A DNA stretch of 57,812 bases. Source: a virus. How positions within the stretch are numbered: the stretch's first letter is position 1; the number at the start of each line of letters is the position of its first letter. The notes under the pieces are model-generated. The model was not told where the DNA came from, did no database searches, and was given only the letters and a program-made list of their open reading frames with translations. Below, in pieces: positions 1-57,812 of the stretch. Position numbers and translations under genes: made by a program. The stretch lies in the IMG/VR virus record IMGVR_UViG_3300028964_000004, one strand, 5' to 3'.

Positions 1-99
1 CAGCCAGTGCAGTAGCTATGATAGATTGACTGATCGCATTAGCCTTCTCCCATTTGGCCTGTTTCTGCTGGAGAGCCTCTTTCTTTTTCTCCAGTTCTT
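1..99. repeat. Terminal direct repeat, copy 1 of 2 (identical to 57714..57812); overlap of a circular or circularly permuted assembly
   Basis: Direct comparison shows bases 1..99 equal bases 57714..57812. The repeat lies inside one continuous minus-strand ORF and keeps its frame. Confidence 0.9.
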
Positions 100-3079
100 T
101 ATTCTTATTCGCAGTAGTTTGTTCTGCCGCTCTTTTTCTTGCTTCAGCTTCTTCTTTAGTGATGACACCAGAGTTTTCCAACTTTTCAATTCTCTCCAGT
201 TCTTTTTCGCCAGCTTCTTCATTAGCTTCCTGTTCCTCTTCCACACGTTTTATCCTGGCATCATAAATATCTGTCATAATAGAAGTAATTCCATCTTGTA
301 TCTTTGCAAATGAAGACAACACAAAGGATAATTTGCCTTTGTCATCGAGTTTGCCCCAAAAATTAAGTACACTGTCTCCTGCATCATCCATTTTTGCGGT
401 AATTTCTCCTATGATATCGCCCAGAGCATTAAATATATTGGCAGAGTCCCCCAAATATTTATTGGCAGATGAAGATAAATTGCCCAAAGAATTATTAAAA
501 TCATCCGCCCATCTTTTCCCAGGATTATTTTCATCATTATCCATGTCATTACCAAAGTCCTCAATCTGAGCCTTAATCTTATCTATTCTCCGTTGAATCT
601 CATCAACCTTCTCTTGAGGGAGGTCAGAAGATAAGGCCAGTTCTGCCTCCGCTTCTTTCAATAAAAGCTTTAACTTTGCTTCCCCAGATTCTTTAGTGAT
701 TCTATATATCCCATCCCTATACTGTTTTTCGTTTATTTCCCCTTGTTTATATTGTTTATTTAAAGCATTAATCTCCTTCAAGGAATTTGTATCCAATATA
801 TCAAGTTCCCTGTCGGTACCTTTTTTTATCAACCCTAAACGCTCTGATATATTATCTTGAATTATAGATGAAAATCTTGCATCATATTTTTTATTAATCA
901 ATTCTACATCTTCACCTCTCCTTTCCGCTTCACGGATTTCCTCTTCACGTAAGATTTCATTCATCCTTAGTAATAAATCGAGTTTATATTCAAGCTCTTT
1001 TTCCGAATTGTTTTTAATAGTATCCAGTTTTAATTCAATGCTTCGCTTTTCTAAATCTGATTCATACTCCTCCCTTTCCAAGTCATATTTTTCATTAATA
1101 TCTCTGATATTTTTATTTTTCTCTTCTTCATATTGGGATCTTAACTGATTTTCTTTGGCTGAATATCCTTTTATTTTATTGATATTCTCTTTATAAGTAT
1201 TTTCTACACTGGCAATCTCTGCTTTTCTACGATCCTCGATTAGAGCTATTCTGGTTTTAGTCAATTCACTCTCTATGTTCTTCATGTAATTTGCATATTT
1301 CTCAGCCTCCTTTTTATTAGCGTCATTGGAATCATTTACCAAAGCGTCTACGTCAATACTCTCAGACATACCTTTAAGAGCTTTATCGTAATCACTCAAA
1401 CTATCTTTTGCATTTTCCCATTGTTTTTTTGCATTTAATGTTATTGTTTTTTGTAGATCACTATTATTCTTGCTAAGTTCGTTTTCCGATCTTAAATATG
1501 AAACATAAGCATTTCTTTCTTTAACCCATGCCTTATATCTCTGGGCTGCAATTTTAGTCATTTCATCTAACTGTGCACGTGCTATCGCAGAAGCCACCAA
1601 CTCTTTTCTCAATTGCATATACGCTTCTTTAGCCTCTCCAGCTAATATACTTTCTTTCTTCATATTACCTAAATAATCAGGTGACATCTTCTGTAACGCA
1701 TTAGCTGCTGCAAGACGTTCCTTCATAGATTTATTTGTATCTTGAGTTGTTTTATAAAGAAGATCTAGCTTAGTCGTTTCTCTAGATATATCTTGAATTC
1801 CTTTTTGCCTAGCTATTAGCAATTTATTTTCATAGTCAATCAAGTCCCCTGTGATTTCTTTCGCTTTAAATAAGTTTTCTATCCAATTCATTATATCCTT
1901 TCCATACACAGATAACAATGTAATACCTACTACCAATGCTGTTTGCCAATTAAGGATAGATTTAGTTAGTTGTTTCCATACGGGAACCCCTTTCTGACCG
2001 GATTCTTGCAAAGCCTTAAACTCATCTCTTGCACGTTTTATTTCATCAGCCATTATAGGCAAGTTATTAGAGATAGCAAGAAAGAAAGTATTCCATCCTA
2101 CTGCTAATGAAGGCAACTCTCTGGCCACTTGCTGGACAGATGCGTTTAATCCATTCCAATGTGATGTATAGTTACCTACATTTCTTTGATAATTACCCAT
2201 TTGAGCGTCAATGGCCTTTAATTCATCTTTTAGTTGCTTAATCTGCTTTATTAAACCGACTCCTTGATCTCCTTGTCTTTGAGCTTCAGACAAATTTCTA
2301 AATCTATTTTCTAATTGTACTACTGCTGCGCTCATTTCATTATAGCTCCCGGATGTAGAAACCATGGCTTTTGAATGTGCATTCAGAAGAGATGTATACT
2401 GTTTATTCTGCTGTACAAGATCTCGTTCTTTAATTGTAAGATCTGATACTTTGTTCAAATATTCTTGTTGGCTTATTATACCCTTAGATAGTTCTTTTGA
2501 TAGTTCAGATAGCTCTCTCCTTATTTCATCAAGCCTGATTTTATTAGCAGACAACCTTTCATTTAGTTCTTTTGCTTTATTATCATAAGAAGTTACGGTA
2601 TTTAGAATCTCCGCATAAGCACTACTTGTCAATGAAATAGATGAACTTGCGGATTGCATGGCTTGAGCCTGCCTTTGAGTAGTTTGAGCATTATCCTTTT
2701 GAGCTTCAGATGCGATTTTTAAAGCATCAGAAGCCTTATTTATTGCACTTGTGAGAGAATCAAACTTTCCTGATAAGGATGACAATGATAAGAATTCTTT
2801 CATATTCTTATTTAGATCATTTAAAATACCCTTGTATCTACCTTGTATATCAGACAGTTTATTCTGAGTAGTAACTAATTGGTTCATTATATTAGTATAC
2901 TTCTCTGTTTTATCCGCTAATTCCTTAAGATCCCCCGGTTTTACTCTGAGACCTCCTGCCAAATCTTTGGTAAGATTCACATAAGCCTCTTTGGTTTCAT
3001 TAAATTTAGCAATCAGGCTAGTTAATTCATCAAAAGCTTTTTTATCAACAATATCCGTTATTTTAAATTCATTCGCCAT
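1..3079 (-). CDS. Tail tape measure protein, N-terminal part (ORF leaves the window at base 1 and resumes in frame at 57713)
   Basis: ATG at 3079..3077. Hand translation gives MANEFKITDIVDKKAFDELTSLIAKFNETKEAYVNL... Frames spot-checked near 600 and 1500 stay open and look coding. There is no competing long ORF in 570..3080. The protein is K/E/L/Q-rich and coiled-coil-like. The joined length is 3591 nt (1196 aa). Confidence 0.85.
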   Translation of the reverse strand, partial: MANEFKITDIVDKKAFDELTSLIAKFNETKEAYVNLTKDLAGGLRVKPGDLKELADKTEKYTNIMNQLVTTQNKLSDIQGRYKGILNDLNKNMKEFLSLSSLSGKFDSLTSAINKASDALKIASEAQKDNAQTTQRQAQAMQSASSSISLTSSAYAEILNTVTSYDNKAKELNERLSANKIRLDEIRRELSELSKELSKGIISQQEYLNKVSDLTIKERDLVQQNKQYTSLLNAHSKAMVSTSGSYNEMSAAVVQLENRFRNLSEAQRQGDQGVGLIKQIKQLKDELKAIDAQMGNYQRNVGNYTSHWNGLNASVQQVARELPSLAVGWNTFFLAISNNLPIMADEIKRARDEFKALQESGQKGVPVWKQLTKSILNWQTALVVGITLLSVYGKDIMNWIENLFKAKEITGDLIDYENKLLIARQKGIQDISRETTKLDLLYKTTQDTNKSMKERLAAANALQKMSPDYLGNMKKESILAGEAKEAYMQLRKELVASAIARAQLDEMTKIAAQRYKAWVKERNAYVSYLRSENELSKNNSDLQKTITLNAKKQWENAKDSLSDYDKALKGMSESIDVDALVNDSNDANKKEAEKYANYMKNIESELTKTRIALIEDRRKAEIASVENTYKENINKIKGYSAKENQLRSQYEEEKNKNIRDINEKYDLEREEYESDLEKRSIELKLDTIKNNSEKELEYKLDLLLRMNEILREEEIREAERRGEDVELINKKYDARFSSIIQDNISERLGLIKKGTDRELDILDTNSLKEINALNKQYKQGEINEKQYRDGIYRITKESGEAKLKLLLKEAEAELALSSDLPQEKVDEIQRRIDKIKAQIEDFGNDMDNDENNPGKRWADDFNNSLGNLSSSANKYLGDSANIFNALGDIIGEITAKMDDAGDSVLNFWGKLDDKGKLSFVLSSFAKIQDGITSIMTDIYDARIKRVEEEQEANEEAGEKELERIEKLENSGVITKEEAEARKRAAEQTTANKNKELEKKKEALQQKQAKWEKANAISQSIIATALA

Positions 3080-3131
3080 AATTTAAAATTTTGTATCGTG
3101 CCCCTTCACACGATGGTTATTACTTCTTATT

Positions 3132-3317
3132 CTAATAAAACACCAATTCAACAAACGTTCCATAGAATTCAATACCTTCCGGTAGAAAATCAAAGGTTCC
3201 GTCTTTCCTTTCGTACAGCACATACACAGAGTGATCCATCTTGGCAGCTATGCGTGCAAGGCTTCGGACTCTCTCTATATCCTGCATCCTTTTTTTATTA
3301 TCACACCAACAGCTCAC
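3132..3317 (-). CDS. Hypothetical protein, 61 aa, immediately upstream of the tape measure gene (tail-assembly-chaperone position)
   Basis: ORF track. Its start overlaps the stop of the upstream gene (ATGA). Function is guessed from position only. Confidence 0.45.
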   Translation of the reverse strand: MSCWCDNKKRMQDIERVRSLARIAAKMDHSVYVLYERKDGTFDFLPEGIEFYGTFVELVFY

Positions 3318-3838
3318 AGTATACCGAATTTTGCATAATATTCCCGTAATGCGGGATTCATAAAATGAACCATAAAATGCCCCAATGCTTCGGGCCCTAC
3401 GGCCAGTATTATACTGCCGTATTTCTTTTCAATATCATCCCCGAAAGAGACCCCGACAGATTCTATCCTCAATCCGTCATTAATGGGGATAGCAGTAATA
3501 GACGAGTAGTAGTCACCCCGAATTTTGAGGTTTGGAGTTTTCATGTCACGCGGTGGCAAGAACAGATAAGAAGGAGCCGGAGGTGTCTTTTCCATCTTCC
3601 ACTTCATATATCCTTCAGCATTATGAAACCATCTGCCGGCATCTTTCGAATTAAAAAAAGGGTCATTGAGATATGTCGGCCTTAAAGGCTTTCCACGACC
3701 ATTCACCCCTGAATACAATTGTTGCCGGATAAAGTCCTGCACCAAATCAGCATTACTCTGAATTGTGTGTTTTACAACTTTCTCAAGTCCTCCAACAAAC
3801 AGTTTAAAATTATCAGCCGCATCGCTTAATGTTGCCAT
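3314..3838 (-). CDS. Hypothetical structural-module protein, 174 aa
   Basis: ORF track. It is tightly packed in the minus-strand late operon. No motif recognised. Confidence 0.65.
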   Translation of the reverse strand: MATLSDAADNFKLFVGGLEKVVKHTIQSNADLVQDFIRQQLYSGVNGRGKPLRPTYLNDPFFNSKDAGRWFHNAEGYMKWKMEKTPPAPSYLFLPPRDMKTPNLKIRGDYYSSITAIPINDGLRIESVGVSFGDDIEKKYGSIILAVGPEALGHFMVHFMNPALREYYAKFGIL

Positions 3839-3854
3839 ATCCCATGTAATTTAA

Positions 3855-3886
3855 AAGGGGATGAACTAATAAAAATCCATCCCCTT
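3855..3886 (-). terminator. Strong hairpin between tail-module genes (possible partial terminator or processing site)
   Basis: AAGGGGATG (3855..3863) pairs perfectly with CATCCCCTT (3878..3886), leaving a 14-nt loop. On the minus strand the stem is followed by TTTTAAATT. Confidence 0.35.
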
Positions 3887-3893
3887 CACACTG

Positions 3894-4079
3894 TCAATCA
3901 ATCAGTTTACCTTTATCCGGAATCAAACCCTTAATCCGGTCGTAAATATCACCCAGTATCTTTTCCCTTTCAAATTCTTCCCTATCTAGGAAAAATAACT
4001 TTTTGTGAGTATCGATAAAGTCCTTTCGTTTCCATTTCACGACTTCATTTTCTATGAAGTTCACACCTTCTACAACCAT
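3894..4079 (-). CDS. Hypothetical protein, 61 aa
   Basis: ORF track. It fits the operon spacing. Confidence 0.5.
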   Translation of the reverse strand: MVVEGVNFIENEVVKWKRKDFIDTHKKLFFLDREEFEREKILGDIYDRIKGLIPDKGKLID

Positions 4080-4098
4080 GTTATATCCTATTTATAAG

Positions 4099-4956
4099 TT
4101 AAACGCTTGCATCATACGCCTCTTTCTGCTCAATACCGATAATGCCTTCCTTCTGGAGCTCCGATGGTTTCTTCAAAGAAGGAGTGCCTGTAGCAGTAAC
4201 GGTCAACTCACCATTAGCATAGGATACTGCTGATACGCCTCCGTCGAAAGATTTTCCGGCACTCTTGGAAAGAGCGTCCGCATAATACCCCGTAACATTA
4301 AGGCCTCCGAAGTGCTCAATCAACTTATACTTATTCTCTCCCACTTTCACCAGGTCAACAAACACAAGCCCTTTCAGTGCTTCCACTACATCAAACTTCA
4401 GGGCCATGATGTCTGCCGTCTTGATGTATTTCTCGTAATCCTTAAACATCAGGTTTACGATCAGATTAGCTTCCTGGCCGGAAGAGTCCCAATCCTGGCC
4501 GCTCGGATATACTCCCGAAAGCGGAATACCACTCAATCCCGTAGTATCACGATTCGTTCCGAACAATACATTGTCTTCATCAACAATTACCCCGTCAAAT
4601 TCCACGCCTTTTGCCATCATAAGATTGGCTTTAAGGCTGGCATCATAATTATCCAAAGTAAGCGCCGCTGTATACGCCGAATAGCCGGTGATTTTATTGC
4701 CACCATAGCCGGTTGCATTTACATTGGCTTCACCACCGGTAGGCGCAAACTCCTCAACCGTCTTTATCGGATAAATACGGTTGGGCCGGTCTGCATGACA
4801 CAGCTCTTCTAACTTATCTGCGGTCAGTCCGTTAGGGATTTTAAAACCACGTGGAATAAGGATTACCGCTTTTATCTTTCCGGGATCAAGAATACACTTC
4901 GATCTTCCGGTATTAAAGTCTTCCTGCCCCTTACATTCTCTAAATTCTATCGCCAT
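4099..4956 (-). CDS. Putative major tail protein, 285 aa
   Basis: ORF track. Size and position fit (downstream of head-completion genes, upstream of chaperone-position genes and the tape measure gene). No motif recognised. Confidence 0.5.
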   Translation of the reverse strand: MAIEFRECKGQEDFNTGRSKCILDPGKIKAVILIPRGFKIPNGLTADKLEELCHADRPNRIYPIKTVEEFAPTGGEANVNATGYGGNKITGYSAYTAALTLDNYDASLKANLMMAKGVEFDGVIVDEDNVLFGTNRDTTGLSGIPLSGVYPSGQDWDSSGQEANLIVNLMFKDYEKYIKTADIMALKFDVVEALKGLVFVDLVKVGENKYKLIEHFGGLNVTGYYADALSKSAGKSFDGGVSAVSYANGELTVTATGTPSLKKPSELQKEGIIGIEQKEAYDASV

Positions 4957-5461
4957 AACACTTCTCTTTTTTTAATGTGATCTGCAAATTCTTAATATTT
5001 ATCCCGTCGATATAATCTTTGAATGGCTTTCCGTCCGGACCCGTCACTCCTGCTTTGCCGTACCGGTAATTCTCAACATATATGTGCGGGATACTTTTTA
5101 CATAAGCCATATCAAACGCCGGCTCTTTACCGATCTCCTTGATCAATATCTCGTAAATAGGTCTGAGACATTCTGCGAATGATATACGCGAACGTTCTTC
5201 GTTGGTATATGAAGGCAATGTATTTACGACAAGGAGTATATCCAATGACATTTTCCCTTTCTCGCCGGTCCTGTCCTCTTCGATCGGAGAATAAAGGAAT
5301 ATGGCGGGATATTTTAGCTTCGCAGTATCATTTGATTTGCTCCAAACTAACAACTGGTCAGAAATGTAGCTCCAGTCTCCAAACATATACGAGATATGTT
5401 TGCCATACTCCTTTGAGACACGCTCTACTATTTCCCTGAATACATCCGTTATTACTATCAT
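4940..5461 (-). CDS. Hypothetical head-tail joining module protein, 173 aa
   Basis: ORF track. It overlaps its neighbours by a few nt, typical of late operons. Confidence 0.6.
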   Translation of the reverse strand: MIVITDVFREIVERVSKEYGKHISYMFGDWSYISDQLLVWSKSNDTAKLKYPAIFLYSPIEEDRTGEKGKMSLDILLVVNTLPSYTNEERSRISFAECLRPIYEILIKEIGKEPAFDMAYVKSIPHIYVENYRYGKAGVTGPDGKPFKDYIDGINIKNLQITLKKEKCYGDRI

Positions 5462-5961
5462 AAGCCAAACGAATTAATCTCTTCCAGCATTGAGCGGTCA
5501 AATGAAAAACCGTCATAGCTGTCATCCTTGCATAAGAAATCAAGCAAATCATTATTCATCTCAACCATTTCATTCCATGCCGGAATAAGTACCGCATTGG
5601 GATCGGCATGGTCTTCATCATCAGAACTGGTTGTGCCCACATCGCTTACATGCACATTGTTCCTTCTCACAAAGAAAAAGAACACATAATTTGCGATAGG
5701 GCTTTTACCATCCTTGGTTAGAAACTCTTTTAGCCTTTCCCATTTATCAATCTTATCTTCCCCGTCTGCCTTCAGGTAGTTTATGAATTGACGGCACATA
5801 TCCCTTCCCAACACCAATTTCAGATACTCTTTTTCATACGTATCAATGAAACTGTCAAGATAGTCCTTCATTGCAGTACGGGTAATTGAAGGAGCCCCCG
5901 TATCCACGTTCAGTCCATCTATAGATGTTGTCCCCTTAAAGTATGTACCGTCAATTATCAT
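5458..5961 (-). CDS. Hypothetical head-tail joining module protein, 167 aa
   Basis: ORF track. ATGA-type overlap with the downstream gene. Confidence 0.6.
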   Translation of the reverse strand: MIIDGTYFKGTTSIDGLNVDTGAPSITRTAMKDYLDSFIDTYEKEYLKLVLGRDMCRQFINYLKADGEDKIDKWERLKEFLTKDGKSPIANYVFFFFVRRNNVHVSDVGTTSSDDEDHADPNAVLIPAWNEMVEMNNDLLDFLCKDDSYDGFSFDRSMLEEINSFGL

Positions 5962-5964
5962 ATG

Positions 5965-6192
5965 CTACTCTTTTAATTTATTATCACCCGGTTTAACGAA
6001 CAGTTCTTCACAGCCGAGCTCTTTTGCATCCTGCATCAGGTTATTCGGCACCCGGATCTTTCCGTCCTTGAAAAACTTACTTGCAAGGGGCATATTCACA
6101 CTCGTTTTATCCCCTTTCTTAAAGAAGTTAACGTCTTTAATGAACTCAACCTCGTACTGCTTATGCAGGTCCATGTTATACTCTTTTCCCAT
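5965..6192 (-). CDS. Hypothetical protein, 75 aa, directly downstream of the capsid gene
   Basis: ORF track. Confidence 0.55.
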   Translation of the reverse strand: MGKEYNMDLHKQYEVEFIKDVNFFKKGDKTSVNMPLASKFFKDGKIRVPNNLMQDAKELGCEELFVKPGDNKLKE

Positions 6193-6210
6193 ATTTATCC
6201 AACTTTATGT

Positions 6211-7575
6211 TTAACCACCAACTGAAGGAGAAATAGCCTCCATTACTGTAGCAAATGAATCACTCACAAATGCAGTCTTATACTGCGCCTTTACATAGGC
6301 CATCAATCGTTTTTCACCGATCATGGTCACAAGGTTCTTCGTGAAGTCGTCGTTCTCCCAACCGAAAGTAATAGTTAACTGAACCAGGTCGCGAATATTC
6401 AGGTAATTGAAGTCACCGATACGGAACTTACCCTGCTCGATAGCAGTAGACGTTTCCACCGCAAGTCCTCTGATCAGTTCATCACCAGCACGGAACGGCC
6501 GCAGGTATTGTCCGTTTGCATCCTTCTCAAGCTGCATCATAGCATAATCGATTGGATTCATCAAAACAAGATTAGGACGATAATTCATCTTGCTTGTAGA
6601 AAGAATCTGTGTATATGCCGCTACAATGGCATCATACATATTAGGGGATTTTGCGACTTTGAATCCGGTAAGCGAGAATGAAGGAAGATTCTTAAATACA
6701 CCTGTAATCTGTCCGTCCGCTCCGGTACCAGAAATAATACCTTCCTCTTCTGCAATACCGATACGGTTAATGATTTCCGCTCTGATTTCTGCTACCAACT
6801 GAGGTAAATCAGTCAATGTTTCCTCTGTCAGCTTTACAGTCAACGCAACCTTACCGGCAGTAATGCTCTTTTCTGAAAGCGTTGCATCCATATTAGGTTT
6901 CAGGCCACCTTCAGGTACCCATTTGGCATCACCTTCTCCCGGCTTGAACTCAGCATAAGTCAACGAACGCGTACTGATGCTTGCCACGTTTGCGTATCTT
7001 CGAATAACTGTTTCAGCTTTCGGATCTACAGAAAGAGTAGTATCTACCGTATTGTTATAATGCGGTGCAATGTCTGTACTGGTTACTGTAGAAACAGATT
7101 TGCTGTCCAACACCAGATTAATACTCTTCTTATAGCCGGCAGATGCTTTACACGCCCCTTTCAAGTCAACTACCTTGGCACCTTTCTCAACCGTGATAAA
7201 GTCCTTCAGTTGTTCCTCAATCTGTTTATCGATGCTCTTAAGAGCAATTTCACCGTTCCCGGTCTTTTCCGTAGCGGCCTTGATCCGGATAAGGCTTTCC
7301 TCGATACTGTTGATAGTTTCATCAAACGTTTTCTTATCAACCGCACTTTCGCTATTCTCTTTCTTGAAATCGCTGATCGATTTTACCGCTTCAGTAATAG
7401 ATGTACGCAGATCCTCAATTTTCAGTTCATCGTTAAGGTAAGACTTGATCTTCTCTCCTATCTCCTTATCGATAGAATCAGCCAAGGCGCTGTCCATCTT
7501 CTCCCATACTTTTTTGTCATCCTCAGACATTCCCTTTGTGTCAATAAGGTCCAAAAATCCTAATTTCATAAGCAA
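6211..7575 (-). CDS. Major capsid protein (HK97-like, with N-terminal coiled-coil delta-type region)
   Basis: 454 aa. It lies immediately downstream of an HK97-family prohead protease and a portal gene. The N-terminal ~100 aa are charged and helical, followed by a globular domain. Confidence 0.75.
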   Translation of the reverse strand: MLMKLGFLDLIDTKGMSEDDKKVWEKMDSALADSIDKEIGEKIKSYLNDELKIEDLRTSITEAVKSISDFKKENSESAVDKKTFDETINSIEESLIRIKAATEKTGNGEIALKSIDKQIEEQLKDFITVEKGAKVVDLKGACKASAGYKKSINLVLDSKSVSTVTSTDIAPHYNNTVDTTLSVDPKAETVIRRYANVASISTRSLTYAEFKPGEGDAKWVPEGGLKPNMDATLSEKSITAGKVALTVKLTEETLTDLPQLVAEIRAEIINRIGIAEEEGIISGTGADGQITGVFKNLPSFSLTGFKVAKSPNMYDAIVAAYTQILSTSKMNYRPNLVLMNPIDYAMMQLEKDANGQYLRPFRAGDELIRGLAVETSTAIEQGKFRIGDFNYLNIRDLVQLTITFGWENDDFTKNLVTMIGEKRLMAYVKAQYKTAFVSDSFATVMEAISPSVGG

Positions 7576-8333
7576 TCCTGTTTTAGTTTTAATTTATTAA
7601 ACATGGACTTCTTACCACGTACGTCGGCTTCCTTTGCTGGCGGATTGCTTTCCGGCCTTGCAGAAGCAAGTGACATAGCTTTAGCAATGATCCTTTGTAA
7701 CTCTTGTTGTTTTATAACGTTAAGTCCTTTACATAAGACGTCGATGTCAGATACCAATTCACAATATCGGTCTTGGTAATCCTCCTCAGACTTTAACCCG
7801 AGATACTCCGTTTCACCATTCATACCGATTGAGACAGCAGAGATTTCATAAAGGACAACCTCTTTTACGATCAGGCAATCTCTTTCTTCATCCCATTCAC
7901 ATTTCTCCCACACGTATCTATATCCAATAGAGAATTGGTTCAGTGTTCCGGATTCAAGCTGTGTCAAAGCCTGGTTACCACGTTCTACATCATCAATTAC
8001 GGCTTCAAAATACAATCCCCTTTCATCCTCACGCAAAGCCGTCAACCGACCGATGGGTTCACTCATATCATGCATCCACAGAAAGATAATCTTGTCATTG
8101 GCCGCACTTTCCGGTCCCCTGTCCTGGATACTTTTTGAGAAGCATCCTTTTATAAGCATATCTCCGGCCTTGTCTATATTACCAAATATGGCAGCATACC
8201 CCGAGATCTTCCGGCTTCCGCTGTTAATTGACAGATCCTTTGTCTCAAACGAAAAGGACTTAGTTTGCTTGCCAATTCTACCTTTATATTTATTCTTCGT
8301 TTCCATAATCTCCCTTAGGTTTTTCAGGATCAA
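7566..8333 (-). CDS. Prohead maturation protease, HK97 family (S78/U35-like)
   Basis: The motif ISGYAAIFGNIDKAGDMLIKGCFSKSI and FLWMHD...PIG are typical of HK97 prohead proteases. The real start may be the internal Met (METKNKY) at 8306. Confidence 0.85.
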   Translation of the reverse strand: MILKNLREIMETKNKYKGRIGKQTKSFSFETKDLSINSGSRKISGYAAIFGNIDKAGDMLIKGCFSKSIQDRGPESAANDKIIFLWMHDMSEPIGRLTALREDERGLYFEAVIDDVERGNQALTQLESGTLNQFSIGYRYVWEKCEWDEERDCLIVKEVVLYEISAVSIGMNGETEYLGLKSEEDYQDRYCELVSDIDVLCKGLNVIKQQELQRIIAKAMSLASARPESNPPAKEADVRGKKSMFNKLKLKQDCL

Positions 8334-9609
8334 TATCTATATATTCAGCTAATACGCTTCTTCCCTCGTCTCCGGTAATAAGACCGGCCTGTTTCCCCTT
8401 AATCATGGAGTCCATTACCCGTTGCAGAACCTCCGATGATTTACTCTTATCCGCCTGCAAACATTCTACGTGTGAGAAGTCAATCTTCATAATTGTACCT
8501 TCCGGACAAACATTCTCCGTAAAAGCCTCCGCTATTATCTCTGCATTAGGTATAATCAAGTCCTGGTAACCGGCACGTTTAGCCGATTCCTGGTTCTCAA
8601 ACTTACTTTCATTAAAAAGGCTTGGGTTAAGACCGATAGCATTAGCGATCTTTTCAGTACACCTCTTATCCTCTTCATGAAGTTTCAACTGGTCAGAATT
8701 ATAATTCAAAGGAATCCATCCCAATTTAGCACGGGAGACAGCAATCTGGAACTGACTTTTCATCAACCCGTACTTCCGCTTGAATCTATCAAGAAGTGAT
8801 TCCTGTTCGGTTGAATTCAGCGAAGCGTTACCTGTCTCACTGTTATCGTTATTGTAAATGATCCCTTTGGGGCCTCCATTCGTTATCAGGGAATTACTTG
8901 CCTGCATAGAAGACATCCAGTTAGAAACAGGGATAGACAAACTGTCTACGGCCGTACCGAACGTTATCTCATCACCTTCATTGCAAGGAATATGGATATC
9001 ACTGTCGTAAATGATAAAATACTCCTCCTTGTTAAGGACCTTTTTCTCTGTCCCGCACTCAACGTACGCCTCCTTGACTATTCCGTCCAAATCTACCTGG
9101 TCCAGAGATTTCCCGGTACCGGTCAGATGGAAATGCATGGGATGGATGATCCACATCGTCCGAGGAATACCTTTCTTGAAAATACGATTGGTGTATATAG
9201 GGCAGTATCCATACGTCCGGAGAACCATTTCTATTTGAGAGAAGAAAGCGATGGAATTTTGAAGCGGATTAGGTTTCTTAAACAAGGCGGTCAGCTTCAG
9301 ATCTGTGACATCGTTACCCTCTGAGTCTGTCAGGTAAACCCTTCCGTTGGCAAACATGGCTCCCACCTTCCTTATAACGGTAGCGAACGGAGTACAATAC
9401 AACAAGGCGTTTTCTTTATCCATGGCTTGGGACATGTTAAAGTCCGTCTTCCAGATGGCACCTTTCGAATCAAAAAGATTGGTAAGATAGAATGTATCAT
9501 TACCTCTCTTCTCAACCACATTAACCTTATCGGTCATATTCATTGCCTTTTTTGAAAACCAGCTACCCATATATGCAAAAAGAGTGGATACACCCAAAGG
9601 CGTACCCAC
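8290..9609 (-). CDS. Portal protein
   Basis: 439 aa, first gene of the head operon, directly upstream of the protease and capsid genes. The start codon is uncertain because there are several early Met codons. Confidence 0.7.
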   Translation of the reverse strand: MGTPLGVSTLFAYMGSWFSKKAMNMTDKVNVVEKRGNDTFYLTNLFDSKGAIWKTDFNMSQAMDKENALLYCTPFATVIRKVGAMFANGRVYLTDSEGNDVTDLKLTALFKKPNPLQNSIAFFSQIEMVLRTYGYCPIYTNRIFKKGIPRTMWIIHPMHFHLTGTGKSLDQVDLDGIVKEAYVECGTEKKVLNKEEYFIIYDSDIHIPCNEGDEITFGTAVDSLSIPVSNWMSSMQASNSLITNGGPKGIIYNNDNSETGNASLNSTEQESLLDRFKRKYGLMKSQFQIAVSRAKLGWIPLNYNSDQLKLHEEDKRCTEKIANAIGLNPSLFNESKFENQESAKRAGYQDLIIPNAEIIAEAFTENVCPEGTIMKIDFSHVECLQADKSKSSEVLQRVMDSMIKGKQAGLITGDEGRSVLAEYIDIDPEKPKGDYGNEE

Positions 9610-9686
9610 TCCCGTTTTTATGTATTTTCGTTCTTTTATGATTTACGGTAGCATATACCTTTATATGCCGTGGATACTCTCCACTG

Positions 9687-9694
9687 CAAATATA
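9687..9694 (-). promoter_or_regulatory. Bacteroidota-type -7 promoter box TATATTTG (TAnnTTTG) upstream of the portal gene
   Basis: Plus strand reads caaatata, so the minus strand reads TATATTTG, about 78 nt upstream of the portal start. Confidence 0.45.
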
Positions 9695-9847
9695 GATAAT
9701 ATTATTGATTATTTACCTAAATCATTCTTTTTTTATCTATAGAAATTACGATTTTTATTTCATTTAACAGATTGGTTTATAATAGAATTAAGTAAGTAAA
9801 CGAACAAAAACAAGAATATTATTAACAAATTAAATGTAACTGTTACT

Positions 9848-9863
9848 TACTGAGATACTGACT
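9848..9863 (+). promoter_or_regulatory. Copy of the 16-nt motif TACTGAGATACTGACT (putative operator)
   Basis: Identical 16-mer at 36287..36302. A 13-nt core occurs in inverted orientation at 16410..16422. All three copies are intergenic. Confidence 0.4.
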
Positions 9864-9949
9864 AAAAAAAATAAAAAGGTTTGGGTCCCTTACCATCCAA
9901 GTGTGCTTAAAAACATGTTCTATTATTATCATATTTATAACAAATATGT

Positions 9950-9957
9950 TATATTTG
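9950..9957 (+). promoter_or_regulatory. -7 promoter box TATATTTG upstream of hicA
   Basis: Exact TAnnTTTG match 14 nt upstream of the hicA ATG. Confidence 0.45.
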
Positions 9958-9970
9958 TACCCGTAAACAA

Positions 9971-10168
9971 ATGCTCTTTGAAATGAAAACAACAGAGTTC
10001 TTAAAGAAGGCTGCAAAGATAGGCTGCTATTTCGTGAGTCACGGCAAAGAACACGACGTATGGTACAGCCCGAAAACGGGAAAATACTTCCGAGTGGGCA
10101 GGCATGGTTCGCAAGAAATAAAAGGCGGCACTCTTAACAGCATGATGAAAGATGCGGGTCTTAAATGA
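9971..10168 (+). CDS. hicA: HicA-family mRNA interferase toxin
   Basis: 65 aa. Contains ...SHGKEHDVWYSP...GRHGSQEIKGGTLNSMMKDAGLK, a typical HicA/YcfA signature. It is followed by hicB. Confidence 0.8.
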   Translation: MLFEMKTTEFLKKAAKIGCYFVSHGKEHDVWYSPKTGKYFRVGRHGSQEIKGGTLNSMMKDAGLK

Positions 10169-10208
10169 CCCGCACATTTGTTTACCGGAATTATAAAATA
10201 AATGGAAT

Positions 10209-10613
10209 ATGAAAACGGTTGCTATTGTTGAAATGTGGGACGACAAGACAATAAGTGTCTATGTTCCGGAATTTGACGGTTTTAACTTGAACGGTCAAGG
10301 GAAAAGCGTTGATGAAGCAAAACGATCACTACATGAATGTATTGATGACTATATTACCATGCTTAAAGAGCAAGGTAATGAAGTGCCAGGGGAACTGAAG
10401 AATGTAGAGTTTGAGTATAAGTATGATATAGCTTCATTCTTTGATAATTTCAAGTTTATAAGCGTATCTACTTTCGCAAAGTATGCAGGCATTAATCCCT
10501 CTTTGATGCGCCAGTACAAGCAGAGGATAGCGTTTGCTTCCGAAGCACAAAAAGCTAAGATAGAGGAAGCAATACACAGGGCAGCGAGAGAAATGCTGGC
10601 GGTACAACTTTAA
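10209..10613 (+). CDS. hicB: HicB-family antitoxin with C-terminal DNA-binding-like region
   Basis: 134 aa. The N-terminus MKTVAIVEMWDDKTISVYVPEFDGFNLNGQGKSVDEAKRSLHECIDDYI matches the HicB/UPF0150 pattern. It is adjacent to hicA. Confidence 0.75.
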   Translation: MKTVAIVEMWDDKTISVYVPEFDGFNLNGQGKSVDEAKRSLHECIDDYITMLKEQGNEVPGELKNVEFEYKYDIASFFDNFKFISVSTFAKYAGINPSLMRQYKQRIAFASEAQKAKIEEAIHRAAREMLAVQL

Positions 10614-10657
10614 TTTCGGCATTTGTTTACACGAGACCTCTTTGGAGGCATATTCAA

Positions 10658-10689
10658 GGCGATGGAATTTAGGTTCCATTGCCTTTTTT
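10658..10689 (+). terminator. Rho-independent terminator after hicB
   Basis: GGCGATGGAA pairs with TTCCATTGCC (10-bp stem, one G-T pair), 6-nt loop, then TTTTTT. Confidence 0.6.
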
Positions 10690-10710
10690 ATCAGTTAACA
10701 GATAAGATAT

Positions 10711-10738
10711 AAAAAAAAGGCCGGGATTGCTCCCAGCC
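10711..10738 (-). terminator. Rho-independent terminator for the convergent minus-strand genes
   Basis: The minus strand reads GGCTGGGAGCAATCCCGGCC followed by T8. Confidence 0.55.
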
Positions 10739-10794
10739 AAATAAAAAGTGTTTCTTAGGAAATTATAATTAAATAGAGATCCTATAAAAGTTCC

Positions 10795-11487
10795 CTACCA
10801 AGCATCATCTTCATTTCCTGCCAAACCATTTTTTACAGCTTCTTCTATTTTATCCATAATAACATTAGAATACGCATGCGCCATTACCAATGCTTTAGAT
10901 GATGTTTTTTTAGCCTTATGCTTATCCTTATCTATAAATGGAAAACATGTCTCAAGCCCCCATTTCTCAATCCTCTTTTCTGGTCTCTGTGTCCCATCTG
11001 AAAATGCAGCTATAATTCCCCCTCCTATAACTTTTTCTATATTATAATATTGTAGAGTATAAGTTATACGAATCTTACCATCTTTTATATCTACTTTTAT
11101 AATTGGAGTAATATTAACTTTATATGAACTCATTCCTCCTAAATGCGCAGCAATATCCGGAACATATCCTTTACCAATAATAACGCCAGCCTCTCTATCA
11201 TTTAATTTTATAACAGCATTCGCATCATTAAATGACTCTGTAAACCAGTGATTCAATATAACATACAAATCATCCTTGGTTCTATTACCACACTCTACGA
11301 CTTGAGTATAGGTTAAAGACTGATTTTTATCTAAGGCGAGAGTTGATCCCAAATTTTCAGCTGCTTCCACCCAATTATCACCATAATTTTCTTTAGCATA
11401 TTTTTCCAACTCTTCTGTTCTCATAACTTGAGCTTGTAATGAAACCGAAAATGTAACCGTTAACAATAAGAATAAAATCCTTTTCAT
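10795..11487 (-). CDS. Secreted protein with signal peptide (DUF4468-like by recollection)
   Basis: N-terminus MKRILFLLLTVTFSVSLQAQ. The body resembles Bacteroides DUF4468-type proteins. It sits in the accessory island. Confidence 0.6.
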   Translation of the reverse strand: MKRILFLLLTVTFSVSLQAQVMRTEELEKYAKENYGDNWVEAAENLGSTLALDKNQSLTYTQVVECGNRTKDDLYVILNHWFTESFNDANAVIKLNDREAGVIIGKGYVPDIAAHLGGMSSYKVNITPIIKVDIKDGKIRITYTLQYYNIEKVIGGGIIAAFSDGTQRPEKRIEKWGLETCFPFIDKDKHKAKKTSSKALVMAHAYSNVIMDKIEEAVKNGLAGNEDDAW

Positions 11488-11512
11488 AATTTGAAAATAT
11501 TAAATTATCTGA

Positions 11513-12916
11513 TTAGTATCGTTTGTATTGTTCAGATACTTGATACTCTTTACCTTCATAGGTAAAGGTCCAAGAGAATATAGGAAGATAAACATATCTC
11601 ATCTGACCACCAAGATTTGTTGATTGTCCCGCCTTAAGAGAGCCCAGTTTAGAGGCTTCGTCAGTGTATAATACGATGCTTCCGGTTGATCCATCTTTTA
11701 CCTCAAACTTAGTAAGAGATATTTCTTTAGAGCTTGTATTCGTAATATGGCAATACAAAGAACCAGTTATATAACCATTAATAATAACAAGTCCTGCTCC
11801 TGATCCCCCAGAAATATTTAAATTAATAAAGTCTGTAATTTCAGCAGATGTCACTTCGCAAGTAGCGGTATGACCGCCATCTTCTGTCGTTATTGTAATT
11901 GTAGATGTGCCTTTTTGTAATGCTGTAACTTTCCCGCTATTATCTACAGAAACAACATTAGGTGCAGAACTACTAAATTTTACATTTTTATTCTCCGCAT
12001 TTTCAGGTAAAATAGAATATGCCAATGTATAGCTTTCTCCATTCAGAATCTTAACTGAAGATTCTGTAAACTGGACTCCTTTTACTGAAGAAGGCAAAAC
12101 ATTCACAGTACACTGCGCTTTAAAATTCCCATCATTAGTAGTGGCAATTATGTTACATGTACCTTTTGCCAATGCAGTCACCAATCCGTCTTCTACCTTT
12201 GCAATATTAGGATCGCTGGAAGACCATTTAATACTTTTGTCCTTTGCATTTTCAGGAGATACAGTAGCTGTCAGAGTAAATGACTCGCCGGCTTCAATAG
12301 ATTTAGTTGTTTCATTCAATGTAACTCCTGTAACCTTAATAGGATTCACTTTAACAACACATTTGGCGGAGGTATCACTTCCTTTGACTTTGACTGTAAT
12401 AGTACATTCACCATCGGAAACGGCTGTAACCTCGCCATCTGCATTAACCGTTGCTATAGTTTTATCCGAAGACTCCCATTCCACTTCTTTGTTGGTAGTA
12501 TTTTCAGGTTCTATCGTATACTCCAAACGGAATGATTCACCAGTAGTCATCGTCTTTTCATTCTCAGATAGTTTGATACCCGTTGCCTCAATTGGAGTTA
12601 CAGTAATCTTACATATATCTTTTAACCCTAAATTAAAGGAAGATACTGATATAGTTGCTTCTCCAACGGCTTTGCCATAAACAACTCCATTTTCAACAGT
12701 TGCAATTGTTTCATCAGAAGAATTCCATTCATATTCGGGAGCGGGTAAATCTGCTGGCGAATGGCTGACAGTAAGAGTTATTTTCTCACCAATCTTTACT
12801 GAAGCTTCACTTTTAGAAATTTCGATAGATTGTACAACAGGTTTGTCATCATCACCGCAAGAAGATAATGACAGAACAGAAACAATAGATAGTAACAATA
12901 AAATAGTTCGTTTCAT
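11513..12916 (-). CDS. Lipoprotein with about four tandem Big_2 (bacterial Ig-like) domains and a C-terminal beta-rich domain
   Basis: Lipobox in MKRTILLLLSIVSVLSLSSCGDD. Repeated ...IATV..G.VTA...G...I... units recur roughly every 90 aa. Confidence 0.8.
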   Translation of the reverse strand: MKRTILLLLSIVSVLSLSSCGDDDKPVVQSIEISKSEASVKIGEKITLTVSHSPADLPAPEYEWNSSDETIATVENGVVYGKAVGEATISVSSFNLGLKDICKITVTPIEATGIKLSENEKTMTTGESFRLEYTIEPENTTNKEVEWESSDKTIATVNADGEVTAVSDGECTITVKVKGSDTSAKCVVKVNPIKVTGVTLNETTKSIEAGESFTLTATVSPENAKDKSIKWSSSDPNIAKVEDGLVTALAKGTCNIIATTNDGNFKAQCTVNVLPSSVKGVQFTESSVKILNGESYTLAYSILPENAENKNVKFSSSAPNVVSVDNSGKVTALQKGTSTITITTEDGGHTATCEVTSAEITDFINLNISGGSGAGLVIINGYITGSLYCHITNTSSKEISLTKFEVKDGSTGSIVLYTDEASKLGSLKAGQSTNLGGQMRYVYLPIFSWTFTYEGKEYQVSEQYKRY

Positions 12917-13019
12917 GAATATAACATTTTAATATTAAAAAATATTGTGCAAAATAATTAAATAGATACATACTGACCAAATTTTACCATAATTATTTTT
13001 TGTATTCAACTAAAATATC

Positions 13020-13027
13020 TATATTTG
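13020..13027 (+). promoter_or_regulatory. -7 promoter box TATATTTG for the BRO antirepressor operon
   Basis: Exact TAnnTTTG match. A TTTG lies about 17 nt upstream. Confidence 0.45.
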
Positions 13028-13029
13028 CA

Positions 13030-13211
13030 ATGTCAACAACTTATAGGAGCGGCAAACTCCTATGGCTTCCATTGGGAGTTATTTTTTTTGCCAAAACATA
13101 TTGTAGTAGTATTATTTAAGATATTGCGCACGAACGGTGGGGTAACAGAAATGTCCCCAAACTAAATTCCTATGAGTTTGTTGACAGCCGTGAACGTGCG
13201 CTTTTTTTGTT
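13030..13211 (+). promoter_or_regulatory. Structured 5' leader with mutually exclusive hairpins, two terminator-like elements and three TGTCAACAA boxes
   Basis: Stem A is 13043..13049 with 13057..13063. Stem B is 13055..13060 with 13075..13080, followed by T8. GCGCACG (13126..13132) pairs with CGTGCGC (13195..13201), followed by T7. TGTCAACAA occurs at 13031, inverted at 13178, and at 13213. Confidence 0.5.
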
Positions 13212-14081
13212 ATGTCAACAAACTCGATTCAAGTCCTAAAACAAACAGAATTGCTTGGACGCCAATTCACCGTTTACGGAACAGCCGAAAATCCGTTATT
13301 CCTTGCCAAAGATGTAGCAGAGTGTATAGACTATGCAAAGCGAAGTAATGGTAGTTATAACACTACTATGATGTTACAATCAGTAGATGAAGAAGAAAAG
13401 GTTGCCAACATTGTTGACACCCTCGGTGGAAATCAGCAAGTTTGGTTCTTAACCGAGGACGGTTTATATGAAGTCCTCATGCAATCCCGTAAACCGATCG
13501 CCAAACAATTCAAAAAGGGAGTAAAACAAATCCTTCACGAAGTACGAACTACTGGCGGCTACATTGCCACCCATCAAGACGACACTCCCGAGGAAATCAT
13601 GGCACGTGCCCTAACCATCGCACAAGCCACTCTTTCCAAAAGAGAGGAACGCCTAAAACAGCTCGAAGCCCAAACCGAGCAGCAGCAAGCCACCATCAAG
13701 ATTCAGACAGAGGAAATCAAGCAAGCAGCCCCGAAAGTCAGCTACTACGATAATCATTTGCAATCGGTCAACACGCTTACCTCCACACAGGTGGCTAAGC
13801 AAATCGGAATGGATGCGGAGAAGCTTCACAGGAAAATGAAAGAAATAGGTATCCTTTACAAACAGTCCGGGCAATGGATATTACATGCTCCTTATTCCAC
13901 TTGGGGATTACATTCTACCCGTACACAGACGCACACACGTTCTGACGGTTCGACAGGAACAAGTGTATATACAGTATGGACTACCAAAGGTGTGCGTTTC
14001 ATCATTGCCCTATATGAAAATGAATGGAACGTGAAGAAAGCCATCAAGCAGATAAAGAGTGAGGTGAATCCAGCCGCCTAA
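13212..14081 (+). CDS. Antirepressor: BRO-N domain plus KilAC-type C-terminal domain
   Basis: The segment FTVYGTAENPLFLAKDVAECIDY...WFLTEDGLYEVLMQSRKPIAKQFKKGVKQILHEVRTTGG is typical of BRO-N. The C-terminal half is KilAC-like. Confidence 0.75.
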   Translation: MSTNSIQVLKQTELLGRQFTVYGTAENPLFLAKDVAECIDYAKRSNGSYNTTMMLQSVDEEEKVANIVDTLGGNQQVWFLTEDGLYEVLMQSRKPIAKQFKKGVKQILHEVRTTGGYIATHQDDTPEEIMARALTIAQATLSKREERLKQLEAQTEQQQATIKIQTEEIKQAAPKVSYYDNHLQSVNTLTSTQVAKQIGMDAEKLHRKMKEIGILYKQSGQWILHAPYSTWGLHSTRTQTHTRSDGSTGTSVYTVWTTKGVRFIIALYENEWNVKKAIKQIKSEVNPAA

Positions 14082-14369
14082 TCTATTACATAACTATCAG
14101 CGGTCGGTTTAAATGCCCGACAGCCACAACTATATTCCAAAATTATGATAGAGATTATATTAATATTGGTTTGTCTGTACACAGGTTACAGGCTCACACG
14201 GAAGAAAGGAGAATCATTCTTCTACAACGATTGATTATATATAACGCTTCGACTACCAATCAGGCGAACATCTCTGTTAGGGGATGAACACCCCGGGAGC
14301 AATACGGCTCCCGGGATCTCGATGAAGGAAACGAAATTAATCTAAATGAAATTCTAAATAAAAAGCTAT

Positions 14370-14558
14370 ATGGAAACTTCAAAATATACCAATATGGACA
14401 TGGTATTGCTGAGCCGTGTCGTATCACTTACCGACGATATCCTTAGAATGCACAAGGAACTCAATGAACTCAAACTTATCCTCAATGAACGGACAAAGCA
14501 GGCTGAAACAAAAAGCAGACGCAATGTGTTCATGAAAATAGAGAAAAAAGGACGGTAG
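14370..14558 (+). CDS. Small coiled-coil protein, paralog of 36957..37121
   Basis: The two ORFs share the pattern L..LTD....(H/R)KELNELK...LNER...MKIEK. Confidence 0.5.
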   Translation: METSKYTNMDMVLLSRVVSLTDDILRMHKELNELKLILNERTKQAETKSRRNVFMKIEKKGR

Positions 14559-14568
14559 ATATGATGAA

Positions 14569-14600
14569 GGGAGAGCAAAACACACTCTCCCTTTATTTAT
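14569..14600 (+). terminator. Rho-independent terminator
   Basis: GGGAGAG pairs with CTCTCCC (7-bp stem), 9-nt loop, then TTTATTTAT. Confidence 0.55.
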
Positions 14601-14632
14601 AGAATCTTAAAAATAGAACCAAATTTTGGCAC

Positions 14633-14684
14633 TTAGTCAGAAAAATCACGGAAGTTATAATTTTACCACATGAAAAATAGAACA
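14633..14684 (+). repeat. 52-bp dispersed repeat, copy A (49/52 identical to 40130..40181)
   Basis: Base-by-base comparison shows 18 identical, 3 different (gaa vs tgg) and 31 identical positions. Confidence 0.85.
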
Positions 14685-14694
14685 AAAAGGCAGC

Positions 14695-14946
14695 TTACTC
14701 GGCTGCCTTATCCATTTTTTCTATTACCTCCCTAAACCTGTAAAACTGATCAATGCACGGATAGTATGTAGGGTTTTCCCACTGGGCCCCGATCATCATT
14801 GTCATAGACTCAATATAGTATTTGCAGTCTACTATCTTGGAGGCTTTATCCAATTGGATTTCATTCGGATATTTCCCAGAAACAAGCAATTGCTTTCCCC
14901 AGTTGATCAGTTCTGTTATGTTTGAAAGCCTATACTTCTCTTCCAT
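14695..14946 (-). CDS. Hypothetical protein, 83 aa, last gene of the HEPN/SecB-like operon
   Basis: ORF track. It directly abuts the SecB-like gene stop (14947). Confidence 0.6.
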   Translation of the reverse strand: MEEKYRLSNITELINWGKQLLVSGKYPNEIQLDKASKIVDCKYYIESMTMMIGAQWENPTYYPCIDQFYRFREVIEKMDKAAE

Positions 14947-15372
14947 TTATTCTTTTACCTCTTTTATATTTTGGGCAAGTTTTTCCCCCATACTAGTCAA
15001 GTTTAAAGTTGGAAGTAATACGGTACCACATCCGGATAAGGATGTTAGCATTGAAATATACCCTCGTATATAAGGAAATATAATTGCAGGAGCATTCATC
15101 GTAAAAAATGCTCCTAATCTTTCCATAGGAATACTCTCTCTAAATAGAAAATAAGCATCTATTATTAACTTAGCGTAAAAAAGTTCTTTCTCATCCTTAA
15201 CTTCCAATTCTAGCGTCAAAGTAAACTTATCTTTCCTCTTTATTCCACTAGGATTTATGTCAATGGATAAGGTATTATCTTTTTCAATTCCACCTTTTAT
15301 TTTTAATGAAGACTCTTTTATTAGATAATTATCTAATCTAAAATCTGATTTATAAACTTCAACTTCTTTCAT
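14947..15372 (-). CDS. SecB-like chaperone
   Basis: NAPAIIFPYIRGYISMLTSLSGCGTVLLPTLNL aligns with E. coli SecB [32 protein letters not shown]. The N-terminal beta-strand pattern is also similar. Confidence 0.75.
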   Translation of the reverse strand: MKEVEVYKSDFRLDNYLIKESSLKIKGGIEKDNTLSIDINPSGIKRKDKFTLTLELEVKDEKELFYAKLIIDAYFLFRESIPMERLGAFFTMNAPAIIFPYIRGYISMLTSLSGCGTVLLPTLNLTSMGEKLAQNIKEVKE

Positions 15373-15375
15373 ATT

Positions 15376-15747
15376 TTATGCTGCTAAAGCGTAATTTTCC
15401 CCTTGTAACCAACAATCCAAACGTATATAAAATACTTCTTCATTGTTAGTTTCATATCGTACAGGATTATCATATCCTACCTCTAAAAGTATTTGGTCAA
15501 CTTTACACAACCCATCATCTGATACAAAAATTATATCATAATCATTGTGCAAGCACTCAAATTCTTTACAGAAAACCAGTTCATGGTAGGCATATTCTTC
15601 ATTGTCTCTAAATTCTGACAATGGTTCAACTTCAACAATATAAGTATGATGGTTTGAAAAAGCATAACCACATTTAAATTTTAAAATGGGAAACTTTTCA
15701 TTCATTTTGTTCAAAAATGACTTGATTTTTTGTATTCTTTCATCCAT
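15376..15747 (-). CDS. Acidic hypothetical protein, 123 aa, ending in the SsrA-tag-like GENYALAA; candidate labile antitoxin
   Basis: Hand translation of 15379..15411 gives W L Q G E N Y A L A A, then stop. It lies between the HEPN and SecB-like genes with 2-3 nt spacers. Confidence 0.65.
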   Translation of the reverse strand: MDERIQKIKSFLNKMNEKFPILKFKCGYAFSNHHTYIVEVEPLSEFRDNEEYAYHELVFCKEFECLHNDYDIIFVSDDGLCKVDQILLEVGYDNPVRYETNNEEVFYIRLDCWLQGENYALAA

Positions 15748-15749
15748 AA

Positions 15750-16154
15750 TTATATTGAATTTAATTTTTGTCTTATTTCCTTCGCCAATTTAATACAAGC
15801 TTCACTTGCTTCCCTCGAAATCCTTTCCTCTTTATAATCGGAAGACTCTCTTTTTTCCTTTAATTGCTTAACTCCATTACGATAATCTTGTTCATCCCTA
15901 CACTTGTCAAATTTCAGACGTTTACATGTTTCTTCTATTAAACATTTATGTGAATGCCCAAAATACTTAGTACTACATAAACTGGCTTGATCTGACAGAG
16001 ACATTCCTTTTTTAATTAATTTATGACTCATTAATTGTAAACATGAATAATATGCAGGATGACATACTGAATCATAAAGGCAATGATTATACAATTTTTC
16101 AGCTGCATCTATATTTAAATCAGATTTTTCGTATAATTCATTCATGTTTATCAT
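15750..16154 (-). CDS. HEPN-domain protein (candidate toxin)
   Basis: 134 aa and all-helical. The pattern NIDAAEKLY..., HPAYYSCLQLMSHKL..., GHSHKCL..., LKEKRESSDY matches the HEPN (PF05168-like) layout. Confidence 0.6.
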   Translation of the reverse strand: MINMNELYEKSDLNIDAAEKLYNHCLYDSVCHPAYYSCLQLMSHKLIKKGMSLSDQASLCSTKYFGHSHKCLIEETCKRLKFDKCRDEQDYRNGVKQLKEKRESSDYKEERISREASEACIKLAKEIRQKLNSI

Positions 16155-16197
16155 CTAATTTTAAACTCACAAAAACGGAAATATCCATCTAATAAAT

Positions 16198-16350
16198 TTA
16201 TGCATTAATTTTTATAGTGCAGTCCTTTTTATTGCGTAATTTTTCCTGCTGAGATAATTTCCTATCTCTCAGCTTATTTACAAAGTCTAATAGTCCTTTG
16301 GAAGGATTCTCTATTACCAATGTTTTTTGTGTATAGGTAGAAGCTTTCAT
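16198..16350 (-). CDS. Possible small ORF, 50 aa (MKASTYTQKTLVIENPSKGLLDFVNKLRDRKL...), first gene of the HEPN operon
   Basis: Hand translation. It is below the ORF-track cutoff. It sits about 45 nt downstream of a -7 box. Confidence 0.3.
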   Translation of the reverse strand: MKASTYTQKTLVIENPSKGLLDFVNKLRDRKLSQQEKLRNKKDCTIKINA

Positions 16351-16394
16351 AATCTATAAATATAATTACGCTACATTGTAGTGTTATTATGTTG

Positions 16395-16402
16395 CAAATA
16401 TA
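16395..16402 (-). promoter_or_regulatory. -7 promoter box TATATTTG for the HEPN/SecB-like operon
   Basis: Plus strand reads caaatata. Confidence 0.45.
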
Positions 16403-16409
16403 AGCAATC

Positions 16410-16422
16410 AGTCAGTATCTCA
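16410..16422 (-). promoter_or_regulatory. Inverted copy of the TGAGATACTGACT motif core
   Basis: Plus strand reads agtcagtatctca. It lies 8 nt upstream of the -7 box on the minus strand. Confidence 0.4.
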
Positions 16423-16644
16423 CGCTAAATCATCACTATTTTTACCACCAAAGCTATGTTTTTAACTAATATCAACATGATTATCAGCTAAATCACATCT
16501 ATTATCATATAGAACAGAACTAATAAGAGGAAGGTTCATAAGGGGCCGGAACTTCTTACGTGAACCGGCTCAGAAAGCGTGTAAAGGGATATATCCTATT
16601 TATACGTTTCCTGAGAGTAAAGAGAGAACCGGCAGATCAAACAA

Positions 16645-18657
16645 TTACTGATTATTCCTAATTGTTCTTGCAACTACCGAAGCCAAAGCACTCAGGCAAT
16701 TAATCCCTTCATAGCTCTCTTTACCATTATAATCCATCACTGAATCCATAAAAGAAAGATATTCAGGATAATCATCATAATCACTTCTAAATTTAAATCT
16801 CTCTTTTATAAATTCTTCATTTGCAGATATTCTTTGGTCCATATTCGCATATAAGCTGGTAGCCCGCACATTATCCATCCATTCCCGCACATCTCTTGCA
16901 AATTGGAAATATGATTTATGACTTTCAAAAACAGTACTGACAGGTGCCCATTCTTTGAGTTTCTCTTCCATTAATCCGGCATCAAATCCATCTCTAAATA
17001 AAACTCCGTCGATAAAGACCTCAGTTCCATAGACTGCATGTATCATTATAAACTTACCATTGCAATCTGGCATGATATAGACTATAGAATCTCCTTCTAT
17101 TGCTATTCCTACATTATAATATTTCATATTTTCTTTCTTATGTGTATTTCTCTTCCTAGCCATTGAATATGATAAAAACTGTTCCCGGAATATATCTGTA
17201 CACACATAACGGAAACAGTCTGTTAAATGCCCAAACTCCTCGTAACTCTGTTTTGTTATCTTGTCCTTAATCCGAGCTTTTAATATTCCTCCATTAGTGT
17301 CTTTCTTTACATTCTCGTAATCTTGTATAGACTTCTTACATGATTCATCAATAGACACAGATATTCCATGGAAACCCTCTAATAAAGCATTCACAAACTC
17401 TCCCGACATAGCAACAGGAGGGTTCTTTTTAGGAACCATATCAACCACCCGAAAAGTTTCTTCCAACACATCTATAAATTTATCCAGAAAAGATCTCTTT
17501 TCATCATCAATAGTATTTCCGCTTCTGGTACTCGCATCTCCATGCAAATATACCACATCGTTATATCCGATTCCTTCCAGCCATGTACGTGTCAACTCGG
17601 CTGCTTTAGTTACCGTATTAAACGGATCCTCAGCACAGATTTCATAAACTTGCCTTAACTCCAATTCTTCATTTTGCCATATTGATACACTGATATATGG
17701 GAGAACATTATTATCAACAGAAATATGCAAAGGAATTCCTTCTGTTACAGGACATATCTTCTTATGCTTACCAGAATCAAATGCATGCAAAAACTCTCCA
17801 CCTGTCTTTATTTTACCCCATTCCCCAAGCGCATATATACGATAGTAATTATAATCTCTTGTCCTATCCTTATCAAAATCAGCAACCGCCTGCCGGTCAT
17901 AAAATCCATATTGCCCGTCTGGACTGCCAACTACCCAAAAATTATTGAGGTAAGTTGATTGCATTATAACTGTATCCGGAGCATGAACTTCCTCAATTCC
18001 CGTTCTAGGATTTCTCAAAAGCCTTTCTGTATTTTTCCATTTTCTAGCAATCATTGAGAATTCTTTAGGAAGAATCTTCTTTGTTTCATTGTCTCTCAAT
18101 ATACCATACAAGTCATTTGATATTTCTACCAACTTCTCCCTGTCAAACACATTCTTTTTAATCCAACACTCCTCCTCTATTGGATTAAACATTGAAATAA
18201 TCTTCTGCCCTTTCCTTCCTCTAAGACGTTTCTTGATCTGTTTGAAATCCTCCTCTTTAAACTCTGACAACTCTTCACAAACAACATACTTATAGCTTTC
18301 CAGACCTTTAATCTTCTCAGAGTCATCCAATCCTTTAAATGTAATATAAGAACCATTAAAACAAACTACTTTATTCTCTTTAAAAGCGAATAATCTATGT
18401 AGCCCCAATACCCTGACTGCCTCCTGGAAGGTTTTATAAATACTATCAGCAATAGAAGAACCTACTTTTCTAAATACAAGCGTATTATTACCCCCTGAAA
18501 GACATTCTATCAACATAGCCTGAGCTACAGAAAAAGACTTTGCCGATGAAGAACCTCCATAGAGGAAGATAAACCTTATATCATCATCTTTCATAGCTTC
18601 CCTAAGATGATGAAAATTTGGATTAAACTTTCTATAACTAATAGATACCTTTTCCAT
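16645..18657 (-). CDS. terL: Terminase large subunit (PBSX/Terminase_3-like) with a C-terminal extension of about 170 aa
   Basis: Walker A FLYGGSSSAKS, Walker B YVVCEE, and SMFNP. Nuclease-type acidic motifs ISVDNN, LHGDAS and GHLTDCF are present. 670 aa in total. Confidence 0.85.
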   Translation of the reverse strand: MEKVSISYRKFNPNFHHLREAMKDDDIRFIFLYGGSSSAKSFSVAQAMLIECLSGGNNTLVFRKVGSSIADSIYKTFQEAVRVLGLHRLFAFKENKVVCFNGSYITFKGLDDSEKIKGLESYKYVVCEELSEFKEEDFKQIKKRLRGRKGQKIISMFNPIEEECWIKKNVFDREKLVEISNDLYGILRDNETKKILPKEFSMIARKWKNTERLLRNPRTGIEEVHAPDTVIMQSTYLNNFWVVGSPDGQYGFYDRQAVADFDKDRTRDYNYYRIYALGEWGKIKTGGEFLHAFDSGKHKKICPVTEGIPLHISVDNNVLPYISVSIWQNEELELRQVYEICAEDPFNTVTKAAELTRTWLEGIGYNDVVYLHGDASTRSGNTIDDEKRSFLDKFIDVLEETFRVVDMVPKKNPPVAMSGEFVNALLEGFHGISVSIDESCKKSIQDYENVKKDTNGGILKARIKDKITKQSYEEFGHLTDCFRYVCTDIFREQFLSYSMARKRNTHKKENMKYYNVGIAIEGDSIVYIMPDCNGKFIMIHAVYGTEVFIDGVLFRDGFDAGLMEEKLKEWAPVSTVFESHKSYFQFARDVREWMDNVRATSLYANMDQRISANEEFIKERFKFRSDYDDYPEYLSFMDSVMDYNGKESYEGINCLSALASVVARTIRNNQ

Positions 18658-19142
18658 TAATCCCCCGTCCCCGTATCAATGTCAAGCAACATTTGTTTTA
18701 TATTAACTTCTGTCGGTTCATCATATCCCAGCATCTTGCAAATACGAGATATGCTCCAACTCTTACCATTCAACTTTAATTCAATCCCCTCCTTGGTAAC
18801 TTTAACACTTTCTACTGCACGCGCCATTTCTTCAGTCCATTCGGATGAATCTTTAAATATCACCATACCATTTCTTATACTCAGGAAATCACGGATATCA
18901 GCAAATGCAATACACCGCAATTCCTCAAGTACGCGATCCTTAGTAATATTTGACTTCTTTCTTAATTCACTTTGGAGCTCCTGTATTCTGGGAGACAGCT
19001 TTGAAACCAACTTAGATGCTGCCTCCCATACAGTTTTATCACTGGAGCCTTTGCACGAATATACCTTTCTATATGCTTCAGAAGCATTACTGGTCTCAAT
19101 ATAAAGATTACAGAATTTTTCTTGTTTAGGTCTTAGCTTCAT
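18657..19142 (-). CDS. terS: Terminase small subunit (Terminase_2-like)
   Basis: MKLRPKQEKFCNLYIETSNASEAYRKVY is the typical N-terminal signature. It lies directly upstream of terL. Confidence 0.8.
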   Translation of the reverse strand: MKLRPKQEKFCNLYIETSNASEAYRKVYSCKGSSDKTVWEAASKLVSKLSPRIQELQSELRKKSNITKDRVLEELRCIAFADIRDFLSIRNGMVIFKDSSEWTEEMARAVESVKVTKEGIELKLNGKSWSISRICKMLGYDEPTEVNIKQMLLDIDTGTGD

Positions 19143-19185
19143 GTCTTTTCGTTAGTCTGAGTTATGTATAACATAATACACATTA

Positions 19186-19193
19186 CAAATATA
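19186..19193 (-). promoter_or_regulatory. -7 promoter box TATATTTG upstream of terS
   Basis: Plus strand reads caaatata, 44 nt upstream of the terS ATG. Confidence 0.45.
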
Positions 19194-19329
19194 ATTATTT
19201 TTCTCCTAATATAAAAACTTGATTAATAGATAATCTGTAGTTTGTGGTACCATTTATCCGCATGTGGGAACCATCCTATCATAAACGATATCTGGCATAT
19301 AGTTATTTTATATATCTTTCCTTTCATCG

Positions 19330-19524
19330 TTATTCCTCCTTTTCTAATTGCTTCACAATCTTGAAATAATCCTCCTCACTCAAAACCTTTTCAGCTGCAT
19401 CAAGAACAGTATTATATCCGTTACAATAACCCAGGTCTGCAACTTCACTTATTATGAGTTTATTAAAATGTTGCAATTTCAATAGCCTTTTCATGCAAAG
19501 GGATTTATTATGATCTCTATTCAT
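19330..19524 (-). CDS. Hypothetical protein, 64 aa
   Basis: ORF track. Confidence 0.5.
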   Translation of the reverse strand: MNRDHNKSLCMKRLLKLQHFNKLIISEVADLGYCNGYNTVLDAAEKVLSEEDYFKIVKQLEKEE

Positions 19525-19535
19525 TTTTCTTCCTT

Positions 19536-19931
19536 TTATTTAAAATGATTAATAAGTTCTTCTACTGTAGCCTTATGAATGGTGCCTAAGTTTATATCAA
19601 TGTTATTATATACCCAATAAGTAGAAAACTTTATATCTGGGCATTGAATCCATTTATTTCCATCCGTAAACCATTGGAACTTATCTGTATCATCTCTCAA
19701 TGAAGCTATAGAAATAAAAAGCTCTTCGTTGGTTCCGCAATCAATAATATCTATTTTTTTAGAGGAAACATTTATATCATCACTCATTGAATAAACACTT
19801 CTAACTCCAAATATAGAAGTGTATAGATTATTCCAACCTAAATATGGATTGCAATGATAACCAAGCTCTTTTAATTTATTCCTAAGCTCCGAATTATTCT
19901 TTCGTATAAAACAGGGTGTTGTAAATCCCAT
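19536..19931 (-). CDS. Hypothetical protein, 131 aa
   Basis: ORF track, operon packing. Confidence 0.65.
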   Translation of the reverse strand: MGFTTPCFIRKNNSELRNKLKELGYHCNPYLGWNNLYTSIFGVRSVYSMSDDINVSSKKIDIIDCGTNEELFISIASLRDDTDKFQWFTDGNKWIQCPDIKFSTYWVYNNIDINLGTIHKATVEELINHFK

Positions 19932-19933
19932 AG

Positions 19934-20137
19934 TTAGTCCTCCTTTTCTTTTGCATTATCATCATAGGTAAAATCGACAGACTCTAATTGGGCTTCTGAA
20001 ATGAAAACCTTATTTTTATCCTGCCATTTCATTATCCTTTGGTGAACTTTTTGATTTTCACTATCCGTTATAAAACCGTGATAGTGTAAAAAACAACGGC
20101 ACATATTAGCTATTGCTAACTTTCTTCTGTTTTCCAT
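19934..20137 (-). CDS. Hypothetical protein, 67 aa
   Basis: ORF track. Confidence 0.55.
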   Translation of the reverse strand: MENRRKLAIANMCRCFLHYHGFITDSENQKVHQRIMKWQDKNKVFISEAQLESVDFTYDDNAKEKED

Positions 20138-20139
20138 AG

Positions 20140-20538
20140 TTATTCCCCTTTCAATTCCTTAATTAATCCAGGGTTATCAAACTTATTCCCCAACACGCTA
20201 ACACATTGTACGTCACATGGATAGTATACTTGTCCTTCTTTATCTCTGAAACAAAAACTTCCATTTTCAAAAATCACTTCTGCCACAACATGTTGATCAA
20301 TATCTACAAAACCTACAATATCATGTTCATAGATCCGTTCTGGGTCGCCATCTCCTGAAGTTGTTATACCGGTGAACTGGCCTACTGTTTCCGGGATAAC
20401 TCCTATCCATTTTTCAGGTTCTATCTCAAAGAAAACAGCATATGTTTTCCTTTTGATGGTTCCATGGGAGATAGTCATGCTATTTACCCATTCACCACCA
20501 TTAACTCTTTTTCCTCTAAATATTATTTCTCTGTTCAT
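20140..20538 (-). CDS. YopX-family phage protein
   Basis: The pattern MNREIIFRGKRVNGGEWV...VGQFTGITT...IYEHDIV...FENGSFCF is typical of YopX. Confidence 0.6.
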   Translation of the reverse strand: MNREIIFRGKRVNGGEWVNSMTISHGTIKRKTYAVFFEIEPEKWIGVIPETVGQFTGITTSGDGDPERIYEHDIVGFVDIDQHVVAEVIFENGSFCFRDKEGQVYYPCDVQCVSVLGNKFDNPGLIKELKGE

Positions 20539-20540
20539 GA

Positions 20541-21116
20541 TTAATATCTTTTCCCGTTCAACATAGGTCTTAATTCATTATATCTTTGTTTCTGTTCAAT
20601 ATGCCAGAGCAAATCAATATCAAGATGCTTAGCAAGCCCGAAAATCTTAATTAGAGAGTAGGATATATCTCCATCAATAAGATTTTTAGTAATATTGAAA
20701 ATGGATTCTGTGAATGTTTTGCCAATGAATATACGCGAATATTCTTCAAGCACTTCATCATCCAGACAATCGTTTTCTAACTCAATGTTACGTAGCCCGC
20801 ATAGATCTAACAGTCGTATAGCAGCATCGGCAAGTTCATCGTGAAGTGAATCTTTTACATTATTTTCAAACGAGCACTTAAATCGTTTTTCTTCCTCTAC
20901 TAATGCAGGATAACGATTGTATTCCATTTCAAAACGACGTTTACAATTTTTTCCTAATCTACCTTTTCGGTCCGCTTCCACAGCTTCCATAAGCTCAGAA
21001 ATGACAAGGCAAAGGCAGTGTTCTTTACTCAGCTCCTTATCATGGAAACCGTGCTCGCAAGCGGTCTTATAAGCACGGTCGCGCCATTTATTCAAATTGA
21101 TATTTTCCATAATCAC
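20541..21116 (-). CDS. MazG-like nucleotide pyrophosphohydrolase
   Basis: VISELMEAVEA... and DELADAAIRLLDLCG are EExxE/D-type helical motifs. Confidence 0.55.
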   Translation of the reverse strand: MIMENINLNKWRDRAYKTACEHGFHDKELSKEHCLCLVISELMEAVEADRKGRLGKNCKRRFEMEYNRYPALVEEEKRFKCSFENNVKDSLHDELADAAIRLLDLCGLRNIELENDCLDDEVLEEYSRIFIGKTFTESIFNITKNLIDGDISYSLIKIFGLAKHLDIDLLWHIEQKQRYNELRPMLNGKRY

Positions 21117-21475
21117 ATAAGTTTTAATGCTTCCTGTATTCCTGCTTCAAGTGCTTCTTCGTAGGTGTTGTAACGAACAGAGTCTCTATCCTCCAATCCT
21201 ATCAGATCATGGGTAGGTATTCTCAGAATACCGTAAAGCCAATAGCCTCCATACATATAGCCTATTTCAATATGGAGGCATTTAGTGTCACGCAACCACT
21301 TTTGGGCAGCGGATTGAGTAGGATGGGAACATACTTTTATTGGTAACTCGCTATTTGTTCTACTAGTACCATATTGTCTACCATCTTCAATATTAACAGC
21401 TATCGAACATGGCTCGTCAAATCCTTTCTCTTTCAGCATCTTTGCTGTTTCTAATGTTACAAGTTCTTCGGTCAT
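21113..21475 (-). CDS. Hypothetical protein, 120 aa
   Basis: ORF track, ATGA overlap. Confidence 0.65.
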   Translation of the reverse strand: MTEELVTLETAKMLKEKGFDEPCSIAVNIEDGRQYGTSRTNSELPIKVCSHPTQSAAQKWLRDTKCLHIEIGYMYGGYWLYGILRIPTHDLIGLEDRDSVRYNTYEEALEAGIQEALKLM

Positions 21476-21477
21476 GG

Positions 21478-21798
21478 TTATTCTCCTTTCTTTAATTCTT
21501 TAATAAGAGCATCAGCGTTTCTTACTGCCATCCTTGCCAGTTCCCAAGGTGTTGGATTAGGATCTATTCCCTCAACAATAGGAGCGCATAAAATCCCTTG
21601 CATAGCGGATTTCGCTATTTCATAACGCCTCTGTTCCCAATCAATAGCTGAATTTCCAATATTTAAAAAGTCAAGTTCACACTCTCTGAATACCATATTA
21701 TCACATACATATAGGTTATCTCCACTATGTAACGCATTGGTATTTATTTTCGGAATTACATCTATTAGAACCCCTGTTGATTTTACTCTTGCTTTCAT
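21478..21798 (-). CDS. Hypothetical protein, 106 aa
   Basis: ORF track. Confidence 0.65.
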   Translation of the reverse strand: MKARVKSTGVLIDVIPKINTNALHSGDNLYVCDNMVFRECELDFLNIGNSAIDWEQRRYEIAKSAMQGILCAPIVEGIDPNPTPWELARMAVRNADALIKELKKGE

Positions 21799-21800
21799 AT

Positions 21801-22183
21801 TTAATCTCCTTTCTCTTTAATCCGTTCTAATACATCCCTATTAGCTTCCAGTATTTCATCGAAAGAAGGGATAGGCATCCAAAAATCACAATAATAATAA
21901 CCGTAATCTTCAAATTCAAAATCAGGCCTTGTAGCCACTTTGGGAAGACAACCCGGAATTGGATCAAGGAATCCACTTACTATCGCTCCGTTTGATACCA
22001 TTCTACAAAGAACAAGTTCACCAACTTCCGGTAATCGCTCCTCTATACTTATACACGGTGATTGTTTTCCTGCCAGTCTGCTCCGGCTTCAAACGCATTT
22101 TCCACCATCATCCTATTTATATCTACACCCGGATAATTCTTTTCATAATATTCTTTCTCGGCTTCTTCTACTGTCTGTTTCAT
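21801..22183 (-). pseudogene. DUF551-like gene apparently split by a frameshift (44-aa N-terminal ORF 22049..22183 plus C-terminal ORF 21801..22001, whose frame is open up to 22088)
   Basis: Hand translation gives MKQTVEEAEKEYYEKNYPGVDINRMMVENAFEAGADWQENNHRV, then stop. The other frame reads ...IEERLPEVGELVLCRMVSNGAIVSGF... The two frames overlap in 22049..22088, next to a T4 run. Confidence 0.35.
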
Positions 22184-22223
22184 AATTAGACCCTTTCTTT
22201 TTTAAAATCGGAAAGCATTGGGA

Positions 22224-22403
22224 TCAAGCCCAATATTTTCCAAAACGATTGCATTTTATTATTTCATCTAATTTCAATTGTTTCCGACGGAACTTATTTA
22301 TAGCCCGTTTCTCAAACTTTCTTTTTTTAGAACTGCAATGCTTCTTATCCATTCGACATTGGCGGCAATGGCATATCCCAATGCCTGTATGTGGTTCCTT
22401 CAT
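22224..22403 (-). CDS. Possible small basic Cys-rich protein, 59 aa (MKEPHTGIGICHCRQCRMDKKHC...)
   Basis: Hand translation. It is just below the ORF-track cutoff. Confidence 0.35.
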   Translation of the reverse strand: MKEPHTGIGICHCRQCRMDKKHCSSKKRKFEKRAINKFRRKQLKLDEIIKCNRFGKYWA

Positions 22404-22452
22404 GTCTGGTAAATCTTACATTAATTTAATTCATATCCTAATCTGTTTTAAA

Positions 22453-22761
22453 TCACACAAAAACATGAATTACTTTACCAAAAGTATCTTTCATGATTTT
22501 ACAGGGACACGTACCTTGACGGTAATGTAAGCATGTTGTATTACATTCTTCGGTGCATACATGACCAATGACCGTAAACGGGACATCATTATCTATCAGT
22601 CCTCCTAATTCATCATTATCATTCATAACGAATATTTCACCACGAATTTCAATTGCTAAATATTTCTTCATACCTTCAAGTTTAGAGGATGATTTCACAA
22701 TCGGATTCAATAAGAAAAAAGCTCTCTCTCGTGTCTTTATAAACTCTACGTTTCGCACCAA
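22453..22761 (-). CDS. Hypothetical protein, 102 aa (TTG start in the track; may be the 3' part of a frameshifted gene)
   Basis: ORF track. It overlaps 22682..22870 by 80 nt around an A6/T6 run. Confidence 0.45.
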   Translation of the reverse strand: MVRNVEFIKTRERAFFLLNPIVKSSSKLEGMKKYLAIEIRGEIFVMNDNDELGGLIDNDVPFTVIGHVCTEECNTTCLHYRQGTCPCKIMKDTFGKVIHVFV

Positions 22762-22870
22762 GAGCTTTCAATTTCTTATGCGAGATTATCACTCTGACAT
22801 CTTCAACTGAATCTATACCGTCAATGCAGGTATGAATCTTAAGATTCTTTTGGGTTACCATCCAGGCCAT
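22682..22870 (-). CDS. Hypothetical protein, 62 aa
   Basis: ORF track. Confidence 0.4.
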   Translation of the reverse strand: MAWMVTQKNLKIHTCIDGIDSVEDVRVIISHKKLKALGAKRRVYKDTRESFFLIESDCEIIL

Positions 22871-22904
22871 ATTTATCCTTTATTTCTTTATTGATTTGAA
22901 TTAC

Positions 22905-23858
22905 TTATCTGAATATTCCTTTTAAGCCTCCATTAACAGCACCTCTTTTGGCTTCATCCGATGGATGTACATATACATCAAGGGTTGTACTTATATCCGA
23001 ATGTCCAAGAATTGTAGAGACTGTTTTAACATCAACTTTATTTTCGATCAGGGTACTTGCGAAAGTGTGGCGCAACCCATGAAATTTAATGCAATGATCC
23101 AACTTCACTTTTTCAAGGATGAATATTCGATAATATGTACGTAAAGTTCGAGGCTCAACAAACCCCTCAGAGCAGGAACAGACATAATACTCGGGCTTGC
23201 ATACGGCTGAGAACTTCTTCACAATAGGGAAAATGTCCTTAAGAATAGGTATGTATCTATCTGATGAATTAGTTTTAGGAGATCCTATCTCTACCACTGT
23301 CTTTTTCTTGTCGGTACCGATATTTTCAGGGAGATATATGCGTTCTATCGTTTTATTAACGTGAATTACCTTGCCAACAAGATCTACATCCTGCCATTGT
23401 AATGCACAAACTTCTCCTATCCGCATACCGGTGCATATAGTCAATAAAATGCCTAAATTGCGAGGGGATGGATTATCCATAACATAACTCACTATTTTAC
23501 GGTATTCTTCAGGCGTGTAGCGCTCTAATTTGGGCGTGACAACTTTATTCTTGGTTGGCCAAATAACCTTCCAGGTGGTGTCGGGAACATCGATATCCAA
23601 TTCGTCACCGGCGAAGCGAATAAGCATCTTTATGACGATTAGAATATCCGAACAGTATTTCTTTGATTTGGTCCCAGAATCAAGAAGCTCATAGAGAAAT
23701 GCTGTAACAACCTTTTTTCCCATGTTCTCTACGTCTGTATTACCAAACCGGGGAGCAAGTATATTCAAATATATAAGCTGATAACAGCTTAGCGTTGAGC
23801 CCTTAACTTGCCTTCTTTTAACAGGAAGCCACTCATTATATACGTCATTTAATTTCAT
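22905..23858 (-). CDS. Tyrosine recombinase (second integrase-family gene, 317 aa)
   Basis: Catalytic boxes GMRIGEVCALQWQDVDL, HGLRHTFAS and LGHSDISTTLDVYVH. Confidence 0.85.
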   Translation of the reverse strand: MKLNDVYNEWLPVKRRQVKGSTLSCYQLIYLNILAPRFGNTDVENMGKKVVTAFLYELLDSGTKSKKYCSDILIVIKMLIRFAGDELDIDVPDTTWKVIWPTKNKVVTPKLERYTPEEYRKIVSYVMDNPSPRNLGILLTICTGMRIGEVCALQWQDVDLVGKVIHVNKTIERIYLPENIGTDKKKTVVEIGSPKTNSSDRYIPILKDIFPIVKKFSAVCKPEYYVCSCSEGFVEPRTLRTYYRIFILEKVKLDHCIKFHGLRHTFASTLIENKVDVKTVSTILGHSDISTTLDVYVHPSDEAKRGAVNGGLKGIFR

Positions 23859-24430
23859 ACTTCTACTATTTTAGCGTTGATATCAACTTTAATCACCTCA
23901 GAGAAAGCAAGCGCATCATTCTTTCGATTGAGAAGAATATATTTTTGTTTTACCTCCTTTGTTAAAACATCACCATGGTAAACATAACCCATGATACCAC
24001 GAATTGACAAATTAAGTAACAGAATAGGTATAGAACGATAAGAAAGTTCCCAACAGGTTACCATGTTCTGTGAGGGGAAATGCTCCCATGGCATCTTTTG
24101 CTTACAGCGCTGCCACCAGTCAGCGATTATCATAGAACCATTTCCAGCTGTAGGTTCATGTATCAAACCGGCCTGACTGGTTAATTTAGAACAGAGAACT
24201 CCAAGGGAGTTTGGAGTAAAATCCTGTTTTTTCTGCTTACGTTCAGACAATTCGTTCTCATAGATCTCTTGAAACCAGTCATAAGACATATCCATATTAT
24301 TATTACGAATAAGCTCCTTGTACACTTCGTTTCTCACCTCAATATCTCCTTGAAGTAAACTCATTACAGCATTGGGAAGATCTCTTAGGTCTTCGATGCC
24401 AAACAGGCTAAATAACATCTCTTTTCTCAT
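23855..24430 (-). CDS. N6-adenine DNA methyltransferase-like protein carrying only the N-terminal motifs (no NPPY/F)
   Basis: QDFTPNSLGVLCSKL (motif X-like), IHEPTAGNGSMII (motif I) and CWELSYRSIPILLLNLSIRGIMGYVYHGDVL (HsdM-like helix). The protein ends before any catalytic NPP(Y/F) motif. There is an ATGA overlap with the recombinase gene. Confidence 0.5.
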   Translation of the reverse strand: MRKEMLFSLFGIEDLRDLPNAVMSLLQGDIEVRNEVYKELIRNNNMDMSYDWFQEIYENELSERKQKKQDFTPNSLGVLCSKLTSQAGLIHEPTAGNGSMIIADWWQRCKQKMPWEHFPSQNMVTCWELSYRSIPILLLNLSIRGIMGYVYHGDVLTKEVKQKYILLNRKNDALAFSEVIKVDINAKIVEV

Positions 24431-25085
24431 ATGATTTGTAATTAGGATTAGACCTGATAAAATCCCGGGTTACTTTTTCGGCTCTATGGACATCCATTGA
24501 AATTCCTTTAGCGACTCCGTACATATATTGAAAGGGGGAAAAGACCAGAACACCCGATACTATATTAGAAACCGTTCTTTCAATAGCGGCAGAAGCCAGT
24601 TCGATAGCTTCGTTCTCGTTCCTCATTACTCCGTTTTTCATTATACGTCCTATTAGTTTATCCCGGTAACCGTACAGAGATTTGACCACCGTAGTATAAT
24701 CTCCGGATTCCATGGCAGATATAATATTGTCTATGAAATTACGAGCGTTTGTATAAGATTCCAATGGATTTTGATTAGTCTTTTCATGATAAACAGACTT
24801 TATCTTGCCTGACATATACGAACTTCTGTCGTAAGCAACAGGATGTCCGTTTTCTAAAACGACTATTATGTTTCTGGGGACACGCCGCGGATCAACCCCT
24901 TTGCTTACACAAAACAGCAATCTCGGTATATTAATGGAGATATTTCCATTTTTACCGATTAATTGTACCATACCCTTTCTTAATACCAGATTCTTGTTGG
25001 TTGATAAATTCCTGACCGATAACGTAGCCATGTTTAGTTGGTAATTAGAGTAACCGGGAACGGATTTCCATTCTATTTCATTCAT
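24408..25085 (-). CDS. NUMOD4-motif-containing protein, 225 aa
   Basis: N-terminus MNEIEWKSVPGYSNYQLN... Confidence 0.5.
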   Translation of the reverse strand: MNEIEWKSVPGYSNYQLNMATLSVRNLSTNKNLVLRKGMVQLIGKNGNISINIPRLLFCVSKGVDPRRVPRNIIVVLENGHPVAYDRSSYMSGKIKSVYHEKTNQNPLESYTNARNFIDNIISAMESGDYTTVVKSLYGYRDKLIGRIMKNGVMRNENEAIELASAAIERTVSNIVSGVLVFSPFQYMYGVAKGISMDVHRAEKVTRDFIRSNPNYKSYEKRDVI

Positions 25086-25104
25086 ATCTATTTGGTTTTG
25101 AGGG

Positions 25105-25287
25105 TTATTTACTTTCTTCTTTGGCTGTTTCTAAAGGGCAATCTTTCGATATGGAAGATTCTACTTCATTGGCAAGATAGGCAACTTTATTGCGACCCAA
25201 ACAGACATCTTTCAATTTTCTATCAATGACTATTCTTTTGAAGTACGGACAATGTACGCAATCTTCTATTATCAATATTTTCTTCAT
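25105..25287 (-). CDS. Hypothetical Cys-containing protein, 60 aa
   Basis: ORF track. Confidence 0.5.
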   Translation of the reverse strand: MKKILIIEDCVHCPYFKRIVIDRKLKDVCLGRNKVAYLANEVESSISKDCPLETAKEESK

Positions 25288-25306
25288 ATCTATTTCGTTT
25301 TGAGGG

Positions 25307-25591
25307 TTATCGTTGATTCAATATTAATTCCAATTCATCGGGGAGTACATAATCGTAGCCTTTAGGATTTTGTTTATGTGTCACATAAACGTCCCCACGC
25401 TGCAAATAGTGAATCCCTCGCCAATTATTTCTTTCTTCTATTACAGCAATGATATATCCTTCTAAATAATCGTCATTGACTTTGTAAGTAAACCCACATA
25501 CAACACCCTTATATTTTGTAGTTTCAATCTCCATTCCTCCATACTTTTGATACAGAGACTCCATTTTATCATAACTGCTATTATTGCTCAT
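25307..25591 (-). CDS. Hypothetical protein, 94 aa
   Basis: ORF track. Confidence 0.6.
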   Translation of the reverse strand: MSNNSSYDKMESLYQKYGGMEIETTKYKGVVCGFTYKVNDDYLEGYIIAVIEERNNWRGIHYLQRGDVYVTHKQNPKGYDYVLPDELELILNQR

Positions 25592-25603
25592 ATCTGTATA
25601 GTT

Positions 25604-25966
25604 TTACGCTAATCTTCGTCTTATTAAATCAATGCAATCATTCAGTGCTTTATTGAAAGTTTCAGGAGATATTAGTTGTTTTTCAAGTTCTTCGGCATAG
25701 GCTTGCCCCCAGTCTTGCAAATTGATACTTGCATCATTATTGTATTCATCTCCTCTATTATCGTAATATACATGAATACTATCAAATACCACTTCGTCGC
25801 CAAATTCGTCTGTATCAATACGATCTATGCCGATAATCTTTTCATACGAAGTGTGCGCTCTACGCACATACTTACCAACAAAATGCTGATACAATGCTTT
25901 CTTTTTATCAGCTTCTTCTTTTTTTATACGCTGTATTTCAGCTTCTAATTCCTGTATTCTGCTCAT
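25604..25966 (-). CDS. Hypothetical protein, 120 aa, with N-terminal coiled coil
   Basis: ORF track. Confidence 0.6.
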   Translation of the reverse strand: MSRIQELEAEIQRIKKEEADKKKALYQHFVGKYVRRAHTSYEKIIGIDRIDTDEFGDEVVFDSIHVYYDNRGDEYNNDASINLQDWGQAYAEELEKQLISPETFNKALNDCIDLIRRRLA

Positions 25967-25986
25967 TTCTTTATTGTTTTAAACGT

Positions 25987-26136
25987 TTATAATTTACTAT
26001 AAATCAATATCAACCACCCAATAATATTTAATAAGAAGGACATCAGGGTTGAATCGTCCCTGTCTCGAAAGTTAGCCACAATCGAAGCAATAAAGACAAA
26101 CATTGCAGCCAAACGAAGAAGTATTCTTGGGTCCAT
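25987..26136 (-). CDS. Possible small two-TM membrane protein, 49 aa
   Basis: Hand translation gives MDPRILLRLAAMFVFIASIVANFRDRDDSTLMSFLLNIIGWLILIYSKL. Confidence 0.3.
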   Translation of the reverse strand: MDPRILLRLAAMFVFIASIVANFRDRDDSTLMSFLLNIIGWLILIYSKL

Positions 26137-26154
26137 TTTACTAAGTTTTAATGG

Positions 26155-26547
26155 TTACTTATTCTCAAAAACATGCGCAAACACACACTTTTCATCAGAC
26201 AGCTCCAAGCCGAGTTGCGACGGATACCGCTTGATATAATTATAGAACTCAAACATCTTCTTGTCATCATCACCGCAGCGATCTATTAACAGCTTAATGA
26301 AGGCAAGAAGACAATCGGAGTCATTTCCGAAGTTTTCCTGTGTGGATAATTGCGTTTTGTCAACATCAAGTTTCAATTTACGAATTGCTGCTATCGCAGT
26401 GTTGAAGTTGCGTTTTGCATCATGACGCAATTCATAGCCTTGTTTTCCCATTTCACTCCTCAAATCGTAGAGAAGCGTTTCCACGACGTCAGTCAACACG
26501 TAGGTTAGGTTGAGCGTCGTATTAAGATTTGTTGTTCCTACTAACAT
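26155..26547 (-). CDS. Hypothetical protein, 130 aa
   Basis: ORF track. Confidence 0.65.
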   Translation of the reverse strand: MLVGTTNLNTTLNLTYVLTDVVETLLYDLRSEMGKQGYELRHDAKRNFNTAIAAIRKLKLDVDKTQLSTQENFGNDSDCLLAFIKLLIDRCGDDDKKMFEFYNYIKRYPSQLGLELSDEKCVFAHVFENK

Positions 26548-26550
26548 GAT

Positions 26551-26736
26551 TTATTTATTTCTTAAGCTTATAAAGCCTCGTTTAACCAACTCTATCAGAT
26601 CCGACATATTTTCTTCACTTATTTCTGCCTGAGTCTCACCATTTACAGATATATAGTGAGGAATGCCAAATCGATCACAGATTCTCTTACGGATAACAGG
26701 AGTAGACTTGTTCTCCCAGTAGATAGTTACTTTCAT
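26551..26736 (-). CDS. Hypothetical protein, 61 aa
   Basis: ORF track, ATGA overlap with the upstream gene. Confidence 0.5.
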   Translation of the reverse strand: MKVTIYWENKSTPVIRKRICDRFGIPHYISVNGETQAEISEENMSDLIELVKRGFISLRNK

Positions 26737-27425
26737 GAGGACATTAGCATTTTTCTGGCTTTTTCATCTCCGGATTCCGCCCGGCGTTTCAACTCTTGAT
26801 ATTCAGCATAAGAGATCCTGTTATTCCCACGTTCTTCTATCTCTTTCTCACGCTGCATTCTGTATTCTTCCCTTTCTTTACGCTCAATATCCTTTCTTCG
26901 TTCGGATATGTAGTCTAACATCGCACTTGTTATTTTCATGGGGTCTATTGCTCCGTAAAATCTTCCATACTTGCCAGCCTTGAATCGTGCAATAAAAAAG
27001 CAAATCTCAGCGGTATTGATGTAGTAATACTCCGAAAGAAATATCTCCGATAGTTCAGAGAGTTGTTCTTTTGCTATCTTAGTCGATACCTCCGCAAAGT
27101 CGTTCAGTGAACCAAACTGTATCTTTAGCCATTCTATCGGGGTTTCATCTCCGTAAGTGGAAGACAATAACCCTAAGCTTGGAATACTGTCATTCAATGC
27201 CAGTTCTGAATGAGTTGCATTACATCTGACAAGTTTGAATTGCAAATCAGGGTTGTAATCAAGAATAAATTGTGCAGGATCAGGATATTTATTCAATAAC
27301 GCCTTCTGCTTCAAGTTCCTTTCTCTTTTTTGCGGCAGCTTCTCTGACGGTTGTAGCGACTGCAAGAACTGAATCACGTTTTCGCTGCTCGCTATCCTGT
27401 TGATTTTTACTAAGTCTTGTCCCAT
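26733..27425 (-). CDS. Hypothetical replication-module protein, 230 aa
   Basis: ORF track. The only in-frame ATG gives a 137-nt overlap with the upstream gene. Confidence 0.6.
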   Translation of the reverse strand: MGQDLVKINRIASSENVIQFLQSLQPSEKLPQKRERNLKQKALLNKYPDPAQFILDYNPDLQFKLVRCNATHSELALNDSIPSLGLLSSTYGDETPIEWLKIQFGSLNDFAEVSTKIAKEQLSELSEIFLSEYYYINTAEICFFIARFKAGKYGRFYGAIDPMKITSAMLDYISERRKDIERKEREEYRMQREKEIEERGNNRISYAEYQELKRRAESGDEKARKMLMSS

Positions 27426-28071
27426 TATAGTTTCCTTCCAATATTTTTATGAAATTTGTCGGTTTAAATATCCAATCAAAATCACATCTCCAATTTTGGT
27501 TATTGCGTCCTAGAAGAAATGCAGACTGGGCCACGTTGTTGAAAACATCAATAATGGATGTTTTCCCGTGTTCGGAAGCCCTTGCTTTTACAGATTTCTT
27601 CCTCTTATCCGTCATAGATGATATTCTAGGGAGTTTGTTTTCAAACATCCTATTGAATGTATTCATAAGAGCATTATAATCTATCGTTTCATGATGCTCG
27701 TCTGAATGTGCTACATCCCCTTGGGGGATTATAGGGGGGATATATTCATTTACATTCTTATTCTTATTATCATTATAATTAGGTTTTGGCTTGGTTTCTT
27801 CTTGGTTATCGTTTGGTTTTGGCTTGGTTTCTTCTTGGTTATCGTTTTTTGGTCTTCCACCCTTACATCCATTGTCAAAACGTTTGTTATTGACATCAAT
27901 TTGAGGTTTTATCAAAGTGAAGATACTACGAGCGACCGGCTTTAGATTCTCAGCTTCATTACCATATAGGCTATACTCCATTATAGCCGTGTAAATCTCA
28001 CCCTGAATATCTCTCGGCAGATCCTTTATTGCTTCATAGAAACTTCTATAAAAAATAAAACTATCTCTCAT
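27289..28071 (-). CDS. Replisome organizer / replication initiator-like protein
   Basis: The N-terminus is MRDSFIFYRSFYEAIKDLPRDIQGEIYTAIMEYSLYG. The C-terminus ...NQNWRCDFDWIFKPTNFIKILEGNY resembles the conserved phage C-terminus (Phg_2220_C-like). There is an internal 11-aa tandem duplication. Confidence 0.6.
   Translation of the reverse strand: MRDSFIFYRSFYEAIKDLPRDIQGEIYTAIMEYSLYGNEAENLKPVARSIFTLIKPQIDVNNKRFDNGCKGGRPKNDNQEETKPKPNDNQEETKPKPNYNDNKNKNVNEYIPPIIPQGDVAHSDEHHETIDYNALMNTFNRMFENKLPRISSMTDKRKKSVKARASEHGKTSIIDVFNNVAQSAFLLGRNNQNWRCDFDWIFKPTNFIKILEGNYNGTRLSKNQQDSEQRKRDSVLAVATTVREAAAKKRKELEAEGVIE
27782..27847. repeat. Perfect 33-bp tandem direct repeat (2 copies) inside the replisome organizer gene
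   Basis: ggttttggcttggtttcttcttggttatcgttt occurs at 27782..27814 and again at 27815..27847. Confidence 0.9.
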
Positions 28072-28600
28072 TGCATTTCCTCCATTCCAAAAATTCGTCT
28101 AAAGTTTTATCATGCTTCTGCGCATTGCATCTTCTGCATGAAGTAACCAAATTAGAAATATTATCACTTCCGCCTCTTGATACAGGCAATAAATGGTCTA
28201 TCTCCATTTTACAATCAGACCGTCCGCAATAGAAACAAGTATAATTATCCCTTTTAAAGACAATTTCACTAATTTTCTTCCACTCTCCCCAGTCTTGTAC
28301 ATCGAATCTATCTGAACGCCTTATACCTAGAATATTTCTTGGTATTAACTTTAGATATTTGCTATCTAATATTTCGACTAATCCATTATCTGATAATTCT
28401 TGTATGACTTTCTCATGAATAATTTTTCCGTACCTGTGCAAATTAGCTCCCTTTTTTACAAAATCTAATGTATAGTTAGACTTGTTGTCATTATCAGATG
28501 AATACCATAGAAATATTAAAATTAGTCTTGCATCCCTTGTTATACGCCCTATTTTTGTATCTTCCCAAAATTCTGGCTTAATGGTTCGTATACGTGCCAT
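28061..28600 (-). CDS. HNH endonuclease domain protein
   Basis: Contains CFYCGRSDCKMEIDHLLPVSRGGSDNISNLVTSCRRCNAQKHDK. Confidence 0.8.
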   Translation of the reverse strand: MARIRTIKPEFWEDTKIGRITRDARLILIFLWYSSDNDNKSNYTLDFVKKGANLHRYGKIIHEKVIQELSDNGLVEILDSKYLKLIPRNILGIRRSDRFDVQDWGEWKKISEIVFKRDNYTCFYCGRSDCKMEIDHLLPVSRGGSDNISNLVTSCRRCNAQKHDKTLDEFLEWRKCNER

Positions 28601-28719
28601 ACAAACATTTTATTAGGTAATACATATACATCATCAACTTTAAGGACATTTCGGGATATGTTCTATCTCCGTGACCTTTTTTTTAATTAATTTCATATTG
28701 CCATTATTAAAATATTAGA

Positions 28720-28983
28720 TTATTCGCGATCTACTTCTCTCAAAACATCAATTAGCAGAGCAATTGTACCGACATTATCTCTGAATATATCGTCATTACC
28801 ATCATTATGGTTTAGAGAATAATCAATAAGGAGATCGGTCAAAGAGACTATCAAGTCTCCCGGACTAATCGTTTGAGATAAGAAGTCTTCAAGAGGATTA
28901 AGATTGATGCACGTTTCGTGTGCAGACGTGAGTCCACAATTTACTATATTTCGATTGTCTCTCAAATTCAAGTTCTTTGGCAT
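28720..28983 (-). CDS. Hypothetical protein, 87 aa
   Basis: ORF track. Confidence 0.5.
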   Translation of the reverse strand: MPKNLNLRDNRNIVNCGLTSAHETCINLNPLEDFLSQTISPGDLIVSLTDLLIDYSLNHNDGNDDIFRDNVGTIALLIDVLREVDRE

Positions 28984-29228
28984 TGTAGTTGAATTTCGAG
29001 TTATATATACAAAGAAAGCTGTCCGCTTCCCTGTTTCTCGCCAAAGAACACTATTATCCGCAAAGATACATAGCCTACAAGGGAATGCGAACAGCTTATA
29101 TTATTAGATATAAATCTGTCTTATGGATATAAAAAATCCATGTATCTAAGCAATAAAAATATTCTTTGGCGAAGAACACTGCAAATATACACTCAATTTT
29201 CTAAAATACCAAACTGAAAATATTTCTT

Positions 29229-29630
29229 TTATGATAAATAGTTATTTACTTCATTCATAAATTCCTCTATTGATCGACATACAACATATTTATTTCCAAC
29301 ACTTTCGACCTCTTTTTGCCATTTTTTTTGAGATTCAGACTGCCTTCCCACTTTTGTTTTCATCTCAATACATAAAGTGCTATATTTTTTATTGCTTTTC
29401 AAGAGAATCAAGTCAGATACTCCCGGAGTGGCCCCTTCCTCTTTCAATTTAGCTCCTGTAAGTTCATCTCTTCTTCCTCCGTTTGGAACAGCAAATAGCA
29501 AATTTTTTAATTCAGGATATTGCATTCTGAACCATCTAACGCAAAACTTTTGAAGTTTATGCTCTTCGTCCCGAAATACTCTTTTAGGTTTTTCTGAGTT
29601 AAATTGGGTTTTCATTTCTTCATAAGTCAT
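29229..29630 (-). CDS. VRR-NUC domain nuclease
   Basis: The pattern LQKFCVRWFR..., PGVSDLILL..., LCIEMKTKVGRQSESQKKW is typical of VRR-NUC (D...E.K). Confidence 0.7.
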   Translation of the reverse strand: MTYEEMKTQFNSEKPKRVFRDEEHKLQKFCVRWFRMQYPELKNLLFAVPNGGRRDELTGAKLKEEGATPGVSDLILLKSNKKYSTLCIEMKTKVGRQSESQKKWQKEVESVGNKYVVCRSIEEFMNEVNNYLS

Positions 29631-29643
29631 CCGGGTATCCTCC

Positions 29644-30357
29644 TTAATCCGTTTTTTGTTTCAGAATATCATTATTTTCTATCAGAAGAGCCCCACATCC
29701 CAAATACCATGTTCGCGCATCCGGATCTGATTCAGCAAGATCAATGACAGCATTTAAATACAGCCTTACATCAAACATTGCTTTTTGTTTAATCTCTGCC
29801 TGTGTCTCGCGTACCCTTTGTCTTCCTTCATTCACTTCACACTCTTTCAGAACACTTTTTTTTGCATATGACATTTCATCAATAATTCCCTTGTCTCTGA
29901 CATTATTATTATCTTTTGAAGAATCTGTAGAATACGGGTATACATCCATAACCATTGTTTCAGCTATAGAAACTATTTGATAATCTCCCAATGTTCCTTT
30001 CATTTCTTCATCCAACTTTTTTACAGCGTCTCTTAAATCTGAAGCTTGAACCAAAATATGCGTAGATGTTCTTCTCTCCGCTCCACTTTTTTCATCTATA
30101 GCTATAAACACTATCTTACATTTATACCATCTGTCCGCAGCTTCCTCATTGCTCGGGAAAAGTTCCGAATACGGCACCCTTTTAATATCCGACACTACAA
30201 ATTCTCCGGTCATAAAAGGTTGCACTTCTTCTATAATTCTCGCTTCAGCTTCTGTAAAGCTCAAAGCATCTACAATATATAATTCCGTGACTTTCTTTTC
30301 TTTACCATTTTCCATTATTTTTTGATAACGGATCTTACATTCAAACCAGGTTCCCAT
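29644..30357 (-). CDS. Hypothetical protein, 237 aa (N-terminal DUF4494-like by recollection)
   Basis: Contains WFECKIRYQKIMENGKEKKVTELYIVDALSFTEAEARIIEE. Confidence 0.55.
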   Translation of the reverse strand: MGTWFECKIRYQKIMENGKEKKVTELYIVDALSFTEAEARIIEEVQPFMTGEFVVSDIKRVPYSELFPSNEEAADRWYKCKIVFIAIDEKSGAERRTSTHILVQASDLRDAVKKLDEEMKGTLGDYQIVSIAETMVMDVYPYSTDSSKDNNNVRDKGIIDEMSYAKKSVLKECEVNEGRQRVRETQAEIKQKAMFDVRLYLNAVIDLAESDPDARTWYLGCGALLIENNDILKQKTD

Positions 30358-30375
30358 TTTATTCCTTTATTTTCT

Positions 30376-30984
30376 TTACTTATTTATAAACTCCAAAGGA
30401 TAAATAAACGCTCTTCCTTCTATTTCACATAAGAGAAGTTCCCTGATAACCCTTGGATCAATTCTGTTAACTTCAACCAGTTTAGCTCTTTTACCCTTTA
30501 GCCATATTCCATATAACTTCCTTACTGTTATATAAGGATTTTGAAGTTCAAACAAGAAAGCATATATCGAAAGTTGCCAACTCAGATATTTTAAGTCCAA
30601 TTCAGAAGTAGTTTTAATATCTCCAAGATCTACTTTATTTTTACCTGATTTAAAGACCTTATCTATTGGGCTAGCAAAATATTCATTATCTGTCACAATA
30701 TACTCACACTCGGCAATGTTAAGATCATAAAACTCTTTTAGTTTAAGATAAGATTTCCCTTCTTCTGTTTTAGGTTCTACTCCTTTATCAGCAAGTTCAC
30801 AATCCCGGTGTATATATTTTCCTATCTCCGCGGCTCTTTGTAGTATATATTCCGGTATATTTTTGTATTTTCCTGCAAATATATGCTTTGATAAAATCCT
30901 AGTTATACCGCTCAACTCTTTCCCTTTAAGAAAATATTTATGATATTCTTCATCAAACTTGACTTCCGACTTTCTTAATTTCAT
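30376..30984 (-). CDS. PD-(D/E)XK (RecB/Cas4-like) nuclease
   Basis: Contains GKYIHRDCE..., ASPIDKV... and VDLGDIKTTSEL...YLSWQLSIYAFL. Confidence 0.6.
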   Translation of the reverse strand: MKLRKSEVKFDEEYHKYFLKGKELSGITRILSKHIFAGKYKNIPEYILQRAAEIGKYIHRDCELADKGVEPKTEEGKSYLKLKEFYDLNIAECEYIVTDNEYFASPIDKVFKSGKNKVDLGDIKTTSELDLKYLSWQLSIYAFLFELQNPYITVRKLYGIWLKGKRAKLVEVNRIDPRVIRELLLCEIEGRAFIYPLEFINK

Positions 30985-31171
30985 TTTTAAGTTCCTTCAT
31001 TTTAATAGATACTTTTTCTAAAAACCAAGAGCTCCCATGCATTTCTGAATGAGAGTTAAAGAGAGCTGTTACTTCCTGCTCCGTTTTGCACTCCTTCAAA
31101 GCCTTGAAAACACTAATATTTGTATTTATTTCCATAATGAATCTTATAGTCATTAACTCCTTGAACTTCAT
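30953..31171 (-). CDS. Hypothetical protein, 72 aa
   Basis: ORF track. Confidence 0.45.
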   Translation of the reverse strand: MKFKELMTIRFIMEINTNISVFKALKECKTEQEVTALFNSHSEMHGSSWFLEKVSIKMKELKNEIKKVGSQV

Positions 31172-31511
31172 TTTTTGTAGCCTTGTTCAGCTCCTTTTGA
31201 AAGATAATCCAGTGTAAATCTTCCAATGCCTCTTCTGGTGTATAAAACCTTTCCTCCTGAGGAATACTGGAACATGGGAACATCTCAATTCCCACTTCTG
31301 TCGCTTCTTCTCCACACCATCCATAAAAGACCCCTTTCCTTAAACTCCCTTCTAGCTTTTCGTACATTTTACTCTTGATGAACAAACTTGTTTTAATCAA
31401 TCTTTTCCCCATCCTCCTAAACATTTCATAGGCTTCTTTAAAGTTATTGGAATAATATACCTTTTTTGAATTATCATTCAACCTTACCTTTATTGCATAT
31501 AACATGATCAT
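31113..31511 (-). CDS. Hypothetical protein, 132 aa
   Basis: ORF track. Confidence 0.6.
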   Translation of the reverse strand: MIMLYAIKVRLNDNSKKVYYSNNFKEAYEMFRRMGKRLIKTSLFIKSKMYEKLEGSLRKGVFYGWCGEEATEVGIEMFPCSSIPQEERFYTPEEALEDLHWIIFQKELNKATKNEVQGVNDYKIHYGNKYKY

Positions 31512-31668
31512 ATCGTTTTTTTAGTTTTTTAATCTTTTGTTTCATCCTCCTGGAAACATTCCTTTCAGTAGAAGTCACAGGGGAATATTTCTCTATTGCA
31601 TACATTCCCTGTTCCAGCAAACGTATGATTGAAATTATTTCTGTTCTTGATATTTCCATATTTATCAT
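31474..31668 (-). CDS. Hypothetical protein, 64 aa
   Basis: ORF track. Confidence 0.5.
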   Translation of the reverse strand: MINMEISRTEIISIIRLLEQGMYAIEKYSPVTSTERNVSRRMKQKIKKLKKRYDHVICNKGKVE

Positions 31669-31873
31669 CCCTCTTTTATAAAAATTTGCCCGCTATATCT
31701 TCACAGACATCGCGGGCAGGCTAACAAAGTAGTTTCTGGATAGACGATCAAGTCACACCAGAATATACAAAAATATAAATCATACTCTGGGGCATTCCCC
31801 GACAGCGTCCTTTACACCGGCATTATGTTATAGTTAAAACAAAATGAATTATATATACATTTTTATTTACCCA

Positions 31874-32248
31874 TCAAAAAGGAAGATCATCTTTTTCATC
31901 AGTACTTTCCATTGGAGCATCTACAATTGCAGCACTGTTATTGCTATCAAATACAAACGGTTTCATATCTCCTAAAAATGGCTTCTTATCCAGAACGTCC
32001 TTACTGGTAGATTCTCGAAACTCCGTTGAAAATGATTGCTTCACATAATGTGTCTTTCCATATCGACTTACTTCCCTACGCTCAAATATTGATAACCTAA
32101 GATAAGCTGCTTTAGCTTTTAGATCTTCATTCATATTGATATAAATATCATTTTCTTGGATAGGGATAACTAAACATTTTTTCCCTTTAATAGTTGCAAT
32201 ACCTGCCAGTTCTAATTTAAGCAGGTCAATACTTCCTTGTAAATTCAT
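31874..32248 (-). CDS. Single-stranded DNA-binding protein (phage type) with an acidic C-terminal tip
   Basis: The C-terminus ...STDEKDDLPF resembles the SSB DDD(I/L)PF tail. It sits in the replication module. Confidence 0.55.
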   Translation of the reverse strand: MNLQGSIDLLKLELAGIATIKGKKCLVIPIQENDIYINMNEDLKAKAAYLRLSIFERREVSRYGKTHYVKQSFSTEFRESTSKDVLDKKPFLGDMKPFVFDSNNSAAIVDAPMESTDEKDDLPF

Positions 32249-32260
32249 AATTGTATAATT

Positions 32261-32578
32261 TTAAGCGAAATAATATATTTTGTTATTACCAGTACCAAGT
32301 TTTTTAACCCGTACTGTAGCTATAAATGGAAAATCTTCTTTGGAAATTTTACTAAGTGCCTCTTTTATCGGAGAAGAGTTAGTAAAGAATTTATATTCAG
32401 CTCCTTCATGCTTAATCTTGACTACGCAACGATTATCTCCATGTTGAGTTTTAACTCCAGATTCATAGTCAATTACCTCTATCTCACAGTTGAGTATATC
32501 GGTTATTGATATTTGCTGTACAGGGAAAATATTACGTCCCGCGTCAATGTCAATTCCAAAATCAGAAAACCTTTTCAT
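32261..32578 (-). CDS. Hypothetical beta-rich protein, 105 aa, overlapping the RT gene 3' end by 17 nt
   Basis: ORF track. It is not Avd-like, since it lacks a basic four-helix pattern. Confidence 0.6.
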   Translation of the reverse strand: MKRFSDFGIDIDAGRNIFPVQQISITDILNCEIEVIDYESGVKTQHGDNRCVVKIKHEGAEYKFFTNSSPIKEALSKISKEDFPFIATVRVKKLGTGNNKIYYFA

Positions 32579-33548
32579 TTTTGATTATAGTTTTAATTAA
32601 ATGCTTTGAATTACAATGTTTTGCCCATCCCATCCATGAACAAAGTGCTATCTTACAGTCGCAGGATGTAGTTTTCTTTTTGTTCAACACTGCTACTTTT
32701 CTACAGAAGTTTTTCTTGATACTTTTCCGCATTAAAATATGAGTGTGAAAGAAAACATAGCCAACAAAGTCAATTCCTCTATTATCAACCGGGAATATTT
32801 GATAATTGTCTTTCAAATCTAAATGAAGCTTATTATTCAGATATGTTTTTATATCTCCAAACAGGGAATGAAGTTTTTCTTTGTTTGATGAAAGTATTAC
32901 CAAATCATCAGCATATCTATAATAATACTTTATACGCCTTTCCTCTTTAAGCCAATGATCAAAGTAAGATAGATACAAGTTTGCAAAGAACTGCGAAAGA
33001 TAATTACCAATAGGTATTCCCGGAGCAGAATCAATAATACCGTCGAGTAACTCAAGAAGACGTTTGTCTTTAATCTTCTTTCGAACAATATTCTTAAGTA
33101 TCAAATGATCTATTGACGAATAGTATTTACGAATGTCCATTTTCAGGCAATATTTTGTATTTTGGATATCTTTCAAATCTTTCTTTAGATGTTTCATTAC
33201 TCCATGGATACCTCTGCCCTTAATACACGAATAAGTATGTGAAATAAATATTGGAGTCCATATATCTTCGAGGATATTCATTATCGCATGATGAACAACG
33301 CGATCACGGAAAGGGAGCCGGTATATTTCACGTTCCTTAGGATCATGTATGATAAAAGTTTGATACTCAGAAGTAACGTATTTATCTTCTGACAGTTCCT
33401 TATGAAGAGCATTTATGTTGTCATCCAATTCTTTCTCAAACTGAATGACCCCATAAGTATTCCCTTTGCCTTTTCTCGCTTTGGAATATGCTAGATAAAG
33501 ATTATCTAGACTACATATACGTGAATATAAATTCCCAAATCGTTTCAT
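32562..33548 (-). CDS. DGR-type reverse transcriptase
   Basis: Contains YRYADDLVILS (YxDD) and IGNYLSQFFANLYL (a DGR-RT signature). It is 328 aa and lies 108 nt downstream of the TR. Confidence 0.9.
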   Translation of the reverse strand: MKRFGNLYSRICSLDNLYLAYSKARKGKGNTYGVIQFEKELDDNINALHKELSEDKYVTSEYQTFIIHDPKEREIYRLPFRDRVVHHAIMNILEDIWTPIFISHTYSCIKGRGIHGVMKHLKKDLKDIQNTKYCLKMDIRKYYSSIDHLILKNIVRKKIKDKRLLELLDGIIDSAPGIPIGNYLSQFFANLYLSYFDHWLKEERRIKYYYRYADDLVILSSNKEKLHSLFGDIKTYLNNKLHLDLKDNYQIFPVDNRGIDFVGYVFFHTHILMRKSIKKNFCRKVAVLNKKKTTSCDCKIALCSWMGWAKHCNSKHLIKTIIKNEKVF

Positions 33549-33656
33549 AAGCCTTTGTTTCTAATAAGAGTCTTCGGATAAGCCCTACCAACACCGTTTG
33601 AATTGTTATTTTCCACCAAGAGGTGAGGTCCCTGCCCATTGGATTATTGTAACATA

Positions 33657-33724
33657 GGTGAGACCTGCTACCTGCATTCGCATTATCGTAATTCGAATCG
33701 TTGAAAGCGAAAGAGGAAGGAGAC
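33657..33724 (-). repeat. DGR template repeat (TR), 68 nt
   Basis: It aligns without gaps to both VRs, and every mismatch is at a TR adenine (coding strand). It reads SPSSFAFNDSNYDNANAGSRSHL in the VR frame and is AAY-codon rich. Confidence 0.9.
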
Positions 33725-33745
33725 AAGGGCAGGCAACCTTTAATC

Positions 33746-34120
33746 CTATGCTATCTGGATATCTTTCCAAATATCAATAAATTGCTTTGCTGCATATTCT
33801 GCAAGCTCGCATGTCCGAAATTTAAGGCGAGACCCGCTACCCGCATGCGCATAAGCGTAATCCGAAGCGTCGAAAGCGAAAGAGGAAGGAGACATTTCAA
33901 ACCAAGGATAATACTTATATTCATTATGATTATCCCAATCAGGAATCCATTCCTCGTTAAGGGCTTCTGCAATTACAATCATCTTATACTGTGCCTCAAA
34001 ATGTTTACGCATGTCAGTGGGAAGATTGGAAAAGTCAGGAACATCCGGTCTACCGGTCAACTTACGGGCATCATCAAAAGTTTTGACTAAATCTGTAATC
34101 TTTTTATTTTCTTTTTTCAT
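33746..34120 (-). CDS. DGR target protein 1, 124 aa (VR covers residues 77-99)
   Basis: ORF track. It contains VR1 and is a paralog of target 2, sharing (ALNE.W.PD...Y.(Y/W)YPWF...SPSSFAF...AGSGSRL...EL.EY..KQFID.WK). Confidence 0.85.
   Translation of the reverse strand: MKKENKKITDLVKTFDDARKLTGRPDVPDFSNLPTDMRKHFEAQYKMIVIAEALNEEWIPDWDNHNEYKYYPWFEMSPSSFAFDASDYAYAHAGSGSRLKFRTCELAEYAAKQFIDIWKDIQIA
33826..33893 (-). repeat. DGR variable repeat VR1
   Basis: 9 mismatches to the TR, all at TR adenines (TR positions 33659, 33666, 33673, 33678, 33684, 33686, 33693, 33698, 33702). Confidence 0.9.
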
Positions 34121-34136
34121 GATAATAAATATTTAA

Positions 34137-34607
34137 TTAAAGAATGAACTGTTTCCAAAGGTCAATGAATTGTTTACCACAGTATTCTGACAATTCTTTA
34201 TTTTTCAAACAAAGGCGAGACCCGCTACCCGCAAACGCATTAACGCAACCCGAATCGCGGAAAGCGAAAGAGGAAGGAGACCCATTAGTGACGAACCATG
34301 GGTACCATCTATAAACCCTATCATCACATACATCCGGTACCCAACCTTCGTTAAGGGCCTTGACAATGGTTGCCAACTTTTGATAAGCAATATCATGTTT
34401 AGTAAGACCGAGTTCCATCAACTTATTTTCATCAAGAGGACTGGTACTTAATTCGTGACATGCATCTTCATAGGTTTTAACTCTATCTGTTATCTTTTGA
34501 GAGAAAAAATCTTTTCCAAAAGACTCTTCCAGAATAGATTTTAACTCGCAGTAACCACTTCTGTAGAGTTCTCTAGCTTTTTGTTCACTGATTTGTAAAG
34601 TTTTCAT
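34137..34607 (-). CDS. DGR target protein 2, 156 aa (VR covers residues 110-132)
   Basis: ORF track. It contains VR2. Confidence 0.85.
   Translation of the reverse strand: MKTLQISEQKARELYRSGYCELKSILEESFGKDFFSQKITDRVKTYEDACHELSTSPLDENKLMELGLTKHDIAYQKLATIVKALNEGWVPDVCDDRVYRWYPWFVTNGSPSSFAFRDSGCVNAFAGSGSRLCLKNKELSEYCGKQFIDLWKQFIL
34214..34281 (-). repeat. DGR variable repeat VR2
   Basis: 11 mismatches to the TR, all at TR adenines. Confidence 0.9.
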
Positions 34608-34637
34608 TGATAATAATCTCCTTTATTTTTATAAATT

Positions 34638-34937
34638 CTATACATTAATATACTTATTCATTTGTATTGCAGATAAAGCCTGCTTTATTTCCGCTTTCGA
34701 ATAATAGATAGGAGAATTCCGGCCGGAACCTTTTCGTTTACCCTTGATCAACCCAACATCCTCCATTTGCCGTATAAGCTCGGTATCCAAATTCATATTG
34801 GCAAACCATCTGACCACTTCTCTCCTACTGATGCTATCTTTTGTCGGTTCATAGCATTTCACCGCATTCATATACCCTACTTGCACCATATCAGATATTA
34901 TATTCTTCAATTGGTATAAATCCAGCGTCACTTTCAT
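34638..34937 (-). CDS. Hypothetical protein, 99 aa, possibly DNA-binding
   Basis: ORF track. Basic C-terminal half. No firm motif. Confidence 0.6.
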   Translation of the reverse strand: MKVTLDLYQLKNIISDMVQVGYMNAVKCYEPTKDSISRREVVRWFANMNLDTELIRQMEDVGLIKGKRKGSGRNSPIYYSKAEIKQALSAIQMNKYINV

Positions 34938-34979
34938 TGGTATATTATATAAAAATTAAACATCATGGTAAGAAAAATG

Positions 34980-35001
34980 CCTGCATCACGCCTGATGCAG
35001 G
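34980..35001 (-). terminator. Perfect 9-bp hairpin followed by a U-run on the minus strand
   Basis: The minus strand reads CCTGCATCA-GGCG-TGATGCAGG, then CATTTTTCTT. Confidence 0.5.
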
Positions 35002-35053
35002 ACTTGATAATCTAAATCTAAAATTCTAAATAAATAAACTACCCTCGCGAGCG

Positions 35054-35119
35054 TGGACGGTACAGGATTCGAACCTGTCTTTCTGATATGCAGCGTTTCA
35101 CCTAGAATACTTACCGCCC
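35054..35119 (-). tRNA. tRNA-like element 1 (66 nt): canonical acceptor stem and T arm, no canonical anticodon arm, G3:U70 and A73
   Basis: Minus strand: GGGCGGT AAGTATTCTAGGTGAAACGCTGCATATCAGAAAG ACAGG TTCGAAT CCTGT ACCGTCC A. An exhaustive hand scan found no 5-bp stem with a 7-nt loop. Confidence 0.45.
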
Positions 35120-35218
35120 TGTCAGCCGCAAAACTGACATCGAGTTAAAACGAAATTCACAATGTTCACCTTCACAGGCTACTTAACACGCAAAGTCTTA
35201 AAGGAACTTGGCGTATAT

Positions 35219-35464
35219 TTACTTTTCTCTTTTCACACATATTATAAACTTATCCCTTTCGACACACGTTTTACACAAGAAGCCTTCTTCAATGTGCTCA
35301 ATATTATAGTCATACACCCTGTTTTTTACAGATCGGCTTTTAGAAATATGGAACCTTTCTACATCCCCTACTTTCATGTTATTAATCGTTTTACTGATCG
35401 GCTTGTCTTTTGCAGGGATCATTTCTGTATTATCAATTTTCTCCTTATTACTTAATCGAGTCAT
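35219..35464 (-). CDS. Hypothetical protein, 81 aa
   Basis: ORF track. Confidence 0.55.
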   Translation of the reverse strand: MTRLSNKEKIDNTEMIPAKDKPISKTINNMKVGDVERFHISKSRSVKNRVYDYNIEHIEEGFLCKTCVERDKFIICVKREK

Positions 35465-35660
35465 AATATTCTTTGTTTTCTTGATATTTCATTGCTATTT
35501 GCTTATCACTTGCCTTTCCTCCTAAGTCGTTCTTTATCGCTTCATATTGCTTTTCAGTAAGAGAGTACACTATCTCTTCCGCATATTCAAAACTTCCGGC
35601 GTATCCCAATAAAACTATCATTGCCGACACGCATAGTGCTGCTTTACTTATTTTGTTCAT
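35448..35660 (-). CDS. Small protein, 70 aa, with N-terminal hydrophobic (signal or TM) segment
   Basis: Starts MNKISKAALCVSAMIVLLGYAGS... Confidence 0.55.
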   Translation of the reverse strand: MNKISKAALCVSAMIVLLGYAGSFEYAEEIVYSLTEKQYEAIKNDLGGKASDKQIAMKYQENKEYYDSIK

Positions 35661-35697
35661 AGTTATTATATATGATTTTAAATTACTATCAGGATTG

Positions 35698-35780
35698 TGG
35701 ACGGTAAAGGAGTCGAACCCTTCTCACTCGTTTTGAATTGGTTGCGCAACACGAAGCTCTAACCGATAAGCTAACCGCCC
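35698..35780 (-). tRNA. tRNA-like element 2 (83 nt): acceptor, D and T arms are canonical; the anticodon stem closes a 17-nt loop containing a UGC triplet; G3:U70 and A73
   Basis: Minus strand: GGGCGGT TA GCTT ATCGGTTA GAGC T TCGTG TTGCGCAACCAATTCAA AACGA GTGAG AAGGG TTCGACT CCTTT ACCGTCC A. Confidence 0.5.
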
Positions 35781-36230
35781 ATACTTTATTATCTGTTTCC
35801 TTCAACGCAACAATACGTTTCTTCGCCCGAATTTTACAGGAAGGAAATCCGCCTACTGACGCGAGGCGATCTCGTATATCTTGTTAAGCGTGTGTAGCCG
35901 CCCCCAACACTACATACTTTATACCGATTCATATAGGACTGTATCGGACGCTTTACATTAGTTCATAAATCTGTGCTGATTATTATTTTTCATCGTGAAA
36001 GGCTTCCCATTACCTACAAGCAGCGCATTATGCTCACGATTATCATGCCGGGTATTCCATCGGACTGTTTCCCCTCGGGCAGTTGCATGATTGCCCCATT
36101 GTACGGTACCGTGCATCTTCACACGGAGATGTCCAACATGTCTGCATCCGGAATGTAGAGTTCCGCTCACTAAAAAAGGAGAAGCTGTAAACTGATGCAA
36201 GAGCGCTATCAAAATCTACCAAGTTCCTTT
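35781..36230 (-). ncRNA. Candidate structured non-coding region (GC-elevated, no convincing ORF)
   Basis: Hand counts of five 60-nt lines give 43-57% GC against clearly AT-rich flanks. Several 5-7-bp hairpins are present (35992..35998 with 36034..36040; 36077..36096; 36109..36126; 36149..36165). The only ORF (35958..36212) has an atypical His/Arg/Gly-rich composition. Confidence 0.25.
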
Positions 36231-36270
36231 AAGACTTGTCCCCCAGAATTGATTTTTCAAATTTCTTTTG

Positions 36271-36278
36271 TATATTTG
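36271..36278 (+). promoter_or_regulatory. -7 promoter box TATATTTG for the repressor gene
   Basis: Exact TAnnTTTG match 126 nt upstream of the repressor ATG. Confidence 0.45.
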
Positions 36279-36286
36279 GAAATCGG

Positions 36287-36302
36287 TACTGAGATACTGA
36301 CT
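36287..36302 (+). promoter_or_regulatory. 16-nt motif TACTGAGATACTGACT (putative operator) at the predicted transcription start
   Basis: Identical to 9848..9863. It contains the direct half-sites ACTGA-N3-ACTGA. Confidence 0.4.
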
Positions 36303-36306
36303 TTGA

Positions 36307-36340
36307 TGATGCAAAGATAAACCCATTTTGGGTTGCATCA
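36307..36340. promoter_or_regulatory. Inverted repeat TGATGCAA-N18-TTGCATCA with an inner AACCCA/TGGGTT stem (operator or leader hairpin)
   Basis: Perfect 8-bp arms at 36307..36314 and 36333..36340. Confidence 0.4.
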
Positions 36341-36403
36341 AAATTTAAAGCATAAAAAATAACCCCAAATTGATTATTTGTACAAATTCTAAATAATAAA
36401 AAT

Positions 36404-36781
36404 ATGGAAAGGGCTATAAACAAACGAATTAAAGAGATAATCAGATACTTAAATATATCTGATACCGAATTTTCGAAACGCATATCTATGCCTCAAAGTA
36501 CTATTTCTAATATATTCAATAGAGATAGTGATATTAAATATAGTATATTAGAATCAATACTAACCCAATTTGAATTTATTTCTTCAGAATGGTTATTACG
36601 AGGTGAAGGAAGTATGTTCAGATCAAATTCTAAAGTGGATAAAACAAATTATGAAAAACTACTGGAAGAATACACCCGTCAAACTGAAGAACTACTGTCT
36701 CAAAGAGACAAGGAAATTAGAGTCCTTCAATTAGAGAATGCCCGCCTCAAAGCAGAAGCAGCCACAAAAGAAGCTGTATAA
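36404..36781 (+). CDS. XRE-family HTH repressor (CI-like) with C-terminal coiled coil
   Basis: Contains INKRIKEIIRYLNISDTEFSKRISMPQSTISNIFN...WLLRGEGSMF. It is divergent from the early operon and adjacent to the integrase. Confidence 0.7.
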   Translation: MERAINKRIKEIIRYLNISDTEFSKRISMPQSTISNIFNRDSDIKYSILESILTQFEFISSEWLLRGEGSMFRSNSKVDKTNYEKLLEEYTRQTEELLSQRDKEIRVLQLENARLKAEAATKEAV

Positions 36782-36956
36782 TTTCATCATATTTATTCAA
36801 AAACAAAACAAATTATATCTTTATCTGAAACCTCCTAAGAATAAATCATACTTTTTATGCTGAGAAACATACATTCCTCCTCAAACTTTCATTTTTCGAA
36901 AGTGTTTATATTAAACGATTCTCAAGATATAAATAACAAATTAAAATCCTTAAGCT

Positions 36957-37121
36957 ATGGAGATGTATGAATTATTATTAAAGCGTCTGATTACCCTAAC
37001 AGACGAGTATTTTAAGCTACGTAAAGAACTGAATGAATTAAAAGAACAAGTTCATCCTACATTAAATGAAAGATTCGGCAGCAAACGAATTATTCCAATG
37101 AAAATAGAAAAGAATAAATAA
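36957..37121 (+). CDS. Small coiled-coil protein, 54 aa, paralog of 14370..14558
   Basis: Hand translation gives MEMYELLLKRLITLTDEYFKLRKELNELKEQVHPTLNERFGSKRIIPMKIEKNK. Confidence 0.45.
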   Translation: MEMYELLLKRLITLTDEYFKLRKELNELKEQVHPTLNERFGSKRIIPMKIEKNK

Positions 37122-37157
37122 GAATTGAGAACGTTGATTGTACTATATAGTGTCAGA

Positions 37158-37193
37158 AAAGCCGGACTGTAATTAGCCCGGCTTTATTATTTC
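37158..37193 (+). terminator. Rho-independent terminator of the repressor operon
   Basis: AAAGCCGG pairs with CCGGCTTT (8 bp), 12-nt loop, T-rich tail. Confidence 0.55.
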
Positions 37194-37270
37194 ATGCACA
37201 TTCTTTTTCTCAGGAGCTTATATGCCTTTTGTTATCACGCTTCAGTCATCGTCCTGGTCTTGACCTAATA

Positions 37271-37304
37271 TAATAAAGAAAGCCCGGAAATATCATCCCG
37301 GGCT
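37271..37304 (-). terminator. Rho-independent terminator downstream of the integrase gene
   Basis: The minus strand reads AGCCCGG-GATGATATTT-CCGGGCT, then TTCTTTATTA. Confidence 0.5.
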
Positions 37305-37498
37305 CGCAATAATCATCTTCCGATGACATGTACAGAAAATGTCGTCAAACAAAAGTCATTGATATTTTAATCAAAACCGAACTGTACATAGTTCTTTCGC
37401 TAATTCATGAATAGCTTTCTCAAACTTTTGATTTAAAACGCTACTTTTGTTTTTAAATAACAGTTATTTAACCAATAGTACTGATATTTTAACAACAT

Positions 37499-38830
37499 TT
37501 ACGTCATTTGATTATTGAAAACATAATCGATTACCTTCCGGTTAGCTTCATTAATCATAGTGAAATCTTTCTCAATATAAATATCAGTGATTTTCATTTT
37601 GCTATCTACATGGTTTAGAGCTTCATGTACTACATACTTATCAATTTTCAAATCATTGCGTGCTATAGTTGCCCATGAATGACGGGCAGCATAAAACTCA
37701 AGATCATCTATCACTATATCTTTCCCCATTCGTTTCAGTTCCGCATTGATATCCTTCTCTATTTCCTTAAGACCTTTGTTTATAGCAGAATTAAAACAGG
37801 TGTGATTTACATACATTCTGCTAAACCGAAAAACTTTCTGCTTTGTCTTATCTTCATATTTTTCCATCAGATTTTTTATGAATGGGGTTACCTTTACATG
37901 AATCTCTGCTTTGTCATCCCTTCTTGTAGCTGTTTTTGTACGAAAGTACTTTATCATATTGTCTTTCAATTCATCACAATTATATAAATCGACAGAGTTC
38001 ATTCCTATCAAACAGAAAGATAATATAAAACAGTCCTTTGCTAAATTATACCGGCAATTCTGTTCTATGCTTTTTCTCATATTACTCCTGTATTTATATG
38101 GCAGATCTGCTATCATTTTAATTATAAAAGGTGGTATCGCCCTCTTTCTAGCCACCTCCTCCCGTGGTACTTTAAATTTAGCAAATGGGGCCCATGGGAT
38201 TCTTATCACTCCACGTTCTTCATCATTATATTTTAGTTTTGCTTGATTATATAGATGCCTAATGCAAGACGTATACTTGCATAACATGCAATTTGATGTT
38301 ACTCTCCTTCCCTTTGCAATAGCTTCTTTGTTGGCTTTCTCTTTTTTTTCTATTATAAATTTAGAAAAGTCGTTTAAGAATTTATAAGTTATCTCAGACA
38401 CACCGATTACTTCCCTTCCGGTAAATTCTATCATTGCTTTAATAGTGCATTTGTAATTAGAAGAGGTACCCTTTCTTCCTTCTGCATCCATTTTTTCAAT
38501 ATGTTCCCGGGCAAACTGTATAAAATCAATGTCTTTTTTATCCTCCTCTACTCTGGTTACAAATTCTACAACCTCTTCAATTGACATGGAATTGATAGAC
38601 AAAGATAATATATTGCATTTGGCTCGATATGAATCTATAATCTTATTAAGCTCGTCAAGGATTGATTGATTTTTTATTTTCATCCCTCTCGTCATATCTT
38701 CCTTCTTCACATAGATCGATGTTGCTATCCTTTTTATCTTTCTATTGTGAGTCACCCGTATCTTCACATTATATGTCCCATCTTGCCTCTTTCTGGAAGA
38801 GCACACCTCTATTCTGAATGTTGTTGCCAT
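37499..38830 (-). CDS. int: Tyrosine integrase, Bacteroidota type (443 aa, with N-terminal arm-binding domain)
   Basis: Contains YAARHSWATIARN and ALNHVD...ITDIYIEKD. Its size and N-terminus MATTFRIEVCSSRKRQDGTYNVKIRVTHNRK are typical of Bacteroides integrases. Confidence 0.85.
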   Translation of the reverse strand: MATTFRIEVCSSRKRQDGTYNVKIRVTHNRKIKRIATSIYVKKEDMTRGMKIKNQSILDELNKIIDSYRAKCNILSLSINSMSIEEVVEFVTRVEEDKKDIDFIQFAREHIEKMDAEGRKGTSSNYKCTIKAMIEFTGREVIGVSEITYKFLNDFSKFIIEKKEKANKEAIAKGRRVTSNCMLCKYTSCIRHLYNQAKLKYNDEERGVIRIPWAPFAKFKVPREEVARKRAIPPFIIKMIADLPYKYRSNMRKSIEQNCRYNLAKDCFILSFCLIGMNSVDLYNCDELKDNMIKYFRTKTATRRDDKAEIHVKVTPFIKNLMEKYEDKTKQKVFRFSRMYVNHTCFNSAINKGLKEIEKDINAELKRMGKDIVIDDLEFYAARHSWATIARNDLKIDKYVVHEALNHVDSKMKITDIYIEKDFTMINEANRKVIDYVFNNQMT

Positions 38831-38847
38831 AGTATATGATTTTAGTT

Positions 38848-38869
38848 ATGTTGAAACAATGTTGAAACA
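38848..38869. repeat. Tandem 11-mers ATGTTGAAACA x2 (third TGTTGAAACA copy at 39137..39146); candidate integrase arm sites
   Basis: Read directly. They lie in the int-upstream intergenic region. Confidence 0.6.
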
Positions 38870-38877
38870 ACTGCAAA

Positions 38878-38906
38878 CAAAAGTAGCGTTTTAAATCAAA
38901 AGTAGC
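38878..38906. repeat. Direct 10-mers CAAAAGTAGC x2, spaced 19 bp
   Basis: Copies at 38878..38887 and 38897..38906. Confidence 0.6.
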
Positions 38907-39176
38907 AAGTATAACGATTGAAAAGAAAAAGCGGAAAATCACTTCCCTTAAAGCCATTTACACAATAAATCACTGATAGTCAACACATAACAGAACAAAA
39001 ACAGAGTTAAAACAGACTATTTTTTTTGCGAACCCGAAGAAATTCGAACTATTAACGCTACTCCTTGTTTGGGAGTAAGACAATTAACAATAACACTCTA
39101 TTATACAAACACTTACAAACAAAGAAAAAACAAGGTGTTGAAACAGTGTATCAACAGCTGCCAATATTTTGAAGAA

Positions 39177-39878
39177 CTAAGGATTAATAAGATTGATGAT
39201 ACCTTGCCTACCAATTCCGGTAATCTTTCTATGGTAGATAATATGGCCATTGTCAGCAACCTCTTGCTTTATATCAAACCAGCCAAGAGTAGCGTATTTA
39301 GTATATGGCACCCACGTCTGATTAACTTTGTATTGCACACCAAGTTCTTTTAAACGGTTATTAAGTTCAATTGCCGATTTAAGTCCCAATTCTTTGGCAA
39401 CTTCCGTACATGTATAGGTTTTATTTACATGAGTAAGAACAGCTACCTGTTTCTCGGCTTCAATGCGTGCAGATCGTTCTTCTTTTAACTTAGTGAGAAG
39501 CTCAATACCGAAATCCGGATTATTCAATATCTGGTCAATAACATTGTCAGTAGCATATATGCCATGCTTGCGGATAGATGGTAGCACTTCACCACAAACC
39601 CAATCTTGAAAAAGTTCTGCCTGTGATTTATCAGACCGCATAATAACTTTATAGAGATTTTGCTCACTAATGAAGGTTGCTTCTTGTGTTCTACCTAAAG
39701 AATCGATGACCTCGGTAAGAACTACCCCATCTGGTTTTAATCGCGATTTACAGTCACTCGTGTTCTTAATTTCGAGAACCCTACAAACATCTGCAAGGCA
39801 GAATAGTGGTTCTTCACTTGTTCCGGCTACTCTAACTTCACCAAACGATTCATTCTTAAAAATCTGAATGTTGTCCAT
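39177..39878 (-). CDS. Antirepressor 2: BRO-N plus KilAC-type domain
   Basis: Contains MDNIQIFKNESFGEVRVAGTSEEPLFCLADVCRVLEI...FISEQNLYKVIMRSDKSQAELFQDWVCGEVLPSIRKHG. The start is taken at the internal ATG at 39878 (the track ORF extends to 39944). Confidence 0.75.
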   Translation of the reverse strand: MDNIQIFKNESFGEVRVAGTSEEPLFCLADVCRVLEIKNTSDCKSRLKPDGVVLTEVIDSLGRTQEATFISEQNLYKVIMRSDKSQAELFQDWVCGEVLPSIRKHGIYATDNVIDQILNNPDFGIELLTKLKEERSARIEAEKQVAVLTHVNKTYTCTEVAKELGLKSAIELNNRLKELGVQYKVNQTWVPYTKYATLGWFDIKQEVADNGHIIYHRKITGIGRQGIINLINP

Positions 39879-40027
39879 AATAAAGTCTTTTCGTTCGAGG
39901 ACGTACCGCATTTCTTCATGCGGAGATAAAAAGACGAAAGCCATGCAGGGGGTTGCGACCTACACAGCTTTCTATATCTTAATCCTCTGATTAATTCTAA
40001 TTTTAATAAGTACAACCCAAAGCACTG

Positions 40028-40062
40028 CAAATATATAAATAATTTCAGAAATGTCAAATATA
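40028..40062 (-). promoter_or_regulatory. Two tandem -7 boxes TATATTTG (40028..40035 and 40055..40062) upstream of BRO 2
   Basis: Plus strand reads caaatata twice. Confidence 0.4.
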
Positions 40063-40129
40063 CATTGAGAATAATCAAAAAAGGCCTATTTTATCTCACA
40101 AGATGAAAAACAGAACTAAAAACAAGTAA

Positions 40130-40181
40130 TTAGTCAGAAAAATCACGTGGGTTATAATTTTACCACATGAAAAATAGAACA
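40130..40181 (+). repeat. 52-bp dispersed repeat, copy B
   Basis: 49/52 identical to 14633..14684. The flanks also share an AAAAA(T/C)AGAAC box 64 nt upstream. Confidence 0.85.
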
Positions 40182-40376
40182 TTTTCACAACATCCAATAC
40201 ACCTTCGCCAATATCGCACAGAAAGCGCAATACGGAATATCAGAATCGACGATGTCGATCAATGTAGATATAGTACGGTCAAAGATTTCTTCTAAACGTT
40301 CCATAACATAACCAACAGAAGTCTACAAAAATCGAAATGGTACCGATCATCGACTTGTTCCAACAATATGTCCAGC

Positions 40377-40541
40377 TTATCGTTTTTCATTGTCAAGAAC
40401 TGATTTTATCCGTTCTTCAGTAAAACCAAAACGGGCAGCAAACTTTTTGAAAGCGCGCATCCTGCCATCTGGGATAAGAGCATACATACTATTAATAGGA
40501 GTATCGCCTTTCAATGCTTTCTTAATTTCTTTATTTTTCAT
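40377..40541 (-). CDS. Possible small protein, 54 aa (MKNKEIKKALKGDTPINSMYALIPDGRMRAFKKFAARFGFTEERIKSVLDNEKR)
   Basis: Hand translation. It lies 3 nt downstream of the preceding gene. Confidence 0.4.
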   Translation of the reverse strand: MKNKEIKKALKGDTPINSMYALIPDGRMRAFKKFAARFGFTEERIKSVLDNEKR

Positions 40542-40544
40542 GAA

Positions 40545-40979
40545 TTAACGTATTAAATGTTTGACCTTGTTTTTACAGCAATCACACTCACATAGTAATG
40601 ACTTTACATATTCCCATGTCTTTTCAACAATATCATCACCGATATACTGTATTTCTTCACCGTACGGATCTATGCCGAGGGCCTGGCATATATGGGTGGC
40701 CATGTGTCCACATTCGTGCCTCCATGATTTAGCAAACTCCTTTGGGGACGAAGTAAGGGCAATAACCATTACTGTTTCCCGGGTGCCGAAATTAGAGTAA
40801 GTAACTCCGGTATTCAAATTGCCGGAGTTTATGTTATCATATGCAGTACGAAGCATATTACCGTCGCAGCCGATAGAGTGCATATTGTCAATTATTTCGT
40901 CAATATAATATGAATCAACGGCATAATACACGAAAACGTTCCAACTGTACTTCTCTATAATAAACTTCTGGCGTATCAT
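40545..40979 (-). CDS. Hypothetical protein, 144 aa, with HExxH-type motif (RHECGHMATH); putative small metallopeptidase
   Basis: Motif seen in the ORF-track translation. Confidence 0.45.
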   Translation of the reverse strand: MIRQKFIIEKYSWNVFVYYAVDSYYIDEIIDNMHSIGCDGNMLRTAYDNINSGNLNTGVTYSNFGTRETVMVIALTSSPKEFAKSWRHECGHMATHICQALGIDPYGEEIQYIGDDIVEKTWEYVKSLLCECDCCKNKVKHLIR

Positions 40980-40981
40980 AG

Positions 40982-41800
40982 CTAATCTTGTTTTTTAAAT
41001 TTCCATATATATTTCCCTTTAAATCTACCCAATTTTATACTCCTTGATAGATTTGAAGGTGCTGATCCATATACCTTACATACGGCTTTTAGAGACTCCC
41101 ATTCTTTTATAAAAGTTCCCTCTTTGTCAAATTGTAATATAGCTTTTGCATTAGTATGGGTAGGCATGGAGTATTGAGGAATATTATCTTTTGAGTAACT
41201 CCATAAAAAACCTCCAGAAGAATATCTTTTACCGATACAGGCATCCCTAATTGAACTTGCATGTATCCCTGTATGTCTCTGTGCCTCTCTTGAACTTTCA
41301 TACCCATTAATAAAATTGCCATTTTTATCAAACTGGAAGACTGGTTTAGGAGCAGTCTTAGTTTGTTTTTTACGTTTGGTTATATTAGCTCGTAATGACA
41401 CGTCACTTATGTAAGTTTTTTCTTTGCAATGCTTTAATGTCAATGGGTTATTTGCGTTTTCTTTTGCAGTAACCCACCGCAAATTTTCAATCCTATAGTC
41501 TTCCCTATTCGTATTTATATGATCAACAAATGGCTTATTTAAAGGGTTTGGTATAAAATTTCTTGCCATAAGCAAATGTACAGGTATGCTTTTCGATTTT
41601 CGATCTTTACATAGGGTAACACAAGGATACCCATAGGGACCAATATGTATTTTTTTATACCTTTCTCTTACTATACGTAATGAACCACCTTGCTTTACCA
41701 TCCTATCTATTGACTTTATTCTTCCTTTATTTGATATTTCATAATATCCCTCATAGCCTTCAACAGCTTTCCAAAATTCATTTTTCATATTAGCAATCAA
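40982..41800 (-). CDS. Free-standing HNH homing endonuclease (NUMOD4 + HNH_3 + NUMOD1/IENR-like repeats)
   Basis: Contains FWKAVEGYEGYYEISNKGRIKS, VDHINTNREDYRIENLRWVTAKENANN and repeated ...F.SSREA.R.TGI....I... units. Confidence 0.8.
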   Translation of the reverse strand: MIANMKNEFWKAVEGYEGYYEISNKGRIKSIDRMVKQGGSLRIVRERYKKIHIGPYGYPCVTLCKDRKSKSIPVHLLMARNFIPNPLNKPFVDHINTNREDYRIENLRWVTAKENANNPLTLKHCKEKTYISDVSLRANITKRKKQTKTAPKPVFQFDKNGNFINGYESSREAQRHTGIHASSIRDACIGKRYSSGGFLWSYSKDNIPQYSMPTHTNAKAILQFDKEGTFIKEWESLKAVCKVYGSAPSNLSRSIKLGRFKGKYIWKFKKQD

Positions 41801-41848
41801 TTAGTTATATTACAAAGATAATATATTTGTTGCCAATTTGAAAAAAAA

Positions 41849-42271
41849 CTAAAGCATATCTTCCCAATCAATAGGTGTTCCGTTTCTAACGGTGTCAGCA
41901 TACCATCTGTTGAAGATAAATCCATCTGCTTGGTCTTCATCATCCACGTAATCTTTGATAAACAGAGCAAGACTCTTTTCATCTGGCAGTGAACTTTTGA
42001 AGAAATCGCTCACAGCCATATTATAGACGTATATATAATCATACATTACATTATTCTTCAATACGATTCCATATTTAGCCAGCAGTTCGTTTACTTTTTC
42101 TTTATCAGCCATTTCAATGCGTTCTAATTTGCCAGTAGCGGGATTAATCCTTTTCATTTTGCTAACTGCAAATTCACACATTTTCTTATTAAAATGATAT
42201 GAATTGTACTTTAAGTAATTAATCATATCCTTCGGTCTATCGTCATATATATCCAATGGTTCTCTTCTCAT
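41849..42271 (-). CDS. Hypothetical protein, 140 aa
   Basis: ORF track. Confidence 0.65.
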   Translation of the reverse strand: MRREPLDIYDDRPKDMINYLKYNSYHFNKKMCEFAVSKMKRINPATGKLERIEMADKEKVNELLAKYGIVLKNNVMYDYIYVYNMAVSDFFKSSLPDEKSLALFIKDYVDDEDQADGFIFNRWYADTVRNGTPIDWEDML

Positions 42272-42318
42272 GACATTTTAATAATTACAGGGAGGACACA
42301 AGTCCTCCCCAGTTAAAC

Positions 42319-42591
42319 TTAACGATAACGGGAATAACGTCCAGTTCCACGAACCCCACGTCTCTGTCCCATACTACCACCTCGGCCATAACCACCGCGT
42401 TCACCCATGGTTTCTTCGTCAAAATAGCGATCGTCATCATATCTACGATCTTCATCCCAGCGTTCACCCATGCCCTCACCCTCGGAAAGCTCTTCTATGC
42501 ATTGCATGAGCTTACCACCGTAGCGAAGCATCTTTTCAGCGTAGTCGGACATTTTCTCGACCTTGCTTTCGGAAATTTCAATCATCATCAT
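42319..42591 (-). CDS. Hypothetical protein, 90 aa, with an acidic centre and an RG-rich basic tail
   Basis: Ends ...GERGGYGRGGSMGQRRGVRGTGRYSRYR. Confidence 0.55.
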   Translation of the reverse strand: MMMIEISESKVEKMSDYAEKMLRYGGKLMQCIEELSEGEGMGERWDEDRRYDDDRYFDEETMGERGGYGRGGSMGQRRGVRGTGRYSRYR

Positions 42592-42593
42592 AC

Positions 42594-43133
42594 TTATTGT
42601 TTTTTAGAATTGTTACTACTTGCAGCCTTCTCAGAGGACTTAAAGAAATCAGCCATCATAGCTTTCAATTCGCTAAGTTCTTGCCGAAGCGCTTTGTTCT
42701 CCGCTTCCTGCTTCTGTCTTTCTGCAAATTCGGGGTTAAGTACCTGGAGCATTTTATCACATGATTCCATCACAGACTTATGATGCTCGACACTTCCTAA
42801 TATCTCAGAAGAACGATTTCGCATAGCCGCCACTTCCGCATTCATAGATTCTCTTGAACCGGATATTACCATATTACCTCCACCTGGAAAATTTGCATCA
42901 GCAATATCAGACATGGCAGGTATTTTTTGAAAGGTAACAGTCTGTTCACCTACCTTGATAGTTATATCAACCACCATCTTAGGAGGTTGTCCATAAGGAA
43001 GGGGTTGCTGCATAAACTCAGGAACAGGATTAGATACTCCGGAAACAGAGCCGACCTCTATATATGGAGTACCATCCCTATGCAAAATGAAAAACTCACT
43101 ATTTACTCTTAGATTCTGAAAAGGCATAATCAA
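42594..43133 (-). CDS. Hypothetical protein, 179 aa, with C-terminal coiled coil
   Basis: ORF track. Confidence 0.65.
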   Translation of the reverse strand: MIMPFQNLRVNSEFFILHRDGTPYIEVGSVSGVSNPVPEFMQQPLPYGQPPKMVVDITIKVGEQTVTFQKIPAMSDIADANFPGGGNMVISGSRESMNAEVAAMRNRSSEILGSVEHHKSVMESCDKMLQVLNPEFAERQKQEAENKALRQELSELKAMMADFFKSSEKAASSNNSKKQ

Positions 43134-43172
43134 TAAACTCTTTAAGGAGCGGGATTACTCCCGCCCATTGTT

Positions 43173-43544
43173 TTAAACTACTCCGGTAAGAATTTGCAAT
43201 GTGTTGCTACCTGATTCGTAGTAGCACAGATAAATTCCGGTACCGGTAATATCCGAAGCAGTAACATCTGCGCCGGCAATCGTAGTCAGTGCTTGAGTAG
43301 CACCGTTGGTATCAAAAACTACCGGCAATGTACCGGTAGTACCGGCAGGGATCGGCTGTGCCAAACGGAACAGAATCAATCCACTAAATGGAGCAGAAAG
43401 GAACGGATGATTCCGAAAAGAGAAACGTACGTTGGTAGTACCTACGGTAACACCTGTACTTTCCAATCTTGGAATACCATTCTTATTTGCCATGATAAAA
43501 GGACTAATGAATGCCATATAATGCCTCCTTCCTTTTATCCCCAA
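43173..43544 (-). CDS. Hypothetical beta-rich protein (~114-123 aa; the start is probably an internal Met)
   Basis: ORF track. Its sequence pattern is loosely reminiscent of C1q/TNF-like jelly-roll tips. Confidence 0.55.
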   Translation of the reverse strand: MGIKGRRHYMAFISPFIMANKNGIPRLESTGVTVGTTNVRFSFRNHPFLSAPFSGLILFRLAQPIPAGTTGTLPVVFDTNGATQALTTIAGADVTASDITGTGIYLCYYESGSNTLQILTGVV

Positions 43545-44512
43545 CCATTAAAATTGCCCCATGCTCCAATACCATTGTAAAGACCATACTGAGCTGCAAC
43601 GCAAGACGGAATCCCTACAACCGGACTATAAGGCACCTTCGCTACTTCCGGCTGGTTACATTCGATTTTCGCAAGACGAGCACTCAAATCATTTAAAGCT
43701 GCACCAAGAGGAGCCGTTGCCTGTCCGACGATCTGAGAGGTCATTGCAGAACTTTTAAATGTGCTATTCTCCTCACGAAGTTTATCAATCTTGTTCTGCA
43801 TTTCGCGCATTTCAGCCGCACGCTGGCCGGCAAGAATCTGTTGTGTGCTATCCTTGATGGAATTTTGCAGATCACAAGTCTGACGTTGAGTTTCATATGC
43901 AACAGAAGCAAAGCCTCTTTCCTGACCAGTCGCAACACCGTTAATGGCATTTTGCAATGTGTTCGTTTGCTGACAGATCGCCAGACGGTTTTCGCAGCAG
44001 CATGAAGCAATCTGTTGAGCGATCTGACAGTTACCCTGCTGGATAGCATTGATAATCTGCATTGAGCTTTGACCAACCTGATTTCCTACCTGTTGCACCT
44101 GTGACATCACCCCATTGATAGCATTCTGAACCTGACCGATTGAACAGTTTAAATTAGTAGCCAGATTGTTGATTGCCTGTCCGTTCCCCTGAATTGCACT
44201 CATAAGTAACTCCCTTCCTGCATCGTTATTAATTAAGTTAGGGATACCGGCTCCAGCAAATCCGCCACCGTTTCCGCCATCTCCATTATTTCCCCAGCCA
44301 TTGCGTCCAAACAATGGGAACAGGAAGAACAGGAAGATTATCCAAAGGAAAGAAGAGCCATCACCACCAAACATACCGCCACGATTATTCATTGCAAGCA
44401 ACAAATTGGGGTCAAGACCGTTTTTCTGCAATAAGGGGGCAAGCATACCAAGCATACTGCCTCCTCCACCACTCCCGCTTTCCGGGAATACGTAAGTCTT
44501 TGTTTCACTCAT
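43535..44512 (-). CDS. Gly/Gln/Asn/Cys-rich membrane protein, 325 aa
   Basis: One TM segment (FLWIIFLFFLFPLFG), poly-G/N tracts, repeated Q..NAINGV units, a CCC motif and a C-terminal GWG tail. Confidence 0.65.
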   Translation of the reverse strand: MSETKTYVFPESGSGGGGSMLGMLAPLLQKNGLDPNLLLAMNNRGGMFGGDGSSFLWIIFLFFLFPLFGRNGWGNNGDGGNGGGFAGAGIPNLINNDAGRELLMSAIQGNGQAINNLATNLNCSIGQVQNAINGVMSQVQQVGNQVGQSSMQIINAIQQGNCQIAQQIASCCCENRLAICQQTNTLQNAINGVATGQERGFASVAYETQRQTCDLQNSIKDSTQQILAGQRAAEMREMQNKIDKLREENSTFKSSAMTSQIVGQATAPLGAALNDLSARLAKIECNQPEVAKVPYSPVVGIPSCVAAQYGLYNGIGAWGNFNGWG

Positions 44513-44586
44513 ATTTAATTATACAATTATAACACGGTCAATATTAACCGCATCACAAAGAACACGATAAATCCGTTGTACTTAAA

Positions 44587-44886
44587 TTATATCGTTGTAA
44601 GCTCGTTGTAAACTGATTGTAGATTTGTTGTGACACTCCATTTACGGGTGCGGATAGAAAAGTTATTCTTGAGTTTATTAACGCACTGTTGAGTTAGCCC
44701 GGTAAGGTATGATATTTCTCCTTCTGTTATTCCCCTTTCTGTGAGCACATTTACAAGTATTGATCGGGCATCAACACAGACCTCTTTGTTACTATGAAAC
44801 ATTGAATATTCGTCTATTCCCGTCGTCTGACAGACTACCGCTACTACCTTTTGATACATATCAACAATTTTCATGCTAAAGAACAT
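44587..44886 (-). CDS. Hypothetical HTH-like protein, 99 aa (DnaA domain IV-like pattern)
   Basis: Contains VDARSILVNVLTERGITEGEISYLTGLTQQCVNKL. Confidence 0.5.
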   Translation of the reverse strand: MFFSMKIVDMYQKVVAVVCQTTGIDEYSMFHSNKEVCVDARSILVNVLTERGITEGEISYLTGLTQQCVNKLKNNFSIRTRKWSVTTNLQSVYNELTTI

Positions 44887-44902
44887 ATTAGATTATAAAA
44901 CA

Positions 44903-44963
44903 AAACATCGAAGGCACTGTTATTTAACTTTGAAAGCCTCCTAACAGTGTTCCGACGATGTTT
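44903..44963 (-). promoter_or_regulatory. Long two-tier hairpin directly upstream of the 44886 start
   Basis: AAACATCG pairs with CGATGTTT (8 bp), and the inner CACTGTTA pairs with TAACAGTG (8 bp), leaving a 19-nt loop. The minus strand is followed by TTGTTTTAT. Confidence 0.4.
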
Positions 44964-45097
44964 GCCCGTTTCTGATTGGTAGTCGTATGACGGGTAGTGA
45001 GGCTTTCTTTTACTTCTTTGCCCCTAAAGAATGCGTTTGTTAATGGTGTTTCCTATGCCGGCCTTCTACCACCGGCAAATCAGAATATTATTTCATA

Positions 45098-45493
45098 TTA
45101 TCCTCCTTTCCTTTTAATGCAGATATACAATAAAATAAGAGCGATACATATCAAGCCGCCAAATGCCCATCCGCCAAGTTCTATCTTTGCCTTCTGCCAT
45201 CTGGTCAACGCCTTTTCAACCGGATAAGGTATCTGAATACTGTCCGTCTTAATCACAGTATCAATACGATTAAGATATAAATACTTATATAGATACCGAT
45301 CCTTGTATGTGTACACTGTATCACCCCTGTCTATTACATAAATGCTGTCACGGCGGTACACGCTGTCAATACGGATACTGTCACGGGTCTTATACTCGGT
45401 CTTAATGGTTTCAACCGGTACGTATTGAGTAGTCCTACATCCGGTGAAACACATTGCCGACACTAGCAAAACGACAAATATCAACCGCTTCAT
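45098..45493 (-). CDS. Candidate unimolecular spanin: N-terminal lipoprotein signal plus C-terminal TM anchor
   Basis: Contains MKRLIFVVLLVSAMCFTGC (lipobox) and the C-terminal GGWAFGGLICIALILLYICIKRKGG. The ATG at 45493 overlaps the upstream stop (ATGA). Confidence 0.5.
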   Translation of the reverse strand: MKRLIFVVLLVSAMCFTGCRTTQYVPVETIKTEYKTRDSIRIDSVYRRDSIYVIDRGDTVYTYKDRYLYKYLYLNRIDTVIKTDSIQIPYPVEKALTRWQKAKIELGGWAFGGLICIALILLYICIKRKGG

Positions 45494-45777
45494 AATACCC
45501 CCTCTTGTGGAACCGTCCACTCAGGACCGCTCAATATACTCCTTAGCTCGGACGAATCATGCCGGTATGCGGTCAGCTTATCCCGATCTCTCAACACCGG
45601 ATCAATATACTCTTCATGCAGGATCACTTTCAATCCGTCAACTGATCTTCTCGCCTGTGCCGGAACGATTATACCGTGATCCAGACACCATTCTACTGTT
45701 ACAATTACGTATTTCATAACTTTCTTATTAACTTTAAGGGAATATTTGTTTGTTCTCCGGAAAGCTCTTTGTGACAT
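45490..45777 (-). CDS. Hypothetical protein, 95 aa
   Basis: ORF track. Confidence 0.55.
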   Translation of the reverse strand: MSQRAFRRTNKYSLKVNKKVMKYVIVTVEWCLDHGIIVPAQARRSVDGLKVILHEEYIDPVLRDRDKLTAYRHDSSELRSILSGPEWTVPQEGVL

Positions 45778-47206
45778 TCTTATCGTAGAGGACTTCTATC
45801 TCAATAGGCTTGTCGATTGCGATTTGAGCCATTATTCCTAAATTATAAATCCCATCACTCAATGAAATTGCCGGTATATCGTAAACTCCATCTTTAGATA
45901 TAGGATAAGTCCAAGGGTCTTTAGTTGAATCAATCATCATTCCCATTAATCCAACTGCCCAATTACCTTCACCAACGCTATACTGATTAAGTCCTGTGAC
46001 TTTTATTTTGTAAGACGGTACTTCAATCGGCTCTCCGGTATCTGCTTCGGGATTCGTAGCTGTTGCAATAATACCATTAAAGGTTGCAGTAGTACTATTT
46101 ACTACAATTTTATTTGTTGTAACTTTACCAGTAGCAAATTCAGGATAATCAACGGCTTTATATGCAAAGTTATCAAAGTTCAATGCAAACACTGGATTTG
46201 GAGTACCATATTTCATGACGTTGATTTCTTTCTGAATTTCTTCAGCAGTGAGTATCTCGCTATAAATAGCCATTTCATATAGAGCCATAGAAAGACAATC
46301 TCTAGCTGTCTTTTCATACCTTGCTGCAAGATATAAAGGCACATCTACATTTTTAGGAGTATCGCTAACAAATGCAGAATAATCATTTATAATTTTTCTG
46401 TTCATAGTAGAACCCCAATTTTCAAGGGTATTATTATAGAACATAATACATTTATCAACATAAACGTCATTATAAGTATCAAATACAGTATTCCATCCTC
46501 CATGTATTGAAATAGGGACATATTTAACTATAACAGTTCCTATCTTATATCCTACCTTATCAAGTTTCAGATAGTCATCTATACCATCAGTAACTATTGC
46601 TCCTTCATACTCAGGGATCTGCTTAATAGTTATATTACAAGCACCTAAATACCCAGTAAATCTAAATCCATTAAAAGAATTTCCAGTTTGAGGTAGGTTA
46701 TATACTCCATCTTCAACTATAGCTATTGTTCTTAAACCTTCTACATCTGGAAGAACATATCTATATTCTAAAGCAATTCCTGGTTTTAATCCTGTGACTT
46801 TAATAGAATAAGCGTTTGCAGATTGAGTGTTTTGGGTTTCTATAAAAGAACTACTATCTAAAGACTCTGTAATATGTATAGAATTATCAGTATTAGTAAA
46901 TACAGCTCTACTTCCGTTAAACTTTCTATATTTAGCAGAATTATAATTCTCTTTATATAAACCATATCCACTGCCTAAGCTCCAACCGAAGTTATACGCG
47001 GTCAATATTTCACCTTTTATTCCCTTGATAGTATTCCTATCTTTATCGGAGTTGATCTTACCTTTAAAGTTCCAATAATCTACAAGGGACGGGTGAAAAG
47101 GAGAAGTTTGCCCTCCCTTTGAAGCTGATCCAAGACGTATTCCCCTAACCTGAGCCGTGTTAATGCCAACGCGGTTAATCTTTACCTGATTGATTGAAAC
47201 TTTCAT
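45734..47206 (-). CDS. Putative tail fibre / receptor-binding protein, 490 aa (LamG/concanavalin-like pattern near the N-terminus)
   Basis: The pattern LVDYWNFKGKINSDKDRNTIKGIKGEILTAYNFGW..., plus position in the distal tail module. Confidence 0.5.
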   Translation of the reverse strand: MKVSINQVKINRVGINTAQVRGIRLGSASKGGQTSPFHPSLVDYWNFKGKINSDKDRNTIKGIKGEILTAYNFGWSLGSGYGLYKENYNSAKYRKFNGSRAVFTNTDNSIHITESLDSSSFIETQNTQSANAYSIKVTGLKPGIALEYRYVLPDVEGLRTIAIVEDGVYNLPQTGNSFNGFRFTGYLGACNITIKQIPEYEGAIVTDGIDDYLKLDKVGYKIGTVIVKYVPISIHGGWNTVFDTYNDVYVDKCIMFYNNTLENWGSTMNRKIINDYSAFVSDTPKNVDVPLYLAARYEKTARDCLSMALYEMAIYSEILTAEEIQKEINVMKYGTPNPVFALNFDNFAYKAVDYPEFATGKVTTNKIVVNSTTATFNGIIATATNPEADTGEPIEVPSYKIKVTGLNQYSVGEGNWAVGLMGMMIDSTKDPWTYPISKDGVYDIPAISLSDGIYNLGIMAQIAIDKPIEIEVLYDKNVTKSFPENKQIFP

Positions 47207-47493
47207 TCCGATACAAGAATTTTAGCCAAAGTAGGCTGTGAGATAGACTGCACTTTGATATACATGCCCGGGATCACTCCTGTAATAGCAACATCTATTG
47301 TGCTACCCACATAGTTGTATGATCCGAAAGGAACATAATTCCCATTTGTCATACTCTGAAGCAGAGCGACGTTATTTCTTTCCTTATCTTCACTTGCAAA
47401 TTCAAGATGAAGGCCTGCATCCGATTGAAGTTGCACAGGGTCCGATACATAAGCTTCACCCTGTTTGCTGAAAGTTAAATCTGTTAGAGCCAT
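47203..47493 (-). CDS. Hypothetical protein, 96 aa
   Basis: ORF track. Confidence 0.6.
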   Translation of the reverse strand: MALTDLTFSKQGEAYVSDPVQLQSDAGLHLEFASEDKERNNVALLQSMTNGNYVPFGSYNYVGSTIDVAITGVIPGMYIKVQSISQPTLAKILVSE

Positions 47494-47494
47494 G

Positions 47495-48088
47495 TTACTT
47501 TGAATTTAAATAGTTAATAATACCTTCTATGTGAATATTTGCCACAGTCCGCTTGCCCTCAGCCGACAATAAGAACTCCACGTCTTCCTTGTTGTCCTGG
47601 AAGAAGTTCTCTGTCAATATAGCGGGGCAGTTCGTATCCCGGCAAATAGCCAAGTTCTGCACCCAATAGTCTTGTCCGGGAGATTGTTTGCGTACTGTCA
47701 CATCTTTACCTTCCGCTACTTCCGCAAGGGAGGAAGCCAACCTTTTGCTATTAAAAGAAGCATTATCACTGACATATACACCCCATCCCCGAGCATTCAT
47801 CCAACTTGTCCCGTTACCGGCCGCATTACAATGAATGGATACCAGAATAGCGTTCTTTTGAGAATCGCGATAAATATTATTAGCACGTTTGCATCGCTCA
47901 GACAATGGAACATCCACATCCTCCTTTACGATGCGTTCCGCGTCAACACCATGCTTTCTCAGCCCGAAAACGACCATATCCGCTATCTCTCTGGAATAAG
48001 CCCACTCACGCAACCTTCCGTCCGGTGAACACTTTCCCTGTGTATTCTCGCCATGGCCATTGTCAATTAGAACTTTCATATCATTCAT
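47495..48088 (-). CDS. Endolysin: N-acetylmuramoyl-L-alanine amidase (Amidase_3-like)
   Basis: Contains KVLIDNGHGENTQGKCSPDG and ILVSIHCNAAG. Confidence 0.8.
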   Translation of the reverse strand: MNDMKVLIDNGHGENTQGKCSPDGRLREWAYSREIADMVVFGLRKHGVDAERIVKEDVDVPLSERCKRANNIYRDSQKNAILVSIHCNAAGNGTSWMNARGWGVYVSDNASFNSKRLASSLAEVAEGKDVTVRKQSPGQDYWVQNLAICRDTNCPAILTENFFQDNKEDVEFLLSAEGKRTVANIHIEGIINYLNSK

Positions 48089-48552
48089 TCTTTGTCCTCC
48101 TCCTTTTTAGTTATCACCTCTTTTAAATCTTCTTTCTCTATCTTGAATACCTTTTTAGCGAATAACCCAATAGCTACTATCAGATTAAAATCATATCCCT
48201 TGGGCTTAAGAATATTCGATATGATAGAGCAACCTTCGATAAAGCAGACAGATAAGCAAGCAAATATATCAATGTTATATCTTCCACCACTGGCCTCGTT
48301 TATCATCACCACCATGATTACAAAGCTAAAATAGGTAACCATCTTACCCATTGTAGCCCGCCAAGCCCTACTAAACCTCACGCGCTCACCCATCAACAAG
48401 CTCTTTCTGCACCCCGTGGCCAAATCACACAGTATTACAAAGAACATAGTGATCAACCATGGGATCATGTGCTCTATAGCTTCCATTACGAAACTTCCGG
48501 CTACAGGAGCAAACAGACCAGAAGAGAATTGATGTATTGATTTGTCTTGCAT
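48085..48552 (-). CDS. Holin (Phage_holin_4_1-like)
   Basis: Multiple TM segments, ILCDLATGCRKS and CFIEGCSIISNILKPKG motifs, a charged C-terminal tail, and an ATGA overlap with the amidase gene. Confidence 0.7.
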   Translation of the reverse strand: MQDKSIHQFSSGLFAPVAGSFVMEAIEHMIPWLITMFFVILCDLATGCRKSLLMGERVRFSRAWRATMGKMVTYFSFVIMVVMINEASGGRYNIDIFACLSVCFIEGCSIISNILKPKGYDFNLIVAIGLFAKKVFKIEKEDLKEVITKKEEDKE

Positions 48553-48666
48553 ATTTGTCTTTTTAAATAATAATACTACATTTGTAATCAGATTACATAA
48601 TTAAATTAAAACTAGATAAATGCGTGAGCCTATCTTGCCTGTGAAGGTGAGGTGGGCTTTTTTATG

Positions 48667-49017
48667 CTATGACTTATCACTAGTGATCTGGTCAATGATC
48701 TTACGGATATCAGACATATAACATTCAAAGTCATTCGTGTAGATAAAACTAATAGTAGTTATCTGCGGAGTTGGAACAGGGTCAAATCGGACCTCTCCCA
48801 ACTGCATCTCTCTGATCTCTTCGTGTGTGCCATCTCCGTCGGCGTTCGGTACCGTTTCTGTTGCATTATCGGTTACACCGACAAATATCGACTGTTTGTT
48901 ACCATTGATTGAAGTATATCTGATCGAATACTTCACGGTCGGAATACTTAAAGAAGTTCCTTCAAAGCTATTTACTTCTGTTGTACCAGTAGCTACAATT
49001 TTAATCTCTTCGTTCAT
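48667..49017 (-). CDS. Hypothetical protein, 116 aa
   Basis: ORF track. Confidence 0.6.
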   Translation of the reverse strand: MNEEIKIVATGTTEVNSFEGTSLSIPTVKYSIRYTSINGNKQSIFVGVTDNATETVPNADGDGTHEEIREMQLGEVRFDPVPTPQITTISFIYTNDFECYMSDIRKIIDQITSDKS

Positions 49018-49046
49018 AACATTTTAATTTTAAGTTCATAATAAGT

Positions 49047-49385
49047 TTATTCTTTGTTTTGATTCAAAGCTGAATCCAGCAATTTGAAGAGAGGGAACTT
49101 TACATAAGCATAGAAAATCTGATCTGCAAATTTCTTAATCAGAGCAGCAGTGGGACCATCGACTTCAATCTCACCTTCAAGATATAACTTTCTGCCGATC
49201 TCCTGATCTTTGATGTCACTCACATTAAAGTAAATAGCATTACCTAAGTCCTTGCTTACATCTTTGTAATCAATCACTCTCTCCGTCCCGACAATGTTGC
49301 CCTCAGAGTCTCTCTTCTCAACCTCTTTCATCAAGACATTTCCTTCGATATCGTTAACCACGATCTTTCTAAAATCTATTTTCAT
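49047..49385 (-). CDS. Hypothetical protein, 112 aa
   Basis: ORF track. Confidence 0.6.
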   Translation of the reverse strand: MKIDFRKIVVNDIEGNVLMKEVEKRDSEGNIVGTERVIDYKDVSKDLGNAIYFNVSDIKDQEIGRKLYLEGEIEVDGPTAALIKKFADQIFYAYVKFPLFKLLDSALNQNKE

Positions 49386-49401
49386 ACTCTATATATTTAT
49401 A

Positions 49402-52400
49402 TTAAACTCCACAATAATTTAAAATCCAGTATGTCCCATCAAAGACAAACATAAATAGGTCTGAGTTATTACCTAAAGTAGCTGACGATAATACTTTGTT
49501 TGAGTAAATACTATTTGTTCCACCATAAATAGTTACACTTCCATTCCTTCTACGAACATAGATAAATCGCCCAACCTCTGGATATCCTGGAAGGGTCACA
49601 TTTATACTACCAGAATTAGTACATACAACAAAGCAATCACTACTATCCAAAGCGATAGATGATGATATAACCCGAGTTCTAAATATTAACCCCTGAGTCA
49701 TCTTGACGATACCATTTGTAATCAACTTACTATTGATATTGACTGCTACGGTGCCTGCAAGATTTATATTTGTACCGTTCAAATCCACATAGCTATTACC
49801 TGATGTAGATATAGATGCTCCACCGTCATTACGAGTTATAGTAATCATCTGAGGTATTATAATAACCTGACCGGAAGAATTTTTCATCGTAATCACAGTA
49901 GATAGTCCATCTGAATACAATCCGTTATCTTGAATCGTAAAATACCCAATTTGAGCACCATTCGTTACCGTAATGTTTCCTGTTGTAATTCGACCAGCCG
50001 CTAAGGCATTGGTAACGATTGCGGTTGCATCTATCAAGTTCGTTCGAATCAATCCACCATTGATAATAGTTTTTCCCTGAGTAGCATACGAAGCCATTTG
50101 GTCATACGAAGAATATCCGAGTTTTGTTGCGAAATCATTCTGCAAGTTACGCATAGCGGTAGCGTCCAAGAATCCCTGCGGTCCTTGAGGTCCTTGTGGA
50201 CCAGTTGCACCCTGAGGACCCTGTGGCCCTGGAAGCCCTTGCGGACCTCTATCTCCTTGCGGACCTTTAGCACCGGTATCTCCTTTAGGCCCCTGAGATC
50301 CCTGTGGTCCCTGCGGGCCAATAGGACCAATAGATCCGGTAGCACCAGTAGCACCGGTAGGTCCAGTTGGACCTTGGGGACCCTGCGGGCCTTGTGGTCC
50401 TGTATTACCCTTGAAATTTTGCTGCTCGGATGCCGACAAGCCGGAAAAAGTAACCATGCCTGCAATACTGATATCCTGCCCGAATATATTGATAGCACCC
50501 GGCTTAATAGTGATTCCAGTTTTTAATTCATCCTTTGTAGGAGTGTCATCAATAGAGCCGGCATCGTAGACCGTGGCAAAGGCAAGGTACCAGGTGACGG
50601 GTAAACTGCCATCACCTCCTGCTAAATAAAAGAAGTTAGTTCCACTAAATGTACCACTTGAACCACATTTGACATAATACGCATATTCCTCCCAGTCACC
50701 GGTACCAACATTGTTAGTAAGCCATTTTGATGTACCACCGTTACCTATGGCATTTGAACCCCATTCAATTGCTAGACCTGCGGGAATCCATGCGATAAAC
50801 CGGGTAATAAATACAGCGTTTGCACGTGATTTAGTGTTAAAAGTAAACCCACCTAAACCCGGTTCTACAGCCCCAGACGTCGTAATTTTAATTTTATATC
50901 CGGATTGATTAGGCAAATTAATATCTGCCGCTCTTTCAACTGCAACCATACCATTACCACTATTATTGTAGCTTCCAATGCCGTTCATCCCGCTCCTAAA
51001 CTCCGGATCACGATTCAACATCTTCCCCTTACTCATAGCAAGGGCAATCAAACGTGCATTGCCCGATACCGTTGATACAAGGTTGATATCCGTCTTGGTC
51101 TGAGAGATCTCAGTGCCCTGATTGGATACAACCTGTCCGAGAGCATCAAAGTCGGTTTGGGAGACTTTGCTTTCAATTAACCCTTTCGTTACTTTTATCT
51201 CTGAGTCGGTGTAGGTCTTGGCTATTTCTGATGCAGAACTTTCTATGTCATTGGCAGAAGGACTCCACGCAGTACCTACGTCGCCCTCAACGAGATTTAT
51301 GTTTTTATACGAAATGATTAACCCCTGCCCCGTACTTGTATTGTTTCCGGTGAATCCACACAGAAACATAAGGTCATTGAGAGTTACCCCGGAAGGAAGT
51401 ACGGCGGGTATCTCTAAGGTGATGTAATATCGGGTCCATTTCGCTTCATTGGGTAAATCGATAGTCTTATCGGCTATAAGTTTAGCAGTCGAACCCTCGT
51501 AATACCGAATATTGAAAAACAATCCTGTTGTATGGAAGTAATTCCCGCCTATACTAACATCTATTCCTAAAGTATACTTTTTACCCGGTGTTATGGCTGT
51601 CTTATCTACATTCATCCATTGCTTGTAACAGTTGAATGCGCCACTACCTAAAACTGTAACCCATCCATTTGATGTAGCGTTATAATTTAGACTTACATTT
51701 GACAGATAATCAGATTGATTAAACCAATATTCACTTGAGCCATTTAATATGTTACTTGAACCAATATTCAGTTTACTCACCTCACCCTTCACAGCCAACG
51801 TAATCTGCCCGAACAAAGCCTCCATAATCGTGTCAGTCTCAATCTTAACCTTTTCCCCAACATAAGAATATGAAGCAGAGTTGATAGCGTCTATAATTAC
51901 CCTCTGCTGATCATAATAAGCCTGTTGAAGAGTCTTGAATGAAGCGCTAACCGGTATGTTCTCTGGCTCGCTCGCCGAATGTGTTTCAAGCACATGATAG
52001 TAATCGTTGAAAGCATTCCGATAAGCAACGGTATCAATGCCATACCGTGTTGCATTAGCCAGAATAGAATCTCTTTCCGCTTTCAAAGCCTCCATTTCCT
52101 GCTTTAACGCGGTCTTTTCGGTTGGTGATATGACACCATCATCCGCCCAGGTGTTCAATCTGTCCTGGGCTGCTTTCGCATCGGTTTTGGCGATGTCTAT
52201 TTCCTTGTTGGTTGACTCAAACTCCTGCTCGATGGTCTTTCCGTTGCGAAGGATGAAGATGCCTTTGAAATAACCGTTATTTGTATATACACCATTATCG
52301 TGCGGCTGCATATTATCCGGAAAATCCGGGTCAGTTATATGATCTAAATTCCCAAATACAGAGCGAGACGCTCCGGCAAATGACTTAGTCTTGACTCCAC

Positions 52401-53715
52401 CTAATATCTCAATCTTAGGCTTGCCATCCTCGGCAGCTGACATATATATCAAGCTCTGACGAAGAGGATTCTCAGTATTACCCATCTGTACAACTTCATC
52501 ACCTACTACTGGTATAATTCCTTCAAACTCAGACTTTGGAATAGTTACGAGATTACCATTTACACTCGCAACTTCGCACCAATAGTATTTACCTTTTTTA
52601 GATGATGTATCCTCCATTTTTTGAGTAACAGTAACCTTTCCGTTACCATGTCCGGAATCTAATACAATCATTATACCAAGGTTGTATATCTCTTCGGATA
52701 CATTGATGGCACGAATTACATTCTCGCCATTTGTCAAAAGCCCTCCTACAGTATCAGAACCGATTCCATCCTTTGATAAACCACTCCATACAGCCATAGC
52801 ACCATCATACAAACCAGATATTTCTAATTTGCATTCTTTAGTCGTTATAGGAGCATCTGCTACATGTCCCTCTGGATACATGTAAAGTTGAAAGCCTGAA
52901 TTTGCTGAATTATTCATGCTAAACTCAATGCTTGTGTTCGTTATCTTTACGCTATCATCTATGGCTGAACCATCATATAAATAGGCTGTAAATTTTGTAA
53001 AATCAAAAGCCGGTGACTGGATTATTCTTCTATCAAATACTTGACACCTCACTAAGTCGTGCGCCTGGAATGTTTCATCTTCATCCTCAAATTCAAGAAT
53101 CCAAGATTGCAAATCAGAAGTCTCAGTAACTGCACTGACTTTACCGTTCGCTTGGCTTATAACAAGAGCACCATTTATTGAACGTACTTTCTGTATAAGC
53201 AACTCAAATACATTCATAACTTTCCTCACATCTAGAATATCACATTCTATATGCCAGTTGCCATACTCGTCTTTATATATTTTAAAGCCTTCGCCTGTGA
53301 ATCCCGGAACAAACTTCGGAGAAGAGATGTATTCCTTCAATATAGCTGCGGCAGCGTTTAATATGCCATCCTCAGAGAGAGAAGCGGTAGGCTCTGCCTG
53401 AGATTGGTCCCAACCGGTTTCAATGCCACCACGGATGGTCAGTTTGTAAGGGGTGGTGTCGTTTTGGTCTTTCCGGAGAAAAACCTTTTTCAAAGCCTCC
53501 ATGTCAACATCCGCAGCAAGCTTAAATGCTACTACATTATCCCTGTTGGTACGTATAAATATAGCCGGATCTTCGTCTGCATTACAGATATAAAATTCTC
53601 CTTGATTAAGCCCTTCCAAATGCGACATAGAATCAGGAGAAATGACGGGAGCTTTTGCTTTCCCATTTTCAATTTCTGAACCAAACCATTGTATTTTGCT
53701 TATATTCTTTTTCAT
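49402..53715 (-). CDS. Large tail fibre / host-specificity protein, 1437 aa, with a collagen-like segment
   Basis: It is the largest ORF, lies in the distal tail module, and contains 26 uninterrupted G-X-Y triplets. Confidence 0.8.
50173..50409 (-). repeat. Collagen-like G-X-Y repeat region (26 triplets) within the tail fibre gene
   Basis: Reads [79 protein letters not shown]. It generates spurious ORFs in other frames. Confidence 0.9.
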
Positions 53716-53716
53716 G

Positions 53717-54589
53717 TCAAATTCGTGAAGTATTTATGAATGCCGCTTCGCTTTCTTTATATTTCAACATTTCCCCCTCCTTCGGGTTATTTACGACAAA
53801 ACCGACAATAGATGCGCTGCTCGCCTGCTCAGGAGCACCGCCAACACCGGAAATAGAATTTTCCTGTGGTTCCAATGCAATAGTCACGAAAAACATTTGG
53901 CTGTCTTCCATAACCTGACTTATCTCTGGAACAGAATTCTCGGACCTTACATATCTTTCTCCATTCACATCAAACATAGACACACACAATATCCGGTTAA
54001 GATGCCTTCCGAACCAATACGGGACACCACACGAGTTTCCTATTGTAAGTACATACGAATCATATGGAACAGCATATAACTCTTCTATTTCTTGTCTTTG
54101 ATTGCGGTATTGTTCATTATCTATCTTTGCGGAATATCCTGCCGGCTTAAACCCAGCTTCCACTCTCCATTCGAATACCTGTTGAGTATCTCCTATCCAG
54201 AAGATATTATCAAAAGCAGAATTATTATCTTTGTGTGAATAGCGAATCAATGCGGTTTCTTCCAAGATATTGGAATCGGAACATACTTCAAATGGCTCAG
54301 ATTCTTTCCTTTCAAAAGTTATACTATAGACTGAATCCGGAAGTGAAGTAAACACGACATAATACATCATAACAGATGCATTTACCTCATAAGTCTGGAA
54401 TTGGATATTGGAAGAAGTTCCTTTGATAAGATCGTTAAGAGAGGCTGAAGCTACTTCTCCGTCATCCGCAAATATTTGCAGGAGTATTTTATCAGTTGTA
54501 TGAAACCTCTGAATGTAATCTACATCGATTGCATATTTGTCCTTAACTGGCGAAAAGAACAATGGGCATATATCACCTATCTTAATCAT
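53717..54589 (-). CDS. Hypothetical baseplate/tail module protein, 290 aa
   Basis: ORF track. It lies 1 nt upstream of the fibre gene. Confidence 0.65.
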
Positions 54590-54641
54590 AGTCCTTTAGT
54601 CCGAATTTGGGTTACAAGCCTCTTGACCTGTGTTATCGTAG

Positions 54642-54649
54642 CAAATATA
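54642..54649 (-). promoter_or_regulatory. -7 box TATATTTG internal to the tail operon
   Basis: Plus strand reads caaatata, 53 nt upstream of the 54589 start. Confidence 0.35.
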
Positions 54650-54682
54650 TGAATTAAAAACGTAATTATGAACGATTTCACC

Positions 54683-56623
54683 TTATTTTATACTCTCTAC
54701 TATCAAAGTATATTTAGCAGCTTCAGAACGGCCGTAATTAAACTTACCGTCTTTAATATACCCATGATATGTTTCTCCTCCCTTCTCTATAGATATTAAT
54801 CCTGTGAGATCATCAGGAGCTTTCATATCTCCGGACTCTACTGAAACCTCGCCAACAGTAAACAGCCTCTCTCCTTCCGTCAACTGGATATCCGTTTTCT
54901 CGGATACTCCATCAATAACAACGTCACTGTTACCATCAGAAGACGCAAAGTCCAATGTGTTGGTAAATGCACCAATAAACTTCCGGTTAGCCTCTATCAT
55001 ATAACGTGGAGAGTATACAGCATTAAACATTGTATCGGGACTTATTACCCCGGAAATGGATGGACCACCATTTATCTTACGTATAAGACGGTATCCGCCA
55101 TCTATTGAAGCAAGCCTTGCATTAACAAAGAATACATCATTGTCGCTGTCACTATCCGTAGTATCCTCTCCCCTTTTCTGAACCAAAAACTCTATTCCGT
55201 ATGCGTCAGCCCGAAACGGACTTATCAATTCCAAGGTATTCTCAGTCAAGGTCACTCTGGTACTATATTCATTTGTGAAATGAAATTCATCACGTCCGTT
55301 CACACTGTCATAATCCTGCTTGTCATAACCGGACCGTACCCGGGAATAAATCAATGCAGAATTTACGTTGTATTCAAACGATTGTATATTGTCACCAAAA
55401 TCTTTTACTATGTTTTTTGAAAACAAGCTACTTCTATGTACAAATGTAACCTTGTCTTCCCCTATTACAGGAACAAACCCAAATTCCGCATTCATCCAAT
55501 CAACAAACTTTGTATATGAACAATACAATTTAGCATTCTTCAGACCTCTCGCACTCTCAGCAGGCACTATCATGCATTCATCCAACCTCTTGTCCACTCC
55601 TGAAGCGATCTCGCCTGTAATTCCTTCCTGCCCTCCATTTATACTTTGAAGAAGCCGGTTTAGAAGCTTGACAGGCGTAACTATATCAATGTTAACCGGT
55701 ATTATTCTTGCATCCCAATTTAGACTAATATAAGGGTCCCGGATAGTCAAAGTCATGTTATATGCCGAACCATATCTTATAAAACAATAATCCCCTTCAA
55801 GCAATGTTATATCTTTCATATATGAAAGTATAAATATGGTCTCAGGATGTTCGTCGTTAATAACAGTTCTGGTAAGCTCTGTTTCATTCCCATCTGCTCC
55901 GATTTTTACCAATGTCATAGACAATGCCTTATTTGCCGGAACATTAAACGAGATAGAGACACTTAAGAAGCAGGTAATATTCCTTTCCGCCCTGAAAAGG
56001 AAAGTGTCTTTACCACCATCAGATACGTTCTGCTGAAAAGTATCCCCATAGGTTATATATCCGCCTATTGAGGTCTCGCTTGATTTTACAGCCAACGGAA
56101 AGTATTTGGACTTTAATGCTGCCTGTATTTCAACCGATACATCCGTTGAATCCTCAATGCTATTCCCGGCAACCAACCAGTTTACATTTTGGTTCATTTC
56201 TATACCGTCATAGTACAAGTATTTGCCTTGTGTAATTTCGCTCACAGCATATTCATACTGTGTTCCCTTTTTAGCTTTTATCAATGCGGCCAGGCTGTCA
56301 TCTACAGCACTGATAGATATGGTATTCCCATTATCTTGAAATGTGGAGAAATCTAACGAACACCGGAATCTTTCATTCCATAACCAGCTATTATTTCTTG
56401 TGTAAAACACCACACTCGCAGATGCTTGCAGATATTTATCCCGGAATACGCGTTTTAATAAATTATATGCAGCATTAGAAAATTCAAACTTTGTAGAGAA
56501 CGATCTTACGACTCCATCATAATCCCCCCTCTTAAAAGAAGTGGTTATGTCATCCCAATTGACCAGGTTATCCGTTACCTGATACGAGTATCCATCAACT
56601 AACAACTCACATTTATAATACAT
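54683..56623 (-). CDS. Putative distal tail / baseplate hub protein, 646 aa
   Basis: Size, and position two genes downstream of the tape measure gene. Confidence 0.55.
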   Translation of the reverse strand: MYYKCELLVDGYSYQVTDNLVNWDDITTSFKRGDYDGVVRSFSTKFEFSNAAYNLLKRVFRDKYLQASASVVFYTRNNSWLWNERFRCSLDFSTFQDNGNTISISAVDDSLAALIKAKKGTQYEYAVSEITQGKYLYYDGIEMNQNVNWLVAGNSIEDSTDVSVEIQAALKSKYFPLAVKSSETSIGGYITYGDTFQQNVSDGGKDTFLFRAERNITCFLSVSISFNVPANKALSMTLVKIGADGNETELTRTVINDEHPETIFILSYMKDITLLEGDYCFIRYGSAYNMTLTIRDPYISLNWDARIIPVNIDIVTPVKLLNRLLQSINGGQEGITGEIASGVDKRLDECMIVPAESARGLKNAKLYCSYTKFVDWMNAEFGFVPVIGEDKVTFVHRSSLFSKNIVKDFGDNIQSFEYNVNSALIYSRVRSGYDKQDYDSVNGRDEFHFTNEYSTRVTLTENTLELISPFRADAYGIEFLVQKRGEDTTDSDSDNDVFFVNARLASIDGGYRLIRKINGGPSISGVISPDTMFNAVYSPRYMIEANRKFIGAFTNTLDFASSDGNSDVVIDGVSEKTDIQLTEGERLFTVGEVSVESGDMKAPDDLTGLISIEKGGETYHGYIKDGKFNYGRSEAAKYTLIVESIK

Positions 56624-56624
56624 A

Positions 56625-57200
56625 TTATTTTCTTTTTAATGATTTCAGACGCAAATCAACATCATCACACATCCTCTTTACCATATAGGCATATTCCTTT
56701 GCGGAAAATGAATCCGGATCAATATGCATATTGAAATGTTGCATTACGGCCACTCTTTCTCTCACAAAGTAATCCCTATCCATAATAGCCGACTTAGGGA
56801 GGTCGGATTGTTCTGACATGATCTTATCCACCCGAAATCTACTGTTAGATAAAATAGCTTCAATCCTGCTGCATATCTTATTGTGATCATTAGGATCAAG
56901 ACTATATCCTATATCATTAAGAATCAAACAAACCGTAGACCACTCCTTCTCTTCAGTAAGGTAACGGCAGCAGTTCATCAACTGTATCTTTATCACAAGG
57001 CTGATAATTTCATTCTTCTTAGAAACTTCAGCCAATATTCCCTTCTTCCCAACTATAGACATATATTCATTAACCAATCCGGACGCCGCTTTCTGCTTTT
57101 CATCTTCACTATAATCTCCTTCACACACGGCGTCCGAATTTCCACAAAATACATCTATGAATCTTCTGAGGGATATTCTATCAAGATCTGTGTATATCAT
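56625..57200 (-). CDS. Hypothetical tail module protein, 191 aa
   Basis: ORF track. It lies 1 nt after the tape measure stop. Confidence 0.6.
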   Translation of the reverse strand: MIYTDLDRISLRRFIDVFCGNSDAVCEGDYSEDEKQKAASGLVNEYMSIVGKKGILAEVSKKNEIISLVIKIQLMNCCRYLTEEKEWSTVCLILNDIGYSLDPNDHNKICSRIEAILSNSRFRVDKIMSEQSDLPKSAIMDRDYFVRERVAVMQHFNMHIDPDSFSAKEYAYMVKRMCDDVDLRLKSLKRK

Positions 57201-57201
57201 A

Positions 57202-57812
57202 TTAAATACGATTTGATATATTTCTTAGCTCGGCTTCTTTTGCAGCCTTCTTCTGGTATTTAGCCATCTTTTCAAACGAACGGTTTAACGACTGCATCTC
57301 ACGCTCCAACTTTCTATAATCATTATTCACATTCACAGTAATAGGCTCACCCATCCTCTCGGCATCCTTCATCAAAGCACCTATGTCTGAACGCAAGTTC
57401 ATGCTGCGATACAAAGCTAACCTGTCAAAAGGAGGCAGGAAATCACTGCGCCTCTCTATATCTACATCGGGAATAACCTTTGCCCGACGCGGCAAATCAA
57501 TCAAAGTAGGAACATTAGGAGTTATATAAGCTCCCCTGTCAGTTACAACAGCTTCATGTTTACCTCCATCTCCTACAATAGCTAACCCACCGGGATGGTT
57601 ATCTGTACCCTTAGCATATTTGGGAATAGGCTGAGCAATAATAGTCGCAAGCTGGGCAGCTCCCAATGCTCCAACCAATGCAGCCAGAACCATATTCGGG
57701 AGGGCCCTTGAAACAGCCAGTGCAGTAGCTATGATAGATTGACTGATCGCATTAGCCTTCTCCCATTTGGCCTGTTTCTGCTGGAGAGCCTCTTTCTTTT
57801 TCTCCAGTTCTT
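57202..57812 (-). CDS. Tail tape measure protein, C-terminal part (continuation of 1..3079 across the circular junction)
   Basis: The frame is open to the window end. Position 57714 corresponds to base 1, and the codon phase matches (3079 mod 3 = 1, 57693 mod 3 = 0, 57714 mod 3 = 0). The C-terminus includes a hydrophobic G/A-rich segment VLAALVGALGAAQLATIIAQPIP. Confidence 0.85.
   Translation of the reverse strand, partial: ELEKKKEALQQKQAKWEKANAISQSIIATALAVSRALPNMVLAALVGALGAAQLATIIAQPIPKYAKGTDNHPGGLAIVGDGGKHEAVVTDRGAYITPNVPTLIDLPRRAKVIPDVDIERRSDFLPPFDRLALYRSMNLRSDIGALMKDAERMGEPITVNVNNDYRKLEREMQSLNRSFEKMAKYQKKAAKEAELRNISNRI
57714..57812. repeat. Terminal direct repeat, copy 2 of 2
   Basis: Identical to 1..99. 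Confidence 0.9.

Follow-up and report, generated by a model that had tools for sequence, protein, structure and literature searches.

A compact, Avd-less diversity-generating retroelement with two small target genes in a temperate Bacteroidota phage

Does a short intergenic repeat beside a reverse transcriptase gene supply sequence variation to two neighbouring phage genes, and by which parts could it do so? The locus that raises this question lies on the minus strand of the IMG/VR virus record IMGVR_UViG_3300028964_000004, which was analyzed over its whole stretch of 57,812 nucleotides (the window). A sequence-only reading had interpreted it as a compact diversity-generating retroelement (DGR) with a reverse transcriptase (RT), a repeat serving as template (TR) and two variable copies of it (VR1, VR2). 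Among prokaryotes and their viruses, DGRs are the one natural system known to target proteins for hypermutation. Their mechanism is known almost entirely from the element of phage BPP-1, which depends on Avd and diversifies a tail fibre with a lectin fold.

Read along the minus strand, the cassette follows the order T2, T1, TR, structured spacer RNA, RT and orf105. Target gene 2 (T2, 34137..34607, 156 aa, from the ORF list) belongs to the phrog_11581 family (E 1.7e-33), and its paralogue, target gene 1 (T1, 33746..34120, 124 aa), has its stop codon 21 nt before the start of the TR (33657..33724). The RT gene (32562..33548) is followed by orf105 (32261..32578, 105 aa), which overlaps the RT stop by 17 nt. 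The cassette is located beside the repressor and the integrase, approximately 15-20 kb from the tail genes, and probably forms a single transcript in an early operon adjoining the lysogeny switch. A megablast comparison of the window with INPHARED gave no match.

The three repeats (minus strand: TR 33724..33657, VR1 33893..33826, VR2 34281..34214) align over 68 nt without a gap, and all coordinates and counts of the sequence-only reading were found to be correct to the base. VR1 differs from the TR at 9 positions and VR2 at 11, and each of these 20 mismatches is at an adenine of the TR (12 A>G, 4 A>C, 4 A>T). Re-alignment had been named beforehand as a possible refutation of the adenine specificity; it gave zero non-adenine mismatches in the window. 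Thirteen of the 15 TR adenines are altered in at least one VR, and the A-free block of 22 nt at the 5′ end, GTCTCCTTCCTCTTTCGCTTTC, is identical across TR, VR1 and VR2. The chance that 13 variable columns all fall on the 15 adenine columns among 68 is approximately 3e-12 (hypergeometric). An independent repeat search recovered the same three copies as one family. The homology between VR2 and TR continues for 6 nt to position 34208 (TR 33651) and adds one A>T, so that VR2 is given here as 34208..34281. No third VR was found elsewhere in the window when both strands were scanned and any change at a TR adenine was allowed.

Both VRs lie inside open reading frames (33746-34120 and 34137-34607), and the TR is intergenic. 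In the frame of the targets the TR is read in AAY codons. Its mutagenesis window (33677..33702, minus strand) holds 11 adenines in seven recoded codons, AAC GAT. AAT TAC GAT AAT. AAT, which are four AAY, two GAT and one TAC; a stop codon cannot arise from them. This amounts to a repertoire of approximately 4e6 DNA variants or 3.2e6 peptides per VR. The TR is indeed short, as had been remarked, and this is a trait of the whole lineage (69-90 nt in relatives).

To see the repeats in the context of related phages we compared 38 related loci with the same architecture. The TR is conserved and unmutated in all of them and the VRs vary, with 12 TR variants versus 69 VR variants among the relatives. 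The 69 distinct TR/VR pairs contain 801 mismatches, of which 775 are located at TR adenines; 12 of the remaining 26 occur at the edge of the repeat. Non-adenine variants of the TR, namely C12T (L025, L034) and C9T (L026), recur in each of the two VRs of the genome concerned. When the window is compared over 2.7 kb with genomes that encode an identical RT protein, nearly all differences lie within the VRs. Over 2677 bp, 16 of the 17 sites that differ between the window and L082 are packed within 142 nt of the VRs, and 13 of the 14 sites that differ from L081 are in the VRs. TR, spacer and orf105 are 100% conserved between genomes with differing VRs. This natural variation shows a one-way flow of information from the TR to the VRs in nature.

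The same data speak to a more conservative explanation, according to which the repeats are ordinary paralogous sequence: a gene-fragment remnant and two paralogues that diverged through gene conversion or through point mutations and selection, beside an unrelated RT. T1 and T2 share 45% identity and are indeed paralogous, and recombinant T1/T2 mosaics found in the database mean that homologous exchange at the repeat does occur. Yet the differences concentrate on the adenines of a single copy, which itself stays unchanged in dozens of genomes, they are packed into the VRs between near-identical genomes, and the pattern at synonymous sites is not neutral. These observations have effectively refuted the explanation already, and we give it next to no credence.

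Not all adenines of the TR behave alike. The 11 upstream adenines are replaced randomly by C, G or T according to the substitution spectrum per column, whereas the four adenines at the 3′ end are replaced by G, G, G and T (A>G at TR 33673, 33666 and 33659, A>T at 33655). These four differences are shared by both VRs and by nearly all relatives, and therefore represent fixed differences and not random mutagenesis. At least 80-90% of 67 pairs have them, and they are kept in relatives whose RT is only 65-70% identical. The 3′ end of the TR, GCAGGTAGCAGGTCTCACCTA (33655..33676, minus strand), and its G-rich counterparts in the VRs, GCGGGTAGCGGGTCTCGCCTT (33824-33845 and 34212-34233, minus strand), thus resemble an IMH* and an IMH, respectively, as judged from their sequence.

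A terminator scan flagged a hairpin, GCGGGTAGCGGGTCTCGC, at the 3′ end of both VRs. We rejected it as unsupported: the DNA folding z-scores (0.6, -0.2, -0.5) are not above those of shuffled sequences, and no compensatory changes were found among relatives. Two of the fixed A/G differences would disrupt this hairpin in the TR.

The second component that had been claimed, an RT of 328 aa with IGNYLSQFFANLYL and YADD starting 108 nt after the TR, is present as described (32562..33548, minus strand; phrog_1423, E 6e-130; RVT_1). It contains both the GxxxSQ-type motif 4 (IGNYLSQ) and YADD, by which RTs of DGRs are recognized, and its ORF is intact with the catalytic motifs retained. The best match in the PDB is 8ub7_A, likewise a reverse transcriptase of 328 aa (E 3.2e-53, residues 2-317), which we take to be bRT of the Bordetella phage. 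The next-best match is the group II protein LtrA (E 2.8e-15), and the match to 8ub7 is stronger than those to group II and retron RTs by 38 orders of magnitude. Scores against NCBIfam models stay under the cut-offs for group II maturase (119.8 vs 300 bits), Drt3a (70.8 vs 200) and retron St85 (54.2 vs 235), and PADLOC reported generic RT matches only for this protein. By PDB matches and NCBIfam scores the RT consequently groups with DGR RTs and not with those of group II introns or retrons. That it belongs to another system (retron, group II intron or DRT/UG defence), with the TR/VR pattern arising from something else, can draw on partial matches to group II, Drt3a, retron and UG models, but these are far below the curated values, the 8ub7 match covers the full length, no intron RNA domain, msr/msd, maturase or endonuclease domain was found, and the upstream Rfam match is RT-17; we therefore regard this origin as virtually excluded.

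A further question is whether the element still works. It could be the relic of a formerly active DGR which lost retrohoming in this genome, so that the VRs are frozen. The comparison of deletions is informative here. The TR of the window is without a 6-nt unit, GCGAAT, that relatives have, and in the window as well as in L082 the unit is missing from both VRs too. Three genomes (L081, L083, L084) share the RT and the short TR with the window; their VR1 is short, but their VR2 is still long. The long VR2 beside a short TR would fit a relic; it indicates that VR2 can stay unrewritten for some time. In the window, however, VR2 has acquired the deletion of the TR, and the rewriting event therefore postdates that deletion. 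The background divergence between near-identical genomes is only approximately 0.04%, hence the changes in the VRs are very recent. Together with the intact RT and the complete conservation of TR, spacer and orf105 where the VRs differ, this makes a relic improbable. The differences between assemblies would instead suggest ongoing mutagenesis within one population.

The adenine-specific relation of TR and VRs, the DGR-type RT and the population pattern in relatives all support the DGR interpretation, and we hold with high confidence that the locus is a complete, recently active DGR of a temperate Bacteroidota phage of the Bacteroides type. Its mode of action could be as follows. The RT would bind the TR together with the spacer RNA and copy the TR to cDNA from a presumed priming site, misincorporating opposite the 11 adenines of TR 33677-33702. 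The cDNA would then replace the homologous stretch in VR1 or VR2, the direction being set by the G-rich 3′ element of the VRs (GCGGGTAGCGGGTCTCGCCTT), which is absent from the TR (GCAGGTAGCAGGTCTCACCTA). As the outcome, seven codons would be recoded, changing a single loop in T1 and in T2, the two small paralogues.

A further part of the element is the spacer between TR and RT. The segment 33555..33630 (minus strand) aligns with the whole model of the Rfam family RT-17 (RF03020), consisting of a hairpin CACC/GGTG followed by GGUG..UGGUAG..CGAA..CUC. The score in the window, 36.3 bits (E 1.8e-5 in 400 nt), is below the gathering score of 40.4. Seven of 13 related loci exceed it with 41.5-48 bits, at the homologous place and ending at the RT start codon. 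In the covariation analysis 97% of cells are paired, and 52 double-sided changes were counted versus 14.5 +/- 3.2 in shuffles. The spacer is a structured, covarying RNA that resembles RT-17. Our literature search found no paper linking RT-17 to DGR function. A long-range pairing of the TR flanks within a 221-nt RNA was considered as well and rejected (z-score 0.58, pairing lost in relatives).

The absence of an Avd-like gene, noted from the sequence alone, extends from the cassette to the entire window: no Pfam family for Avd (PF05635) or HRDC was found within +/-10 kb or among the 47 small ORFs of the window. Because Avd, HRDC or another recognized accessory gene is missing, the mechanism of BPP-1 is not transferable unchanged. 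Two other ORFs were rejected as accessory genes. The HEPN ORF at 15750-16154, the only hit with a resemblance to Avd, lies 16 kb from the DGR in a TA-like module, where its neighbours are a SecB-like ORF and one of 123 aa; orf99 (34638-34937) is basic (pI 9.55) but conserved in the closest relatives only.

A better candidate is orf105, which comes immediately after the RT gene in 76 of the 80 viral loci though the other neighbours change; this constancy is the argument for regarding it as a candidate accessory factor. It is found in 52 of 80 loci of Bacteroidota genomes, where its occurrence goes with that of the target family (Fisher p = 4e-8), and it also occurs beside the RTs of DGRs with other targets. 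The AF2 model (pLDDT 89) predicts a β-barrel with the topology b1-b2-b3-helix-b4-b5. Foldseek returned mostly OB folds, which are not significant (E >= 0.26, TM 0.3-0.4), and a search of the PDB by sequence gave no match. With a pI of 7.75 the protein is not basic, unlike Avd. The 138-aa ORF after the RT of a sister lineage aligns with it at an hhalign probability of 45%, over 31 residues only. From its synteny we infer that orf105, modelled as an OB-like barrel and probably coupled to the RT in translation, may substitute for Avd. Nothing relevant on an OB-fold accessory of DGRs was found in the literature search.

What, then, is diversified? VR2 corresponds to T2 codons ~109-131, leaving 24 codons after it. 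Among 993 database relatives of T2 the variability is concentrated in the VR, and in the protein alignment the hypervariable columns are confined to FAFxxSxxxxAxA, ahead of an invariant AGSGSRL. The AF2 model of the target (pLDDT 78) is mostly helical, with a pLDDT below 50 for the VR segment. No C-type lectin fold was seen, as Foldseek against the PDB gave no match (best E 5.5). Searches of the targets against Pfam, NCBIfam, PADLOC and PDB sequence profiles returned nothing, and Foldseek against BFVD returned uncharacterized gut-phage proteins only. Since a GG..GA.G.A...IGSRL-type motif is common to longer homologues of the targets and a 483-aa target protein, the targets may nevertheless contain a cryptic, reduced C-type lectin fold.

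Regarding the role of T1 and T2, two readings have to be weighed. They could be parts of the virion, such as small distal tail proteins or receptor-binding adaptors, and the DGR would serve host-range switching as in BPP-1. The targets of viral DGRs are mostly tail proteins (PMC8144416). Longer homologues without a DGR match the C-terminus of phrog_5302, annotated "tail protein", over approximately 45 residues, and the Versailles homologue carries the same annotation. For the 483-aa protein mentioned above, whose VR is at the C-terminus and ends in IGSRLC, the alignment to the T2 profile is weak (hhalign E 8e-4, probability 24%). On the other side, the "tail" annotation rests on those 45 residues only, and T1 and T2 are encoded in the early operon by the repressor and the integrase, far from the tail genes. 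Homologues without a DGR in four unrelated phages are located among early, replication or recombination genes, and neither a signal peptide nor a hydrophobic segment was found in T1 or T2. Members of the very large phrog_11581 family (4213 clusters at 50% identity) occur in the early gene region of many phages of gut Bacteroidota, crAss-like phages among them. A place in the virion is a possibility to be taken seriously, and we hold it only tentatively. We favor the reading that T1 and T2 are non-structural early proteins which would bind a variable ligand of the host or of a rival.

Compared to BPP-1, the element combines the familiar with the deviant. The two RTs, with 8ub7 taken to be bRT, are homologous from end to end (E 3e-53) and equally long with 328 aa; the transfer from TR to VR is adenine-specific and AAY codons avoid stops; VR and TR diverge at their 3′ ends in the manner of IMH and IMH*; a structured spacer RNA separates TR and RT gene; and both phages are temperate. 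BPP-1 has Avd and a single target, the C-type-lectin tail-fibre protein Mtd, whereas this element is without Avd and has two small targets of 124 and 156 aa. Also unlike BPP-1 are the 24 codons past the VR, the location of the targets in the early region and the conserved 105-aa ORF after the RT. The repertoire of BPP-1 is far larger than the ~3e6 peptides per VR found here. The TR measures 68 nt compared to 134 nt in BPP-1 (PMC6199706).

With target genes, TR and RT on one strand and without avd or HRDC, the cassette resembles Architecture A1 as it appears in the main text of Wu et al. 2018 (PMC5758913), which is defined by this core order and the absence of avd, HRDC, MSL and CH1. We judged the presence of CH1 by size and charge, and no such ORF flanks the RT except T2. 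In the account given there, CH1 of the lineage has 160-169 aa and is acidic (pI 4.7), unlike orf105 with its 105 aa and pI of 7.75, and orf105 is not described in that main text. According to the same text, architecture A comprises 29% of DGRs, two targets occur in 13%, 26-29% of the catalogued DGRs are without an Avd or HRDC accessory, Lineage 3 is without avd (Lineage 3A being confined to Bacteroides and its relatives), and internal VRs as well as motif-less targets (the "Ig1" class) are reported (PMC5758913). Neither orf105, the structured spacer RNA nor the fact that Avd-less DGRs with several targets are already catalogued (PMC5758913) had appeared in the sequence-only reading.

Two further comparisons concern DGRs of Bacteroides and its phages. 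The DGR of Quimbyvirus belongs to a gut phage infecting Bacteroides as well and has a target encoded away from the structural module (PMC8008677), for which Benler et al. 2021 proposed a role in phage-host conflict (PMC8008677). Its targets contain C-type lectin domains, one of these targets is encoded next to the tail genes, and three frames are needed to encode its split RT (PMC8008677); in contrast, both targets here are small and RT-adjacent, with no lectin fold detected. The Bacteroides DGRs of Macadangdang et al. 2024 (10.1101/2024.11.15.621889) share the host group and lie mostly in prophages, and experiments in Bacteroides in that work verified the adenine-specific mechanism. In their survey the VRs are "uniformly" C-terminal in C-Lec folds, the elements studied have Avd-like genes, and 98% of the targets fall into five domain groups (pilin-like, TaqVP-like, CotH-like and others); T1 and T2 are outside all target groups described in the text of that study (10.1101/2024.11.15.621889).

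Taken further, the locus could represent a distinct and widespread DGR type of Bacteroidota phages and prophages, in which the OB-like orf105 and the RT-17 RNA replace the Avd pentamer in cDNA synthesis or homing and, at the same time, the targets are small, early, intracellular non-lectin proteins, for example binders of variable host defence or takeover targets. We consider this joint proposal rather unlikely as it stands.

The mechanism of DGRs is well known; in the present case Avd is absent, a small unstudied gene nearly always follows the RT, and the targets are of unassigned role. Compact and clearly active, the element exemplifies the poorly understood Avd-less class. It provides a natural experiment, in which a deletion in the TR was caught part-way in its spread to the VRs, and it offers a conserved RNA motif together with a candidate replacement for the accessory gene. 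If it is true that the targets act inside the cell, the uses of DGRs by phages would widen beyond host-range switching.

The cassette lies on the minus strand in the order T2, T1, TR, RT. The target genes T2 (34137-34607, 156 aa) and T1 (33746-34120, 124 aa) carry the variable repeats VR2 (34281..34214) and VR1 (33893..33826), and are followed by the template repeat TR (33724..33657) and, with its start 108 nt past TR, by the 328-aa reverse transcriptase (RT) ORF (32562-33548) with the motifs IGNYLSQFFANLYL and YADD. This gene order, claimed by the sequence-only reading, was recovered from the ORFs, and its repeat coordinates and mismatch counts proved exact on re-alignment. Both VRs align with TR gap-free over 68 nt, with 9 mismatches in VR1 and 11 in VR2. 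All 20 differences, namely 12 A>G, 4 A>C and 4 A>T, fall on TR adenines, and no non-adenine column is mismatched in the window. As also claimed, 13 of the 15 TR adenines are altered in at least one VR, and a 22-nt 5' block free of A is identical in the three copies. By our own arithmetic the chance of 13 variable columns all hitting the 15 A columns among 68 is about 3e-12. A scan permitting any change at TR adenines found no third VR elsewhere in the window.

The best solved relative of the RT is a 328-residue reverse transcriptase (entries 8ub7-8ube; E 3.2e-53, residues 2-317), which we take to be the Bordetella phage bRT; group II intron RTs come next at 1e-15 to 1e-13. The RT family is phrog_1423. 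Against the NCBIfam models of group II maturases, retron RTs and Drt RTs the protein scores far under the curated cut-offs.

At least 595 IMG/VR loci encode a relative of this RT, and the best 80 were inspected. Three repeats in unchanged order, each marked by that 22-nt block, occur in 38 of these 80. TR is almost constant among related loci while the VRs are all different: 69 distinct TR/VR pairs hold 775 mismatches at TR adenines compared to 26 elsewhere, 12 of the latter at the first base of the repeat. Where TR varies at a non-adenine position, the two VRs of that genome bear a faithful copy of the change: C12T in L025 and L034, C9T in L026.

The TR of the window is 6 nt shorter than in most relatives through the lack of one GCGAAT unit, and this deletion is shared by its two VRs. 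The locus L082 has an identical RT protein and short TR, and both its VRs are short with other alleles at the adenine sites. L081, L083 and L084 share the RT protein and the short TR as well, with a short VR1 and a VR2 that still has the ancestral extra 6 nt. The deletion is thus caught midway in its passage from TR to the VRs, and these three intermediate-state genomes offer a natural way to date the separate retrohoming events of the two targets. Over 2677 bp from orf99 to orf105, 16 of the 17 differences between the window and L082 lie within 142 nt of VRs, as do 13 of the 14 to L081 within VRs, a divergence of about 11% inside the VRs against 0.04% outside. The sole non-VR difference from either locus over this stretch is at 33898 (TGAAAT versus TAAAAT), 5 nt upstream of the 5' edge of VR1. 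The deletion states and the VR-confined differences among near-identical genomes point to recent activity. Because RT homology, the adenine pattern in related genomes and this recent activity agree, the locus is very probably a diversity-generating retroelement (DGR), as originally proposed.

The column-by-column spectrum differs along the repeat. Opposite the adenines of TR 33702-33677 the VRs hold a mixture of C, G and T; opposite those at 33673, 33666, 33659 and 33655 they show one fixed base each (G, G, G and T) in at least 80-90% of pairs. One of these four 3' changes is synonymous (GCA>GCG), and all four also occur in relatives with an RT only 65-70% identical. Judged from these comparisons, the fixed differences are the signature of IMH, the element at the VR 3' end, versus IMH*, its TR counterpart, and not random misincorporation. 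The effective repertoire comprises 11 adenines in seven codons (AAC, GAT, AAT, TAC, GAT, AAT, AAT), which gives 4^11 DNA variants and 15^4 x 4^3 = 3.2e6 peptides per VR; stop codons cannot arise from this mutagenesis.

The 108-nt spacer between TR and RT matches the Rfam family RT-17 over the full model with 36.3 bits and, for a search space of 400 nt, an E-value of 1.8e-5. This falls short of the 40.4-bit gathering score, which is passed at the homologous position in 7 of 13 related loci. Two spacer helices are 97% paired in an alignment of 32 loci, with 52 double-sided changes compared to 14.5 +/- 3.2 in shuffled and at most 11 in slid controls. The RT-17 match and the covariation therefore indicate that the DGR RNA has a conserved structured spacer, like that of the Bordetella phage BPP-1. 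We found no literature report of RT-17 in connection with DGRs.

A search of the 10 kb to either side of the RT and of the window's 47 small ORFs found neither the known accessory protein Avd (PF05635) nor HRDC, which bears out the claim that no Avd-like gene lies between target and TR. The ORF orf105 (32261-32578, minus strand, 105 aa) overlaps the RT stop by 17 nt and is found at exactly that place in 76 of 80 viral loci, where orf99, orf124, orf132 and orf202 are not conserved. Its 93 database relatives, all of about 105 aa, are from Bacteroidales. RVT_1 genes are closely followed by diverged members in other cassettes too, such as L087, with a 483-aa target, a C-terminal VR and a confirmed TR/VR pair, and L089 (Paludibacter), with three tandem small targets. 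In 80 loci from species-representative Bacteroidota genomes, orf105 and the target family occur together in 41, orf105 only in 11, the target only in 4 and neither in 24 (Fisher p = 4e-8). From this linkage we regard orf105 as a candidate accessory factor of an Avd-less lineage. AlphaFold models orf105 at pLDDT 89 as a barrel of five strands in which a helix separates strands 3 and 4, an OB topology; OB-fold nucleic-acid binders make up most of the top Foldseek matches, none of which is significant (E >= 0.26). No description of orf105 was found in the literature.

Genomes of Prevotella, Alistipes and Bacteroides (L118, L122, L126, L128-L130, L133, L137, L140, L162) harbour a sister DGR lineage with the order target (about 438 aa), RT (about 342 aa), 128-aa ORF, 138-aa ORF. 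The 138-aa ORF shares an MAKF.ELG start and a QFT end with orf105 at an hhalign probability of only 45%, and L087 and L090 have a homologue of the 128-aa ORF between RT and orf105. Just downstream of the terminase genes and 16 kb from the DGR, the window further contains a module (14947-16154, minus strand) of a HEPN ORF (15750-16154), a 123-aa ORF (15376-15747) and a SecB-like ORF (14947-15372), which looks like a toxin-antitoxin-chaperone unit carried as a moron.

The window comprises the genome of a temperate phage, circularly permuted; 200-350 kb contigs contain this element in integrated form, with the integrase (37499-38830) at the host junction. INPHARED holds no near-identical record. 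A CI-like HTH gene (36404-36781, plus strand) faces the minus-strand early operon, and the DGR follows a few genes downstream of its start, with genes of nuclease, HNH and replication type after it. Two tRNA-like genes on the minus strand, placed between lysogeny switch and DGR, have a common 46-nt 3' half: one at 35698-35780 is a clear Rfam match (37.2 bits) with an odd four-base ARAGORN anticodon 'tgcg', the other at 35054-35119 (29.7 bits) is just over the Rfam threshold of 29 and gave no ARAGORN call. The early region also holds a second tyrosine-recombinase gene (22905-23858, minus strand, 317 aa; PF00589 in the identical L082 gene), in whose place related contigs have another recombinase. 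Two Bro-N/KilAC (ANT) antirepressor-type genes lie on opposite strands (13212-14081, plus; 39177-39944, minus).

T1 and T2 are paralogues of phrog_11581 with no match in Pfam, NCBIfam or PADLOC, and their named relatives are from Bacteroides fragilis. The family comprises 4213 clusters at 50% identity (E <= 1e-3), tandem fusions included. When database relatives are aligned, variable columns occur only in FAFxxSxxxxAxA, directly before an invariant AGSGSRL, and about 24 conserved residues come after the VR. The mosaic relatives P0106, P0110, P0173, P0181 and P0194 join a T2-type N-terminus to a T1-type tail, or the reverse, which implies recombination between the paralogues at the shared VR. 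The T2 AlphaFold model (pLDDT 78) is mainly helical with the VR at low confidence; it has no match in PDB and, in BFVD, matches only uncharacterised gut-phage proteins, several of crAss-like viruses among them.

Homologues without a DGR, at about 30% identity, occur in Bacteroides phage Versailles, BI-TP1, LoVEphage, crAss-like cr56_1 and Dulem virus 41. Their neighbours are in every case genes of the early, replication or recombination type, with no RT nearby. These homologues are longer by a 25-residue insertion, which together with the VR-like loop is similar to the final 45 residues of the phrog_5302 'tail protein' and to the VR at the C-terminus of the 483-aa L087 target. On this ground the module that is diversified may derive from, or be akin to, the VR domain of a tail protein in reduced form, and it may be a cryptic C-type lectin variant. 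The Versailles homologue (ON453897.1 10181-10762; L085 6001-6582) is labelled 'tail protein' in spite of its place between NinB and the replisome organiser; the only support found for the label is that 45 residues match the C-terminus of phrog_5302. That the targets are virion or receptor-binding components is a reading we hold as somewhat doubtful; the terminase, head and tail genes of the window are distant from the DGR. A non-structural early function, in which the targets would bind a variable host or competitor molecule, we put at even chances, which leaves a small probability for some other role. Quimbyvirus is a precedent for a non-structural phage DGR target (PMC8008677), although its target has a lectin domain.

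The sequence-level consequences of misincorporation and VR replacement are seen directly in the repeats; co-transcription, priming site, integration pathway and the role of orf105 we infer. Transcription would run through T2-T1-TR-spacer-RT-orf105, and the RT would bind the RT-17-like spacer. The cDNA would be made across TR with misincorporation opposite the 11 adenines and would take the place of the corresponding homologous segment in VR1 or VR2, with a G-rich element at the VR 3' end giving the direction.

Avd-less DGRs (architecture A, 29%), two-target DGRs (13%), internal VRs and motif-less targets have been catalogued, as has one Avd-less lineage confined to Bacteroides and relatives (PMC5758913). 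Some VR domains are uncharacterised (Roux et al., PMC8144416), and a large Bacteroides survey describes C-terminal C-Lec VRs and Avd-like genes (bioRxiv 10.1101/2024.11.15.621889). The cassette is a member of a widespread, compact, Avd-less Bacteroidota DGR lineage, of which the candidate accessory orf105, the RT-17 spacer and the small early-region targets are the features of note.

Follow-up and report, generated by a model that had tools for sequence, protein, structure and literature searches.

What does a phage DGR diversify when the genes that it mutates lie far from the tail? The paradigm for phages is a receptor-binding protein with a CLec fold that sits at the tail tip and is diversified for host switching. 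The first-pass annotation of the phage DNA studied here (57,812 nt over its whole length, hereafter the window) pointed instead to two small tandem paralogs in the early/replication region, and took this arrangement to be unusual. On balance, we read the locus as a self-contained DGR whose sole targets are two tandem phrog_11581 paralogs, small, soluble and non-structural, that probably act inside the cell.

Anatomy and activity of the DGR

The first ~100 nt of the window (1–100) are identical to 57713–57812, and the assembly is therefore circularly closed and represents a complete phage genome of ~57.7 kb. Its close protein relatives carry Bacteroides fragilis names, and it is a phage of gut Bacteroides; a megablast search of GenBank phages gave no match to the DGR locus. 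PHROG scans placed nearly all genes on the minus strand and located the major head protein (6211–7575), portal (8290–9609), an Ig-domain protein (11513–12916), large terminase (16645–18657), replication initiator (27289–28071), exonuclease (30376–30984), repressor (36404–36781, +), integrase (37499–38830, −) and a large tail-fibre gene (49402–53715). There are two tyrosine-recombinase-like genes, one between replication and packaging genes (22905–23858, −) and the other adjoining the repressor (37499–38830, −). An Rfam c4-2 antisense RNA (13125–13204, +; 50 bits) is followed directly downstream by an Ant anti-repressor gene (13212–14081, +), a layout that resembles P1/P7 immunity, and a second Ant gene is found at 39177–39944 (−). 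Two tRNA-like genes (35054–35119 and 35698–35780, both −) lie in the early region with the repressor on one side and the DGR on the other. They have near-identical acceptor stems and abnormal anticodon arms, and score 37 and 30 bits against the Rfam tRNA model; ARAGORN called one of them with a 4-base ‘anticodon’ and missed the other. From the tRNA-like gene to the repressor, ~600 nt (35790–36400) hold no convincing ORF and may constitute an attachment or regulatory region.

The DGR spans 32261–34607 on the minus strand and comprises a 156-aa target, a 124-aa target, the TR, a structured spacer, the RT and a 105-aa protein that we refer to as p105. Both targets are confirmed as ORFs: target 2 (T2, the long form; 34137–34607, −) contains VR2, target 1 (T1, the short form; 33746–34120, −) contains VR1, and the sole family match of either is the uncharacterised phrog_11581 (1.7e-33 for T2, 3.6e-22 for T1). 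The two are paralogs with 43–47% identity, and T1 is without the first ~35-residue helical hairpin of T2. VR2 is 74 nt long (34208–34281, −; residues ~110–133 of 156) and VR1 70 nt (33825–33894, −; residues ~76–99 of 124), and together with the 74-nt TR (~33651–33724, −), which lies inside the 197-nt gap from the T1 stop codon to the RT start codon, they make up an 82-nt direct-repeat family of three copies. Ungapped TR-to-VR scoring with base-specific controls found 12 mismatches in VR2 and 9 in VR1, and, read on the coding strand, all 21 fall at TR adenines (hypergeometric P of 8e-11 for VR2 and 8e-8 for VR1). The A-permissive scheme scored 58, compared with 26–34 for C-, G- or T-permissive schemes. 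The mutated codons of VR2 encode residues 117–125, and ~23–25 conserved residues follow the VR in both targets. With 11 mutable adenines in 7 codons, the TR could specify ~3.2e6 peptide variants per gene. No VR beyond these two turned up when the full genome was scanned on both strands, and the tail fibre is therefore not among the targets. The first reading of the locus was accurate on all these points, namely two small paralogous targets diversified together, the internal VR with its residue ranges, the conserved tail of ~25 aa, the shared motifs and a tail fibre left untouched. A 71-aa ORF that overlaps the TR (33511–33726) is probably not a gene, as it merely translates the TR in frame and then enters the RT start.

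The RT (328 aa; 32562–33548, −) is an intact ORF with IGNYLSQ and YADD motifs that matches Pfam RVT_1 (1e-16) and phrog_1423 (6e-130). Among annotated sequences it is closest to DGR RTs of crAss-like phages, with 55–59% identity to those that adjoin Mtd-like tail proteins, and records from Bordetella phage also match; judged by its sequence, the RT belongs to the DGR clade, and it adjoins the TR. None of the neighbouring ORFs scanned matched Avd in Pfam, but as about a quarter of DGRs are without Avd (PMC5758913), this does not exclude membership. The p105 gene (32261–32578, −; pI 7.8) overlaps the RT stop codon and is the sole small gene joined to the RT. Beyond it lies a 124-aa SSB-like protein of phrog_36980 (31874–32248, −) whose C-terminus, ...DEKDDLPF, resembles the acidic SSB C-terminal tip and which is probably the phage single-strand-binding protein, followed by the exonuclease. 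On the upstream side, a basic 99-aa protein (34638–34937, −; pI 9.55) belongs to phrog_17289 and weakly matches a ‘DNA binding protein’ family; we treat this gene as a neighbour that provides context, not as an established part of the DGR. The PHROG scans thus bear out an early/replication location, with a DNA-binding-like gene on one side of the targets and the RT, SSB-like and exonuclease genes on the other.

Several features of the classical system of Bordetella phage BPP-1 (mtd-avd-TR-brt) recur in the window: mutagenesis from TR to VR is adenine-specific, the TR directly precedes the RT, the 3′ end of the VR is GC-rich and departs from the TR, and the RT carries the motif I/LGxxxSQ. In contrast, BPP-1 has one target, which is trimeric, forms the tip of the tail fibre and has its VR at the C-terminus within a solved CLec fold, uses Avd as its accessory protein and reaches a repertoire of ~1e13, whereas the window has two small non-structural targets with an internal VR, p105 where Avd stands and ~3e6 variants per gene.

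We fetched 80 viral contigs (L001–L080) that are close relatives of the window (72–91% identity) and obtained 78 distinct TR/VR pairs. Non-A positions are essentially invariant in these pairs, and the VRs carry all four bases at the TR adenines that lie between −43 and −12 relative to the conserved GGTCTC. Such variation at adenines combined with invariance elsewhere means that the element is active in the population, and we conclude that the DGR, with its pair of small targets, is genuine and active. Towards the 3′ end, which is GC-rich, three further TR adenines (−8, −1 and +6) are replaced by G in 74–78 of the 78 VRs, one of them at a silent third-codon position, and in the window the 3′ end of VR2 (34208–34227) is likewise GC-rich and IMH-like. 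From these nearly fixed differences we infer that the VR 3′ end may serve as an IMH-like element giving homing its direction; a conserved hairpin of the kind that BPP-1 has downstream of its VR was looked for, with no consistent result. At 42 loci the TR, RT and p105 are present, and at 34 of 76 exactly that block is missing and both targets are retained; comparing L016 with L021, for example, the block is cleanly missing and the targets and flanking genes stay. The DGR engine is therefore a presence/absence polymorphism among close relatives, and since the targets persist without RT, TR and p105, they are proteins with a function of their own.

A cassette shared among Bacteroidota phages

A second scan collected 76 new and diverse viral contigs from many sample types, with 40–57% identity to a distant family member. 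The RT directly follows the targets in 66 of the 74 loci that could be evaluated, and the usual order is the long paralog (~156 aa), the short paralog (~125 aa), TR, RT and p105, sometimes with one or three paralogs. Across those 66 loci, 128 of 133 target genes contain a VR matching the local TR, with 1849 mismatches at TR adenines versus 38 elsewhere. Among species-representative genomes the family is nearly restricted to Bacteroidota (Bacteroidales, Chitinophagaceae, Sphingobacteriales, Cytophagales and Flavobacteriales), and an RT is adjacent at 36 of 60 evaluable loci. The cassette of long target, short target, TR, RT and p105 thus recurs in dozens of Bacteroidota phages and prophages. 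The flanks of five distant cassettes encode Mu-type transposition genes, a primase, an exonuclease/FtsK-like gene, PAPS reductase and an HNH endonuclease, and include no head or tail genes. This non-structural location is kept across at least eight unrelated backbones and holds in every backbone examined, and the cassette travels between unrelated phage backbones as a unit, without any tail gene. Far from being the rarity that the first-pass annotation supposed, the arrangement is a conserved cassette, and a non-structural DGR target has a precedent (PMC8008677, see below). In a limited literature search, neither the family nor its tandem-paralog arrangement nor p105 turned up as previously described, and the supplements of Roux 2021 yielded no passage on the phrog_11581 family.

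The last gene of the cassette comes after the RT at 33 of 36 genome loci and, in the viral loci, is gained and lost together with it. In a Prevotellaceae MAG (L210) the two are fused into a single RT-p105 gene (3980–5266), and p105 homologs adjoin the RTs of LoVEphage and phage Versailles. Searches of Pfam and PDB found no relative of p105. Based on this co-occurrence, we propose p105 as a candidate DGR accessory factor. Wu et al. 2018 (PMC5758913) described a Bacteroides-restricted DGR lineage, 3A, that is without avd and carries small, uncharacterised accessory genes (CH1), as well as small targets, Ig1/Ig2 VR classes and internal VRs in some classes. CH1 proteins are 160–169 aa with a pI of 4.7, compared with the 105 aa and pI 7.8 of p105 in the window.

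The ~100 nt that separate the TR from the RT start also hold RNA structure. In the window, the structured part (33567–33628, −) consists of a hairpin (~33613–33628) and a helix (~33567–33595) around a variable stem-loop. For 27 cassettes, RNAalifold combined with pair counting finds 93.8% of cells paired, compared with 38–52% for slid controls, and compensatory changes occur at 7 of 9 pairs; none of 500 shuffles reached the observed score. The spacer matches no Rfam family, and its covariation is consistent with the spacer of a DGR RNA.

Fold of the targets and ancestry of their variable repeat

The phrog_11581 family is large, with 2655 clusters at 50% identity (E ≤ 1e-3), and its members are usually 150–160 aa long, although some are tandem fusions of 280–305 aa. 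Four of the surveyed proteins (P0123, P0125, P0126 and P0130) are tandem fusions of two complete units, 277–305 aa in length; such fusions fit with long and short paralogs acting as a pair. No Pfam family matched any of 118 members (E ≤ 0.01), including Mtd, FGE-sulfatase and DUF1566, and PDB sequence searches, including a profile search, found no relative of the targets. An AlphaFold2 model of T2 built from a 118-sequence alignment (pLDDT 90.3, pTM 0.85) predicts helices up to residue 86, then the conserved loop LNEGWxPDW...YYPWF, a beta-hairpin (100–107 and 114–122) and two C-terminal helices (137–155). In this prediction, the seven randomised codons map to the second strand of the hairpin and the loop that follows it, presented on a helical scaffold, and the loop with the most variable residues is modelled at a pLDDT of ~61. 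The predicted fold is not Ig-like. Foldseek found no PDB match for the model (best E 2.8), and in BFVD its matches are uncharacterised phage proteins only; a model of a LoVE-type homolog, built to place a full-length CLec-like VR in context, gave a best PDB E of 1.2, but with its VR at a pLDDT <50 it says little about the fold. Among 217 surveyed targets of the two viral sets, all 212 that bear a VR continue for ~23 residues, forming two helices, after the VR, which is never the C-terminal end of the protein.

Roux et al. 2021 found annotated VR regions to be systematically CLec, with viral targets being mostly tail proteins, and anticipated that VR domains still uncharacterised would prove variants of CLec; Macadangdang et al. 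(bioRxiv 2024.11.15.621889) described Bacteroides VRs as ‘uniformly at the C-termini’ and within CLec folds. We considered whether the targets have a reduced C-type-lectin fold, in which case the scaffold would be ordinary and only its size and location unusual. One line of evidence comes from distant members in isolated and reference phages (~30% identity, ~135–194 aa). LoVEphage QVQ57199.1 is a full-length phrog_11581 member (3.6e-47) encoded among methyltransferase, radical-SAM, PAPS-reductase and RtcB genes. It matches, with adenine-only differences, a 113-nt TR that lies ~15 kb away beside the RT and that also serves the C-terminal end of the tail collar fibre as its other target; QVQ57199.1 is thus a remote DGR target in LoVEphage, which the LoVEphage paper did not note. 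Phage Versailles encodes a full-length member (phrog_11581, 1.3e-78) between NinB and the replisome organiser whose match to the TR covers 107 nt with 14 mismatches, every one at an adenine; for gp09 of crAss-like cr56_1 the match covers 65 nt, and all 16 mismatches are at adenines. In each of these two phages the second target is a tail protein adjoining the RT. The sharing of one TR between a family member and a tail-fibre target in all three phages indicates that the VR is of the tail-fibre/CLec lineage.

Likeness between the small protein and the tail protein is confined to the VR: it spans 38 residues, 71% identical, in Versailles, and a profile search produced a 45-aa match to the C-terminus of the tail family phrog_5302. 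An hhalign comparison of the family with the tail-protein C-terminus gave 66% probability over 67 columns, extending somewhat upstream of the VR, but it is convincing only across the VR; upstream, the match is at 15% identity and low confidence. The VR of the window, which is a shorter one, ends in ...AGSGSRL, and its likeness to tail-fibre VRs comes down to the ...G-S-R-L end. The C-terminal profile of the tail protein itself found no sequence match to Mtd or TvpA, so calling this co-target CLec depends on how cr56_1 is annotated (‘similar to sulfatase, major tropism determinant’). The order of helix, helix and hairpin in the model does resemble part of a C-type-lectin-like domain. Set against this and the ancestry of the VR are the Foldseek results for two models, which returned neither a CLec nor any other PDB match, the 118 members without a Pfam FGE-sulfatase, DUF1566 or Mtd match, and the two helices that follow the VR where a CLec target would end. 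Foldseek and the profile searches are what support a non-CLec fold for the predicted structure, a reading tempered by the tail-fibre ancestry of the VR, and we regard a reduced C-type-lectin fold as a serious contender that falls a little short of an even chance. The earlier remark that the usual CLec VR signature is missing is overstated: neither fold nor profile comparisons recover CLec, but the AGSGSRL ending and a TR shared with tail-fibre targets elsewhere speak against it.

The closest precedent is the Quimbyvirus DGR, for which Benler et al. 2021 (PMC8008677) reported a second, non-structural target in a defence-related island and termed it CLec-containing. Matching gene neighbourhoods suggest that LoVEphage is equivalent to Quimbyvirus. 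Like the window, this is a Bacteroides phage with a small target far from the structural module, placed among nuclease, methyltransferase and tRNA-ligase genes. Unlike the window, its DGR sits beside the tail fibre, which is the primary target, and the small protein is single, ~194 aa long and remote; in the window, the RT and TR immediately adjoin a tandem pair of paralogs and the tail fibre goes untargeted. As for the CLec label, Foldseek and profiles did not confirm such a fold here.

Site of action of the targets

Both targets are hydrophilic and mildly acidic, and hydropathy analysis detected no signal peptide, hydrophobic N-terminus or TM segment in either of them (maximum 19-residue Kyte-Doolittle means of 0.38 and 0.24), in agreement with the first-pass annotation. 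Together with their gene company, which in every backbone examined consists of early, recombination, replication or DNA-modification genes, and the movement of the cassette as a unit, the missing secretion signal leads us to favour an intracellular role. A non-structural role is well supported by context, in the manner of guilt by association, as it is deduced from genomic position. By established DGR biology, the TR and structured spacer would be transcribed together, and the RT would copy the TR RNA into cDNA while misincorporating opposite adenines, probably helped by p105 in Avd's place; the cDNA would then replace the VR of either paralog. The resulting proteins would be hypervariable binding proteins that act within the cell in phage-host or phage-phage conflict, rather than receptor-binding proteins of the virion. 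No effector domain is recognisable in them.

An alternative is that the targets work on the virion or outside the cell, as receptor-binding or decoration proteins whose genes merely lie off-module, making this an ordinary tropism-switching DGR. The shared template in LoVEphage, Versailles and cr56_1, where the VRs of family member and tail-fibre target are ~70% identical, suggests a common class of ligand; the family could then bind the cell-surface ligands of the tail fibre, with its members carried on the virion or set free at lysis. Small CLec-like DGR targets with flanking helices have also been proposed as receptor-binding proteins (PMC10743442). In that tentaclin study, nd4_tgt2 and nd12_tgt2 are, like the window targets, small single-domain proteins with flanking helices whose VR is presented as a beta-hairpin on the surface, and a single TR supplies two distinct proteins. 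They differ in carrying DUF6273, in having the VR at the 3′ end, in their length of 234–294 aa and in being considered receptor-binding, whereas the window family is without a Pfam domain, continues into a helical tail beyond the VR and keeps non-structural neighbours. The virion reading further has to contend with the missing signal peptide, with a non-structural position retained in at least eight unrelated backbones, with a cassette that moves between backbones without a tail gene, with a window tail fibre that has no VR and with the lack of similarity to tail proteins outside the VR. We consider it unlikely.

Within the cell, the targets could also recognise invading phages as prophage-encoded defence sensors for superinfection exclusion or abortive infection, as opposed to being directed at the host in counter-defence. 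The genes adjoin the lysogeny switch (repressor at 36404–36781 and integrase at 37499–38830), a common site of exclusion genes, the phages are temperate, and the targets are kept after RT loss. However, they contain no effector or toxin domain, no PADLOC-type architecture stood out, and a targeted family member is also present in crAss-like cr56_1, which is probably virulent. This role in defence therefore seems to us improbable, to about the same degree as one on the virion. Finally, that the VRs are relics of an inactive DGR, their variation being inherited noise, is very hard to credit: the engine is missing in 34 of 76 close relatives, but the RT has an uninterrupted ORF and keeps its catalytic motifs, each mutable adenine carries all four bases across the 78 TR/VR pairs while flanks and non-A positions stay invariant, and protein clusters near 85–90% identity are very numerous.

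The intracellular reading that we favour may be taken further, although what follows is speculative and we doubt that it will hold as a whole. The phrog_11581 family would be a non-CLec DGR scaffold that, with p105 replacing Avd, forms a portable module of antibody-like intracellular binders that Bacteroidota phages would direct against variable host defence proteins or rival phages, and that is sometimes co-diversified with a tail fibre from one template. The arrangement itself is a widespread and little-described variant on a system already known, for which Benler et al. 2021 (PMC8008677) offer a partial precedent.

What the locus adds is a large family (>2,600 clusters at 50% identity) of small early-region proteins that is a recurrent and sometimes exclusive DGR target, and whose targeting reaches abundant phages of the human gut, LoVEphage and crAss-like phages among them. 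At ~125–160 aa, soluble and with ~3e6 variants, these proteins are tractable for ligand discovery and perhaps for binder engineering, and p105 and the covarying spacer RNA provide testable handles on Avd-independent retrohoming. If the targets do act inside the cell, DGR hypermutation would serve intracellular conflict as well, a question that the Quimbyviridae report had raised.
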